From Nemertoderma westbladi (Eukaryota; Animalia; Xenacoelomorpha), in NCBI GenBank assembly GCA_032718475.1, contig JAUCBJ010001088.1, positions 85,581-149,580 of the forward strand: a stretch of DNA of 64,000 bases, read 5' to 3'. Positions within the stretch are counted from its first letter, which is position 1. The number at the start of each line of letters is the position of its first letter. Below, one piece after another: positions 1 to 64,000 of this stretch. Position numbers and translations under genes: made by a program. Under the pieces are notes generated by a model. That model was not told the origin of the DNA. It worked only from the letters and a program-made list of their open reading frames with translations, and did no database searches.

Positions 1-890
1 AGTATTACGTTGCAACGAGTTAGGGCGAGACCTATCTAACGAGCTATAGTAAGCGAGATTTCATCGAGATTAGATGTATAATATTAGATAAAATAATAAT
101 ACAGTAAGTATAGGCCTACAGAAATAATTATTTTACTTTTAATATGTAAGCGAGATTTCATCGAGATTAGATGTATAATATTAGATAAAATAATAATACA
201 GTAAGTACATGCGTAGAGAAATAATTATTTTACTTTTAATATTCATAACAGTAAAACAAAAATGTTATAAACCTCTCCTTCCATGCAGCCAATGATTGAG
301 AAAGCAGAATTACTCTGAGCAATTCGCAATAGACAACCCAAACCCACCCCAATCAACACTCCAGCCTGCTTGCTCCTTATCTGTGCCCAGCCAGCTAGCT
401 GCGAGTTCAATAATTACCTTAACGTTGCTATGATACAGAAAACAATCCTTCCCTATTCAATAGCAATAGGCCAATTCGATCGTGCTTGGCGAATATGACA
501 TATTTATACACTATTTGATTTTTAATCAATAAATAATCATACATATTTATATTAAACACTCGAATAAAATAAAAACTTTGTGAGAATGGGACACGGCGAA
601 TCTACCCATGTTAATTTTATACCAGGTGGGATAAATGTTAGCCCTCTAAATCATTAATTACCGATAGAAGAACCGAAATAATTCGATAAATTTCGCCCGA
701 AAATCACGAAAATCGCCCTCTCGCGGCAGACGGGTGAACTTCAGACGACTCTGAGTATTACGTTGCAACGAGTTAGAGCGAGACCTTTCTAACGAGCTAT
801 AGCAAGCGAGATTTCATCGAGATGGGTTCGATTGTATAGCTGATGACAAACAGACAGACAGACAGACAATGCATATTTATATATATTAGA
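1..890 (-). mobile_element. Non-autonomous Helitron-like element, family A (cut by window start)
   Basis: Minus strand starts TCTAATATATATAAAT followed by (CTGT)n; near-identical to 4290-5075 apart from a ~97-bp internal duplication (about 49-240). Confidence 0.75.
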
Positions 891-2876
891 CTAGAAAGCC
901 AGAGGCCCTTCGGGCCACGGCTTTCTAGTTCACAAGCCTATTCACCATTCCAAACATGAATTAATTAATTAACTTAACAAAACTTCATATGATTGAGAAT
1001 GTTCTCTCAAAGAAAAGACTGATGCTGTTTTACTTTTTCAGATATCTGCACTGGTCAACATCCTTCACATAGATGCAGCCTTATGATGTAGTACAGTAGA
1101 CCTCTGACAATTATAAGCGTAAAAGCATTTTTAATAAATAAATGTGAGAATGTTTTTACTTTTCAGATTCAGATATTTCGCACCCTAGCAGTAGACTGGA
1201 AATCCGGAGACTGGTTAGCGTCCTCCCCATACAAACAGCCTATGGTCAAGCATACCTTTCCCAAGTATAAGCAAAAAAGCATTAGAAACAACGAAATGGG
1301 AGAAGGATTTCACTTGAGACATTTCACCCTCTAGCGGCAGACTGAGAAATTGCAGATTGGTCAGAGTTTTCCACAAACACGCAGTCTATGGTGTAGTAGA
1401 CCTCTGACAATTATCAGCCTAAAAGCATTAGAAACAACGAAACGGGATAAGGTTTTCACTTTCAGACATTTCGGCCCCTAGCGGCCGAATGGAGAACTGC
1501 AGTTTGTTCGGCGTCTTACCTAGACACACACCCTATGGTGTATTACACATCTGGCAAGTGTCAGCCTGAAAGCATATTAATAACGAAATGGGATAAGGTT
1601 TTCACTTTCAGACATTTGGCCCCCTAGCGGTAGACTGGATAAATGCAGACTGGTTCTAACTCCTCCCCAAACACACAGTCTATGGTGTAGTAGACCTCTG
1701 TCGAGTATCAGCAAAAAAGCATTATAAACAATGAAATGCATAAATGTTTTCACTTTCAGACATTGCGCCCCCTAGCGGCAGACAGAGCTATTGCAAATTG
1801 GTCTTAGTTCTCCACAAACACGCAGTCTTTGATGTAGTAGACCTCTGACAAGTATCAGCCTAAAAACATTAGAAACAACGAAACGGGATAAGGTTTTCAC
1901 GTTCAGACATTTCGCCCCCTAGCGGCCAAATGGAGAACTGTAGTTTGTTCGGCGTCTTACCTAGACAGTAGACACACACCCTATGGTGTAATACAAATCT
2001 GCCAAGTGTCAGCCTAAAAGCATTATTAATAACGAAATGGGATACGGTTTTCACTTTCAGACATTTGGCCCCCTAGCGGTAGACTGGAGAAATGCAGACT
2101 GGTTCTAGCTCTTCCCCAAACACGCAGTCTTGGTGTAGTAGACCTCTGCCAAGTATCAGCAAAAAAGCAGTATAAACAACGAAATGGGTGAAGGTTTTCA
2201 CTTTCAGACATTGCGCCCCCTACCGGCAGACAGGTGAATTTCAGATTATTCAGAGTTCTCTACAAACACGCAGTCTATGGTGTAGTCGACTTCTGCCAAG
2301 TATCAGCAAAAAAGCATTATAAACAACGAAATGGGATAAGGTTTTCACTTTCAGATATTGCTCCCCCTAGCGGCAGACTGGGGAATTGCAGATTGGTCAG
2401 CATCCTCCGAAAACACACAGCCTATGGTGTAGTAGACCTCTGCCACGTATCAGCTAAAAGGCATTAATAATAACGAAATGGGAGAAGGTTTTCAGTTTCT
2501 GACATTTCGCCCCCTAGCGGCAGACTGGAGAACTGCAGATTGATCAGTGTCTTCCCAAACACACAGTCTATGGTCAGGAACGTATCTGCAAAGTATCATT
2601 TAGAACAGATTGAGTCTGATGGTGCAACCGCTGTTATAGAGTTTCCTACAGAATGAACTGCTAGGCCTACTGCGCTACCGGTACCAAATTCACGAAATCT
2701 GCATTCATGCAAACAAACGCGTAAAATAAGACTCGAGATAGCGACAGTGCACGTGCTCGTGACGAGAGCTTTCGTTCGATGTATCGCGAGCTCAGATTGG
2801 TGCTTGTGTGTAGAAACGTATAGCTTGGACAGACAAACAAACAGACAGACAGACACATGATATTTATATATATAGA
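891..2876 (-). mobile_element. Non-autonomous Helitron-like element, family B
   Basis: Minus-strand 5' end TCTATATATATAAAT plus (CTGT)n at 2876; 3' end CTAG inside hairpin ctagaaagcc..ggccc-ttc-gggcc..ggctttctag (891-928); internal 147-bp tandem units. Confidence 0.75.
1030..2600. repeat. 147-bp tandem repeat, about 10 diverged units
   Basis: ctagcgg core at 1331, 1478, 1624, 1772, 1919, 2073, 2220 (ctac), 2367, 2514. Confidence 0.9.
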
Positions 2877-5075
2877 CTAGAAAGCCTGTGGCCCTTCGGG
2901 CCACAGCTTTCTAGTGCACGTGCAGATGATATATGAATATGTGTGGGAGATTTGAGAACTGCATACGGAACAGACACCATCATTAAATAAAACACCACCC
3001 CCATAAGAGATAACTGTCAAGTTTCAACTTTAGGCAGATTGTAAATAACAAAATTTCCAGAAAATGATCACTTTCAGATCCACCCTCTACCTGCGGACTG
3101 GTGAAATGCAGACGGCGCTACAGTTTGGTAAAGATGGGGTTTATGGTGAAGTAAAATGCCTGCCTTTCAAGTTTCAGCTTAAACAGATTGTAAATAACAA
3201 AATTGGTGTAGATGTTCATATTCAAACATTTCACCCTCTAGCGGTAGACTGAAGAACTGTAGACGACTCTAGGACTCCGTAAAGATACAGAATATGCTGT
3301 AGTAGATTCCTGCCAAGTTCCAGCTCAATAGGATTAAAAAGAACCAAATGGGATGAGGTGTTCACTATCAGATATTTCGCCCTCTAGCGTCAAATGGGGG
3401 GACTGTATACAACTCTGCGAATCCGTAAAGGTACAGCCTATGTTGTAGTAGATGCCTACCAAGTTTCAGTCTAAACCGTTAGTAAATAACAAAGTTGGAG
3501 AAGATGTTAACTTTCAGACATTTCACCCTCTAGCGGTAGACTGGGGAAGTGTATAGGACTCTGCAACTCCGTAAAGATACAGCCTATGATGTAGTAGATA
3601 CCTGCCAAGTTTCAGCTCAAAATGATTAAAAAGAACCAAATGGGATGAGGTTTTCACTATCAGACAATTCGCCCTCTTGCGGCTGACTGTGGAACTGTAG
3701 ACGACTCTACTACTCCGCAAAGATATAGCCTATGCTATAGTAGATGCCTACCAAGTTTCAGTCTAAAAGGTTTGTAAATAACAAAGTTGGAGAAGATGTT
3801 AACTTTCATACATTTCGCCCTCTAGCGGCAGACGCGGGTACTGTAGACAACTCTGCGCGACTCAGTAAAGATATAGCCTATGCTGTAGTAGATGCCTACC
3901 AAGTTCAGTCTAAATGGATTATAAATAACAAAGTTGGAGAAGATGTTAACTTGCAGACATTTCGCCCTCTAGCGGTAGACTGGGAAATTGTAGACGACTC
4001 TGCGACTCAGTAAAGATTCAGCCTATGCTGTAGTAGATGCCTACCAAGTTTCAGTCAAAACGGATTGTAAATAATAAAGTTGGAGAAGATGTTAACTCTC
4101 AGACATTTAGCCCTCTAACGGTAGACTGGGGAACTGTAGACAACCCAGTGACTCCGGAAATATACAGCCTGCAGTATATAGCTACCACGTTTCATCTCAA
4201 AAGCATTAAAAATAACCCTATAAGATCAGGTTTTCACTATCGGATAATTCGCCCTCTAGCGGCAGACGGTGGAACTTCAGACGGCTCTGAGTATTACGTT
4301 GCAACGAGTTAGGGCGAGACCTATCTAACGAGCTATAGTAAGCGAGATTTCATCGAGATTAGATGTATAATATTAGATAAAATAATAATACAGTAAGTAT
4401 AGGCCTACAGAAATAATTATTTTACTTTTAATATTCATAACAGTAAAACAAAAATGTTATAAACCTCTCCTTCCATGCAGCCAATGATTGAGAAAGCAGA
4501 ATTACTCTGAGCAATTCACAACAGACAACCCAAACCCACCCCAATCAACACTCCAGCCTGCTTGCTCCTTTATCTGTGCCCAGCCAGCTAGCTGCGATTT
4601 CAATAATTACCTTAACGTTGCTATGATACAGAAAACAATCCCTCCCTATTCAATAACTATAGGCCAATTCGATCCTGCTTGGCGAATATGACATATTTAT
4701 ACACTATTTGATTTTTAATCAATAAATAATCATACATATTTATATTAAACACTCAAATAAAATAAAAACTTTGTGAGAATGGGACACGGCGAATCTACCC
4801 ATGTTAATTTTAAACCAGGTGGGATAAATGTTAGCCCTCTAAATCATTAATTACCGATAGAAGAACCGAAATAATTCGATAAATTTCGCCCGAAAATCAC
4901 GAAAATCGCCCTCTAGCGGCAGACGGGCGAACTTCAGACGGCTCTGAGTATTACGTTGCAACGAGTTAGGGCGAGACCTTTCTAACGAGATATAGCAAGC
5001 GAGATTTCATCGAGATGGGTTCGATTGTATAGCCGATGACAAACACACAGACAATCGATATTTATATATATTAGA
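2877..5075 (-). mobile_element. Non-autonomous Helitron-like element, family A, full length
   Basis: 3' CTAG hairpin at 2877-2914; 5' TC at 5075 preceded by A on the minus strand, matching the Helitron A^T target; internal 146-bp tandem units. Confidence 0.75.
3015..4290. repeat. 146-bp tandem repeat, about 8-9 diverged units
   Basis: ctctagcgg core with ctag position at 3238, 3384, 3530, 3676, 3822, 3969, 4115, 4256. Confidence 0.9.
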
Positions 5076-5239
5076 TAGATACGGCGCAGAATAGGCAGCC
5101 AATGAAGATCACGCAACACTGGTGTACAGTAATGTGCTCTGTTTTACCGAAACGTAACTTTATTGCCGAATTACTACTCTTGCCGAACGTGATAGTTGCC
5201 GAAACGCGATGTAACTACTGCACTGCGACGTACCTGTAT

Positions 5240-5505
5240 GTAAGTGGTCGCCAGGCACCCGCAGTCTGTCTGTAATAACTGGTCGCCAGGCGTTAGCAGT
5301 TGCCTGCGTATCTGGTAGCCAGGCGCTACCAGTCTGCCTAACTGGTATCCAGACGCCCGCAGTCTGTCTGTAACTGGTAGCACAGCGCCAGCAGTCTGTC
5401 TGTATCTGGTAGGCAGGCGCTAGCAGTCTGCCCGTATCTGGTATTCAGATGCCAGCAGTCTGTCTGTAACTGGTAGCCAGGCGGCAGCAGTCTTTCTGTT
5501 ACAGT
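5240..5505. repeat. Minisatellite, about 30-bp unit (ctggtagccaggcg..gcagtctgtctgtaa)
   Basis: About 8 imperfect direct copies visible. Confidence 0.8.
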
Positions 5506-5665
5506 TAATCATAAGAATGTAATTTAAAGTGATAACTAACACACAGCGGTATCTATACTAAGGTAGTTACTAATAATTGTTCTATAAAGGTCTTAATACT
5601 TGCCGCCTTTGATTGCCTTTATGAGACTTTATTCATTGCATAAGTAATTGAGTTTGTCAAAAGTG

Positions 5666-5672
5666 TATAAAT
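5666..5672 (+). promoter_or_regulatory. Candidate TATA box of the fibrinogen-domain gene
   Basis: TATAAAT about 90 bp upstream of the ATG at 5758. Confidence 0.5.
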
Positions 5673-5757
5673 AGGAGGAGTTTTAGGCATTAAAACCATT
5701 CTATATCAGAAAATTTTCATAACTTTAGTTACAAAGTTATTTACAAATACTGTAAAA

Positions 5758-5814
5758 ATGTTACCGGTAAATATTAAACTATTTTCTCTGCTGTCAGCTC
5801 TTTTCCTACTCCAG
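5758..5814 (+). CDS. Fibrinogen-related protein, exon 1 (signal peptide)
   Basis: aaaATG start, MLPVNIKLFSLLSALFLLQ hydrophobic leader, ends CAG|GTAAGT in phase 0, compatible with the downstream phase-0 exons. Linkage across 7.9 kb is inferred. Confidence 0.65.
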
Positions 5815-6561
5815 GTAAGTTTATTTAATGCATAAAGTATTCATTTAGCGTTGTTATCTGAATTATTCATTTAATGATTTGCTCACGTGAATAAAGAAAC
5901 CCTTTCACCACCATTTGGCGTCACCTTGTCCATAACAGGTCTCCCCGTGTCGCGTTGGATATCCGTCTGTCCACGTCTGTTTCCCTGGCCACGTCTTATT
6001 CCCATGGCCACATTCTGACATTTGTTGTCCCATTGTCCCCACACCAATTGTACCCCAACTCGTATCAGTTTTCTTGTACTATTGCAGTATTGTAATATGT
6101 GGTGGATTTTCCAACATTTTCTATCGCAATAATTTTTATTGTCCGTTTAAATCATTCATGATGTCCTTTTTTTTTACATTTTATGTCCTCCAGAAATTTA
6201 CCGTTAGGTTCCATGCTACCGGTTTCTCTACTGCTGTTCTCTCAGGCTATCAGTACCGGTATTAGTATATAGAGCATTATTTTGCAGTATTATTTTTACA
6301 GTAGTATTGTATGTACAGATGTAGGTATAAAGCAGGTATTTTAGGTATTTTAATACCGGTACCGGCACCGGTACTGCTGTAGGCCTACTGTGTGTGTAGC
6401 CTTACCATTTAAATACGGTAATGGTAGGCCTACTGGCTGACCGGTTGTGCTACAGTGCTAATACTGTAATAAATTTTAAATAATTGATAGGCCAAACTGG
6501 ATTGTGGAAAATGTGGATATACCTTTCACATAATTTATCAGTTTTATAATGGATCATGACT

Positions 6562-9025
6562 CCCTGCAAACAATGTATTGTTAAAAAGCTGTTACTAAAA
6601 TGTTATTTAATGACATAGATAACATTATTTCAAATTGTTAGATTAATGATAAAAAAACTGTAAATTGGCCAAGAAATATGACGTTATATACTAACGTTAT
6701 TATTTCGTTTTTAATAACATAAAAATAACAAAGCCAGGATGGTTACATATATCATTACTTTTATGTTATTCCTTATCATTATTATTGTATTTTTATTGAC
6801 ATTAAAATAACAACGGCATAATGTTTATTTAGATCGTTACTGTTATGTTATTTCTTAACATAAAAATATTGTTTGCTAAAAACGTAACATTAAATTTACG
6901 TGCAATTAAGCCCTTCTCTCATGTTTTATGGTTCGCTTGCTCTCAAACTAATAATCCCCCTCCATTGCCGTTCTTTATTATCGTTCTTTGTAATTGCCAA
7001 ACCCTTTATTGAATAATTAATTAATAATTTCCCTACGCATGTTGATATGGTAGTGGCAGGCTACAATCTCTAACACAGTTTGATTGAATACAATTTTGTT
7101 GTAGGCAATTGTATGCAAATTAATAACAATTAAAACGTATAACATGAATTGAATTTTTTGTATAATGACCAGTCAGGAACAAATAATGAAATAAACAGTA
7201 AAATCAAAGTAAAATATCACAGAATAAGTAAACAACAAATATATGGCTGTATGGCCCATTATGTAAATGGTTTTGATATTTCGGTTAAAGTTAATCACAG
7301 ACTTAAAAAGAATATGTTTATGACGTAATAATAAGTGATAACAACGTAATGAATTGCATCAATTAAAATACTTTGAGTTAATATTATTCACTAGATTTAT
7401 AGATCTGATTTGTAGTCTATATAAAATAATGTAGATAGATAGATATGTTTATTGACAATTTACATATGCGGTACAAATAATATCAAATATAATACTGCAC
7501 AAAACCTTTACGATAATTAGTTATTGACACAGTTATATAAATTGTCCAGTAGATTTTTGAAACTGTCTATTTTGTCTTGAGAACTTTAGCGAATACTAAA
7601 ATTATTTCAACGTAATTTAACACAAAAATAACAAACAAACCGACATAATAAACCGGAATATCTAGTGAATGGTAATAACCTACGCTTAATATACAGACAT
7701 TACTGACTCTATATACCTACACATTTGTTCAATATTATCCATATTACCATTGAAAAAGATACATATACATATACATGTACATATAGTGGGTTTAATAAAT
7801 AATACCTCACAACAATGTTAAATTTATTAAAAGGAGCAGGTTACAGTTGGCTACAGAGGCACATATACAGATTTTACAGATTTATTTCTGGGAGAGTAAT
7901 CAGTACTTATTTGAATCGATATCTCCCTGGAGAGGGATGATTTTGATTGCATCGCAAATCCTCCCTATCTGAACAAATCATATTTAAAAAATTAAATGTT
8001 AATTATAATTATAGCTGAGTGAGCTTCATTTATTAAACTGTAAAAATAAATCAATAGGCCTAGGCCCTACAAAAGTACAATCTAAAAACTGAAACAATAA
8101 ATAGTTTGAAATAACAGTTAATGTGAAGTTTTCAAAGTGTTGTAGTAATGCTGTCCCTGTGCCCTGCCCCTTCAACTGAAAACTGGGACCTCCCAATAAT
8201 AAGAATTCCAATCTTTAGTCCTCGGCTGTTGAAATCCACCATCAGTACAGACAAATAAGTCAATCCTCCACCTGTCAGTGCTGGTTTAAGGGGACTTCCT
8301 GGTCCTGGCAGACTTGAATTCTGTAATTGGTAGGTCTAATGCAGTAATGTGTGAATCCAGAGGGTAAAGGCGAACTCGCATTCAGGTAGATATGTTTTAT
8401 TTATGAGTTCAGGTTAAATAAATCACAAAACCAAGACTATAAAACCAAAAATATAAGCTACTGTACAGTGCAGTAGGCCTGCAGTAACTACACTACATCA
8501 CTACAGTAATATAGAGATAGGCCTTGCAGTACAGCAGTATAACAATACATATACACAATAAACATTGAATACAGGCATGCCAGAATGAGTATTGTACAAC
8601 ATGCCATACTGTATACTATTTTACATGTGGAAAATTCCTCCATTACCGCCAATTTTAAAATTAGCCAATCATCAATCTCAGATTAGATAATAGAAGTGAC
8701 AGCAGCGTCTATCGCATAATGTTTATTTTATGTGACAAAATAACATTGTTCTGATATGTAACAAACCATGTTCTTAAAATGTTAGAACTAAACACTTATA
8801 AAACATTTTTGACTAATGTTTATGTTCTCACATTAAAATTACGTTTTTCTAACATCAACAGTTATCATTTATTTAATGTCTGACAAAGACATTATAGAGT
8901 AATGTTAAAATAATATATATTGAACATCTAAATATTCTATCAAACAAGGGAATGACATTTATCAACATTTATAACAAATTAATGATGTTTTTCTGACATT
9001 CCTCGAAAGAAAATTGTTTGCAGGG
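6562..9025. mobile_element. Non-autonomous TIR element, CMC/EnSpm-like
   Basis: 13-bp TIR ccctgcaaacaat / attgtttgcaggg with many subterminal aacatt/aatgtt motifs; no clear TSD. Confidence 0.55.
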
Positions 9026-9153
9026 TACTGTCTGTGTAGTGTTACGGATAGCGGCACCACTACTTCGAACAGCACAGATCAGTTCATTAACTCATACGTA
9101 CTCGAAAAAACTACTTATACATGTTATACCCCGACCGTTTGATAACATTACCG

Positions 9154-9830
9154 TTGGTTAGAAAATCCCGCCTCTGTAACCTGCTCCTTTCCCTCAATTA
9201 GTTAAGTGATCGTTTATTGTTTTGGTTAGAAAATCCCGCCTCTGTAACCTGCTCCTTTCCCTCAATTATTAAGTGATCGTTTATTGTTTTGGTTAGAAAA
9301 TCCCGCCTCTTTAACCTGCTCCTTTCCCTCAATTATTTAAGTGATCGTTTATTGTTTTGGTTAGAAAATCCCGCCTCTGTAACCTGCTCCTTTCCCTCAA
9401 TTAGTTAAGTGATTGTTTATTGTTTTGGTTAGAAAATCCCGCCTCTATAACCTGCTCCTTTCCCTCAATTAGTTAAGTGATTGTTTATTGTTTTGGTTAG
9501 GAAATCCCGCCTCTGTAACCTGCTCCTTTCTCTTAATTGGTAATGTTATCGTTTATTGTTTTGGTTAGAAAAGACCATCTATGTAACCTGCCCCTTTCCT
9601 TCATTTGGTAAATTGATTGTTTATTGTTTTGGTTAGAAAATCCCGCCTCTGTAACCTGCTCCTTTCCCTAATTTGGTAAAGTGACTGTTTATTGTTTTGG
9701 TTAGAAAGGCTAGCCTCTGTAACCTGCTCGTTTCCTTCATTTGGTAAAGTGACTGTTTATTGTTTTAGTTAGAAAATCCGGCCTTAACCTGCTCCTTTCC
9801 ATCAATTGGTAATTGTTTTTGGCTATAAAA
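9154..9830. repeat. 67-68-bp tandem repeat, about 10 units
   Basis: ttggttagaaaatcccgcctctgtaacctgctcctttccc.. at 9154, 9222, 9289 and onward, decaying to the right. Confidence 0.92.
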
Positions 9831-10108
9831 TGAGTGTTTTGCTACGTCATGTGGTAATCGATTATCGACAACAACCACAAACTATTAAATTTAGAGTCTT
9901 TTACCACAGGCGCATATGGAAATCTATCTCGTAGTCTATAAATCATGAAATTTTGAATGTTTTGGCACAGGCATACAGTAGTGAAACTAACTGTCCGACA
10001 GAGCAGAAATCAACAAATTTTGAATGTTTTGGCACAGGCATGTTGAAATCAATTGTCTGACAGTCCAGAAATCATCAGTCTGACAGTTTGAAGAAATACA
10101 TTTATTAA

Positions 10109-10292
10109 CCCTTTGACGCCTGAAGCTGCAATTGAAACTGCATGCTAGGGCTCTGAAAAAATTGCAAATTTTAAAGGAGACAATATCCATGTAAAACAAC
10201 ATATATAGTATTACATATTTAAGTATACAACATATATTTATATATAAATATATTATATACATAAAATAATATATATATATATATATTATATA

Positions 10293-10330
<38 letters not shown>

Positions 10331-12838
10331 TTTTTATATAATATAAAATACAAATAAATAAAAAATATATTCAAAAAAAATTAAAAATATTAAAATAATA
10401 TATATATATATTATATATATATATTTATATATATTTTTTACTATTTTTAATTTTTTTTAATATATTTATTTTTTATTTTTTTTTTATTTTAACTTTTTCT
10501 TCTAAATTTTTAATATTTTTATTTCTATACAATGCATAAAAGATAGTAACCTAATTCGAAAAATAGTGGGTTTGGGTTACCTGACTAACAGATATTTATA
10601 TTATTATAATGTAGATTCTACAATTGAAATATAATAAAAATATTAAAACATTTCAAAATGGGGGAATGTATGTCAGTTAGAAGTTAGAAAAGTCTTCAGC
10701 TAGGAATAGTGAACTTATTTATTATGAAACAGTTCGAAACATTTGCCCAGGCAAAGTCCCGGTCTCTCTGGGCAGGTAGCGCACTCAAACCTCGAATTTT
10801 TGCGAATATTATTCGACCAGCAGATTCGGCATCTCTTCTGTGGTTTTGTCGATTTCGCAGTTGGGAGAATCTTCACAATGGCGTGAATGTCACTCGGAGG
10901 TTGAGCTTTAGGCAGACATCGCTTCTTATTATTTCTTGATCTATATGATGAAGATACTTGAGTCAAATGCTCAACAACATCTAGAAGAAAGATTGGAAAG
11001 CGCAACCTTGAAGTTTTAGCTGGTCTCTCCTTCTTGTAGAGTAAATAGGCATTTAGGACCAACCTCTCTATGCAATGCAACCCTAATTTCTTGAACCAGG
11101 TGTATGACTTCCTACAAATATCTGCTGACGAGATTAACTGATCCGTGACATCGACGCCTCCCATTCTATAGTTATAGTTGTCTATGGCTATTGGCTTCTT
11201 ATAGGTTATTGCTTCCGTAAGTGTACGGCGGCTCTTCTCAACTTCTCCCGCATGGTCTATCGTTGTGATGAAATATACAATCTTTTTATCACAAAACTTT
11301 ATGGCCAACACAGGCCCTTTGCCGTTGTTATTCCTTGCATATACAGATGAAATCGGCACTATCTGAGCATCCTTCAGAAGTGTGGGTATTCCCCTATTTT
11401 CTCGGACAGTCCCCCTCATTCCTGTATTCCGAGAATTGAGAAAGTTGGCGAGTCGGAGGCTGCAATACCAGTTATCCAGGTTGATATTATAACCAGCATC
11501 CAGGAACTTCACTTTGCTAAGCAGTGCCACTACTACTTTTTCTGACTTCGATAGATTTTCTGAGTTCGGTTCACTAGACTCAATGTCTGATTTCGCACCA
11601 TAATATATAATTGTCGCCACTACGTAACCTGAAGAATCACACAAGATAAACAGTTTTATTCCGAAACGGGCACGTTTTATTCTAATGAACTGTTTGAAGT
11701 GGAGGCGCCCTTTGAATAATAGCAATGACTCATCTAGTGAAAGTTCCTGAGCAGGAATATAGACAGAACAAATTTCATGGAATTCATCCATAAAATCGGT
11801 AAGTCGGGTGGCTTTCTCAGTGGCGACGTAATTATCAGGATTGGAAAAGCGCAGAAACTTTAAAATATTCGTGAATCGGTCACGGGACATAACACTGGCA
11901 AAATAGGGGGTTTCATTAATTGATCGGGTAGACCAATAATCGTGAATCGTAGCCTTTCTTATAACCGACATCAGTATAGTGAGTCCTAAAAAAGCCCGCA
12001 TCTCCAGTAGAGTAACGTCCTTCACTTTTAGTTCCATCGGACCGCTTCCAGTACCAGTACCGGTGCCGGTGCTCGGTGGTAATTCAGCTATTTTCTCCCG
12101 CTGTATGGCGATTCTTCTATTCGTACTATCACACAGTACTTGAATCAAACTATCAGTAACAAACATATCGACATAATCTTTCAAATCAAACTCCGTTGTG
12201 TCGATAGCATTCTGCCACCCAACTTGACGCGAGTTTATGGGGAAAGGCCTATCTAAATTTATAGAATCATTGTTTCCCGTTACAAGATTCCAAGGCGCCG
12301 ATTCAGGTGGGACGTTTCCATAACCAACACCGGTTCCAGTAGGAAGGCCCAAATCTATAGGATCAGTATCGGAAGATTCTGAGTCAGAACAATTATCTGC
12401 AAGTTCATCATCAGTCGATTCGATGTCTGATACTTCATCATCTGACTCGGAAGAACTGTCATCGATATCGAAGCCAAGTCGTTTCAGGGGTTTCGGGTTC
12501 CTTTTTGGATAAGAGCGATTCATAATGTCCCTCTACATTCTACACCTCTCTCTACATAGGCTTTACTGCGACTACACTCTAAATGTAAACGTCGCTACTG
12601 TTCCTACTGCATACTACAATACTGCATAGATAGGCCTACAGACAGTTATTAAAATTATTACACATTTGAATTTCCCGCCAGATGCAAGCGCTGAAGGGCT
12701 CTGTACATCAAATTTATGTTCCTGCTAGGGTTCTGACATCTGATAGGATGCTAATGATATGAGAAACATCATGACCTACCATGTAGGTCATAGAGCCCTA
12801 TTGTGTGACCTACCATGTAGGTCACCGGCGTCAAAGGG
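10109..12838 (-). mobile_element. Full-length piggyBac DNA transposon (2730 bp)
   Basis: TTAA TSD at 10105-10108 and 12839-12842; TIR ccctttgacgcc / ggcgtcaaaggg; intact transposase ORF inside. Confidence 0.96.
10715..12523 (-). CDS. piggyBac (PGBD4-like) transposase, 602 aa
   Basis: Acidic N-terminus; DDD motifs SLDESL, NLDNWY, GGVDVTD; C-terminal Cys-rich domain CRIC..CATC..LC..CF..FH. Confidence 0.96.
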   Translation of the reverse strand: MNRSYPKRNPKPLKRLGFDIDDSSSESDDEVSDIESTDDELADNCSDSESSDTDPIDLGLPTGTGVGYGNVPPESAPWNLVTGNNDSINLDRPFPINSRQVGWQNAIDTTEFDLKDYVDMFVTDSLIQVLCDSTNRRIAIQREKIAELPPSTGTGTGTGSGPMELKVKDVTLLEMRAFLGLTILMSVIRKATIHDYWSTRSINETPYFASVMSRDRFTNILKFLRFSNPDNYVATEKATRLTDFMDEFHEICSVYIPAQELSLDESLLLFKGRLHFKQFIRIKRARFGIKLFILCDSSGYVVATIIYYGAKSDIESSEPNSENLSKSEKVVVALLSKVKFLDAGYNINLDNWYCSLRLANFLNSRNTGMRGTVRENRGIPTLLKDAQIVPISSVYARNNNGKGPVLAIKFCDKKIVYFITTIDHAGEVEKSRRTLTEAITYKKPIAIDNYNYRMGGVDVTDQLISSADICRKSYTWFKKLGLHCIERLVLNAYLLYKKERPAKTSRLRFPIFLLDVVEHLTQVSSSYRSRNNKKRCLPKAQPPSDIHAIVKILPTAKSTKPQKRCRICWSNNIRKNSRFECATCPERPGLCLGKCFELFHNK

Positions 12839-13120
12839 TTAAAAGTCATTAAAAGACAACAAAAGTCATTAAAGGGACAACAAAGGTCATTATGCACAAT
12901 TCGTAATAAAAGGAGGACAAAAAGTCAAATAAAAGGACATAAAAAATCACTGCCATTTTGACAGTGATTTTGATAAGTTTTATAAGTCTTGATTGACAAG
13001 TGGGCCTATGACAGGCCCACTTTTTGGAGTAGCATGTAAAATAATATTAGAGATGATAACACTTAATAACTTAACCAGTATTATTATTTATTTAGTATAT
13101 AAATGTATTATTATTTTATC

Positions 13121-13660
13121 AATAGCTCTGCCGTGTAATGTGAAAAGACCGCAAGTCACAAAAAGTCATTTCGAGATTGTTGGTTTAAAATGTCCGTAAA
13201 TTACAATTTTTTTTAACCCTTCGCAATTGGGGGTGGGAAATTTTTCTACGTGATTATTTTTCACTTTCCATTAATATTTTGACGTCAGAGTTATTTTTTG
13301 TACTTACGGTATTTTTGCATTGTACAACCTACTGTATATGTAAATACATATTTCAAGACACATATTTCAATAAAACCGTATTTGCGTTTTCTTATTATCT
13401 ATGCAATGACAAAACACCGTAAGTGTTGTTTTTTTGTTCGTTTTTTTTTGCATAAATTTAAATAGTTGCTGTCTTTTTCCTTTGTAACACTATACACATG
13501 TTGTGACTTACGGCCTTTCTACATTGCATATCTCGTGAACTATAGTAGATACGGTGTTCTCGATTATACCATTAGATACAGCGCAATATTTAGACCCAGA
13601 AAATGTGAATTTAGGAAAAATGCGACTTACGGTCTTTTTACATTGTACGGCAGAGCTATT
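13121..13660. mobile_element. MITE with about 40-bp TIRs
   Basis: aatagctctgccgtgtaatgtgaaaagaccgcaagtcaca / tgcgacttacggtctttttacattgtacggcagagctatt; a third partial TIR copy near 13501. Confidence 0.75.
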
Positions 13661-13683
13661 TATAATTTATTTATTTATTACAG

Positions 13684-13713
13684 GCAAATGATGGACAATG
13701 TGGAGCCATTAAT
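13684..13713 (+). CDS. Fibrinogen-related protein, exon 2 (30-nt microexon, ANDGQCGAIN)
   Basis: ttacag| acceptor and |gtaagt donor, phase 0/0. Confidence 0.7.
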
Positions 13714-13834
13714 GTAAGTTTATTAGTTATTTTAAATTATTATTTTAAATGTAATTTCATGCGATTTCATAGATATTGTAAGTGGTGACAAGTTGAGTTG
13801 AATTCATAAAAGTTATAATAATATTTCCTAACAG

Positions 13835-13930
13835 GTAACAGAGCCGGAAGAAAATATTAATGGGTTGAGTGACCAAGTAAAATATTTAAATACAAACCTA
13901 ACTAACCGATTCGATGAGCTATATAACGAT
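13835..13930 (+). CDS. Fibrinogen-related protein, exon 3 (coiled-coil-like)
   Basis: cctaacag| acceptor, |gttagt donor, 96 nt open: VTEPEENINGLSDQVKYLNTNLTNRFDELYND. Confidence 0.75.
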
Positions 13931-14466
13931 GTTAGTTTCTTAACCAGTAATTATTTGTAACATAATTAATTATTTGCCGTGTTGAAGTCGTTCAGTTTTT
14001 ATTGATGTATTATCTTTATATTTATTTGTGTGGAATTAATTTCGCACTACCAAATCGCCAGGGCGACATATTTCCTAACTTTATATCGCAGTGCGACATT
14101 ATTTCTCAGTATGTCCCTACGCCATATATTTACTATGTATTTCAGTATATCCAGTATGTCAGTCTGTCACACAGTATGTCAGTATTAAGTGCAAATAATT
14201 CCTACAAATAATTCCACCACATTAAATCTTTTACGGCCCTCGTTCTATTATTTCACTAAACAAAATCACTCGTGCCGTAACGCTATAATGTGCTATTTTA
14301 TGAGCAACGACGTAATATAGTTAGTATTTAATTGCTCTAAATGTTGGGTCGAAATGCCGGCGTTTAATGATTTCCCTAGAGAACTCCAACCCAACCACTG
14401 ATCAGATGTGGGCAGAGGATTTACAGAATTTAATAAACCATTTCAATTAATAATATTTCATAACAG

Positions 14467-15156
14467 GTTAAAGAGTTGGAAGACCAGAATAAAGAGTTGG
14501 AAGACCAGTTTACAGAGTTAGTTTACATGTTACATGATACAGAGATAGGGAAATTATCCATTACACTGTATCAGCTAATGGCTCCTGGGCTAATAAAGCA
14601 TAATGATGGGCTGAAGATTCAACAAAGAGTTGATGGATCTGTTGACTTCTATCGAGACTGGGATGAATATGTTGAAGGATTTGGCGACCCGAATACCAAT
14701 TTTTGGTTGGGGTTGGAGACGATCCACAAGCTGAGTGAAAATGGGGTGAATTTGAGGGTCGATTTGTGGTTCACTGGAAGGGGATATAAAGGTGGTGATG
14801 GTGATGATAGAAGGGAGAGGGTGGATTACACCAACGAACACCGATACGCGGAATACAACAACTTCTCTATCGGATCAGCTGCAACTAATTACACCCTAAA
14901 TGTATCCGGTTACCATGGTACTGCTGGTGACGCATTGGAGTATTCCAACGGTCTCCCATTCTCTACCAAGGACCGCGATAATGACAGGTGGGACTACGTC
15001 AACTGCGCCGTACGACGAACTGGGTCGTGGTGGTACGGGCGCTGCGCGGACAGTAACTTGAACGGAGAATATGGTGCGGATGGGAAAGGACCTTATTGGG
15101 CTCATTTAACTGCAGGGAAACCGGCTTCTCGAGTTAAAATGAAGATTTGGATTTAG
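14467..15156 (+). CDS. Fibrinogen-related protein, last exon (FReD domain; ficolin/tachylectin/angiopoietin-like)
   Basis: cataacag| acceptor in frame with ORF 14476-15156; motifs QQRVDGSVDFYRDW, GFG..FWLGLE, FSTKDRDND, GSWWY..C..SNLNG. Confidence 0.92.
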   Translation, partial: VKELEDQNKELEDQFTELVYMLHDTEIGKLSITLYQLMAPGLIKHNDGLKIQQRVDGSVDFYRDWDEYVEGFGDPNTNFWLGLETIHKLSENGVNLRVDLWFTGRGYKGGDGDDRRERVDYTNEHRYAEYNNFSIGSAATNYTLNVSGYHGTAGDALEYSNGLPFSTKDRDNDRWDYVNCAVRRTGSWWYGRCADSNLNGEYGADGKGPYWAHLTAGKPASRVKMKIWI

Positions 15157-16574
15157 TAAAACTGTAAGTTTTATATAAAATTACTAAATAATTTCAATAG
15201 AGTTGCGTTGGAAACTAACTTTTACATTTAATTATAAAATTAATTTTTATTCTACTGAGTAAAACCAGTTACCGCGGGTAGGAATCGCAATGTGTTAAAA
15301 ATTTAATATGAAACATTTAATTTTATTTCACTAAATTCCAAATGACCTCCATCACCATCTCTATGAAATATTATGCTATATGGTTTACATTTACATTTAA
15401 TTATAAAAAATAATAATAAATGATAAATAATAAAATATAATAAAAAAAATTAATATTAATTAATAAATATAAATAAGATATAATAATATATTTGGGTGAA
15501 AAGTTAATAATAATAATTAATAATAATGAGTTCCGGAATAAATATCGTTTTTTACTATAAAATTATTAACTTTAACGTTTTTATTATTTATTTTGCAGTT
15601 TGAATTCCCAATAAGTTTTAGAAGAGACTGAATCTTGGCTATTCTGCTATATGTTACCAGTTTATATGTGTGATGGTTATGGGTTATTGGTTTATGTTTG
15701 GTTAATATTTACAATATATTAATAAATTATAGTTGCAATAACTTAACTTTATTTACTTAACTTGCTGTTAGACCAGGAGGGGCCGGTTGCATATAAATCA
15801 ACCTTAGCTAAGGTGCACCTTAACTCATAAGTGTTGCCTTAAATATTTCAACATCCGTATCAGTTGTCTGCCTAATATTACCTAATATATTTTATAGAAA
15901 CATTTTGAGAACGTCGGAGGAGTTACAAGAGCAAAATTTGGACTTTTCAAAATCAGCTGATATAATTTAACAAATTAATTGTAAATTAAAATTCTTTATT
16001 ACCTAATAATATACAAATAAATCCTATTATATTGTAAAGCCTCTGTTTGAATATCGCCATATCGCGAATATGAACCGGAATCAGGAGCTGTCATACCAAC
16101 CCGGATATATTCCGAGCGATCAGTCGCCCTGACTACGGGGGTCGGGTAGACACGGGGGGAGCGGGAGTGGGGTCGGAAGGATTCCGAGGTGGCGGCCAGG
16201 GAAACAGGAGGGATATCAAGCGTTATCCCCGCGGTTGTATCCGGGGTTACAGACGAGACTCGGTTGAAACCCCTCCGGTAAACCGACGTGTAGGGCCGGG
16301 TACCTCGCCCAGCTGTGTCACTCACCCACTCGATGTGGTTCGCAGACAGATGCTGCCGCTTATCTCCGTATGATTTAAACTTCTCAAACTTCTCGTCGAA
16401 ATAAACCCCGTAGTCGCGCGTCTGATGTCGGTTGTCGTGATAAGAGAAAGGGTTTCCAGTTTTACATTTTCGCCTCGATTTGTTTAGGAAATCCGGCGGT
16501 ATTCTGTAGGTAGAAGCGTCGTGTCTTTGCGAAAGTTCTAGAACATTACTATTATTGCACTGTATGTAAAGGAA

Positions 16575-17130
16575 TACTTATCACTACCCCTGTCCTCAAA
16601 CATTACAACACTAACCAATATACTTACCTACAATGTGATGTATCTCCGATGGGACTAGGGGCCGCAGAAGGAAAAAAACAATACAATGACAATATTATGA
16701 GATCCGTTGTTTATGCCAGCCGGAGACGGGGGAAACTGGACGCAAAACCAGCCTTGGTGATTTCATATCCCGCCTCAATTTTAAATTCTCAATTTAGGGA
16801 AAGGAGCAGGTTACAGTGGCACAATAAAATAAACACAATAGAACAGGTTATAGTTTTATTTTTGCTCGTAATCAGCTGTTATTTGCGTCGAATTTCCCCT
16901 GGAGAGGGATAAATTTTTATTGCGTCCAGTTTCCCCCCTATCTGGCCAGCCGAGCCTTGACCCCAGCTGAAAGTCATCACCCACAAATTGAACGCGAAAT
17001 GTTGTCTGTAACATTTGGAGCTTATTCCGGTAATATTTGATTGGTCTTCCATTGACTGTCTAGCAATGACTATAAACCCTTTAAAGCCATATTTAATAAA
17101 CCGATAATGCTAAGGAGTTTCGTTCTCAGG
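16575..17130 (+). pseudogene. Decayed Ty3/Gypsy RT-RNase H fragment
   Basis: Translates to TPVLKHY..LQCDVSPMGLGA..VVYAS|RALTPAES..QIEREMLSVTFG once the MITE is removed. Confidence 0.75.
16720..16945. mobile_element. MITE inserted in the Gypsy remnant
   Basis: TIR gggggaaactggacgcaa / ttgcgtccagtttccccc; apparent 4-bp TSD ccag; a related internal segment occurs at about 7825-7970. Confidence 0.75.
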
Positions 17131-17139
17131 AGATTATAC

Positions 17140-18590
17140 CTTAATAAACATAACTGAAGCTTATCTCAGTCTCAGCACGATATCCTTAGTCTAATGGAGT
17201 GATCGAAAGTCCTCATCGGGGGATCAAAAATATGATTAAAATTGATAATTTTTTACATCTCACGATCTCGCGTTGACCAAACTAAATAACAATAAATACG
17301 ACAATTATTTCAGACGACATGAACATTGATTTACTTCAACTACAAAAGCTAAACAATACATAGATTTACTTTCCTCTAACGGCTACGTAAAATTAATTAA
17401 AACTCCAACTCGAATAACCCCCTGGTCCAAAACCCTCATTGATCACACAATAACTAATATCACAACACGCGTCTTTTCTACACTCATAGGTACCTCCGAC
17501 CATCAACCCACATTCTCGATCTTTGAAAAATTTACTTGTCACTTTTATCAAAATTAAAATAAAACGCTTTTTGACTTCTCCCAATTTAATCCTGACTCCT
17601 TCAATCGCGTTATCGAACGAGAAACCTCATGGTCTTACATCTCATCGTCAGTAACAGCCCGGAAAAATTTGATGAATTTTAGAATAATTTTGTTAAAATA
17701 TGCGATACCCATGTTCCCAAAAAAACGTTTTCTCCACCAACCCTTCCAAAAAAACCATGGATAACAAATAAATTAATCAAATTAACGATTATCAAAAATG
17801 ATTTATACCGCATTTATATCAAAAATTCAATGGGCACAGTGCTTTAAATGCTGCAGCCTAGCCCAACCCCGGCTTTCATCCTTTAGTGGTCGATAAATGG
17901 AAACCAAGGCAACTTGGGAAACAGAGTGGAAGGGTTTACTGTGGAAGATCATCCATGGTGGTGAAGAGGCATTCCTTGGCTTAACGAGCCTAAAAGATTC
18001 TCCCATTCATATCAAAAATTCATCTGACGAAAACTTGACTTCCTTCAAAAGATTTAGAAATAAACCCTTCTACGAACAGCTGAAAATAACTACTACGCAA
18101 AAAATTTTTACGATAACTCAGGGAACATTCGAGAAAAACATGGATGATTATAAATAGCGCACTAAATAAATCAAACAAAAACTCCATTCCAAAACAGATT
18201 ACAATTTACACTGGCGATTCAATTAAGACCACCATTACCGACCCAGCTGAAATAGCCTCAAAATTTAATGACCACTTAATCACAATTTAATGACCACTTT
18301 TCTACTATAGGACCCAACCTAGCCAATGAAATCCCCCGTTCTACCCGCTCCACAACACGTTTTGTATATCACTCCAATCCGAAGTCTTTCGTAATTACAG
18401 AAACAACACCAGTAAAAGTAGAATACCGTCTTCTCCAACTCAATCCTAATTCTGCTACTAATGACCCCTTCTCTAACAAATTGCTTACGGTTGCCGCTAA
18501 ACCTCCATCTAAGCTACCTCATTAACTTATCTTTTTCCATAGGTTTCTTCCCGGATTCTCTAAAAATTGCTAGAGTGACTCCCATCCATT
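17140..18590 (+). mobile_element. Decayed CR1/L2-type LINE (endonuclease end, linker, RT start)
   Basis: Frameshifted motifs such as TSDHQP, KKPWITN, FNDHFSTIG, FPDSLKIARVTPIH. Confidence 0.75.
17830..18003 (+). mobile_element. 5'-truncated SINE inserted in the LINE
   Basis: 19-bp TSD cat(t/c)..atatcaaaaattca with one mismatch (17811-17829 and 18004-18022); body homologous to the SINE at 48840-49062. Confidence 0.8.
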
Positions 18591-18592
18591 AA

Positions 18593-19155
18593 CCGTTACA
18601 GGACTGGGGGGGTGGAAGGGGGGGGGGGGGGGGGGGGGGGGGTTGAATCCACCCTTCCCTCAAGTTTATCTAGTGATCTGCGCAGAAGCACTGATCGCAG
18701 TGAGCCGAAATTTCCTGAGTTATCCTAAAATTTATCTCTGAATCTCACGAAAAAAACGATAACTTCATAGCTCTATTAGTTGTCGAGTGTAAAAAACACA
18801 TGTCAGCACTTTTCAAGCTAAAATTGGCAACTTTTGAAAGGATTGATGTTGTCAGCCAGGTTCCCGTTTATAAAGGTTTTTTGGTATACCGAATCGAACA
18901 ATTGTGTCCATTTAAAACATCAAAACTTCCCTGAATACATTTTTTGGGGGTCCCACAAAAGTGGGTGCAACACGAAAGTTTCAAATTTTTACTTTCAGTA
19001 GTACACATTTCCAAAGGTCAATTTTCTGTGTACAAAGGTTTTCGAGGTCGCTGAATCGATTTAGACCGATAGATAGATGTCACAGACAAGTGGGATGGTA
19101 TTTTTTGGGGGGTCATAGAGAACAGTTACCAATACAAACAACAGGTGGAGACAAC
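18593..19155. mobile_element. One end of a non-autonomous piggyBac-like element
   Basis: Begins TTAA-ccgtt followed by a G-run exactly where the LINE reading frame stops; other end not found. Confidence 0.4.
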
Positions 19156-19199
19156 AGGTAAATTTATGTATGAACTCTATTAAAAAAAACTACAGTGTT

Positions 19200-19998
19200 A
19201 ACGGATCCAGGTCGTCCCGTCCGCTATCACTTCGTCCCATCCAAATTACCACTCAATATATGAGTGCCAATATGACTCCCATTAAAGAGCCACTCCAATA
19301 CTAGTAACACGTGGTACCAAAAAAACAATTTAGCGATACCCATACTGGCTGTTAACCCACAGGGTGTACTGTGGGGATCGCATTATTATTATTATAAGGT
19401 GCTAACATTATTGCCTTGCCAATTACTCATCCTTAGAGGTTCCAACAGCGGAGAGCCAATGACAAGCCACAAACCAAAAATAGCTGACACATATCTGATA
19501 TAATCCTATGTGGCTACTGTACTAACCTCAGATGCACACCTCAGCATATCAAGGTGCAGTACACATTTACGTCTGATAGTGTTGTATCGGTAGGTAGCCA
19601 GCAGACATTCAATACGGACCGAACTCAAATATTTATTACCAGTCAGCTAGTCATCAAGCTCGCGTTAAACCTACAAGGACGAGTAACCAGCACCACTACA
19701 GTTGCGTTGTGCAGTTACTAACGGCTATTATTACAATTAATCACCTACAAACTATTATCTGCTCCTTTTCTTATAACTCTGGTTACCTCCGCATACCTCA
19801 AAGCAGCAAAGCACCAACCTCAAGTGTGTCTCGGAGGCCCGTTTCGGACTGCACCCCGATCCGGGCACAATAGGTTTTTTGGTACCACGTGTTACTATTA
19901 TTGGAGTGGCTCTTTAATGGGAGTCATATTGGCACTCATATATTGAGTGGTAATTTGGATGGGACGAAGTGATGCGGACGGGACGACCTGGATCCGTT
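19200..19998. mobile_element. Foldback MITE with about 125-bp TIRs (MULE-like)
   Basis: 19200-19326 is the near-perfect reverse complement of 19872-19998; no TSD identified. Confidence 0.85.
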
Positions 19999-19999
19999 T

Positions 20000-22900
20000 A
20001 TTCACGCATACATGTCACACGCACACACTTGCACACGGAGAAGTGATTTATATATTACTATGAGTTGTGTCAATGCTCGAGTTCGAGTATGATTGTCCGT
20101 CACTATCGAGCTGTCCTCGTACTCGTCTAATCGTTTAATATCAGTCGTTCAGTGGGTGGCCGGCCAGTCCAATGAAACTGAACATTGCTGTCGATTTATT
20201 TATCTCTCAACTGTTTTGCTGTCGTCAAATCTCCTGTCTGATTTGTGAATCTTATTGGTATTGTAGATTTCGTCAATGTACTATAATTGTTACTCTAACT
20301 CCCTACAAGTTAGATATTTCTGACATGTGTAATAATTTTACAGCTATAACTGTCCCTCTTACTAAGTTACCTATTTTTAATCAATTACATATAACCTAAT
20401 TTAGTAATTACGTTACTTACCAAATAAAGTTACTTTTTATGTACTTTATACTTTATTTAATTATAATATCGTACATACATGATATTATAACTGTTCCAAT
20501 TTTTACTTTTCTTTCAGTTTTAACATATATATGTTTTCCTATGTAGACCTCGCTACTGTATTTCGGTTTCTTACCTGCCTACAGTATGATATGTAGTCTC
20601 ACAACAGTCTCGTATTTTCTACTGTACATAATTTTCTTTATTTATTTATTATATTTTTTTTTTATTATGTTTTGTACAGGGTGTTGTGCCCATTATATTT
20701 GAATATAACAGGGTGGAATCTACGAGAATTTATTTTTCTTACTCTCGCAAATGCAACTCCCGCCCTCCCAGACCTACACTTCTAGGTCTCGAGATTGAGG
20801 GTGTTTCCTTACTGGGCAGTTACTTACTAACAGTTACTTACTGGGCGTCTGTAAGTTTTCTTGCTATCACCACCCAGGGTGACCTCAACCGTTCTGACTT
20901 TGCCGTCGGTCCCGGGATGGCATTTAACTATGCGTGCCATCTGCCTTACCAAGGTAACTAATACCAGATCGCCTGGCTGAAGGTTTCGCTGTTGTTTACC
21001 CCACTTCTGTCGCTTGTGGAGTGTTGGGATGTATTCATCTGTCCACTGCTTCCTATACTCGTCAGACAATACCTGTACTATTCGCCATGACTGTTTAGAG
21101 TACAGGTCGGATTTGTCCCACGAACCCCGGTTCATTAACTGGGCTGGTCTTCTTAGTAATAAGTGAGAAGGTGTTAGTATCTCTAACGATGTTGGATCAT
21201 CTTGAAGAGGGCACATGGGCCTACTATTCATGGCTCATTGTGCTTCTGCTAGGACTGTTCTTAGGACATCTTCGGTGACTATATGTTTCCTAAGTAGTGC
21301 AGTCATGAGTCTCTTTGTAATACCAATAAGTCTTTCAACAAACCCTAGGATGTGAGTCGCATATGGTGTTCTCTTCTCCCACACAATGCCATCACTTCTC
21401 ACGGCATTCATGACTTCCTTTGATTGGAAGGTACATCCTGCCTCTCGAAGCTGTTTTTCTGCCCCAATGAAATTTGTGCCATTATCTGATTACAGCTTCT
21501 TTATAGAACCTTGATGGTTGATTAATCTGCGGAGTGCATTTATGAATGCGCTCGCAGATGCATCTACCGCTAGTTCTAACGCTATTGCTCGCGTGGCAAT
21601 ATTATGCCATAGCGGTTCTCATGGTGGCGTTTGACTTTTATGGTGAGTGGGCCGAACATGTCAGTACCGGTGTATGAGAATGGTGGTTCATACCCTAGGG
21701 TTCTTTCCTTGGGTAGGGATGCCATCAATTGGCTTTCCCTCTTCCTCTTTTGCTTGCGGCATGTTTGGCAGGTCCCCACCATAGATTTTATTTTCTTGCG
21801 TACGGCTGGTATCCAGAATGTACGACGCACCGATGTTAATGTCATATCAGTGCCGCCATGTAATGTCTGTGCTTGACAATCATTTATTATTTGGGTTACA
21901 ATAGTCGATTTTCTCGGTAGTATTATTGGTTTCGATGGTACTAGTATACTTGAGGCATGTTGTACCCGTGAGTCCATCACTATTAATCCAGAGTCAGTGA
22001 GTTTGGGTCTCAGAGTTCTTATGGAGCTCTCCGGCTGTACAGATTTCCCAGCTCTCAACCGTTTTATCTCCTCTGTGTATTTCTCTCGGTAGGACAATAG
22101 TGCCAATTGTCTAAGTTTGTGCCATCAGCTTGTGCCATTGCCGCCATCAGCTCTAACCTAGGTATTGTTGGCTTCTTGAGAGGGGCTGATCTCGCTTTAC
22201 TGAATACAAGGCGAGGTAGCAGAGAACCTTCTCCTTTCTGTACTATGTATAACGCTGCACCATACCTTTTAGTAGATGCATCAGTGAATACATGGAGATC
22301 TAAGTTAGAGGCATCTCCATTTTCAAAGTATGCCCATGGTATACTGAGTTTCGGTATTGCTGCCAAACTCTCCAGCCAAACACACCATTGTTTACTTATT
22401 GTGTCTGGAAGGACTTGGTCCCATGGGCACTTAAGGAGGTAAACATCCCTTAGGATTTGTTTGCCAACTACTATAACTGGTGCCACCAGACCCAGCGGGT
22501 CATACATTTTAGCTATGTTTGACAGCTCATAAACAAAACGGACCGTTTTGTGTGTTTGAATATATATTCTAATGCATCAGTCTCCCTGTTCCATGTGATG
22601 CCTAGGACTCGAGAATCAGCTTCCCGCTTTCGTTCTGTGAGTATGCTGTCTACACCGGTTGGCATCACACTGTTGTTTCGGCATAGTTGTTTTATGTCAC
22701 TGCGTTCTAATTGGGGTTCAGATGATATGTATTGTGTATCCCCTGGTATCTCATTTTGGTTATTTTGTGGCCCAAATTGGGACGTTTTTTCTTTGGATTC
22801 CATAATATCGACAAACTCCTTGGAATTAGATTTGAACTTTTTAAGACGGAACCCTCCCCCCATTAGAATCTCTACGACTTGTGTCGCCGTTTTAACCATA

Positions 22901-23480
22901 TCTGCCAAGGAGTTGCTTGATACTAGTCCATCATCAACATAGAACCCCTTATGGATCATATCTATGACACTGGTGTCATAGATACCTCCCTTCCCTTCTG
23001 TGGATTGCCTAAGGCATTTTGTTGCCACATAGGGGGAGTCCTTTGTGCCGAAGATTTGGATAGTCATCTTGTACTTATCAGGTTCAATTGGTTTATCACC
23101 ATCATAATATAGGAACCTGAGGCTCTCACTATCCTCGATGTACACGTTCACTTGATGGAACATTGCCTCGATGTCACATGAGAATGCCAAGGTTCCTTGT
23201 CGAAACCTGATTAGTACTTCAACACCGGTGTCTTAAATATTAGGGCCCTCTAAGAGGTAATCGTTCAATGACTTGCCCCTGTATTTAGCTGCTGCGTCAT
23301 TTACTATGCACATTTTATTACCCTTCTTTATGTCCACTGCCACATGTAAAGGTGTAGATACTATGTACGGGTGGAGTCTGGTACTCTTTGGTGCAGTTTA
23401 ACTGCCCAGCCTTTGTCCAGGTATTTATTAATTGATTTCTGAACAAAGGCCCCTCTTTCGTTCCATGGCTTTAACTTTAA
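20000..23480 (-). mobile_element. Decayed BEL/Pao LTR retrotransposon (RT-RNase H-integrase and 3' LTR region)
   Basis: CDIEAMFHQV, FYVDDG, YDPLGLVAP, HVFTDAS, TIPRLEL, integrase H..CxxC, LTPSHLL..QKW..GDLV tail; polypurine tract gggagggcgggag at about 20757-20769; frameshifts and internal deletion. Confidence 0.9.
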
Positions 23481-24439
23481 TAACTAACATAATAATAATC
23501 ATACTGATTTGTAAAAACTGATTCGTAGATTGTAGTGAATGTCTAATACTGGTCTATATGTTGAGGTTTATGTTCACATTCATGTAAAATATATGTTTAA
23601 TATAATCTCTTTACTTCGTATCTCTTTCACTATTCAAAATATAATTATAGGCGGGGGATTATTATATATTTACCTAGAAATGTTAAGCATTACAGGCCGG
23701 ACAAATCATTACAGGCCGGACAAATCATTACAGGGCGGACTCGTTTTAAATGCCAAATATATTTTTTCAACTGCGCAAAAGTGTTTAACCATGATCCCCA
23801 TGAAATTCCTGACATCAAGAGCTTTCAGAAAATATATGGGTTTACTATATTCTGGAGAAAAATTTTTTTGGAAAAATTTACACCCGTTTTGGCCTATTTT
23901 GGTGAGATGGGCCAGTCAGCGAAAACAATTTACAGAAGGAATAATCCTCGTGTTTACAATCGTAAAAAGGAGGTTCAACGCAAAAGGCGGCAGACAATAA
24001 GAGATAAACAAAAGATTAAAGTTGGCACGGATCCTAACTTTGCCCTTCTACAGAGACAGAAAAGAAATAGCGAACAAAAACGTTGGCGTGAAAAGAAAAA
24101 TTAGTTTATTTTAATTTAAAACATTAGGGGAAATAAGCTGAGCAAGTTATAGCGGCGGTGTTTTCTAATCAAAACGTATTTTCACTTTCAGTTAATTTGC
24201 TCTGGAGATCACCCTTTTCACTTACGGTCAATTTGTACCACTATCCGGAAAGATCACCCATCCATGGTGGCATTCCCCGTTAATGATAATGAGTCTTGAG
24301 CATTCTTGGAATTAATCAAATTGGATGTGTTTATTTAACAACAAATGATGATATTATCCAATCAGAACACAGGGAATTGAAGAGTTTGGAATTATTTACT
24401 GGCTTCTCGATCGGAGCAAAGACCAAACTCGACACTATA

Positions 24440-24573
24440 TTGTAGAGTTTGGAAAAGGAATCCAAACACTACACCAGGAAAAGTAGAGTTTGGGAAAGTA
24501 ATCCAAACACTACACCAGGAAAAGTAGAGTTTGGGAAAGGAATCCAAACACTACACCAGGAAAAGTAGAGTTT
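24440..24573. repeat. 41-bp tandem repeat, about 3 units
   Basis: aaacactacaccaggaaaagtagagtttgggaaaggaatcc; same unit as 36018-36497. Confidence 0.9.
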
Positions 24574-24949
24574 GACTGCAATTTGACGTTTTTTGCCCAT
24601 AATTTCTTAGCTTTTGAATATCTTTATGTTTTATTGTCAGATTTGCAATCTGTGGAAAAATGCAATCAAAATATGATATATACTTTTACCAGTTTGAAAA
24701 AAAATATATTTTGACAGCTACGATTTTTTTTTTTTTTCACTTTCTTCGGCTGAGACCTGCACTGTACGTAACTGATAATATAAAAGGCCAAAGTCGACAG
24801 GCAAAATTGGTTTAACCAAGTCGTGAAATGACCTCTATATCTACTGTATAACATACCATATTACAATATAAATAACATTTTACAGATGAATCAATAGTTA
24901 AGACCAGGCCTAGCCATGCATTCGAAAAAAAAAAATATATAATATTATT

Positions 24950-27470
24950 TTCTTCCACTCTGTGTCATTAAGGAATGCCTGATTACCACCATGGGTGATC
25001 TTCCACAGTAAACCCTTCCACTGTGTTTCCTAAAGGAATGCCTGTTCACCACTATGGGTGATCTTCCACAGTAAACCCTTCCACTTTGTTTCCTAAAGGA
25101 ATGCCTGTTCACCACTGTGGGTGATCTTCCACAGTAAACCCTTCCACTCTGTTTCCTAAAGGAATGCCTGTTCACCACCATGGGTTATCTTTCACAGAAA
25201 ACCCTTCCACTCTGTTTCCTAAAGGAATGCCTGTTCACCACTGTGGGTGATCTTCCACAGTAAACCCTTCCACTCTGTTTCCTAAAGGAATGCCTGTTCA
25301 CCACAATGGGTTATCTTTCACAGAAAACCCTTCCATTCTGTTTCCTAAAGGAATGCCTGTTTACCACCATGGGTGATCTTCCACAGTAAACCCTTCCACT
25401 CTGTTTCCTAAAGGAATGCCTGTTCACCACCATGGGTTATCTTTCACAGAAAACCCTTCCACTCTGTTTCCTAAAGGAATGCCTGTTCACCACTGTGGGT
25501 GATCTTCCACAGTAAACCCTTCCACTCTGTTTCCTAAAGGAATGCCTGTTCACCACAATGGGTTATCTTTCACAGAAAACCCTTCCACTTTTTTTCCTAA
25601 AGGAATGCCTGTTCACCACCATGGGTGATCTTCCACAGTAAACCCTTCCACTGTGTTTCCTAAAGGAATGCCTGTTCACCATCATGGGTGATCTTCCACA
25701 GAAAACCCATCCATTCTGTTTCCTAAAGGAATGCCTGTTCAACCGTGGGTGATCTTCCACAGTAAACCCTTCCACTGTGTTTCCTAAAGGAATGCCTGTT
25801 CACCACTATGGGTTATCTTTCATAGAAAACCCTTCCATTCTGTTTCCTAAAGGAATGCCTGTTCACCACCATTGGTGATCTTTCCACAGTAACCCTTCCA
25901 CTCTGTTTCCTAAAGGAATGCCTGTTCACCACCATGGGTTATCTTTCACAGAAAACCCTTCCACTCTGTTTCCTAAAGGAATGCATGTTCACCACTGTGG
26001 GTGATCTTCCACAGTAAACCCTTCCACTCTGTTTCCTAAAGGAATGCCTGTTCACCACAATGGGTTATCTTCCACAGAATACCCTTCCACTTTTTTTCCT
26101 AAAGGAATGCCTGTTCACCACCATGGGTGATCTTCCACAGTAAACCCTTCCACTGTGTTTCCTAAAGGAATGCCTGTTCACCATCATGGGTGATCTTCCA
26201 CAGAAAACCCTTCCATTCTGTTTCCTAAAGGAATGCCTGTTCAACCGTGGGTGATCTTCCACAGTAAACCCTTCCACTGTGTTTCCTAAAGGAATGCCTG
26301 TTCACCACTATGGGTTATCTTTCATAGAAAACCCTTCCATTCTGTTTCCTAAAGGAATGCCTGTTCACCACCATTGGTGATCTTTCCACAGTAACCCTTC
26401 CACTCTGTTTCCTAAAGTAATGCCTGTTCACCAACATGGGTTATCTTTCACAGAAAACCCTTCCATTCTGTTTCCTAAAGGAATGCCTGTTCACCACCGT
26501 GGGTGATCTTCCACAGTAAACCCTTCCATTCTGTTTTCTAAAGGAATGCCTGTTCACCACCGTGGGTGATCTTCCACAGTAAACCCTTCCACTGTGTTTC
26601 CTAAAGGAATGCCTGTTCACCACCATGGGTTATCTTTCACAGAAAATCTTTCCACTCTGTTTCCTAAAGGAATGCCTGTTTAACACCATGGGTGATCTTC
26701 CACAGTAAACCCTTCCACTCTGTTTCCTAAAGGGATGCCTGTTCACCACTGTGGGTGATCTTCCACAGAAAATCTTTCTACTGTGTTTCCTAAAGGAATG
26801 CCTGTTCACCATCAATTGGTGATCTTCCACAGTAAACCTTTCCACTCTGTTTCCTAAAGCAATGCCTGTTCACCATCATGGGTGATCTTCCACAGAAAAC
26901 CCTTCCATTCTGTTTCCTAAAGGAATGCCTGTTCACCACCGTGGGTGATCTTCCACAGTAAACCCTTTCACTGTGTTTCCTAAAGGAATGCCTGTTCACC
27001 ACCATGGGTTATCTTTCATAGAAAACCCTTCCATTCTGTTTCCTAAAGGAATGCCTGTTCACCACCATTGTTGATCTTTCCACAGTAACCCTGCCACTCT
27101 GTTTCCTAAAGGAATGCCTGTTCACCATCATGGGTTATCTTTCACAGAAAACCCTTCCATTCTGTTTCCTAAAGGAATGCCTGTTCACCACCGTGGGTGA
27201 TCTTCCACAGTAAACCCTTCCATTCTGTTTCCTAAAGGAATGCCTGTCCACCACTGTGGGTGATCTTCCACAGTAAACCCTTCCACTCTGTTTCCTAAAG
27301 GAATGCCTGTTCACCACCATGGGTTATCTTTCACAGAAAACCCTTCCACTCTGTTTCCTAAAGGAATGCCTGTTCACCACTGTGGGTGATCTTCCACAGT
27401 AAACCCTTCCACTCTGTTTCCTAAAGGAATGCCTGTTCACCACAATGGCTTATCTTTCACAGAAAACCTT
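24950..27470. repeat. About 60-63-bp satellite array, about 40 units, SINE-tail derived
   Basis: ttcctaaaggaatgcctgttcaccaccatgggtgatcttccacagtaaacccttccactctgt repeated. Confidence 0.95.
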
Positions 27471-28459
27471 TTTCCTATCACATTTTTAGGATTTTGACCT
27501 ATCACAGATCTACTGAACTGAATTTCCTATATGTATGCTCATTCTCTGTGGTGGGTGGAAGCCTTTGTAAATAAGGTTATTCTTATCAGTTTTTCAGTGT
27601 TGTTGGTGATTCTAAGCCAGGAAGAACGGCTTTAGAGTATTTTGTGCTTTTCTGCTTTAGCCTTACACTAGTAGGCTTAATTATAAGGACATATATCCGT
27701 TATCTGATTGTCTTAACTCAAAACAAACTGGTTAATTGGCCCATACTGTGCAACTTAACTTAACATTACTGCTTTGCTGTCGGTTATTCATTATATTTGT
27801 GGATGAATTATTATATTTGGAATAACGAGAAATAACCCCGAAACCCAATATTCTTGATATACCGAAGGTAAGAGAGAAAGGTTACAGATAAACGATTGTG
27901 ACTTATGTTAAAGTGGTTTGAAGTGAATCTAATGTTATTTGATAGACCCTACATGATTCGGTCCGTGTTCCTTTTATATGTGACTAAAATCAGTGAAGAT
28001 CGGCAGATCAGTGTGCAGTATTGTGCGGCATTGTGTATGAGTGAGACTGATAACGAAGCATTTCCTAAAGAATGCGCCATATATGTGAATTGTAACTAAG
28101 CCATATCGTTGTGAGTAGTTTAAGTCATAACTCTGTTTATATGGATAGAGCGCCACGTCCTAAAGGAACTGTTAATATTCCCCGAAGGTGAATAATATTG
28201 TCAGAGATTATATAATACTGTCAGTCGAATAATACATTAGGCTTACATAGCAATAAGATTAAGCCGTCGAAGTCAATCTCCCGGGTATATCCAACGGGTG
28301 AATGATCGCGCACAGATTGGTTTCAACTAGTGTAGTGAATCAAATACTTGTCAGAGGCTAAAGCGATTTATTATCTAGAAGACATCCTAATTTGGCGGGT
28401 TAAACTGCCAAAGGTCTGAAAGCGCGAACAAACAATCTTCCTGCACAGTATACATCGAC

Positions 28460-29540
28460 CTAACAAAAGATTTTGATACATTAAATTTATCAATATTATT
28501 AAAGAAACTCGAAGCCTATGGGATAAGAGTTTAAGTGGCACTTAAACTTTAGATAGCTTTCTTACTTCCACAAATCATTTTGTACAATTAGGTCAAATTA
28601 TATCCTCACTGTGGGGTTACTCAAGGTTCTATTATCTCACGAACTTTATTTTTACTCTATATCAACGACCTCCCTAACTCTACCTAACTATTCACTACTT
28701 TGTTCGCTGATGATACCACACCCTTCTACTTTCTGATAAACTTGCACCTAACCTTATCTCGGAATTTAATCTAGAACTTACTAAGATATCTAACTGGCTA
28801 ACTGATAACAGTCTAACATTAAACCTAACCAAGACAGAAGCTACATTCTTCTCTAACACACATAATGTGTGTGACCTTCCTAACCTATACATAAACTCTA
28901 AAGCTATAAAATATACCGATAGCAGCAAAATACTTGGAGTTTAGAGACAAAAATTTATCGTGGAAAACTCATACCAACTACGTTCTTAAAAAAATATCAA
29001 AATCTGCAGGTATATTTTATAAACTTAGATATTTTATCTTTCCTTCACATATTCTACGGCAACTGTACTACTCACTAGCTCATCCTTATCTACAGTGCGG
29101 CATCACTCTCTGGGGCGGGACCTACTCTACTACTCTCCATCCAATCCGTGTTAAGATCAACAAAATTATCCGATGCATTACCTATAATCACAACCAATCG
29201 TCCTCCGCTCCAATATACAAATCATTACGTATTCTTCCACTCCATTTACTTTATAAACACCAGATAGGTAAATATATGTATGAACTCTATTAAAAAAACT
29301 ACAGATCTTACCCCAGAAATAAGAAACTTTTTCACCTTATACTCGACCGTTCATAACCACGCAACCCGGTTGGTAGCCAGAGCCAACTACAGGGTTCCTT
29401 TGGTTAGACTGAACACCAGCCAGCACTCCCTGAGTTTTCAAGGCCCATCCATCTGGAATTCAATTCCAACTTCTTTCAAAAAAAAAAACTAAAATAACTT
29501 TCTCTAAACATTTAGAAGCTCATCTATTTAATTCAAATTG
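28460..29540 (+). mobile_element. Decayed CR1/L2-type LINE, RT 3' part
   Basis: FDT..ILLKKLEAYG, QGS, YINDLP, LFADDT, KYLG, YYSLAHPYLQCGITLWG, QGPSIWN. Confidence 0.85.
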
Positions 29541-30059
29541 GCGACGACTTTGACACGTTAAACTTCTTTTACGAAAATAAAGTATTTTCATTCTTAAATT
29601 GTTACTCTTCCCCTCAAATTTACACCAAAATCGGGAGAAAAAGGAGTAACCAATAGCATTGCATTGATTTTACTTTTTTCCCGGTGGAAAAAGTAAAGTT
29701 AAATAAAATATTTTTTTTCTTATATCGTATTCTTATTTTTAACTATTGTTATTTGTCGTTTAATAAAATATATTTTACTTAAATAATAATTAGTTTTTAG
29801 TTAAATACCCCATGGGTTTCCGACCTTACGTTGACCCAACTAATTACGAGGACCCTGGACTCGCCGTTAAATAATTCGCTGCTGAATTCGACGCTGCCAA
29901 GAATATTGTAGTTGAATGTACTGTACAATCGGTGCAGGTGAATTATATTATATTTAGTGTAAAATACGGATATAGTAGGAGGGATATAAAGTTACAGAAT
30001 TTTTCAATTTCAATTTATTAGCCTTAAAACTTCAGTCAGCTATTAGTATACTAAATACA

Positions 30060-33000
30060 CCGTAACTGATAATTAAAAAGGCCAAATGTTTAGAACAAAT
30101 GTATAATGTAATGTAATATGACTAATATGCTATTTATACAGTATAAGTTTAATATATACACTAAAGTTAATGGTTAAAACCAGGCCTAGACATACATACA
30201 GATATAATACATACAGGAGAGGGTAAGTGTTCATCACACAGATGTGCCTGCCTACGGTAAGATTTCCATTCATACATACAGTACACACTACATACAAACA
30301 TAGACCATACAAACACAGACAAAGCTAAGTACTAGCACAATGGTAGGCGTATCTGACAAGGGAGAGCGCAATATAATAATGTGTAATGTGTGATTTTATA
30401 ATATATTTGAGTTATTTTTTTGTTGCTAGGTGATGGCTGACCTGTCGTATTGTTCCATGAAATGTTTTTTGAATTGTGGGATGAAGTTATTATTGCGAAT
30501 TTTATCACGTACGACTTTTCTTAATCTATTCCATGTGCGACTGCAGGCGACAAAGAATGAGTATGTACCATACTTGTTATTTGTCTTTGGTATCTTGATT
30601 GTGTTTGTGCGTACATTTAGTAATTTATTATTATTTAGTAATTGTGAAAGGAATGGTAGTTTTAGGTTTTGGAATGGCGCGATTTGATTTGTAACATATT
30701 TGTAGAGGTAATTGAGTGCGTGGTATTCCCGTAGTGCATTCAGGTGTGGTAATTTGGCTAATTTTCTAAGTTGAGTACCTGTCATGTCTCGTATATTTTG
30801 TTATAAACTAATCGCAGGGCATAGTTCTGTATTTTGTCCATTTTATATAATTTTCCTTTGTATCCGTGTTTGTCATGAAAGGGTGTAAATAGTGCACTGC
30901 AGTAATTGTGGTAAGGCATGACCAATGTCTTGTAGAGCATTAATTTTGTTGATGTGGGAAGCTGACCCTTAATTTGGCGTAACCTGGATGTTGCTGCTGA
31001 CATTTTGTGTGATGTGGCATCGATTTGGTTTTCACATGTTAGATTATTGTTGATTATAATTCCTAAGTATGTAATTTCCGACGATTGCGCAATAATCTTA
31101 TTATGTAGTGTGGGACTATAATTGTTTGTTTCTGAGGTTCTTTTTGTAGGTGATAAGAGCATAAGTTCTGTTTTGTTTGTGTTTATTTGCATGCATAGTG
31201 ATCCTAATATATTTTCAATGTTTAATATTTGCTCATTAAGGAGCTTTATCGCAGTGGCTGGGCTTTTATCTGAGCAGTATACTAGTGTGTCATCAGCGTA
31301 TTGTATTGTCTCAAGATTAATCTGCTCAGCAATATCATTCACGTATATTAAGAAGAATAGTGGTCCCAATTTTGTTCCCTGTGGAATGCCCCTATTACAA
31401 ATGGACCACTCTGAGAATATGTTCTGGAGCTTCACGGCCTGCGGACGGTTGCTCAGGTAGCTCTTGATTAGTTTCGATGCATCAGATTGGAAACCAATTT
31501 CATCCAGCTTTGTTAATAGGATGGAGTGATGTAATGAATTGAATGCCTTGGATAGGTCTAACACACCAATTGCTACATACTTGTTATTATCTAATTCCCA
31601 CCTCCATTATTCGGTTGCGTAAATGACCGCATCCATTGTACTGTATCCCTTTCTGAAACCAAATTGTTTATTTTGTAATATTTTATTATTATTTAGGTAG
31701 TTCATGATTTGTTTGTATAGAATTGTTTCAAAGATTCGTTCTAGTGTGGTGGTGACTGATATTGGTCTGTAGTTTGTTGCGTCTTCCCTATCACCCTTTT
31801 TAAATACTGGTGTTATATATGTGGACTTTAGTTTGTCTGGGAAAATACTTTTTGTCAAACATGGAATAATGGTATGAGTAAGCGGCGTTAGTATGATAGG
31901 GGCAATAAGCTTAATTGTTTTCGGTGAAAATATGGATGGGCCATTTGGCTTATTTGTATCAATTTTTGTAATTATCTCATATATGTCTAATTTTGATATA
32001 TTAGTGAAACTGAAACTAGATTTAGCTATTTTTTTTTAATTTTTATATGTCCCTCGCGATGGAAAATTCCCCAATCCTAAGTATGCGTCGTTCAATATGT
32101 TGGCTATTGGAATTGATTCGTATATAAGTTTCTTAGTAACAGTGTTGAATAATGCAATAATTTTCCCCTCCTCTTGTTTGTTCCTATTTGTTATTTTATT
32201 TATGACGGTCCATTTCTCTTTTGCATTTTTGGCGCCATTAAATTTTGATTTCACGTATTGGTTTTTTAGGTTTTTGTTTAGCGTGTTAAATTTATTTCTT
32301 GTTAGTTTAAAATCGTTGTAATCAGATTCTTTTTTTGAATGTCTCCACAGTATACGTTTTTTCTGTTTTTCTAAGTTTAATGATACTATTTCGTGTGTCC
32401 ACCACGGCGCCATTTTATTTTTATCTTTGGTTTTGTTGTATTTCTTTGTTATTATGGGGATATGTTTGTTGTGGGGCGAGCCACGAAGTGAGTGAGCCTT
32501 AGCGTAGTGGTACCATTAATCAACCTGTCGTTCTGTCGTTCTGTCGTTCTGTCGTTCTGTCGTTCTGTCGTTCTGTCGTGTTCAATTTTAAACGTTAATA
32601 ACTCGGCCAATCTTTGATGAAATCTATCCAAACTTGGTACACATGTTGTTTGGCAAAAGTTTAGAAATTTTCCAAGTAGAATTTCCGTGTGGCCTTCGAG
32701 AAGCTAAGATAATAGCAGTTAATTAGTTAATTAAGTTGATTGCGGTGAAAACGCCATTTTCAACCTGCCTTTTAAAGGAAATTAATTGTTTTACAGTATA
32801 AGATTTAAATAATTATACTTAAAAATTATACAGATATAATCCCCATACGTCATTCTATTATAGTTTTTAATTAGTTTAAGTGATTTGCTTTAATAAATGT
32901 GTCTTTAATTGATCTAAACGTAATTAAACCGCACAATTATTGAGTACAAATTTAATCCTTCCCATTATTCGATGAAAAAATTCTGGGTTGGAGCAAGTTA

Positions 33001-35120
33001 AATATTATTATTAGTAAATCTCAAATATATTTCGGTAGCTCAGCGCTATCATTATCAATAAATTACTTACAAATTCTAATCTAATATAAATTGCAGAAAT
33101 TGACTACCGTAACGTACTGTTGAAGATTGCACAAAAAACAGAATAAATTTTGTAACCAAAATTAGAAACATATGCTACTATATACATACGCTACACATAC
33201 ATCTTACATACAACCCATTATTTACTTCCCATTATTGGTCAAGTCTCTGCTGGTGTGGAGCTAGCTGCTGGGAGTTGTGGCTGTAGACTAACCTGAGAGG
33301 AATTGTAATAGAGGCAACCAGTATTGCTATTCCAGCCCAATCACTGAATTGTGTTTATTATAGGCTGGACGGGCCGCATAACCGTTCGACTATTACTACT
33401 ATTGCTATCTCAGTTAAATGACAGATATAATAACATAAATACAATCCATGGCATGGCTGTTGTAGGCTTCTGAAATAGTTTATTCCACAATGTATATGTC
33501 TGGTTATTTTTTAATTGAATTTTTGCAAAGTAGTAAAATTAATGTTCTTAAAAATAATATTATTATTTTATATGTAACCTAGGAAATTAGCAACATTTTT
33601 TCGCTGCAGCTTTAAGAGTGTACATTGATTTAATATTATTTCAATACCCATATTACTACATCGGCATAAGATGCGTTGGCGTTGTATCACACATCTCCAC
33701 ATATCACACATCTCCACATAGATGTATCAACAGTTACTCGCACAGTTTCGAAACTTCGCATAGTTATAACTGTATAAAGATCGTCAGTCTGCGTTTAGGA
33801 AAAATATTTTATGACAAAACAGGACAAGCGACGAGCGCAACGAGGCATATAATGAAGACGAGTACTGCGTTGACTAAATTATTATATAAACCACCTGGCT
33901 TCACATATTGATCGCATCCCTAGTTATTATTATTATAAAGATCGTCCTAGCTTGCGTTTAAGAAATATATTTAAATACAAAACAGGACGAACGCAAAGAG
34001 GCTTATAATGAAAACGAGTACTGCGTTTATTATATTCCTATAAACCACCTGGCTTTGCATATTTAACGTGCGATTGGAAATAAGTTCGTGCTACCCTTCC
34101 GTGGGTGGTAGATGTCGCGGTTATGTATTGGTGGTTGGGAAGGGTGGGGGGGGGGGGGGGGGTGCAGATTAAAAGGGGTGAACACGTACTGTCCACCTTT
34201 CTTTGATTGATTGGTGGTGTGGGTAAATTTCTCAAAACCTGATTTTGTGATACAGTCGCTGCATTTTAATTTGTATATAATAACTAGGCCTCGTGCTGCG
34301 CGAAGTCCCCACGAACGTGTATAATTGTTCAATTTTCTCCTCAAAATGGTTTTACGCTACATTGACATCAGTTTCTTGGTATCCATATAATTTTGCTTGC
34401 ATCGCTTATGAATAATTTCTCATTTAAGTTTTTGTAGTCTCGGTATGTGATATTTACTGGTTTCTTCTGTTTTTTGGTTTGTGTGGTGTTCGAATTGGTT
34501 TTCAGCTGTGTGGTTAATACTATGATTTCGTGATCAGAGAAATCTGATGGGAATGTATTACATTCTTTGGATATGTTTATATTTGATGTGATGAATAGAT
34601 CGATCAGAGAACTACTTTTTGGTGTATATCTTGTTGGGTGTTCAGTGGCAAGTTCAGTAGCAATAGCGTATCCCAGTAATATATTATGTCACATCTTGGC
34701 CAGATCGGATAGTGAAGGGCACGCTAAGTGTCATGAGGTTGACACGCTAAAGCGTGGTATCGGTCGGCGCAGGGCAGACTGCAATACCGGCAGATGCAGG
34801 AAACGGCAGGTTCGTGGAAACCTATCCCCGTCCCACACAGTCGGTGATGGAAGCCGTGGACTGTCGCCCTCGTGACCACATGTCTGTTTCGCTGTCCAGC
34901 TGTGCGCCACGTGGATGACTGAAAAGCTGGGCCCCTGGTGTAACCTTCGTCGATGTAGTTCTGTTGGCTCTCGTCACGAAATTTTCTGTACTGGTGAAAT
35001 ACATCTGAGTTAAAAGCGTTGGGATATTTCCGGATAATGTCGTCGGTACACGTAGATTCTCCCACTAAGTTTAATGCTAAAGTCGCTGATGATGACGTAT
35101 GTATCCTGAGCAGCCGTTTG
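30060..35120 (-). mobile_element. Decayed CR1/L2-type LINE (EN+RT), interrupted by insertions
   Basis: LDLSKAF, GIPQG, QYADDT, YLG, NYRPIS, QFGFR, PWW; endonuclease remnants at about 34340-34680 and 35070-35110. Confidence 0.85.
32470..34330 (+). mobile_element. Non-autonomous Helentron/DINE-1-like insertion
   Basis: Splits the LINE; short inverted ends gtgggg / ccccac; (ctgtcgtt)n microsatellite at about 32525-32580. Confidence 0.5.
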
Positions 35121-35330
35121 ATATAAGTGGTAGTATTAATAGTATACCCTCTTCGGCGACAGTTGGACCAACTTCACACCTTCGGTGTTAAGTAGGTCAT
35201 TAATTAATTAATTAATTAATTAATTAATTAATTGGACGATTAAACAATTAATTAACTGTTTAATCGATCGATTTGTATCAAATAATGTTGCCAAAAGCAA
35301 TTTAATTTGACACAAATCAATCAGGGAAGC

Positions 35331-35460
35331 AGGACAATTCGGTCCTAAAATATGCATATTAATGGGACCGAATTGTCCGGGACCGAATTGTCCGGGACCG
35401 AATTGTCCGGGACCGAATTGTCCGGGACCGAATTGTCCAGGACCGAATTGTCCGGGACCA
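35331..35460. repeat. 15-bp tandem repeat gggaccgaattgtcc, about 6 copies plus one inverted copy
   Basis: Seen directly; resembles subterminal repeats of a DNA transposon end. Confidence 0.85.
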
Positions 35461-36017
35461 AATTTAATTGGTATTATATAATGGTGAATGTTCTAGAAAC
35501 TTAATATATATTATTATATGGTAGGTAGCTAGAGTTTTTTTTACTAGCTAGTATTTTTTTAAAAATAAAAAAAATTTACTTTTTTTTGTTAGCATTATTA
35601 TTATTTTATGGTAGCTATGGTGTTTTTATGGAGCTTGTGAATTATTTACTAGCTAGTAATAGTATGTATTTAAAATGTTTATTTTTAAAACTGATATTTT
35701 TTATATACTGCGTATGTATACTGTATGTGATGTTGGTTGGTTAACAAGCCTAAATTATCTCATCTCATCTCATATCTCAAAATTAATCTCATTCAGGGAC
35801 TGTTATAATATCATCAATATTTTTGGTAATTAATATAATCAGCAACAGTTTAGGCCTAATTCTGAAATATCAATGTTTTCACAAGTGTTTTTATAATTTT
35901 AAGGAAATGCTAGCTAATAAAAAAAACACTAGCTACACCTTAATAAATAATATATAATAATGTTCTCGAATACTACCAATAACAAAAATAAAAAAAAATA
36001 CAGTATTTTTAAATTTA

Positions 36018-36497
36018 AAAACTACACCAGGAAAAGTAGAGTTTGGGAAAGGAATCCAAACACTACACCAGGAAAAGTAGAGTTTGGGAAAGGAATCCAA
36101 ACACTACACCAGGAAAAGTAGAGTTTGGGAAAGGAATCCAAACACTACACCAGGAAAAGTAGAGTTTGGGAAAGGAATCCAAACACTACACCAGGAAAAG
36201 TAGAGTTTGGGAAAGGAATCCAAACACTACACCAGGATAAGTAGATTTTGGAAAAGGAATCCAAACACTACACCAGGAAAAGTAGAGTTTGGAAAAGGAA
36301 TCCAGACACTACACCAGGAAAAGTAGAGTTTGGGAAAGGAATCCAAACACTACACCAGGAAAAGTAGAGTTTGGGAAAGGAATCCAAACACTACACCAGA
36401 AAAAGTAGAGTTTGGGAAAGGAATCCAAACACTACACCAGAAAAAGTAGAGTTTGGGAATGGAATCCAAACACTACACCAGGAAGAGTAGAGTTTGA
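36018..36497. repeat. 41-bp tandem repeat, about 12 units
   Basis: Period 41 (36021, 36062, ...); each unit has an internal inverted repeat ccaaacactac / gtagagtttgg. Confidence 0.95.
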
Positions 36498-37009
36498 GTA
36501 GAGTAGAGTTAATATCTATGTGCTTCTGTCTGCGAGCTTACTGACTGCCAGACTGCTTGACGCCACTTGGACGGAAATCGGCAGCTAATCGCCACACGCG
36601 TTTGCTTAGTTGATCTTAGATGGCAGCTTGTTGTGGCTGCAACGGGAAGACTGGTTGGTGCAGGAAGTGCGTCTGCGCGAAAGCACATCGAGACTGTAGT
36701 ATCAGCTGCGCCGCGAGGAAGAACGGGAATTGTGAAAACGTCGGTACGTCGTTAGTTCAGCCGTCATCTTTCCAGCCACTGCCGGACTGGGGCAGTGCTG
36801 TTCAGTTAATGTGGACGTACTTTTCTCAGCCATTAGATATATGTTCTCGTCGGCAGATGAAACCTGGTTGGACAATGATGGAACGTTATTTTCTCTCTCA
36901 TCTTCATCTGTGGGCGTTAAGTCTGGGGCAATTCCTAGTCACGCCGGTGCTGGTCCTGAGCTGTCTGGTGCCTGTACTGGTCTGTCTGGTGTTAGCCCAT
37001 GGTTGTCTG

Positions 37010-37580
37010 GGATGTCTACCGCGTCCTCGCCTGGACCCACTATGTCTACCGCGCCCCGGTCTGGACCCACGATGTCTACCGCGTCCCCACCTGGACCCAC
37101 GATGTCTACCGCGTCGCCACCTGGACCCACTATGTCTACCGCGTCCCCGCCAGGACCCACGATGTCTACCGTGTCCCCGCCTAGACCCACGATGTCTACC
37201 ACATCCCCACCTGGACATACGATGTCTACCGCATCCCCGCCTGGGCCCACGATGTCTACCGCGTTCCCGTCTGGACCCACGATGTCTACCGCGTCCCCGC
37301 CTGGACCCACTATGTCTACCGCGTCCCCGCCAGGACCCACGATGTCTACCGTGTCCCCGCCTGGACCCACGATGTCTACCACATCCCCACCTGGACACAC
37401 GATGTCTACCGCATCCCCGCCTGGACCCACGATGTCTACCGCGTTCCCGTCTGGACCCACGATGTCTACCGCGTCCCCGCCTGGACCCATGATGTCTACC
37501 GCGTCCCCGCCAGGGCCCACGATGTCTACCGCGTCCCCGCCTGGACCCACGATGTCTACCGCGTCCCCATCTGGACCTAC
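37010..37580 (+). repeat. 30-bp coding minisatellite (PGPTMSTASP)n, about 19 units
   Basis: ctggacccacgatgtctaccgcgtccccgc repeated in frame within the CRE ORF. Confidence 0.93.
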
Positions 37581-37847
37581 ACTGGCTTTAGTGGGTTGGT
37601 GTAATGGTAGATTCCCTGTTCACCAGTTAGATACCTCAATAAGACACATATACGAAACTATTGTACATTGGAGGGCTAACTTGTTCCTGGTCCCCCCAGG
37701 TGCTATAGGTAGAGAACTGGTAAGCGAAATGTCGAGAATAGTGGGTCTAGCAACTATGGATAACCCATTAAGAAATGTCGCCCTATCGGCGTTGATGATA
37801 CTGCCGGCGCTGCTCCTGCAGAAAACCAGCCGGATGTCTACAATGGC

Positions 37848-40800
37848 TGTTAATCTAAAGATGACCAGATACTGTTGTACCGGTAGGTGGTGGTTGGTAG
37901 TATGCTCTGTAGGCCTATCGTTATTGACGGCTGTATTATAATATAGTAGCGTATGTTTGGTGGTGTGTAAATTGAGTTTACTGTCCCGGTTCTGCATACC
38001 GGTATCTTAACTAACTGCCACATATATATATATATTATTATTATATTTCTCGATATTGATGATTAACAATTGGTAGCAGAGCGTTGTGAATTTATATTTG
38101 CGTAGCAAGCGAAGAAATTAATGCGAAGTAGTTAATTAAAGGGATAATTTAGCAAGCGACAATTTACGATAATTTGTGTCAGAGGTTAGTGTTTTAGTTG
38201 TTTAATTTCAGCGTTTAGTGTTTAGTACATGCAGTCATGACAGCCCCCAGTCCGTCAACGACAACCTTCAAAATAAACCCTCCAACATTTAATTCCGCCA
38301 GTAAGTCATATGAGCGATACAAGCAGGAGTTGCTCGCATGGAGAGAAATTACAGATTTACCAAAACCTAAACAAGCGATAGCTATTGCTCTCTCCTTTCC
38401 AGACAATGATACCTCGAAAATACGCGAGAAAGTTTTTGATGAAATTCCATTGGATAATTTAAAGTTGGTCGATGGGTTTGACACTCTTGTTAGATTTCTC
38501 GATCTGAAACTTGGGAAAGACGACCTGGAAGACTGTCTGGAGAAATTTGAAGATTTTGAAGATTATTTCAAATCTCAATCAGAAACAATTTTTGAGTATA
38601 TATCAAACTTCGACCAAAAATATCAACGAATAAAGAAGCATAACATCGTACTTCCTGCCGCAGTTTTGGCTTTCAAGTTAATTCGCAATTCGCGTGTTTC
38701 TAAAGAGGAGAAGTTGCTTGTAATTACCGGTTTAGATTATACAAGGAAAGATGAATTATATGATCAGAGTCAAAAATCACTGAAGAAGTTTATTGGCAAA
38801 TCCATGACATCTGATTCCACTACAACTTCAAATCCGGCAATAAAACTAGAACCGCTATTCTTGGCAGAGAATGAGGAGGCATTGGCAGCTGCGGGCTATT
38901 ATCGTGGCCAGGGATATCGGGGGTTTAGAGGCGCTGGTGGAACTCCAGGTGGAAGTAACTACTTCAATTCTACAAGACGAAATTATGTACCTTATAAGCC
39001 TAGCAATCTCGGTTCTTTTCGATCGGGTGTTAATTATCCAGGCGGAGGTGGGAACATTAGATCAAATTTGGTTCAAGAGAGGAAGGTTAACCCATCAGGT
39101 ACTGACGGCCGTCCGCTTACTTGTCGATGTTGTGGTTCGTTTCGTCATCTAATAAAAGATTGCCCAGACACCTGGGAAAACATCGCGAAGGTGAATATAA
39201 CAGACAATGAAAACCATGGAATAGATTATGATAATGAACAGCCACTTTATTTTGATGAATCTGAAAATGTCTTGCTTAGTGTATTTGCTTCATCCAATGA
39301 AATGTGGCAGTTGGGGATCGAAGCAACAAATTGCGCAGTTTTAGATAGTGCTTGCACTAGTACAGTATGTGGTGAGAAATGGCTTAATACTTATCTCTCC
39401 TCTCTTAATGATGATGACAGAAAACGTGTTGCATTTAATTCCAGTAAAAAAATGTTTAAATTTGGAGCTGGTTCCAAACTTGCTTCATAGGGGGAGTATG
39501 TCCTTCCCGCAGTGATTGCAGGCAAGAACGTTTCCATCAGAACAGATATTGTTGATTCTGAAATACCTCTTCTACTATCCAAAACATCTATGAAGAGAGC
39601 CCAAATGAAGATCGATTTAGAGACTGATACTGCAGAAGTTTTTGGTAAAGTTATAGCTTTGAACATGACATCATCCGGTCATTATTGTCTTCCAATTAGT
39701 ATTCCAGCTGAGGAGAATATGATTTTTGCTGTTGATTTTAATGGCCTTGAAAAATGTGAATTACACAAAGTTTTATTAAAAATACATCGACAGTTTGCTC
39801 ATCCTTCATCAGTGAAGTTTATTAACTTATTACAAGATGCCGGAGTCTGGAAAGATTCATTTTCAGACATTGTAAACAATATTACAGATAATTGTGATGT
39901 CTGTAAGCGATTCACAAAGACACGCCCAAGACCTGTTGTTGCTTTGCCTATGGCAAATAGATTTAATGAAGTAATCGCAATTGATTTAAAGGCATGGGAA
40001 TCAGAATGGATTTTGCATATGGTTGATGTATGGTCCCGATATAATATATCTGTATTTGTTTCAAACAAGAAGACGTCTACAATTGTTGATAAGATTATGC
40101 GAAATTGGGTTGCATATTTCGGTACTATGGGTGCAATTATGTCCGATAATGGTGGTGAGTTCAGTTCCGATGAGGTAAGGGAAATTTCTTCAATATTGAA
40201 TGTTAAAGTTCATACTACAGCTGGTTACAGTCCATATCAGAATGGATTATGTGAAAGAATACATGCAATCACTGACTTTATGTTGAAGAAACTCAAGGAG
40301 GATCAAAGCAAAGTTGCTGTGGAAATATTACTACCATGGGCCAACATGGCTAAGAATTCACTCCAAATGTGGAATGGTTATACGAGCAATCAACTAGTTT
40401 TTGGCCAGAATCCACAAATTCCCTGTCTTATGTTTGATGCGCCTCCAGCTTTACAAGGTACTACTTCCAGTGAAATATTTGCTGGTCACCTTAATTCCCT
40501 TCATGCTGCTAGGAAAGCATTTATTGAATCTGAAACTAATGAGCGTCTACGTCGAGCTCTGCGTTATAAAATTCGCATTTCAGAGCAAATATTTCATAAT
40601 GGTGATTTGGTATATTATAAACAAGATGGTAAAGACCGTTGGCTAGGTCCAGCGAAAGTAGTCTTCCAAGATGGTAAGGTGGTTTTTATAAGACATGGTG
40701 GTGTATTTTTACGTGTGGCACCAAACCGGCTACTACCTGTTTCATCGACCCAAGATCAGCCTGCTACTTCTGTAAATAATGCTGATGATACCGCTACTAC

Positions 40801-43030
40801 TAGTTCTGTCACAGAAGTGAAGGGTAATACTAATACTATTCTTACAGAAAGTTTTACTGCAAGTGGTGATTCTCATTCATCCCCTGAAAATGTGGTGAAA
40901 GAACAACCAATTCTAGATGACACATCTACCCCAAATTCAATAGTCTCTGTTAAAAATTGTTCCAACTATAAACCTAAGGCTGGTGATAATATTGAAGTCC
41001 GTAATGATGATTCCAATGAGTGGATTCCTGTTAAAATTTTGGGTCGTGCCGGAAAAGCTACAGGAAAATTTTCAAATTGGTATAATGTGGAGGAAGATAA
41101 CGGTAATAAGCATAGTTTCGATCTTTGCACTAAAGAATGGAGAGCTATCAATGATGTTGATTTTTTAAACGATGTGAATTTGGTTATTATTCCAAAAAAC
41201 CAGCATTCAACTCCAGATTGTCTAAATGCTAAGCAAGTTGAGCTCCAAAAACTTATTGATTATGAAGTTTATGAAGAAGTTCCATACGACAACTAGCAAT
41301 GTATAAGTACAAGATGGATTTTATGGTACAAGGGGCAGGAGATCCGTGCTCGCTTAGTGGCTAGAGGTTTCGAAGAAAACATGAAACTTGCTACTGATTC
41401 ACCAACTATAGGTAAATATACAATGCGAATAATGTTAGCTATTATAGCTAGTAAAGGTTGGACCTTAAAGGCCACTGATATAAAATCGGCCTTTCTACAA
41501 GGGAAGACACTGGAGCGGGATTTATATTTACTTCCTCCTAAGGAAGCAAATGTATCTGATAACATGGTATGGCGGCTCAAGAAATGCCTGTATGGATTAA
41601 ATGATGCAGCTCGCCAATTTTACATTAGTGTTGTGGAAAAACTTACTGCTCTCGGATGTCTCAGATCACCACTAGATCCCGCATTATTTATATATCACGA
41701 CAATCAGAATAATGTTGCTGGAATACTCTGTTCTCATATAGACGACTTTCTTCATGCTGGGGATGAAAGATTTGACAATATCATTTCTCAGCTTACACAA
41801 CGATTTATTGTTGGTAAATCAGTACAACACGAATTCAATTACGTCGGATTTGAGCTAATTCATACAGTTGAAAACTTCATTGTTATTAATCAAAACAAGT
41901 ATGTTAATGATCTTAATATACCCAAATTAGATTTCACACGCAATAAGAATGATAACTTATCCAACTCAGAACTGTCACTTTATCGATCTTTAGTTGGTAA
42001 ATTAAATTGGATAGTCCATGGCAGCCGACCGGATTGGAACTTTGAACTTATTCAATTGAGTACACGTTTTAAAAACGCAATTTATGAAGATTTACTCCGT
42101 GTTTGCAAGATATTGCGAAAAATTCAAGAAGCTGATTGCTATGTTTTGTTTCCGAATCTAGAACATATTGTAAACTGGAAATTAATACTATATACCGATG
42201 CTGCTTTTGCTAATTTGAATGATGGAATAAGTAGCACCATGGCTTATATATTATTTTTGGTTGGCTCTAAAGGTTCTTCATGTCCTATTTCATGGAGTAC
42301 CTCAAAAATCAAGCGAGTAGTTCGCTCTACTATTGCCGCGGAAGCTTTGAGTTTACAGCAAGGAATAGAACAAGCTATCTATATTCGCTCATTGATATTA
42401 CAAATAATTGGATCAGGATCCCAATTGCCAATATTGGTTTTCAGTGATAACCGAAGCGTTATTGAGTCACTTCAATCTACAAAGATGGTGGATGACAAAC
42501 GTTTAAGAATAGATATTTGCGCAATCAAACAATTTCTGGAAAATGGTGAGATCCAATCTGTCTCTTGGTGTCCAGGATCGAAACAAATGGCCAATTCTCT
42601 GACAAAGAAGGGAGCTAATGGTGTAGAATTGCTTCGTTCGATTACTACTGGAAAACTCTCCAATATAAACTTCTCATAAGTTCAACTCAAACTCGACGAT
42701 ATAATAAGACTTATTAAAAAAAACTCTCCAATATAAACTTCGTATATGTTCATATGTTCAACTCAAACTGTAATAGGACTTATTAAACAAAATAAAAATA
42801 TGGGAGAGTTGTTAATCTAAAGATGACCAGATACTGTTGTACCGGTAGGTGGTGGTTGGTAGTATGCTCTGTAGGCCTATCGTTATTGACGGCTGTATTA
42901 TAATATAGTAGCGTATGTTTGGTGGTGTGTAAATTGAGTTTACTGTCCCGGTTCTGCATACCGGTATCTTAACTAACTGCCACATATATATATATATTAT
43001 TATTATATTTCTCGATATTGATGATTAACA
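37848..43030 (+). mobile_element. Full-length Ty1/Copia LTR retrotransposon, GalEa-type
   Basis: 221-bp LTRs 37848-38068 and 42810-43030 (TGT..ACA, identical by eye); TSD atggc; PBS tggtagcagag (initiator tRNA-Met) at 38071; PPT gggagag. Confidence 0.96.
38237..42679 (+). pseudogene. Copia gag-pol polyprotein with two in-frame TAG stops
   Basis: ORFs 38237, 39512 and 41357 share one frame; CCHC knuckle, LDSACTSTVCG protease, HRQFAH..CDVC / SDNGGEF integrase, HIDDF RT, YTDAAF RNase H; stops at 39488-39490 and 41294-41296. Confidence 0.93.
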
Positions 43031-43893
43031 ATGGCCACTCACAGGAGCATGCTGGTGCGGAGGCTGGCAGGTTGGAAGAGGGCTGAGTTCCACGAACTGC
43101 TTGTCGAGGCTAGGGTTATCCAGTCTCATTGCCCGAAACGGCCGTGTCCGGAGTCTCAGAACATGGCGCTCCAGAAAGCTTTTGTCCGCCATATGCTGAC
43201 AGGGAACATCTCGGCAGCGAAGAGGTGCCTGGGTCAGTTACACCGGGGTAAACCAATGGGTCCCGACGATACATTCACTGACAAAGATGGAGAGACAAAG
43301 GTGGTACGAGATGTGCTGCTAGATAAACACCCACCCGCCAAACTGGCAGACGAGTCAATTCTGTTGGATGAGTTCGAGGGAGCACCCGAGCACCACCCGG
43401 TAGTGTTTGAGCAGCAGAATGAGCAGTTAATCTTGACCAGCTTGTTAAGGATGAAGGGAAATGCCGCAGGTCCCTCTGGTATGGATGTGCAGGGGTGGAA
43501 ACACCTTCTGACGAAGTTCCGCACTCAGTCCAACGAGTTATGCGATCAGTTAGCGCAGTTGGGCAGGGTGATGTCGCAGTCTCTCATACCATCCGGTTCC
43601 CTGTCAGCTCTATTGTATGCTCGACTCATCGCGTTGGACAAGAATCAAGGCGTCCGGCCCATCGGGATCGGAGAGGTTCTATGGCGGCTTATTGGGAAGG
43701 CGGCGATCCGGTGTATTCGCGAGAATCTCAAAGCTGTCGGCGGGTCCGTGCAGCTATGCCTTGGACAGAAGTCAGGGATCGAGTTCGCTGTCCATAGCCT
43801 TAATGACGCCTTTGACCATGATAACTGTGATGGTGTTCTCCAAGTTGATGCCACTAACGCGTTTAACGCCCTCAACTGCCAGGGGGCGCTTCA

Positions 43894-45166
43894 TCCACGA
43901 AGCTAAGGAAAATCAACTACTTTCGCTAAGAAAGATTTTCCTTAGCTGAGATGGTCTATTCATAGTGGGCTATTTTACTTGTGTGAGGCAGATTTGGGGT
44001 TTTTTGATAGGCGAAAAAACTAGCCTTTAAAAGTACCCTGAAATTTTGCATGTATATACTACTCGACGAGGCGCATCTTTTGGGCCGGGTCTCATATCCA
44101 GGAAAAATCTGGTTTCCATGGCAACGGACTTCAAAAAAAGTCTATGTATTTCAAGTCAATATTTATAACTCTATTTGTAGGAAAACTATAATAGATATAA
44201 ACTTGGGGTTTCGCAACACAACTATAAGGTCCATAGCAGATCCGATTGAGGCTAAATAGAAAATCCAGTTACCTTGGCAACCGGGATAAACAGATGTTAA
44301 AATTTATAAAATGTTAATTTGAAGCCTAAGGGCAAGGTGTTATGACTTGGGACCAACCCCTACCCCCACTATATAACTTATTCTGCATCCGAATTACATT
44401 GTTCTATTTTTCAGTTACCATGACAACCGCTGAAAACAGATGTTTTTATTCAAAACTTATTCATTTGGACATAGACTTCACGATAAAATTTTACAAAACT
44501 GGGTATGTGTTATCTGGACCACTAGTTGGAACTTTTAGTGAAACTCAAAACATTCCAGAAATATCTAGTTACCGTGGTAACTGGAGTTTATTACAGATTA
44601 TATCATTCAAGTCTATATTCATAACTCTATTTGTAGAAAAACCGCAATAGATATAAACTTGGGGTTTCTCAACTCAACTATAAGGTTCATATCCAAGCCG
44701 TTCGAGGTTAATTAGAAATTCCAGTCACCATAGCAACAAGACTAAACAGATATTAAAATTTATAAAATGATAATTTGAAGCACAAGTTAATAGTATTATG
44801 ACTTGGGACCAACACCTACCCCCACTATATGACTTATTCTGCATCCGAATTACATTGTTCTATTTTTCAGTTTCCATGACAACCACTACAAACAGATGCA
44901 TTTTGATAGAAAATCGGTAATTTGGACATAAACTACAATATTTTCTAAAACTCAGTACATGTGTTATCTGAACCACAATCTGTACTGAATTTTTTTTCAA
45001 AGGTTAAAGCAACAGTTCCAGCGAACTCTAGTTTCCATGGGAATAGAAGTTAATTATTGACAATTGCTACTAAACGAGGCTAAGCAAGCAACGAACCAAA
45101 GTGTGGCCGTTTGTTTAATTTTCCTTAGCTTCGTGGTTGCATTTCCTTTAGGAAATGCCTTTCTCG
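43894..45166 (+). mobile_element. Non-autonomous Helitron/Helentron-like element, copy 1 (1273 bp)
   Basis: 5' TC after A; subterminal IR ccacgaagctaaggaaaa / ttttccttagcttcgtgg; 3' hairpin gcatttcct-tt-aggaaatgc then CTCG. Confidence 0.75.
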
Positions 45167-46435
45167 TCCACGAAGCTAAGGAAAATCAACTACTTTCGCT
45201 AAGAAAGATTTTCCTTAGCTGAGATGGTCTATTCATAGTGGGCTATTTTACTTGTGTGAGGCAGATTTGGGGTTTTTTGATAGGCGAAAAAACTAGCCTT
45301 TAAAAGTACCCTGAAATTTTGCATGTATATACTACTCGACGAGGCGCATCTTTTGGGCCGGGTCTCATATCCAGGAAAAATCTGGTTTCCATGGCAACGG
45401 ACTTCAAAAAAAGTCTATGTATTTCAAGTCAATATTTATAACTCTATTTGTAGGAAAACTATAATAGATATAAACTTGGGGTTTCGCAACACAACTATAA
45501 GGTCCATAGCAGATCCGATTGAGGCTAAATAGAAAATCCAGTTACCTTGGCAACCGGGATAAACAGATGTTAAAATTTATAAAATGTTAATTTGAAGCCT
45601 AAGGGCAAGGTGTTATGACTTGGGACCAACCCCTACCCCCACTATATAACTTATTCTGCATCCGAATTACATTGTTCTATTTTTCAGTTACCATGACAAC
45701 CGCTGAAAACAGATGTTTTTATTCAAAACTTATTCATTTGGACATAGACTTCACGATAAAATTTTACAAAACTGGGTATGTGTTATCTGGACCACTAGTT
45801 GGAACTTTTAGTGAAACTCAAAACATTCCAGAAATATCTAGTTACCGTGGTAACTGGAGTTTATTACAGATTATATCATTCAAGTCTATATTCATAACTC
45901 TATTTGTAGAAAAACCGCAATAGATATAAACTTGGGGTTTCTCAACTCAACTATAAGGTTCATATCCAAGCCGTTCGAGGTTAATTAGAAATTCCAGTCA
46001 CCATAGCAACAAGACTAAACAGATGTTAAAATTTATAAAATGATAATTTGAAGCACAAGTTAATAGTATTATGACTTGGGACTAACCCCTACCCCCACAA
46101 TATGACTTATTCTGCATCCGAATTACATTGTTCTATTTTTCAGTTTCCATGACAACCACTGCAAACAGATGCAATTTGATAGAAAATCGGTAATCTGGAC
46201 ATAAACTACAATATTTTCTGAAACTCAGTATATGTGTTATCTGAACCACAATCTGTACTGAATTTTTTTTCAAAGGTTAAAGCAACAGTTCCAGAGAACT
46301 CTAGTTTCCATGGGAATAGAAGTTAATTATTGACAATTGCTACTAAGCGAGGCTAAGCAACGAACCAAAGTGTGGCCGTTTGTTTAATTTTCCTTAGCTT
46401 CGTGGTTGCATTTCCTTTAGGAAATGCCTTTCTCG
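45167..46435 (+). mobile_element. Non-autonomous Helitron/Helentron-like element, copy 2 (head-to-tail)
   Basis: Near-identical to copy 1; junction ctcg|tcca; followed by T. Confidence 0.75.
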
Positions 46436-46719
46436 TAATATGCAAACAAAGAAAAGAAGGAGGAAGTGTGCAGTAAGCTGCCACAGAATCAACAGCAACT
46501 GTGTGATCTATTGGGAGAGAAAGGAGCTTCAGCCTGGCTAAACTGTAAACCTATGACCTTACAGGATACTCACCTCGACAAGGAAGGGTTCCGTGATTCC
46601 CTGTGCCTTCGCTACGGGTGGACGCCGCGAAATCTACCGTCTCGTTGTGCCTGTGGGGTGCAATTTACTTCGTCCCACGTGCTGTCGTGCCCCACCGGAG
46701 GGTTCCCCTCCATGATTTC

Positions 46720-46786
46720 ATTTTTTTAAAACTGGTAAAAGTATATATCATATTATGATATATACTTTTACCAGTTTTAAAAAAAT
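46720..46786. repeat. 67-bp palindrome at the CRE truncation junction
   Basis: atttttttaaaactggtaaaagtatatatcata-t-tatgatatatacttttaccagttttaaaaaaat. Confidence 0.9.
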
Positions 46787-47029
46787 ATATATTTTGACAG
46801 CTACGTTTCGTTTTTTTTCACTTTCTTCGGCTGAGACCTGCACTGTACGTAAATGATAATATAAAAGGCCAAAGTCGACAGGCAAAATTGGTTTAACCAA
46901 TTCGTGAAATGACCTCTATATCTACTGTATAACATACCATATTACAATATAAATAACATTTACAGATGAATCAATAGTTAAGACCAGGCCTAGTCATGCA
47001 TTCGAAAAAAAGATTCGAATCATATTATT

Positions 47030-48575
47030 TTCTTCCACTCTGTGTCATTAAGGAATGCCTGTTTACCACCATGGGTGATCTTCCACAGAAAATCCTTCCA
47101 CTATGTTTCCTAAAGGAATGCCTGTTCAGCACCATGGGTGATCTTCCACAGAAAACCCTTCCACTCTGTTTCCTAAAGGAATGCCTGTTCACAACCAATT
47201 GGTGATCTTCCACAGTAAACCCTTCCACTATGTTTCCTAAAGGAATGCCTGTTCACCATCAATTGGTGATCTTCCACAGTAAACCCTTCCACTCTGTTTC
47301 CTAAAGCGCAATGCCTGTTCACCATGATGGGTGATCTTCCACAGAAAAACCCTTCCATTCTGTTTCCTAAAGGAATGCCTGTTCACCACCGTGGGTGATC
47401 TTCCACAGTAAACCCTTCCACTGTGTTTCCTAAAGGAATGCCTGTTCACCACCATGGGTTATCTTTCATAGAAAACCCTTCCATTCTGTTTCCTAAAGGA
47501 ATGCCTGTTCACCACCATTGGTGGTCTTTCCACACTAACCCTTCCACTCTGTTTCCTAAAGGAATGCCTGTTCACCATCATGGGTAATCTTTCACAGAAA
47601 ACCCTTCCATTCTGTTTCCTAAAGGAATGCCTGTTCACCACCGTGGGTGATCTTCCACAGTAAACCCTTCCATTCTGTTTCCTAAAGGAATGCCTGTTCA
47701 CCACCGTGGGTGATCTTCCACAGTAAACCCTTCCACTGTGTTTCCTAAAGGAATGCCTGTTCACCACCATGGGTTATCTTTCACAGAAAACCCTTCCATT
47801 CTGTTTCCTAAAGGAATGCCTGTTCACCACCGTGGGTGATCTTCCACAGTAAACCCTTCCACTGTGTTTCCTAAAGAAATGCCTGTTCACCACCGTGGGT
47901 GATCTTCCACAGTAAACCCTTCCACTGTGTTTCCTAAAGGAATATGGGTGATCTTCCACAGAAAACCCTTTCATTCTGTTTCCTAAAGGAATGCCTGTTC
48001 ACCACCATGGGTTATCTTTCACAGAAAACCCTTCCATTCTGTTTCCTAAAGGAATGCCTGTTCACCACCGTGGGTGATCTTCCACAGTAAACCCTTCCAC
48101 TGTGTTTCCTAAAGGAATGCCTGTTCACCACCGTGGGTGATCTTCCACAGTAAACCCTTCCACTGTGTTTCCTAAAGGAATATGTGTGATCTTCCACAGA
48201 AAACCCTTCCATTCTGTTTCCTAAAGGAATGCCTGTTCACCATCACGGGTGATCTTCCACAGAAAACCCTTCCACTCTGTTTCCTAAAGGAATGCCTGTT
48301 CACCATCATGGGTGATCTTCCACAGACAACCCTTCCATTCTGTTTCCTAAAGGAATGACTGTTCACCACCATGGGTGATCTTGCAAAGAAAACCCTTCCG
48401 TTCTGTTTCCTAAAGGAATGCCTGTTTACCACCATGGGTGATCTTCCACAGAAAACCCTTCCATTCTGTTTTCTAAAGGAATGCCTGTTTACCACCGTGG
48501 GTGATCTTCAACAGTTATCCTTTCCGGTATGTTTCCCAAAGGAATACATGACTGTTTAACACCCATGGTGTTGAT
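47030..48575. repeat. Second array of the 60-63-bp satellite, about 25 units
   Basis: Same unit as 24950-27470 and the same ~280-bp left flank. Confidence 0.95.
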
Positions 48576-48839
48576 CTATTAACTTAAAGGAAGAAAAGGA
48601 GTCTTACACCCCAAATAAAAAATATAGAATAAGTACATTTGATCCAAAATATACTTCTCGACCCCTAGGGTCATCGAAGAACAACAAACACACAAACACA
48701 AACAAATATAAATACGTGCTAAACATACAGGTATGTGTCGCAACCCTAACCTAAGCCTACCCGCCATACACTAAATGATACCGTAATACAAAACCCGTAA
48801 TAACAACCCCCTGTTAGTCAGTATATCGTTAACATCAAT

Positions 48840-49062
48840 TATCATGGTGTTGATCTGTCATGGTGTTGTAAAGGCAACTTGCCACTCCGTTTCTCAAGCT
48901 GCCTTGTTTCTCCTTTATCGACCAGTGAATGATGAAAGCCACGATTAGGCTAGGCTGCAGCACATAAAGCGCTGTTCAAAGGATGCTGCCCCGTCTAGTG
49001 TCTACGGATCGAACCAGGGATTCCTAACTGGAAGCCCAGGAATGCCACTAGACCAAGCTGCT
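48840..49062 (-). mobile_element. tRNA-derived SINE
   Basis: Minus strand: A box tggtctagtgg, B box ggttcgatcc, core gctttcatc..ggtcgataaa, tail gaaacggagtgg resembling the satellite unit. Confidence 0.75.
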
Positions 49063-49096
49063 TTTATGATATAATCTATTAATTTTATTATTTAAG

Positions 49097-49309
49097 GTGG
49101 ATGATGTTGTTAATGAGTTTGCGAATATGTCAGAAGTGCGAAAATGTAAGGGGCCGGAACAAAACGGAGAGAATTCATCGGAACTAAATGGTGAGAATTC
49201 GGAACAAAATGACGATGATTGCAACGATAGTGAGAGTGGCAATGAAACCTTAGACTCTGGTGATGATGAAACCTCAGATGAAAGCAGTGATATCGATGAA
49301 GATGATATT
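49097..49309 (+). CDS. Candidate acidic (D/E/S-rich) exon of an unknown gene
   Basis: tttaag| acceptor, open frame VDDVVNEF..DEDDI, |gttagt donor. Confidence 0.4.
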
Positions 49310-49463
49310 GTTAGTTAAATTAAAATACCATTTTATTTAAATTATTTGAAATCTTTTCTGATTGGATATGAATCTTTGGTTTAGACCCGCGGACTTTATT
49401 AGCAGAGACTGCACTACTACTGCAGTCACAGCTGATATTAATAAAATGTTTATTCAGATATCA

Positions 49464-49953
49464 AAGTTACTACTAAATAAGTCTATAAAGAGAACTGTCC
49501 TGCTACTAAAGTTAAGTTACTACTAAATAAGTCTATAAAGAGAACAACTGTCCTGCTACTAAAGTTAAGTTACTACTAAATAAGTCTATAAGTTACTACT
49601 AAATAAGTCTATGAAGAGAACTGTCCTGCTACTAAAGTTAAGTTGCTACTAAATAAGTCTATAAAGAGAACTGTCCTGCTACTAAAGTTAAGTTACTACT
49701 AAATAAGTCTATAAAGAGAACTGTCCTGCTACTAAAGTTAAGTTACTACTAAATAAGTCTATAAAGAGAACTGTCCTGCTACTAAAGTTAAGTTACTACT
49801 AAATAAGTCTATAAAGAGAACTGTCCTGCTACTAAAGTTAAGTTACTACTAAATAAGTCTATAAAGAGAACTGTCCTGCTACTAAAGTTAAGTTACTACT
49901 AAATAAGTCTATAAAGAGAACTGTCATGCTACTAAAGTTAAGTTACTACTAAA
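49464..49953. repeat. 50-bp tandem repeat, about 10 units
   Basis: aagttactactaaataagtctataaagagaactgtcctgctactaaagtt; period 50 (49691, 49741). Confidence 0.93.
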
Positions 49954-49989
49954 TTTTGCTTAGTTTAGTTACCTTATTACATTTACAGT

Positions 49990-51623
49990 ATGATATACCA
50001 GATGAAGCTAGCAGTGGTACCAACAATAAAGATGATGAATTCAATGATGACGCATGTTCTTCGGGTTTCCTTGTTAACTCCATTAACTATATTGCTAAGA
50101 ATGGGGAAGGATCATCAGCTGTAACAACCCCCTTAATTGTTCCTGATATTCCCGTTGGAACCCCACTCTCCATACCAGTTCGGTCCCCACTCTCCATACC
50201 AGATGGAACCCCACTCTCCATACCAGATAGATCCCCACTCTCCATACCAGTTCGGTCCTCACTCTCTGTACCAGTTGGATCCCCACTCTCCATACCAGAT
50301 GGATCCCCACTCTCCATACCAGTTGGATCCCCACTCTCTGTACCAGTTGGATCCCCACTCTCTGCCCCACCAGTTGGATCCCCACTCTCTGCCCCACCAT
50401 TTGGATCCCCACTCTCTGCACCACCAGTTGGATCCCCACTCTCTGCCCCACCAGTTGGATCCCCACTCTCTGCACCACCGGTTGGATCCCCACTCTCTGC
50501 CCCACCAGTTGGATCCCCACTCTCTGTACCACCAGTTGGATCCCCATTCTCTGCCCCACCAGTTGGATCCCCACTCTCTGCACCACCAGATGGATCCCCA
50601 CTCTCTGCCCCACCAGTTGGATCCCCACTCTCTTCCCCACCAGTTGGATCCCCACTCTCCGCCCCACCAGATGGATCCCCACTCTCTGTACCAGTCGGAT
50701 CCTCACTCTCTGCACCGGTTAAATCCCCACTATCTGCAACTTTGATGGATGTCGACATGGTGGGACATCTTGTCCTTGAAGATACTGTCGAATATGAGAC
50801 AACATATCCAGCTAATGAGCCCCCTAATCAATCTGTTACTGTTCTCACACCTAAGATGTCCAATACTAATGGCATCAATGACATTGATAGTCGCCGAGTG
50901 GTAAAGCCAAAAACCAAATGGACTATAAACTCAGCGATTGAAAAACTGAGAGACAGAATCGACAGTCATAAATTGGCTGGTCCTGATTCCGCACAGACCA
51001 TAGCTCTATCTGATTCCGGAAAGACGGTGGCTCAACCGGTTTCCGGACCGACGGTGGCTCAACCGGTTTCCGGACAGACGGTGGCTCAACCGGTTTCCGG
51101 ACAGACGGTGGCTCAACCGGTTTCCGGACAGAAGGTGGCTCAACCGGTTTCCGGACCGACGGTGACTCTACCAGAAGGTGTCCAGCTACGGGACTGCAGC
51201 GTCTACTTAAATGGATCCCGACCACTCTGTACTTCGACACCGATACGCGGCACCAATAGAGATAACGATCGCAAACTCTGTACCATCGATATGCAATCCA
51301 GAGATGTTCCTAGGGCTTCTAAAGCCATTGCAAGTTACAACAGTACAGTTCCTAGGTACCGGAATACCGCTGCCCGGGATGCCCCACCCATTGCTAGACA
51401 ACGCGATGGTCCTGCGCGCTCAACCTCGCAGCATTCGTCACATTCTGCCGGTCTTCGTTCGCAACAAAGTCGTACTGTGGATGGTCGTGGAGGAGTGATA
51501 AACCCCAGAGGAACCAATAAGGAGGCAGTTGGAAATAAACCCAACCCATTGGATAATCAGATGACATCAAGTAATGGTAAATTCAATTGGACGTGTGTGA
51601 ATAATGTTATAGTCATCGACTAA
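49990..51623 (+). CDS. Candidate large exon encoding a low-complexity Pro/Ser-repeat protein of unknown identity
   Basis: tttacag| acceptor; 555-aa open frame that stays open well beyond the repeats (PVGSPLSA)n and (TVAQPVSGQ)n; possible donor gtaaat near 51577. Confidence 0.5.
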
Positions 51624-51899
51624 TTAACTATTAATTGTTTTACTAACCGACAACTATAAAAATTTACATAAATACTATTTCATATAGGAATATTTTCAGC
51701 ATTCATTCATTGTCAATTTAATATGATATAGAATTGTTATTGTTATTTATATTGTTTTGTTGTTAAGATCGCCTTAGTTGTGCGATATCTTCAGGTTGGG
51801 ACGATATGAACATAAGTGGGACACTGCCGTCCCTTTATGGAGCGGGACAGAATGAGGATACTGAGTGTCTTTCTTACGTAAGAATGGTAGTTGGCTCTT

Positions 51900-52110
51900 A
51901 GTAGCAAATATTCAGAGCGGGTGATGGTATGGGTGACACAACCTACTGGTTCCAGAAGTTGAGGAAAACCCGCCCAGTACCTAACTGATCTAGACTTTGC
52001 TGATGACTAGAGGGCGCCCCAACAGCTCCACAGCTCATTAGAACAGACTGCTTCTAGTGTTGGTCTATTTGTTAACTCCACGAAGAACAAAATGTTGATA
52101 GTTTTGACAG
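51900..52110 (+). pseudogene. Short RTE-like RT remnant
   Basis: YLTDLDFADD..VGLFVNSTK motif string. Confidence 0.5.
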
Positions 52111-52968
52111 TTTAGACTTTGACAGTTCTCAGGAATGACTCAACATATGAGCCAATTCTATAAAGATGGTGTGGTTGAGCATCTGGTAAAAAAAAGGTAA
52201 AACTTTAGGGAAACCTGTGGCATGGACTGGCATCGAATCGAATCGAAAGAAATTTTTCGTCTTCGATTTCCAATATATTTTTCGATTCGATATCGATTCG
52301 ACTCAGGTAAAAAATTTCTACTTTGATTCGATTATTCGACCTTTGATTATGAACTTAATTACTTGTCATCAAATATACATTATAAATTTTATTCTCAAAT
52401 TGTTACTTTTTTCCTTAGGGAAAAAATTAACCAATAGGAATGCATTCATTTTACTTTTTCCCGCTTATTATTTTTGATTTTCCCTATCCTGGCGAACTAT
52501 TTTTGGTGGAATTTCTTAATTTTATTTCAAGTGTTGAAATAGCATCGAAGTAGGAAAGGTGTGAAAGTAATTTAAGCAAAATCCATTCAAACACTCTTTA
52601 TGTTTGTTAAGCGGCTCTTTAGTTACGTAATAAATATCCGAGAACACTAAATTATTGTAACATTGAGTAAAGCGGCATCAGGAGTTGAAGAGTACAATAA
52701 TTGGAAACGCGGTAACTATATGGAAGCAATATATTGTAAAATACTGCAGTTTAATTTATTTTGTACCACTACATCACTGTACGTTTTATTAAAGAATTGA
52801 GCAACAAAAAGTACTAATTTAAAAATAAAATTAGTATTACATGGGAAAAAAACGTAGATAATTGATAATTATTAAAAATATATTAAGACTTAAGACTGCC
52901 TGTTCAATAGTTTTTCTAAGTGCATTCGGTGGGGTAGTGAATGTTAGGGACAAGTGGCTGAACTGGTT

Positions 52969-53014
52969 AGCGCTACTGATGAGGCCTGATAGGCCGAAAC
53001 GTACGTATAGCGCT
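52969..53014 (+). ncRNA. Type I hammerhead ribozyme
   Basis: Stem I agcgcta/tagcgct, core CTGATGA, stem II ggcct-gat-aggcc, GAAA, short palindromic stem III ACGTACGT, cleavage triplet GTA (cut after 53007). Confidence 0.88.
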
Positions 53015-53164
53015 GGTTCAACCCCCGGTGACGCGCTTTCTCATTTTTTCTATTTATGAACAAAACCATAATATTACATCTTTAATTACAGTTGCATTAC
53101 CAGCTCAACTCCAATTTACTTATAATAATATATAAAATACCTCGAGAATAGTGAACAGTCATCT

Positions 53165-55011
53165 GTCCAAATCAATTCGGGTTTAGGAAAAAATTCACGA
53201 CAACTTTTGCTGTTCTTAATATTGTAGAAAATATTCGTACCGCCTTAGATAATAAATAATCCACTTCAGTTGTATATAATATAGACCTAAAGAAAGCTTT
53301 CGACTCTTTGGACATAGGAATTCTTCTGAAGAAACTTTGCTCGTACGGTATCCGGACTCCTGTATCTGTACGGGACTCCTCACTCTCTACTTACAGATTA
53401 CCTATCTGAACGTTCCCAGTTTGTTTCCATAGCCAATATCCATTCTTCCATCAAACCGGTCACCTGTGGAGTTCCCCATGGATCTATTTTAGGACCACTT
53501 CTATTCCTCCTATATATCAACGACCTACCAAATTCCAGTAAACTTCGAACCACTTTATTCGCTGATGATACCAGCCTTAGCCATACAACAGCATCGGTTA
53601 GCGATATGTTTCTATCGGTTAACTCAAATCTGACAAGTGTATCTAAGTGGATAAAGGATAATAAATTAACAATAAACCTCAAAAAAACAGAATATACAAT
53701 TTTTTCCAATCTCCACGGCAACTTCAGACAGTTAAACCCAATTCATATTGATGGCAAACAAATTAAACAAGTTTCAGTTTCCAAGTACTTAGGCCTACAC
53801 ATAGACAGTAAACTAACATTTCGCCAACATGTCCAGTATGTTCTCAATAAAATATCTAAATCCGGTGGCATTTTTTTCAGACTAAGACATTTACTCCCCC
53901 TCCAAATAATGCGTACCCTATTCTTTTCTCTTATCTATCCTTACATAAACTACGGGTTAGTTGTATGGGGGGGTACATACTCTTCGATCTTAAAACCTTT
54001 ACGAATTAAAATTAATAAAATAGTTAGGTGCTTATCTTTCAGCCACCGCCGATCATCTTCAATTCCTATCTACCGTAAGCTACAAATCTTACCCCTTGAA
54101 GCTTTATATAAGCACCAAATCTGTAATCTAATGTACGATATATCCCGTAACCCTAAACACCCACTGGCATATTTATTTCGTAAAACTGCTTCTATCCATT
54201 CATATAATACTCGCTCTTCTAAATCTGGCCATTTTAATCTCCCTTCAGTCCGTCTTGAAGTTGCCCACCAATCTGTTGCTTTTCAAGGCCCTCTACTATG
54301 GAATTCACTGTCTGATGACCTTCGAAATATTGTTGTTAAATCAATCTTTGCCAAACAACTAAAAAGACATTTACTTGATCTATAATCGGTTACTATCATC
54401 CATTATATCTTATTGGTCACAATTAACCACTCAGTCAAATTGATTACAATTATCGACTATGACACATCGGTTAATATTTATCCACTCTGATTCATCCATC
54501 CACTCTGTCTCACCGGTCGCATTTATCTACCTTGAAATATTGGTCACAATTTTTCCACTCTTACTCATCGGTTTCAATTATCCAGTCTGTCACATCTTTT
54601 AGAATTATACCCTCTGCGTATCATCGGTTACAGTGGATAACTGATAACTCAATTTCACAGTCTGCAGTCTGGTCAGTGAGAAGGTCCTCGCGGGAGTACT
54701 CTGGGTTGGCTTCCCACAGTTATCATTCTCAGGTGTATAAGATGGTTACCCAATTCTTTGGTGTCATACCGCCAATCCACCCCCCCCCCCCCCCCCCCCT
54801 CGCAAATCAACATGTTAGTAAAAGGTTACCCAGGCACAGCACTAGCTTTGCTATTGTGTCCAAGTAATCTCCTAAATTGTAGGCACCAGTCAATGGCGAC
54901 TGATAACAATAACGTTTAGTAATTATATTACTATTCCATACAATTTCTGGTGCGGTGCATCTGTATTGTTTGTGAGGTATCTTGAAATTGAAAATTGAAA
55001 TTGAATTGAAA
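53165..55011 (+). mobile_element. 5'-truncated CR1/L2-type LINE with 3' UTR and (ttgaaa)n tail
   Basis: DLKKAFD, GVPHGSILGPLLF, LFADDT, KYLG, QGPLLWN; microsatellite tail at 54982-55011. Confidence 0.85.
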
Positions 55012-56361
55012 CAAGTTGTATTTTTTTCCCATGTACTAAGTAATTATTTGTATATTTTACTGTTGGCCAATTTTTGCCAAAAAATCAAAAGTATGGGGCC
55101 TACCAAAATGTTCAGCAGCTTTAGGGCTACAATCGTGAGTATTGCATTTGTAAAACTGGCAATTTCGATATTCTAGAACCGATTTTGTAACTATGCTACA
55201 CTTATTTTATCATTCTCAAAATATTTGATCCCCAAAATATTGTTCGAACATACTAAAAACCACATATATTTTCCAAAAACAATAATTTTGTGCTAAAATT
55301 TTCATAGAAGATGGCCTACATATCGGCTTGACACTAGAACAAAATCGCCTCCAATTTGCAGGACATTGCTTTCGCCGTGAGGACCAGGGTGTTGTCGCTG
55401 CGCAATTTTGTCGACAAGCCGGCATAGCATTCTTAATATATATGTAATATATATATACAGTACAGGCCACCAGAAAACGCAGATTTGTACAATTGTGAAC
55501 ACATTTTATCAAATGTGTACCAGTGTAATGTAATGTTGTTGAACGGGACAATTGAACATAATTGAACATAATTGAATTGTCAACAACCAAAATTTTTTCG
55601 CCAAAAGATACAATTGAATACTTTTGAAACGCTTAGTAATCTGGAAACTCTCTGTAGTTTGCCGCGAACTGTCACTCACTGTAGCTGGAAATGCGATAAG
55701 GATTTTGTTTACCTTTATAGTGTGCGGTTAATAGTGTCTAGTAGGCAGGCCTATAGTTAGTGATGTTAAGGCATCTTCTGGTGTTTCTCTGTGCCCTCTC
55801 GGTGTCAGACTAATGGCGCGACATCTCCCTGCACTAAATTAATTATTCGATGGTCTAGGCTTCTCCATCCACATACCCATCCACAGATTCACTCCCATAC
55901 ACTCCATGTGGTCTTGTATGTAGTTCTCTCTCTACCAATACAGCCCATGTCCGCAATGTTACGCCCTGGGGGCTCTCTCATCTACCTGATATCAGACATA
56001 CAGACGCACCGCACACAAAGCCTTTGTCGGTCCCAGCAAGTCGTCGGTCCCAGCAAGTCAGCCTCCTGATGTGTGATCTAGAAGATAACACGCCATAACC
56101 TGCCAATCAGATGACTTGAACAAATGTGTTCACATGTGATCACATTGGATGAAATCTGCTTTTTCTGGTGGCCTGTACTGTATAATGTAACTGCAATGCA
56201 GCATGCCGATCGTAGTAGTAGTAATAGTAGTAGTGGCTGCGACACTGGTTTCAGGGATTCTATGTAAGATAAATATCTGGCCCACTAAATTTAGGGGCTT
56301 TGCAGCAGCTTGGCGGGTCGTATCTGTAGTTGGTCATGACGATGTTGTAAAAATTGGCGGA

Positions 56362-56644
56362 AGCCAGGCGCCAAGCAGTCTGTCTGAGACCGTTAATCAT
56401 AAGAATGTAATTTAAAGTGATAAATTAACATACAATGGTATCTATACTAAGGTTAGTTACTAATAATTGTTCAATAATAGGTCTTGATACTTACCGCCTT
56501 TGATTCCCTTTGAGACTATATTGATTGCATAAGCTCTCTGCTGTCAGATCCTTTCCTATCGCCGTAAATCCAACAGGCGCGGCGTCTGCGGCGACAAAGA
56601 ATGAAAGCTGTACTTCATCAAGTGTGGGTTGGATGTTTCCTTAA
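56362..56644 (+). pseudogene. Remnant paralog of the FReP promoter and exon 1
   Basis: Homologous to about 5475-5645 joined directly to exon-1-like ctctgctgtcag..tttccta; TATA and ATG absent. Confidence 0.6.
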
Positions 56645-57118
56645 CCCTTTGCGTACTAAAGATAAATTACATAAATTTTTACTTCCAATGACCAAAAAAA
56701 TATATTTGATCGGACCAAGGTGTATTTCCTTGTCTTTCCCAGAGATTTTTATATAAAGAAGAGGATGACCATATTATTATACTTATAAGGAACACATGGC
56801 CACCTTTAACCATTTTCGAAATTTGTTAAATCTTTCATTTAAACCCCTTGGGCGGCACACTGCCACCTTAATCATTTGTAACAAAATTATTGGCTAAATT
56901 GAAATTAAATTGCATAAATTATGCCGCCAATTATGACCCTGCCGCCCTGGGGGGTCAGGATAATATATGTAATGGCGGCACTCTGCCGCACTTAGGGGTT
57001 TTAAGTTATAATTATATAAAAGGCGGCAACTGCCGCCTTAATGAACAGGGTCCTGAATTATTTACAATGGAAAATAGGCAGTGTGCCGCCTTTTTTAAGT
57101 GTTGCAGTACTCAAAGGT
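56645..57118. mobile_element. piggyBac-like MITE
   Basis: TTAA-ccctttgcgtact .. agtactcaaaggt; internal ggcggca..tgccgcc palindromes; the paralogous site near 58790 is empty. Confidence 0.6.
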
Positions 57119-57474
57119 TTATATACTCGGTATAGGGGGTATACTGGACTGCGTGTGGTTTGGACTGTGGCTTTACAAATTTAAACTTAACTTACATTTT
57201 GTGGTCGTTTTTTTCTGTTAGCAGAATATATCTAGATTCGTGCAGTCTACACATCACCTGGCATGAACAATCGGACGCCCACACACAGTCGCATACGCAA
57301 AAGCTACAGACTTAGAATACACACGCACAATCGCATACGCACAAGCTACAGACTTGGAATACAGATGCACAAATTTCATCGAACATACATGCACAACAGA
57401 TAAAGATTTCCGCAGTTTTAAAATAAGAAGACAAAAGTTGGTAGAGGAATTAGAAGGTTCAAGAAGGAATTACA

Positions 57475-58505
57475 TGACCACCTCCATGTTACATGAACCC
57501 GTGCCCGGATAGACATTACCCCATGCCCGTGTAAAGACGTGACCCCGCGCCCGTGTAGAGACATGGCCCCGTGCCCGGTTAGAAGCGTGAACCCGTGCAT
57601 TGGAAGAGCCATTACCCCATGTCCGTGTATGAAGATACGTGACCCCGCGCCGTGGAAGGGACGTGACCCCGCGCCTGGGAATAGATATGACCCCATGCCC
57701 GGGTAGAGACATGACCCCGTGCCCGGGTAGAGACATCACCCCTCGCCTGGGAATAGACATGACCCCGTGCCCGGGTAGAGACATCACCCCTCGCCTGGGA
57801 AGAGACATGACCCCGTGCCCGGGTAGAGACATCACCCCTCGCCTGGGAAGAGACATGACCCCGTGCCCGGGTAGAGACGTGACCCCGCGCCCGGGAAGAG
57901 ACATTACCCCATGTCCGTGTATGAAGATACGTGACCCCGCGCCTTGGAAGGGACATGACCCCGCGCCTGGGAATAGATATGACCCCATGCCCGGGTAGAG
58001 ACATGACCCCGTGCCCGGGTAGAGACATCACCCCTCGCCTGGGAAGAGACATGACCCCGTGCCCGGGTAGAGACATCACCCCTCGCCTGGGAAGAGACAT
58101 GACCCCGCGCCCGGGAAGAGACATTACCCCATGTCCGTGTATGAAGATACGTGACCCCGCGCCTTGGAAGGGATGTGACCCCGCGCCTGGGAATAGATAT
58201 GACCCCATGCCCGGGTAGAGACATGACCCCGTGCCCGGGTAGAGACATCACCCCTTGCCTGGGAAGAGACATGACCCCGTGCCCGGGTAGAGACGTGACC
58301 CCGTGCCCGGGTAGAGACATCACCCCTTTCCTGGGAAGAGACATGACCCCGTGCCCGGGTAGAGACGTGACCCCGCGCCCGGGAAGAGACATTACCCCAT
58401 GTCCGTGTATGAAGATACGCGACCCCGCGTCTTGGAAGGGACGTGACCCCCCGCCTGGGTAGAGACGTGACCCCATGTCCATGTAGAAGCGTGACCCCAC
58501 GCCAG
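57475..58505. repeat. GC-rich 24-bp minisatellite with higher-order blocks of about 220-290 bp
   Basis: gggtagagacatgaccccgtgccc units; marker block cattaccccatgtccgtgtatgaagatac recurs four times. Confidence 0.92.
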
Positions 58506-58596
58506 GGTTGTGGATTGTTGTAATTTATTAACCTTCTATATTATTATTATTTTTTCACTGTTCAAGTAAATTACGTTGTTGTAAAAATGGAATGAT

Positions 58597-58800
58597 AATT
58601 AACACACAATGGTAACTACACTAAGGTAGTTACTAATAATTGTTCTATAAAGGTCTTAATACTTGCCGCCTTTGATTGCCTTTATGATACTTTATTTATT
58701 GCATCAGCTCTTTTCGTTTCGCTTGTAAATCCAACAGACTTCTGCGACAAAGAAGGAGGTTTTACATCATAAAGTGTGGGATTTGATGTTTCCTTAAACA
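58597..58800 (+). pseudogene. Second remnant paralog of the FReP promoter and exon 1
   Basis: Near-identical to about 5535-5640, then joined to cagctctttt; intron-1-like similarity again at about 59690-59780. Confidence 0.6.
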
Positions 58801-58947
58801 CCGGTTTATACACTCAAAAAAATTTATTGTTCTCCAAACGGCTAAAAACATTATCAGTACGACAACATAATCTTGTCAAAAAAGAGAAGAATATAGGAGA
58901 ATCTAAAGAATATATGAATTAACAATTATTTAAAATTATACTGTTAA

Positions 58948-59122
58948 AGGACCATTTTCGGTGCCACGATTTCTGTCCTGTTGTTTCAACGTACTACCTT
59001 TGTATTCTAGAATACACTATTTTATGCAATCGTTTAAGTCAAGCAATGGAAAAAACGTGGCAAAAACGCGGTGAAAGCGTGGCAAAAAAAGCGGCCAAAA
59101 ATACGGCAACCAAAATAGTCCT
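58948..59122. mobile_element. PIF/Harbinger-like MITE
   Basis: TAA TSD; imperfect TIR aggaccattttcggtgcc / ggcaaccaaaatagtcct. Confidence 0.55.
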
Positions 59123-60074
59123 TAACGAAATATGAAATGTCAGAGAACAAATGTTATTCCCAACCCAAACCAATTCAAACTATTATTGGAATCCTGAAAT
59201 CATTTTTTAATTTTTTTGCCAGACGAATCCAAGTAGGCCTAGGGTTAGAAGTTTAGACCAATAGTGCTGAAATAGGTTTAATGCATTTTTTATCTGAGAT
59301 TTTATATTCCCTATATGAGGCTGAATTAAATTAAAAAAAACTATTATTATCATTGCTACTGTAGTTCTAGATATACAGTAGTTTATTGATTATTAGCCTA
59401 ATAAACAATTATACCAAATACGGTATGTAACTAATAAACGAACGATACCTTAATTAACGATCAATATTAGACTAATATCAGACGAAACGGCACACGTCGG
59501 ATATCAGATTCAGACCATCTGAAGTCTGATTCCATATGTACAACGATGCAGATGCTCTTCAGATTCAGAGTTAAAAATCTGACACCTCTGACAGTCCAGA
59601 TAGTTTATACTCAAACAGACAATTGTATCGTATGTGAGGCACCTAGGGCCGCTGTATATATACAGTATCCCTGTCAAATCATATCAGCTCATATCAGTTG
59701 TCCCCAGCTCCCATTAGTTGTCCCCCAACTCATTTCAGATTTCTTGTAATATTGTAATGTGGTGGATGTTTCAAAATTTTCTGCCACGCCCACTTTTTGT
59801 AGTAGCATTTAAAATAATATTTTAGATGATAACACTCAATAGTTTAACCACTTAAAAACAATAACATGATATCAACACTAAATAATTAATATTGATTTAG
59901 TACATAAATGTATTAATCTTATGTTATATTAAATTATTATTATTATTTTATATCCACAGTATTGAATCGCAAACTTTCAACATTAAACTCAGATTCACCT
60001 GTAATGATTGGACTGGAAGGATAAAGTAACGAACATTATTTATTATACTATATTTAAATGCGTGATCCACGAAA

Positions 60075-63000
60075 ATTAGAAGGATCTTACCTACAACCCT
60101 GCCACTATAATACCAGTACTCCAGGCCTTCGGTAAGTATCCAATTAGAAGGATCTTACCTACAACCCTGCCACTTGTACAGGTACTATAATACCAGTAGT
60201 CCAGGCCTTCGGTAAGTATCCAATTAGAAGGATCTTACCTACAACCCTACCACTTGTACAGGTACTATAATACCAGTAGTCCAGGCCTTCGATAAGTATC
60301 CAATTAGAAGGATCTTACCTACAACCCTGCCTCTTGTACAGGTACTATAATACCAGTAGTCCAGGCCTTCGGTAGGTATCCAATTAGAAGGATCTTACCT
60401 ACAACCCTACCACTTGTACAGGTACTATAATACCAGTAGTCCAGGCCTTCGATAAGTATCCAATTAGAAGGATCTTACCTACAACCCTGCCTCTTGTACA
60501 GGTACTATAATACCAGTAGTCCAGGCCTTCGGTAGGTATCCAATTAGAAGGATCTTACCTACTACCCTGCCTCTTGTACAGGTACTATAATACCAGTAGT
60601 CCAGGCCTTCGGTAAGTCCAATTAGAAGGATCTTACCTACAACCTTGCCTCTTGTACAGGTACTATAATACCAGTAGTCCAGGCCTTCGGTAAGTATCCA
60701 ATTAGAAGGATCTTACCTACAACCCTGCCACTTGTACAGGTACTATAATACCAGTAGTCCAGGCCTTCGGTAAGTATCCAATTAGAAGGATCTTACCTAC
60801 AACCCTGCCCCTTGTACAGGTACTACTGTATAATACCAGTAGTCCAGGCCTTCGGTAAGTATCCAATTAGAAGGATCTTACCTACAACCCTACCACTTGT
60901 ACAGGTACTATAATACCAGTAGTCCAGGCCTTCGGTAAGTATCCTATTAGAAGGATCTTACCTACAACCCTGCCTCTTGTACAGGTACTATAGTACCAGT
61001 AGTCCTGGCCTTCGGTAAGTATCCAATTAGAAGGATCTTACCTACTACCCTGCCACTTGTACAGGTACTATAATACCAGTAGTCCTGGCCTTCGGTAAGT
61101 ATCCAATTAGAAGGATCTTACCTACTACCCTGCCACTTGTACAGGTACTAAAATACCAGTAGTCCAGGCCTTTGGTAAGTATTCAATTAGAAGGATCTTA
61201 CCTACAACCCTGCCACTTGTACAGGTACTAAAATACCAGTAGTCCAGGCCTTCGGTAAGTATCCAATTAGAAGGATCTTACCTACAACCCTGCCACTTGT
61301 ACAGGTACTATATTACCAGTAGTCCAGGCCTTCGGTAAGTATCCTATTAGAAGGATCTTACTTACAACCCTGCCACTTGTACAGGTACTAAAATACCAGT
61401 AGTCCAGGCCTTCGGTAAGTATCCAATTAGAAGGATCTTACCTACAACCATGCCACTTGTAAAGGTACTATAATACCAGTAGTCCAGGCCTTCGGTAAGT
61501 ATCCAATTAGAAGGATCTTACCTACAACCCTGCCTCTTGTACAGGTACTATAATACCAGTAGTCCAGGCCTTTGGTAAGTATTCAATTAGAAGGATCTTA
61601 CCTACAACCCTGCCACTTGTACAGGTACTAAAATACCAGTAGTCCAGGCCTTCGGTAAGTATCCAATTAGAAGGATCTTACCTACAACCCTGCCACTTGT
61701 ACAGGTACTATATTACCAGTAGTCCAGGCCTTCGGTAAGTATCCTATTAGAAGGATCTTACTTACAACCCTGCCACTTGTACAGGTACTAAAATACCAGT
61801 AGTCCAGGCCTTCGGTAAGTATCCAATTAGAAGGATCTTACCTACAACCATGCCACTTGTAAAGGTACTATAATACCAGTAGTCCAGGCCTTCGGTAAGT
61901 ATCCAATTAGAAGGATCTTACCTACAACCCTGCCTCTTGTACAGGTACTATAATACCAGTAGTCCAGGCCTTCGGTAAGTATCCAATTAGAAGGATCTTA
62001 CCTGCAACCCTGCCACTTGTACAGGTACTATAATACCAGTAGTCCAGGCCTTCGGTAAGTATCCAATTAGAAGGATCTTACCTACAACCCTGCCTCTTGT
62101 ACAGGTACTATAATACCAGTAGTCCAGGACTTCGGTAAGTATCCAATTAGAAGGATCTTACCTACAACCCTGCCTCTTGTACAGGTACTATAATACCAGT
62201 AGTCCAGGACTTCGGTAAGTATCCAATTAGAAGGATCTTACTTACTACCCTGCCTCTTGTACAGGTACTATAATACCAGTAGTCCAGGCCTTCGGTAAGT
62301 ATCCAATTAGAAGGATCTTACCTACAACCCTGTCACTTGTACAGGTACTATAATACCAGTAGTCCAGGCCTTCGGTAAGTATCCAATTAGAAGGATCTTA
62401 CCTACAACCCTGTCACTTGTACAGGTACTATAATACCAGTAGTCCAGGCTTTCGGTAAGTATCCAATTAGAAGGATCTTACCTACAACCTTGCCTCTTGT
62501 ACAGGTACTATAATACCAGTAGTCCAGGCTTTCGGTAAGTATCCAATTAGAAGGATCTTACCTACAACCTTGCCTCTTGTACAGGTACTATAATACCAGT
62601 AGTCCAGGCCTTTGGTAAGTATCCAATTAGAAGGATCTTACTTACTACCCTGCGTCTTGTACAGGTACTATAATACCAGTAGTCCAGGCTTTCGGTAAGT
62701 ATCCAATTAGAAGGATCTTACCTACAACCTTGCCACTTATACAGGTACTATAATACCAGTAGTCCAGGACTTCGGTAAGTATCCAATTAGAAGGATCTTA
62801 CTTACTACCCTGCGTCTTGTACAGGTACTATAATACCAGTAGTCCAGGCCTTCGGTAAGTATCCAATTAGAAGGATCTTACCTACAACCCTGCCACTTAT
62901 ACAGGTACTATAATACCAGTAGTCCATGCCTTCGGTAAGTATCCAATTAGAAGGATCTTACCTACTACCCTGCCACTTGTACAGATAAGTGTACTATAAT

Positions 63001-63316
63001 ACCAGTAGTCCAGGCCTTCGGTAAGTATCCAATTAGAATGATCTTACCTACAACCCTGCCACTTATACAGGTACTATAATACCAGTAGTCCATGCCTTTG
63101 GTAAGTATCCAATTAGAAGGATCTTACCTACTACCCTGCCACTTGTACAGATAGGTGTACTATAATACCAGTAGTCCAGGCCTTCGGTAAGTATCCTATT
63201 AGAAGGATCTTACCTACTACCCTGCCACTTGTACAGGTACTATAATACCAGTAGTCCAGGCCTTCGGTAAGTATCCAATTAGAAGGATCTTACCTACTAC
63301 CCTGCCTCTTGTACAG
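60075..63316. repeat. 80-bp satellite array, about 40 units
   Basis: gtaagtatccaattagaaggatcttacctacaaccctgccacttgtacaggtactataataccagtagtccaggccttcg; period 80 (60132, 60212, ...). Confidence 0.97.
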
Positions 63317-64000
63317 TCCCAATCCCAATAAACATTAACTTGGTCGTTTTGGCGGCCAAAATGACCAAAATCGCCAAAAAAAATGTAGTGTATTTCTATG
63401 GGCTACTTGGTCGTTTTGGCGAAGCGATTTAACTCGACTCAGTCAAGTCCAGACAGCCCGTCTCCTTGGACATCCATTTGGTTGCTCTGACTAAATGTCG
63501 GCTCGCTTTCATTTTTATTATTGACAGATTGTTAACTTACCTGGAGCTGAGACGGGCCTTTCAGTTGTAGTAAAGACCACCCACTGAGGCATTGATACAG
63601 CACAGGCTAATACGTAATAAGGGAGTTAGTTGAATGCGGCTTTGTTAAAAGGAGGACTGGAGGAGTATGTATAATAATCGGATTTTGTGTGTTATTATTA
63701 GATAATCACTTCTCACCTTTTCCTTTGTGTAGCTTCAGTTTAGAGTCATTATGAAATAGCAACGTGTTCTGTATGAAGGCGTCCTAATTATAGTTTTATA
63801 GTTAGAAGCTGGGTCTGTGACAGGGCGAGAGGTAGCTATTAAATAGCGACACTCAGTCTCGAACGAGTTCGGTATACTGATGTAATTCAGATTAGACGGC
63901 GCGGCCTATTTCTAGTAGCTGGGTCTGAATTCGAGGGCGATGTAACTGAAAACATTATAATATCAGGCTCTGTGCTAACAGTCAACAGAGTCGGCATATT

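What the first reader, a model, noticed from the sequence alone, without database searches (positions are those of the whole stretch)
52948..53049. Hammerhead ribozyme placed inside a tRNA-like Pol III unit
Seen: A-box-like tggctgaactgg (52955-52966) with a D-arm-like ttagcgc, then a complete type I hammerhead (52969-53014), then B-box-like ggttcaaccc (53015-53024) and a T6 run (53044-53049). The ribozyme occupies the anticodon/variable arm position, and stem I can extend by pairing A-box tgaact with B-box ggttca. Stem III is a tiny palindrome (ACGTACGT). Established: minimal palindromic type I hammerheads occur in Penelope-like elements and retrozymes and can work as dimers; the Schistosoma Sm-alpha SINE couples a tRNA-type promoter with a hammerhead. 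Inference: a ~100-nt self-promoting, self-cleaving Pol III RNA or micro-retroelement in which promoter and ribozyme overlap. The acceptor stem does not pair, so it is not a functional tRNA.
Basis: partly seen in the sequence, partly recalled or inferred. Interest (0 to 1): 0.85.

Follow-up and report, generated by a model that had tools for sequence, protein, structure and literature searches.

The report
Hammerhead nested inside a tRNA promoter
This is one copy of an abundant short repeat of an animal genome in which a hammerhead self-cutting RNA motif sits between the two promoter boxes of a tRNA-like sequence; it is likely a SINE-like passenger of Penelope retrotransposons, and it is longer than the 100-base unit first proposed.

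Summary
The motifs are real: a type I hammerhead (52969-53014; Rfam E 3.4e-4, below the family threshold), a perfect A box 3 nt before it, the window's only strict B box directly after it, and T6.

Contigs from four public DNA runs (three studies) show a dispersed, high-copy repeat, not a lone 100-nt gene. Many short copies start at about 52939-52943, 12-16 nt before the A box. Copies run past T6 and end mostly near 53079 or 53117, about 38 nt apart. A rare long form, including this copy, reaches at least 52888.

The two end points, some inverted copies, an AT-rich target and a palindromic dimer-type stem III match Penelope-like elements (PLEs). Best reading (0.5): a Pol III-promoted, PLE-mobilised SINE-like element copied from uncut read-through RNA.

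No autonomous partner, RNA data or cleavage test was available, so Pol III transcription, cleavage and the mobilising enzyme are all inferred. Hammerhead SINEs (Sm-alpha) and PLE-derived retrozymes are known; a ribozyme nested between the boxes and overlapping both tRNA arms was not found in nine literature searches. New variant of a known kind; interest 0.6.

The parts
52888..53118 (+). This copy of the repeat (rare long form; 3' end uncertain, 53117-53126)
   Evidence: 7 of 16 listed pieces align from 52888-52890 and only the own-locus contig covers 52856-52885; depth falls to background after 53123
52888..52938 (+). 5' extension found in few copies (about 0.25% of core depth at 52898-52909); this copy has a private 7-nt insertion at 52911
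   Evidence: tables 2, 4, 8; ratio
52939..52943 (+). Start zone of many short copies; predicted Pol III start, 12-16 nt before the A box
   Evidence: table 7: 4 of the 5 'before' rows shown (33 of 40 contigs) point here, with unrelated flanks; the Pol III start distance is recalled
52955..52966 (+). A box, 12/12 match; common variant 52962 A>G stays within the consensus R
52957..52971 (+). tRNA-like D-arm (4 bp), sharing bases with hammerhead stem I
52969..53014 (+). Type I hammerhead with palindromic stem III; predicted cut after 53007 (GUA); predicted to need a dimer
53012..53029 (+). tRNA-like T-arm (5 bp, 8-nt loop), sharing bases with the 3' strand of stem I
53015..53025 (+). B box, 11/11 match, the only strict one in the window
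53044..53049 (+). T6 run (T7 in some copies): candidate Pol III terminator inside the element, not its end
   Evidence: tables 2, 7
53050..53079 (+). A/C/T-rich 3' body up to the first common end point (53078-53080, perhaps up to 53087)
   Evidence: tables 7, 8: 4 of 13 distinct ends plus a 13-contig loose-end row; cluster P about 0.02
53080..53118 (+). Optional ~38-nt tail up to the second end point (53116-53123); 53089-53113 is partly complementary to 52955-52978
   Evidence: tables 7, 8: 4 of 13 distinct ends plus a 17-contig loose-end row
52877..52883 (.). Possible target duplication AATATAT, repeated at 53127-53133 (AT-rich, weak)
52774..52858 (.). Another repeat into which this copy inserted; it resumes at 53132-53155
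   Evidence: table 2 and the joints 52810/52852/52858 to 53132 in table 5

Best explanation
The feature is the core of an abundant 140-180-nt dispersed repeat that likely acts as a SINE-like passenger of Penelope-like retrotransposons: RNA polymerase III would start at its tRNA-derived boxes, and a Penelope enzyme would copy uncut read-through RNA back into DNA. Shown: the boxes, the hammerhead between them, the many dispersed copies, 5' ends gathered 12-16 nt before the A box, two 3' end points about 38 nt apart beyond the T6, and some inverted copies. Inferred steps: (1) TFIIIC binds the A and B boxes (48 nt between them) and Pol III starts near 52941. (2) Part of the transcripts stop at T6, giving a ~105-nt RNA that would cleave only as a dimer through the stem III palindrome, which separates the A-box half from the B-box half. 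(3) Part read through T6; a PLE reverse transcriptase/GIY-YIG protein supplied in trans would start inside the RNA at one of two sites (near 53079 or 53117) and insert the copy at AT-rich DNA. (4) Only uncut RNA yields a copy with both boxes, so cleavage would limit spreading rather than make the mobile monomer. The element probably arose when a PLE terminal-repeat hammerhead replaced the anticodon and variable arms of a tRNA-type head.
For: Dispersed high-copy repeat: 149-2,805 contigs per run on 401 nt (these include the neighbouring repeat), unrelated flanks on both sides. 5' ends: 33 of the 40 contigs in the five 'before' rows shown point to 52939-52943; 4 of 8 distinct 5' ends in listed pieces lie at 52937-52955. 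3' ends: 8 of 13 distinct ends fall at 53078-53080 or 53116-53118, like the optional 30-40-bp PLE tail (PMC11167929; PMC8557442). 4 of 15 joints shown switch strand, each with one side at 52924-52944; an inverted 5'-truncated copy is a PLE trait. Geometry like PAc: ATG in the core, cut at +29 (PAc 26 nt after the start codon), ends at +101 and +139 (PAc 111-118). PAc inserts uncut RNA. Small palindromic helix III as in some PLE hammerheads; the lowest-energy dimer is the active double hammerhead. Four of four common variants are tolerated. Human Pol III terminates only 52% at T4 and 64% at T9 in a single-molecule assay (PMC13385618), so T6 read-through is plausible.
Against: No autonomous PLE was found: no PLE-type domain in 77 window frames scanned, and two frames through the element found no protein relatives (weak searches). 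T6 lies before both end points in most copies, which selection on a Pol III SINE would be expected to erode. 5' extent also tapers gradually up to 52888 (table 2), as plain 5' truncation would give. 5 of 13 3' ends lie elsewhere, and common variants at 53079 and 53081 could break alignments there. Two of the four strand switches (52974, 53003) fall in internal palindromes. End and joint counts come from cut tables (24 of 886 loose ends, 32 of 6,561 pieces, 15 of 39 joints; 12 of 119 and 16 of 688). The dimer gain (-11 kcal/mol) is matched by 49 of 300 shuffles. At 15-25 C stem I is predicted lost even in the short RNA (0.02-0.39). 8 of 9 retrozyme dimers tested in bioRxiv 2026.07.22.740005 did not cleave.
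Confidence: 0.5

Rival explanations
1. The copies are 5'-truncated ends of an autonomous Penelope-like element whose terminal repeat happens to hold the tRNA-derived boxes around its hammerhead. They come from the long Pol II transcript; Pol III may play no part in mobility.
For: A long form exists and goes on upstream of 52889 by at least 13 shared letters in a contig of depth 255 (X2 piece 4). The 5' extent tapers. T6 would not stop Pol II. Most PLE hammerheads occur as single dispersed motifs, probably truncated PLEs (PMC4209133). PLE-type ends.
Against: The long form is about 0.25% of core depth, while many copies begin in a 5-nt zone at a Pol III-type distance from the A box. Both boxes are perfect. 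No PLE coding sequence is recognisable in the 50-nt extension or the window.
Confidence: 0.25
2. It is the monomer of a non-LTR retrozyme: tandem master arrays of a ~225-nt unit give multimeric RNA that is cut by dimeric hammerheads and circularised, and the dispersed copies are partial offspring. A ligated circle would rejoin the split promoter.
For: ACTTA stands at both 52888 and 53118, as a terminal redundancy would. The unit length fits the 170-400-nt range (PMC7229834). The dimer-type stem III suits tandem copies. Monomer derivatives of retrozymes are common.
Against: No head-to-tail joint among the 15 joints shown (24 hidden), and the 17 contigs ending at 53123 continue into unrelated flanks (agreement 0.44). 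One copy only in the window. A 5-nt AT-rich match is weak. Retrozymes are reported to lack promoters (PMC7761336).
Confidence: 0.12
3. An ordinary LINE-mobilised tRNA SINE that carries a hammerhead as cargo, like Sm-alpha as first described.
For: tRNA-type boxes, a start peak, dispersed monomers and an AT-rich 3' end. L2/CR1-type reverse transcriptase fragments occur in the window.
Against: Two 3' end points, no poly(A) or simple-repeat tail in the loose-end consensus, and inverted copies. The tail matches nothing else in the window, including the adjacent LINE end. A LINE primes at the RNA's 3' end, which T6 would set upstream of the observed ends.
Confidence: 0.08
4. A stand-alone ~100-nt Pol III gene for a self-cleaving RNA, or chance boxes around an ordinary PLE hammerhead.
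For: The boxes and T6 define a complete transcription unit; the short RNA folds with stem I formed at 37 C (0.84-0.93).
Against: High copy number with ends beyond T6. Chance of the boxes is 2e-7 to 2e-5 and of both tRNA arms 0.009.
Confidence: 0.05

Closest known systems
Schistosoma Sm-alpha / Sj-alpha SINE-like elements (passages in PMC6765202, PMC2770079, PMC8490949; the primary paper PMC108972 was not held)
   Same: tRNA-derived Pol III promoter plus a type I hammerhead in one abundant short repeat.
   Different: There the promoter is followed by the hammerhead, the tRNA-Gln-like head is whole enough for tRNAscan-SE to call, and copies are often tandem. Here the hammerhead lies between the boxes, replaces the anticodon and variable arms, shares bases with the D- and T-arms, and the copies seen are dispersed with PLE-like ends.
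Penelope/Poseidon PLE terminal repeats, e.g. PAc of Anolis (PMC11167929: 12 passages and second half of main text; PMC4209133: parts 1-2 of 4; PMC8557442: 12 passages)
   Same: Type I hammerhead with small palindromic helix III, ATG at the core, two 3' end points 30-40 nt apart about 100-140 nt after that ATG, inverted copies, AT-rich target, uncut RNA copied.
   Different: No coding frame found. Perfect Pol III boxes and a start peak. [quoted passage not shown]
Non-LTR retrozymes (PMC7229834: 12 passages; PMC7761336: 11 passages; bioRxiv 10.64898/2026.07.22.740005: parts 1-3 of 5)
   Same: Short non-coding animal repeats with type I hammerheads, proposed PLE derivatives; some need dimers.
   Different: Defined by tandem units and circular RNA and said to lack promoters. 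Here there is an internal promoter and no tandem joint was seen.
TRIMp3 elements Helenus, Ajax, Cassandra (PMC10886601: 9 passages)
   Same: Precedent for a Pol III promoter in a non-autonomous element moved by a non-LINE retrotransposon class.
   Different: They are LTR elements with PBS, PPT and fixed 4-5-bp duplications, with no hammerhead named in the passages seen.

Membership tests
Type I hammerhead ribozyme | Core CUGANGA, GAAA, NUH and three helices | tested here: met
   helix III forms as a monomer with probability 0.02 and as 8 bp in the dimer
Type I hammerhead ribozyme | Rfam gathering score (34 bits) | tested here: not met
   26.4 bits, full-length match
Type I hammerhead ribozyme | Site-specific self-cleavage | not testable with these tools
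   needs an in vitro assay or cyclic-phosphate sequencing
Functional tRNA gene | Cloverleaf with acceptor stem and anticodon arm | tested here: not met
   2 of 7 acceptor pairs; no ARAGORN or Rfam tRNA call
tRNA-derived SINE | Internal A and B boxes in a tRNA-like head | tested here: met
   (consensus strings recalled)
tRNA-derived SINE | Many dispersed short non-coding copies | tested here: met
tRNA-derived SINE | 5' ends at the Pol III start | tested here: inconclusive
   peak at 52939-52943 in the rows shown, but a taper to 52888 and cut tables
tRNA-derived SINE | Pol III transcription | not testable with these tools
   no RNA run listed
tRNA-derived SINE | 3' tail shared with a LINE partner, ending in poly(A) or a simple repeat | tested here: inconclusive
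   no such tail in the loose ends; no match in the window; the genome was not available
PLE or non-autonomous PLE derivative | Type I hammerhead near the 3' end | tested here: met
PLE or non-autonomous PLE derivative | Two 3' end points with an optional 30-40-bp tail | tested here: met
   8 of 13 ends in two clusters about 38 nt apart; inner cluster P about 0.02; small sample
PLE or non-autonomous PLE derivative | Inverted 5'-truncated copy next to the 5' end | tested here: inconclusive
   4 of 15 joints shown switch strand; 2 of them at internal palindromes
PLE or non-autonomous PLE derivative | Homology to the terminal repeat of a coding PLE (RT plus GIY-YIG) | tested here: inconclusive
   none in the window or protein database; upstream sequence of long copies could not be read
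Non-LTR retrozyme | Tandem units each with a hammerhead | tested here: inconclusive
   single copy in the window; no head-to-tail joint among 15 of 39 shown
Non-LTR retrozyme | Circular RNA of monomer length | not testable with these tools
   no RNA run listed
Sm-alpha type hammerhead SINE | Whole tRNA-type promoter followed by the hammerhead | tested here: not met
   the hammerhead lies between the boxes; Sm-alpha order from PMC6765202

The most novel reading that the evidence does not exclude
A Penelope-mobilised Pol III retroelement in which one 75-nt stretch is at once promoter, ribozyme and switch. The A and B boxes pair to form the outer part of hammerhead helix I in the T6-terminated RNA, which cleaves as a dimer and so splits the promoter. 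In read-through RNA the tail pairs with the A box and the T-arm refolds, which switches the ribozyme off and spares the RNA that is copied into DNA. Termination versus read-through and RNA concentration would then set the element's own copy rate.
Probability: 0.15. Interest if true: 0.85.

Novelty: new variant of a known kind. Interest (0 to 1): 0.6.

Why it matters
SINEs are normally moved by LINEs, and the role of the hammerhead in Penelope-like elements is an open question: PAc inserts uncut RNA and Naiads lack the motif. An element of under 200 nt with its own promoter, a dimer-type ribozyme, an internal terminator and PLE-type ends would be a small test system for that question. Cutting here would separate the two promoter boxes, so one can ask directly whether cleavage restrains spreading, makes circles, or does nothing. 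It would also show that a tRNA's anticodon and variable arms can be swapped for a catalytic RNA without losing the promoter.

Tried and rejected
No whole genome is held, so copies could not be collected. No RNA holder listed; this says nothing about expression.

Pattern scans for a hammerhead core followed by a B box gave 5 viral, 51 metagenome and 22 prokaryote loci. None is a copy of this family (BLAST at E 0.01), and none joins a proper hammerhead to an upstream A box; these collections hold little animal DNA.

A homologue search meant to place the animal group found nothing; the organism is known here only as an animal. Two reading frames through the element found no longer protein. Earlier scan notes held no look-alike sequence.

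Rejected: functional tRNA or tRNA with a ribozyme intron (no acceptor stem, no anticodon arm); link to the adjacent LINE fragment from about 53156 (separate insertion beyond the host repeat; no shared tail); summed contig depth as a copy number (ratios 7,800 and 17,700, but the tool says depth is no copy number and overlapping contigs inflate it).

Weak and not relied on: the tail/A-box duplex (20-33 of 1,000 shuffles reach it with the 52962 G variant, 239-376 of 1,000 with A; 51 of 254 background tiles) and the length switch (real tail at or below 1-19 of 100 shuffles in five settings, 81 of 100 in one; stem I lost at 15-25 C). No compensating change at 53104 is listed. PMC108972 and PMC5785218 were not held.

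Full report
OBSERVATION. A type I hammerhead spans 52969-53014, with stem I of 7 bp, CTGATGA, stem II of 5 bp, GAAA, the palindrome ACGTACGT and a GUA cut site after 53007. Rfam matches the whole Hammerhead_1 model at 26.4 bits (E 3.4e-4), below the curated 34. It is the only core with a real stem II in the window. The A box (52955-52966) and B box (53015-53025) match the recalled consensus strings fully, and this is the only strict B box on either strand. The chance of both beside a given hammerhead is 2e-7 to 2e-5. A 4-bp D-arm and a 5-bp T-arm can both form (chance 0.009 given the boxes), and each shares bases with stem I; the acceptor stem pairs at 2 of 7. No tRNA is called. The window is repeat-rich animal DNA with satellites and retrotransposon pieces.

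IT IS A DISPERSED REPEAT. No genome was held, so I laid contigs of four public DNA runs of one species label, from three studies. X1 and X2 are one sample and hold the window's own flank without differences, so they may be its source; X3 and X4 are separate studies. On 52760-53160, 2,805, 1,829, 1,570 and 149 contigs were laid (these include a neighbouring repeat); on 52856-53006, 381 and 301 (X2, X3). Summed depth at the core is thousands of times that of the own-locus contig, but the tool says this is no copy number; hundreds to thousands of copies is the safe statement. Depth stays high past the T6 and drops to background after 53123. Joints from 52810-52858 to 53132 show that this copy sits inside another repeat. 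A 7-nt AT-rich duplication may flank it.

ENDS. I read orientation from pairs of records of one locus and counted only pieces that go on for 20 or more letters, merging repeats of one locus. Of 13 distinct 3' ends among the 32 pieces shown, 4 lie at 53078-53080, 4 at 53116-53118 and 5 elsewhere (53048, 53064, 53065, 53069, 53087); the inner cluster has P about 0.02. Loose-end rows at 53078 (13 contigs) and 53123 (17 contigs) have unrelated flanks (agreement 0.44). On the 5' side, 33 of the 40 contigs in the five 'before' rows shown trace back to 52939-52943 and 7 to 52967. Of 8 distinct 5' ends, 4 lie at 52937-52955, 3 inside the element and 1 at 52919. A long form with about 0.25% of core depth aligns to 52888, and one contig of depth 255 has 13 more shared letters upstream that this copy lacks, so this copy looks like a truncated long form. 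Four of 15 joints shown switch strand with one side at 52924-52944; two of them fall in internal palindromes, and one has a 46-47-nt arm that fits 53070-53117. All these tables are cut to their best rows, so the counts are samples.

VARIATION. In X1-X3 the common variants listed between 52955 and 53025 are 52962 A>G (R of the A box), 52989 A>T (loop II), 52995 C>T (G-U pair) and 53003 A>G (wobble pairs in the stem III dimer); 35 lower rows were hidden. All four are tolerated by a rule model in which 44% of transitions and 15% of transversions are, P about 0.013. Three are transitions, one at a CpG, and most of this signal comes from the ribozyme, not the boxes. X4 alone shows low-share changes in the core (52982, 52992, 52998), as decayed copies would.

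FOLDING (predictions). As a monomer stem III has probability 0.02. The lowest-energy fold of two copies is the active double hammerhead with an 8-bp stem III, though the energy gain is matched by 49 of 300 shuffles. With the family's majority letters the T6-terminated RNA forms a rod: stem I 0.84, A-box/B-box pairing 0.79, an outer 5-bp stem 0.72. Read-through RNAs lose stem I (0.13, 0.03) and form the T-arm (about 0.8). In the longest RNA 53089-53112 pairs with 52956-52978. This switch is fragile: it is absent for this copy's letters at the first end point, stem I is lost at 15-25 C even in the short RNA, and the duplex beats shuffles only with the 52962 G variant. I treat it as a lead.

MECHANISM. 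The two end points, their distance from the core ATG (+101, +139) and the AT-rich target resemble PAc, where reverse transcription starts inside the RNA 111-118 nt into the frame, two start sites bound a 30-40-bp tail, and uncut RNA is the main substrate (PMC11167929). Inverted copies and the tail are general PLE traits (PMC8557442); small palindromic helices III occur in some PLE hammerheads (PMC4209133). The start zone fits a Pol III start (distance recalled). The T6 before both end points is the main difficulty, but human Pol III terminated only 52% at T4 and 64% at T9 in one assay (PMC13385618). I therefore favour a Pol III-promoted, PLE-mobilised SINE-like element (0.5) over truncated ends of an autonomous PLE (0.25), a retrozyme monomer (0.12; ACTTA at both 52888 and 53118, but no tandem joint seen), a LINE-moved SINE (0.08) and a lone RNA gene or chance boxes (0.05). 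The first two may both be true of one family. No PLE protein was found in the window or by searches with the element's frames.

COMPARISON AND NOVELTY. Sm-alpha joins a Pol III promoter to a hammerhead, promoter first (PMC6765202), with a tRNA-Gln-like head (PMC2770079). Retrozymes are tandem, said to lack promoters (PMC7761336) and proposed to derive from PLEs (bioRxiv 10.64898/2026.07.22.740005). TRIMp3 elements put Pol III promoters in non-autonomous LTR elements (PMC10886601). Nine searches listed no paper on a hammerhead between A and B boxes or on a PLE-moved tRNA SINE. The library lacks most subscription papers, the two primary papers were not held, I read no supplements (the PLE hammerhead alignments there could hold a similar case), and Repbase and Dfam could not be searched. 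Unreviewed notes of this scan describe tRNA heads ahead of PLE hammerheads in other animals; they prompted my test for PLE-type ends, but none describes the nested order. Pattern scans of viral, metagenome and prokaryote collections found no relative.

PAPERS SEEN. Passages only: PMC6765202, PMC7761336, PMC7229834, PMC2770079, PMC8557442, PMC13385618, PMC8490949, PMC10886601, PMC3088659. PMC4209133: parts 1-2 of 4. PMC11167929: passages and the second half of the main text. The bioRxiv preprint: parts 1-3 of 5.

VERDICT. Real feature, larger than described, a new variant of known hammerhead retroelements. The nested promoter-ribozyme layout is the new part; transcription, cleavage and the partner enzyme remain untested. 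Interest 0.6.

Noticed in passing
window 49055-49006 (- strand), partial second copy at 17836-17929: The window's other A/B-box pair heads a second, ordinary-looking tRNA-type SINE; a 94-nt, 82% identical piece lies at 17836-17929. No hammerhead.
   Followed up: partly
L010, L022, L043, L048, L054, L060, L072, L076, L078 (and L045, L049, L058, L073, L074) at the pattern match: Archaeal-type intron-bearing tRNA genes with a GAA anticodon carry CTGAAGA in the anticodon loop and GAAAC at the intron's 3' junction, which are both hammerhead core boxes, though stems II and I do not form properly. A trap for motif searches and a possible route from tRNA to hammerhead.
   Followed up: partly
L004; L007, L017, L024, L039; L009, L013, L021, L025, L053 at the pattern match: Hammerhead-like motifs with 4-5-bp stem II followed by GGTTCAA in viral and metagenome contigs, with no A box upstream. 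Probably other hammerhead types whose helices contain a B-box-like word.
   Followed up: no
window 52968-53014: Each hammerhead helix is built from a direct repeat of a self-complementary word (TAGCGCT twice, AGGCC twice, ACGT twice), so every arm can also pair with the same arm of another molecule (self-duplexes of -9 to -11 kcal/mol).
   Followed up: partly
window 52979-53056 and 52983-53123: The frame from the core ATG is open to just past the T run and a second frame is open from 52983 through both end points; one base fewer in the T run would join them. Possibly the remnant of a PLE frame start; no protein relative found.
   Followed up: partly
window 52774-52858 and 53132-53155: An unnamed abundant repeat split by this insertion.
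   Followed up: no
window 53156-54385: 5'-truncated LINE reverse transcriptase fragment directly downstream, L2/CR1-like by eye, unrelated to the element.
   Followed up: partly
window 14464-15156 (+), 15999-16577 (-), 10715-12532 (-), 20830-23232 (-), 38219-42679 (+): Single-frame fibrinogen C-domain and HDNR-domain ORFs, a DDE_Tnp_1_7 transposase, a BEL/Pao element and a copia-type pol broken by stops.
   Followed up: no
window 24952-27468 and 47032-48545; 24442-24574 and 36017-36496; 60104-63316: The same 63-bp and 41-bp satellites occur at two distant places each; an 80-bp satellite has 40 copies.
   Followed up: no
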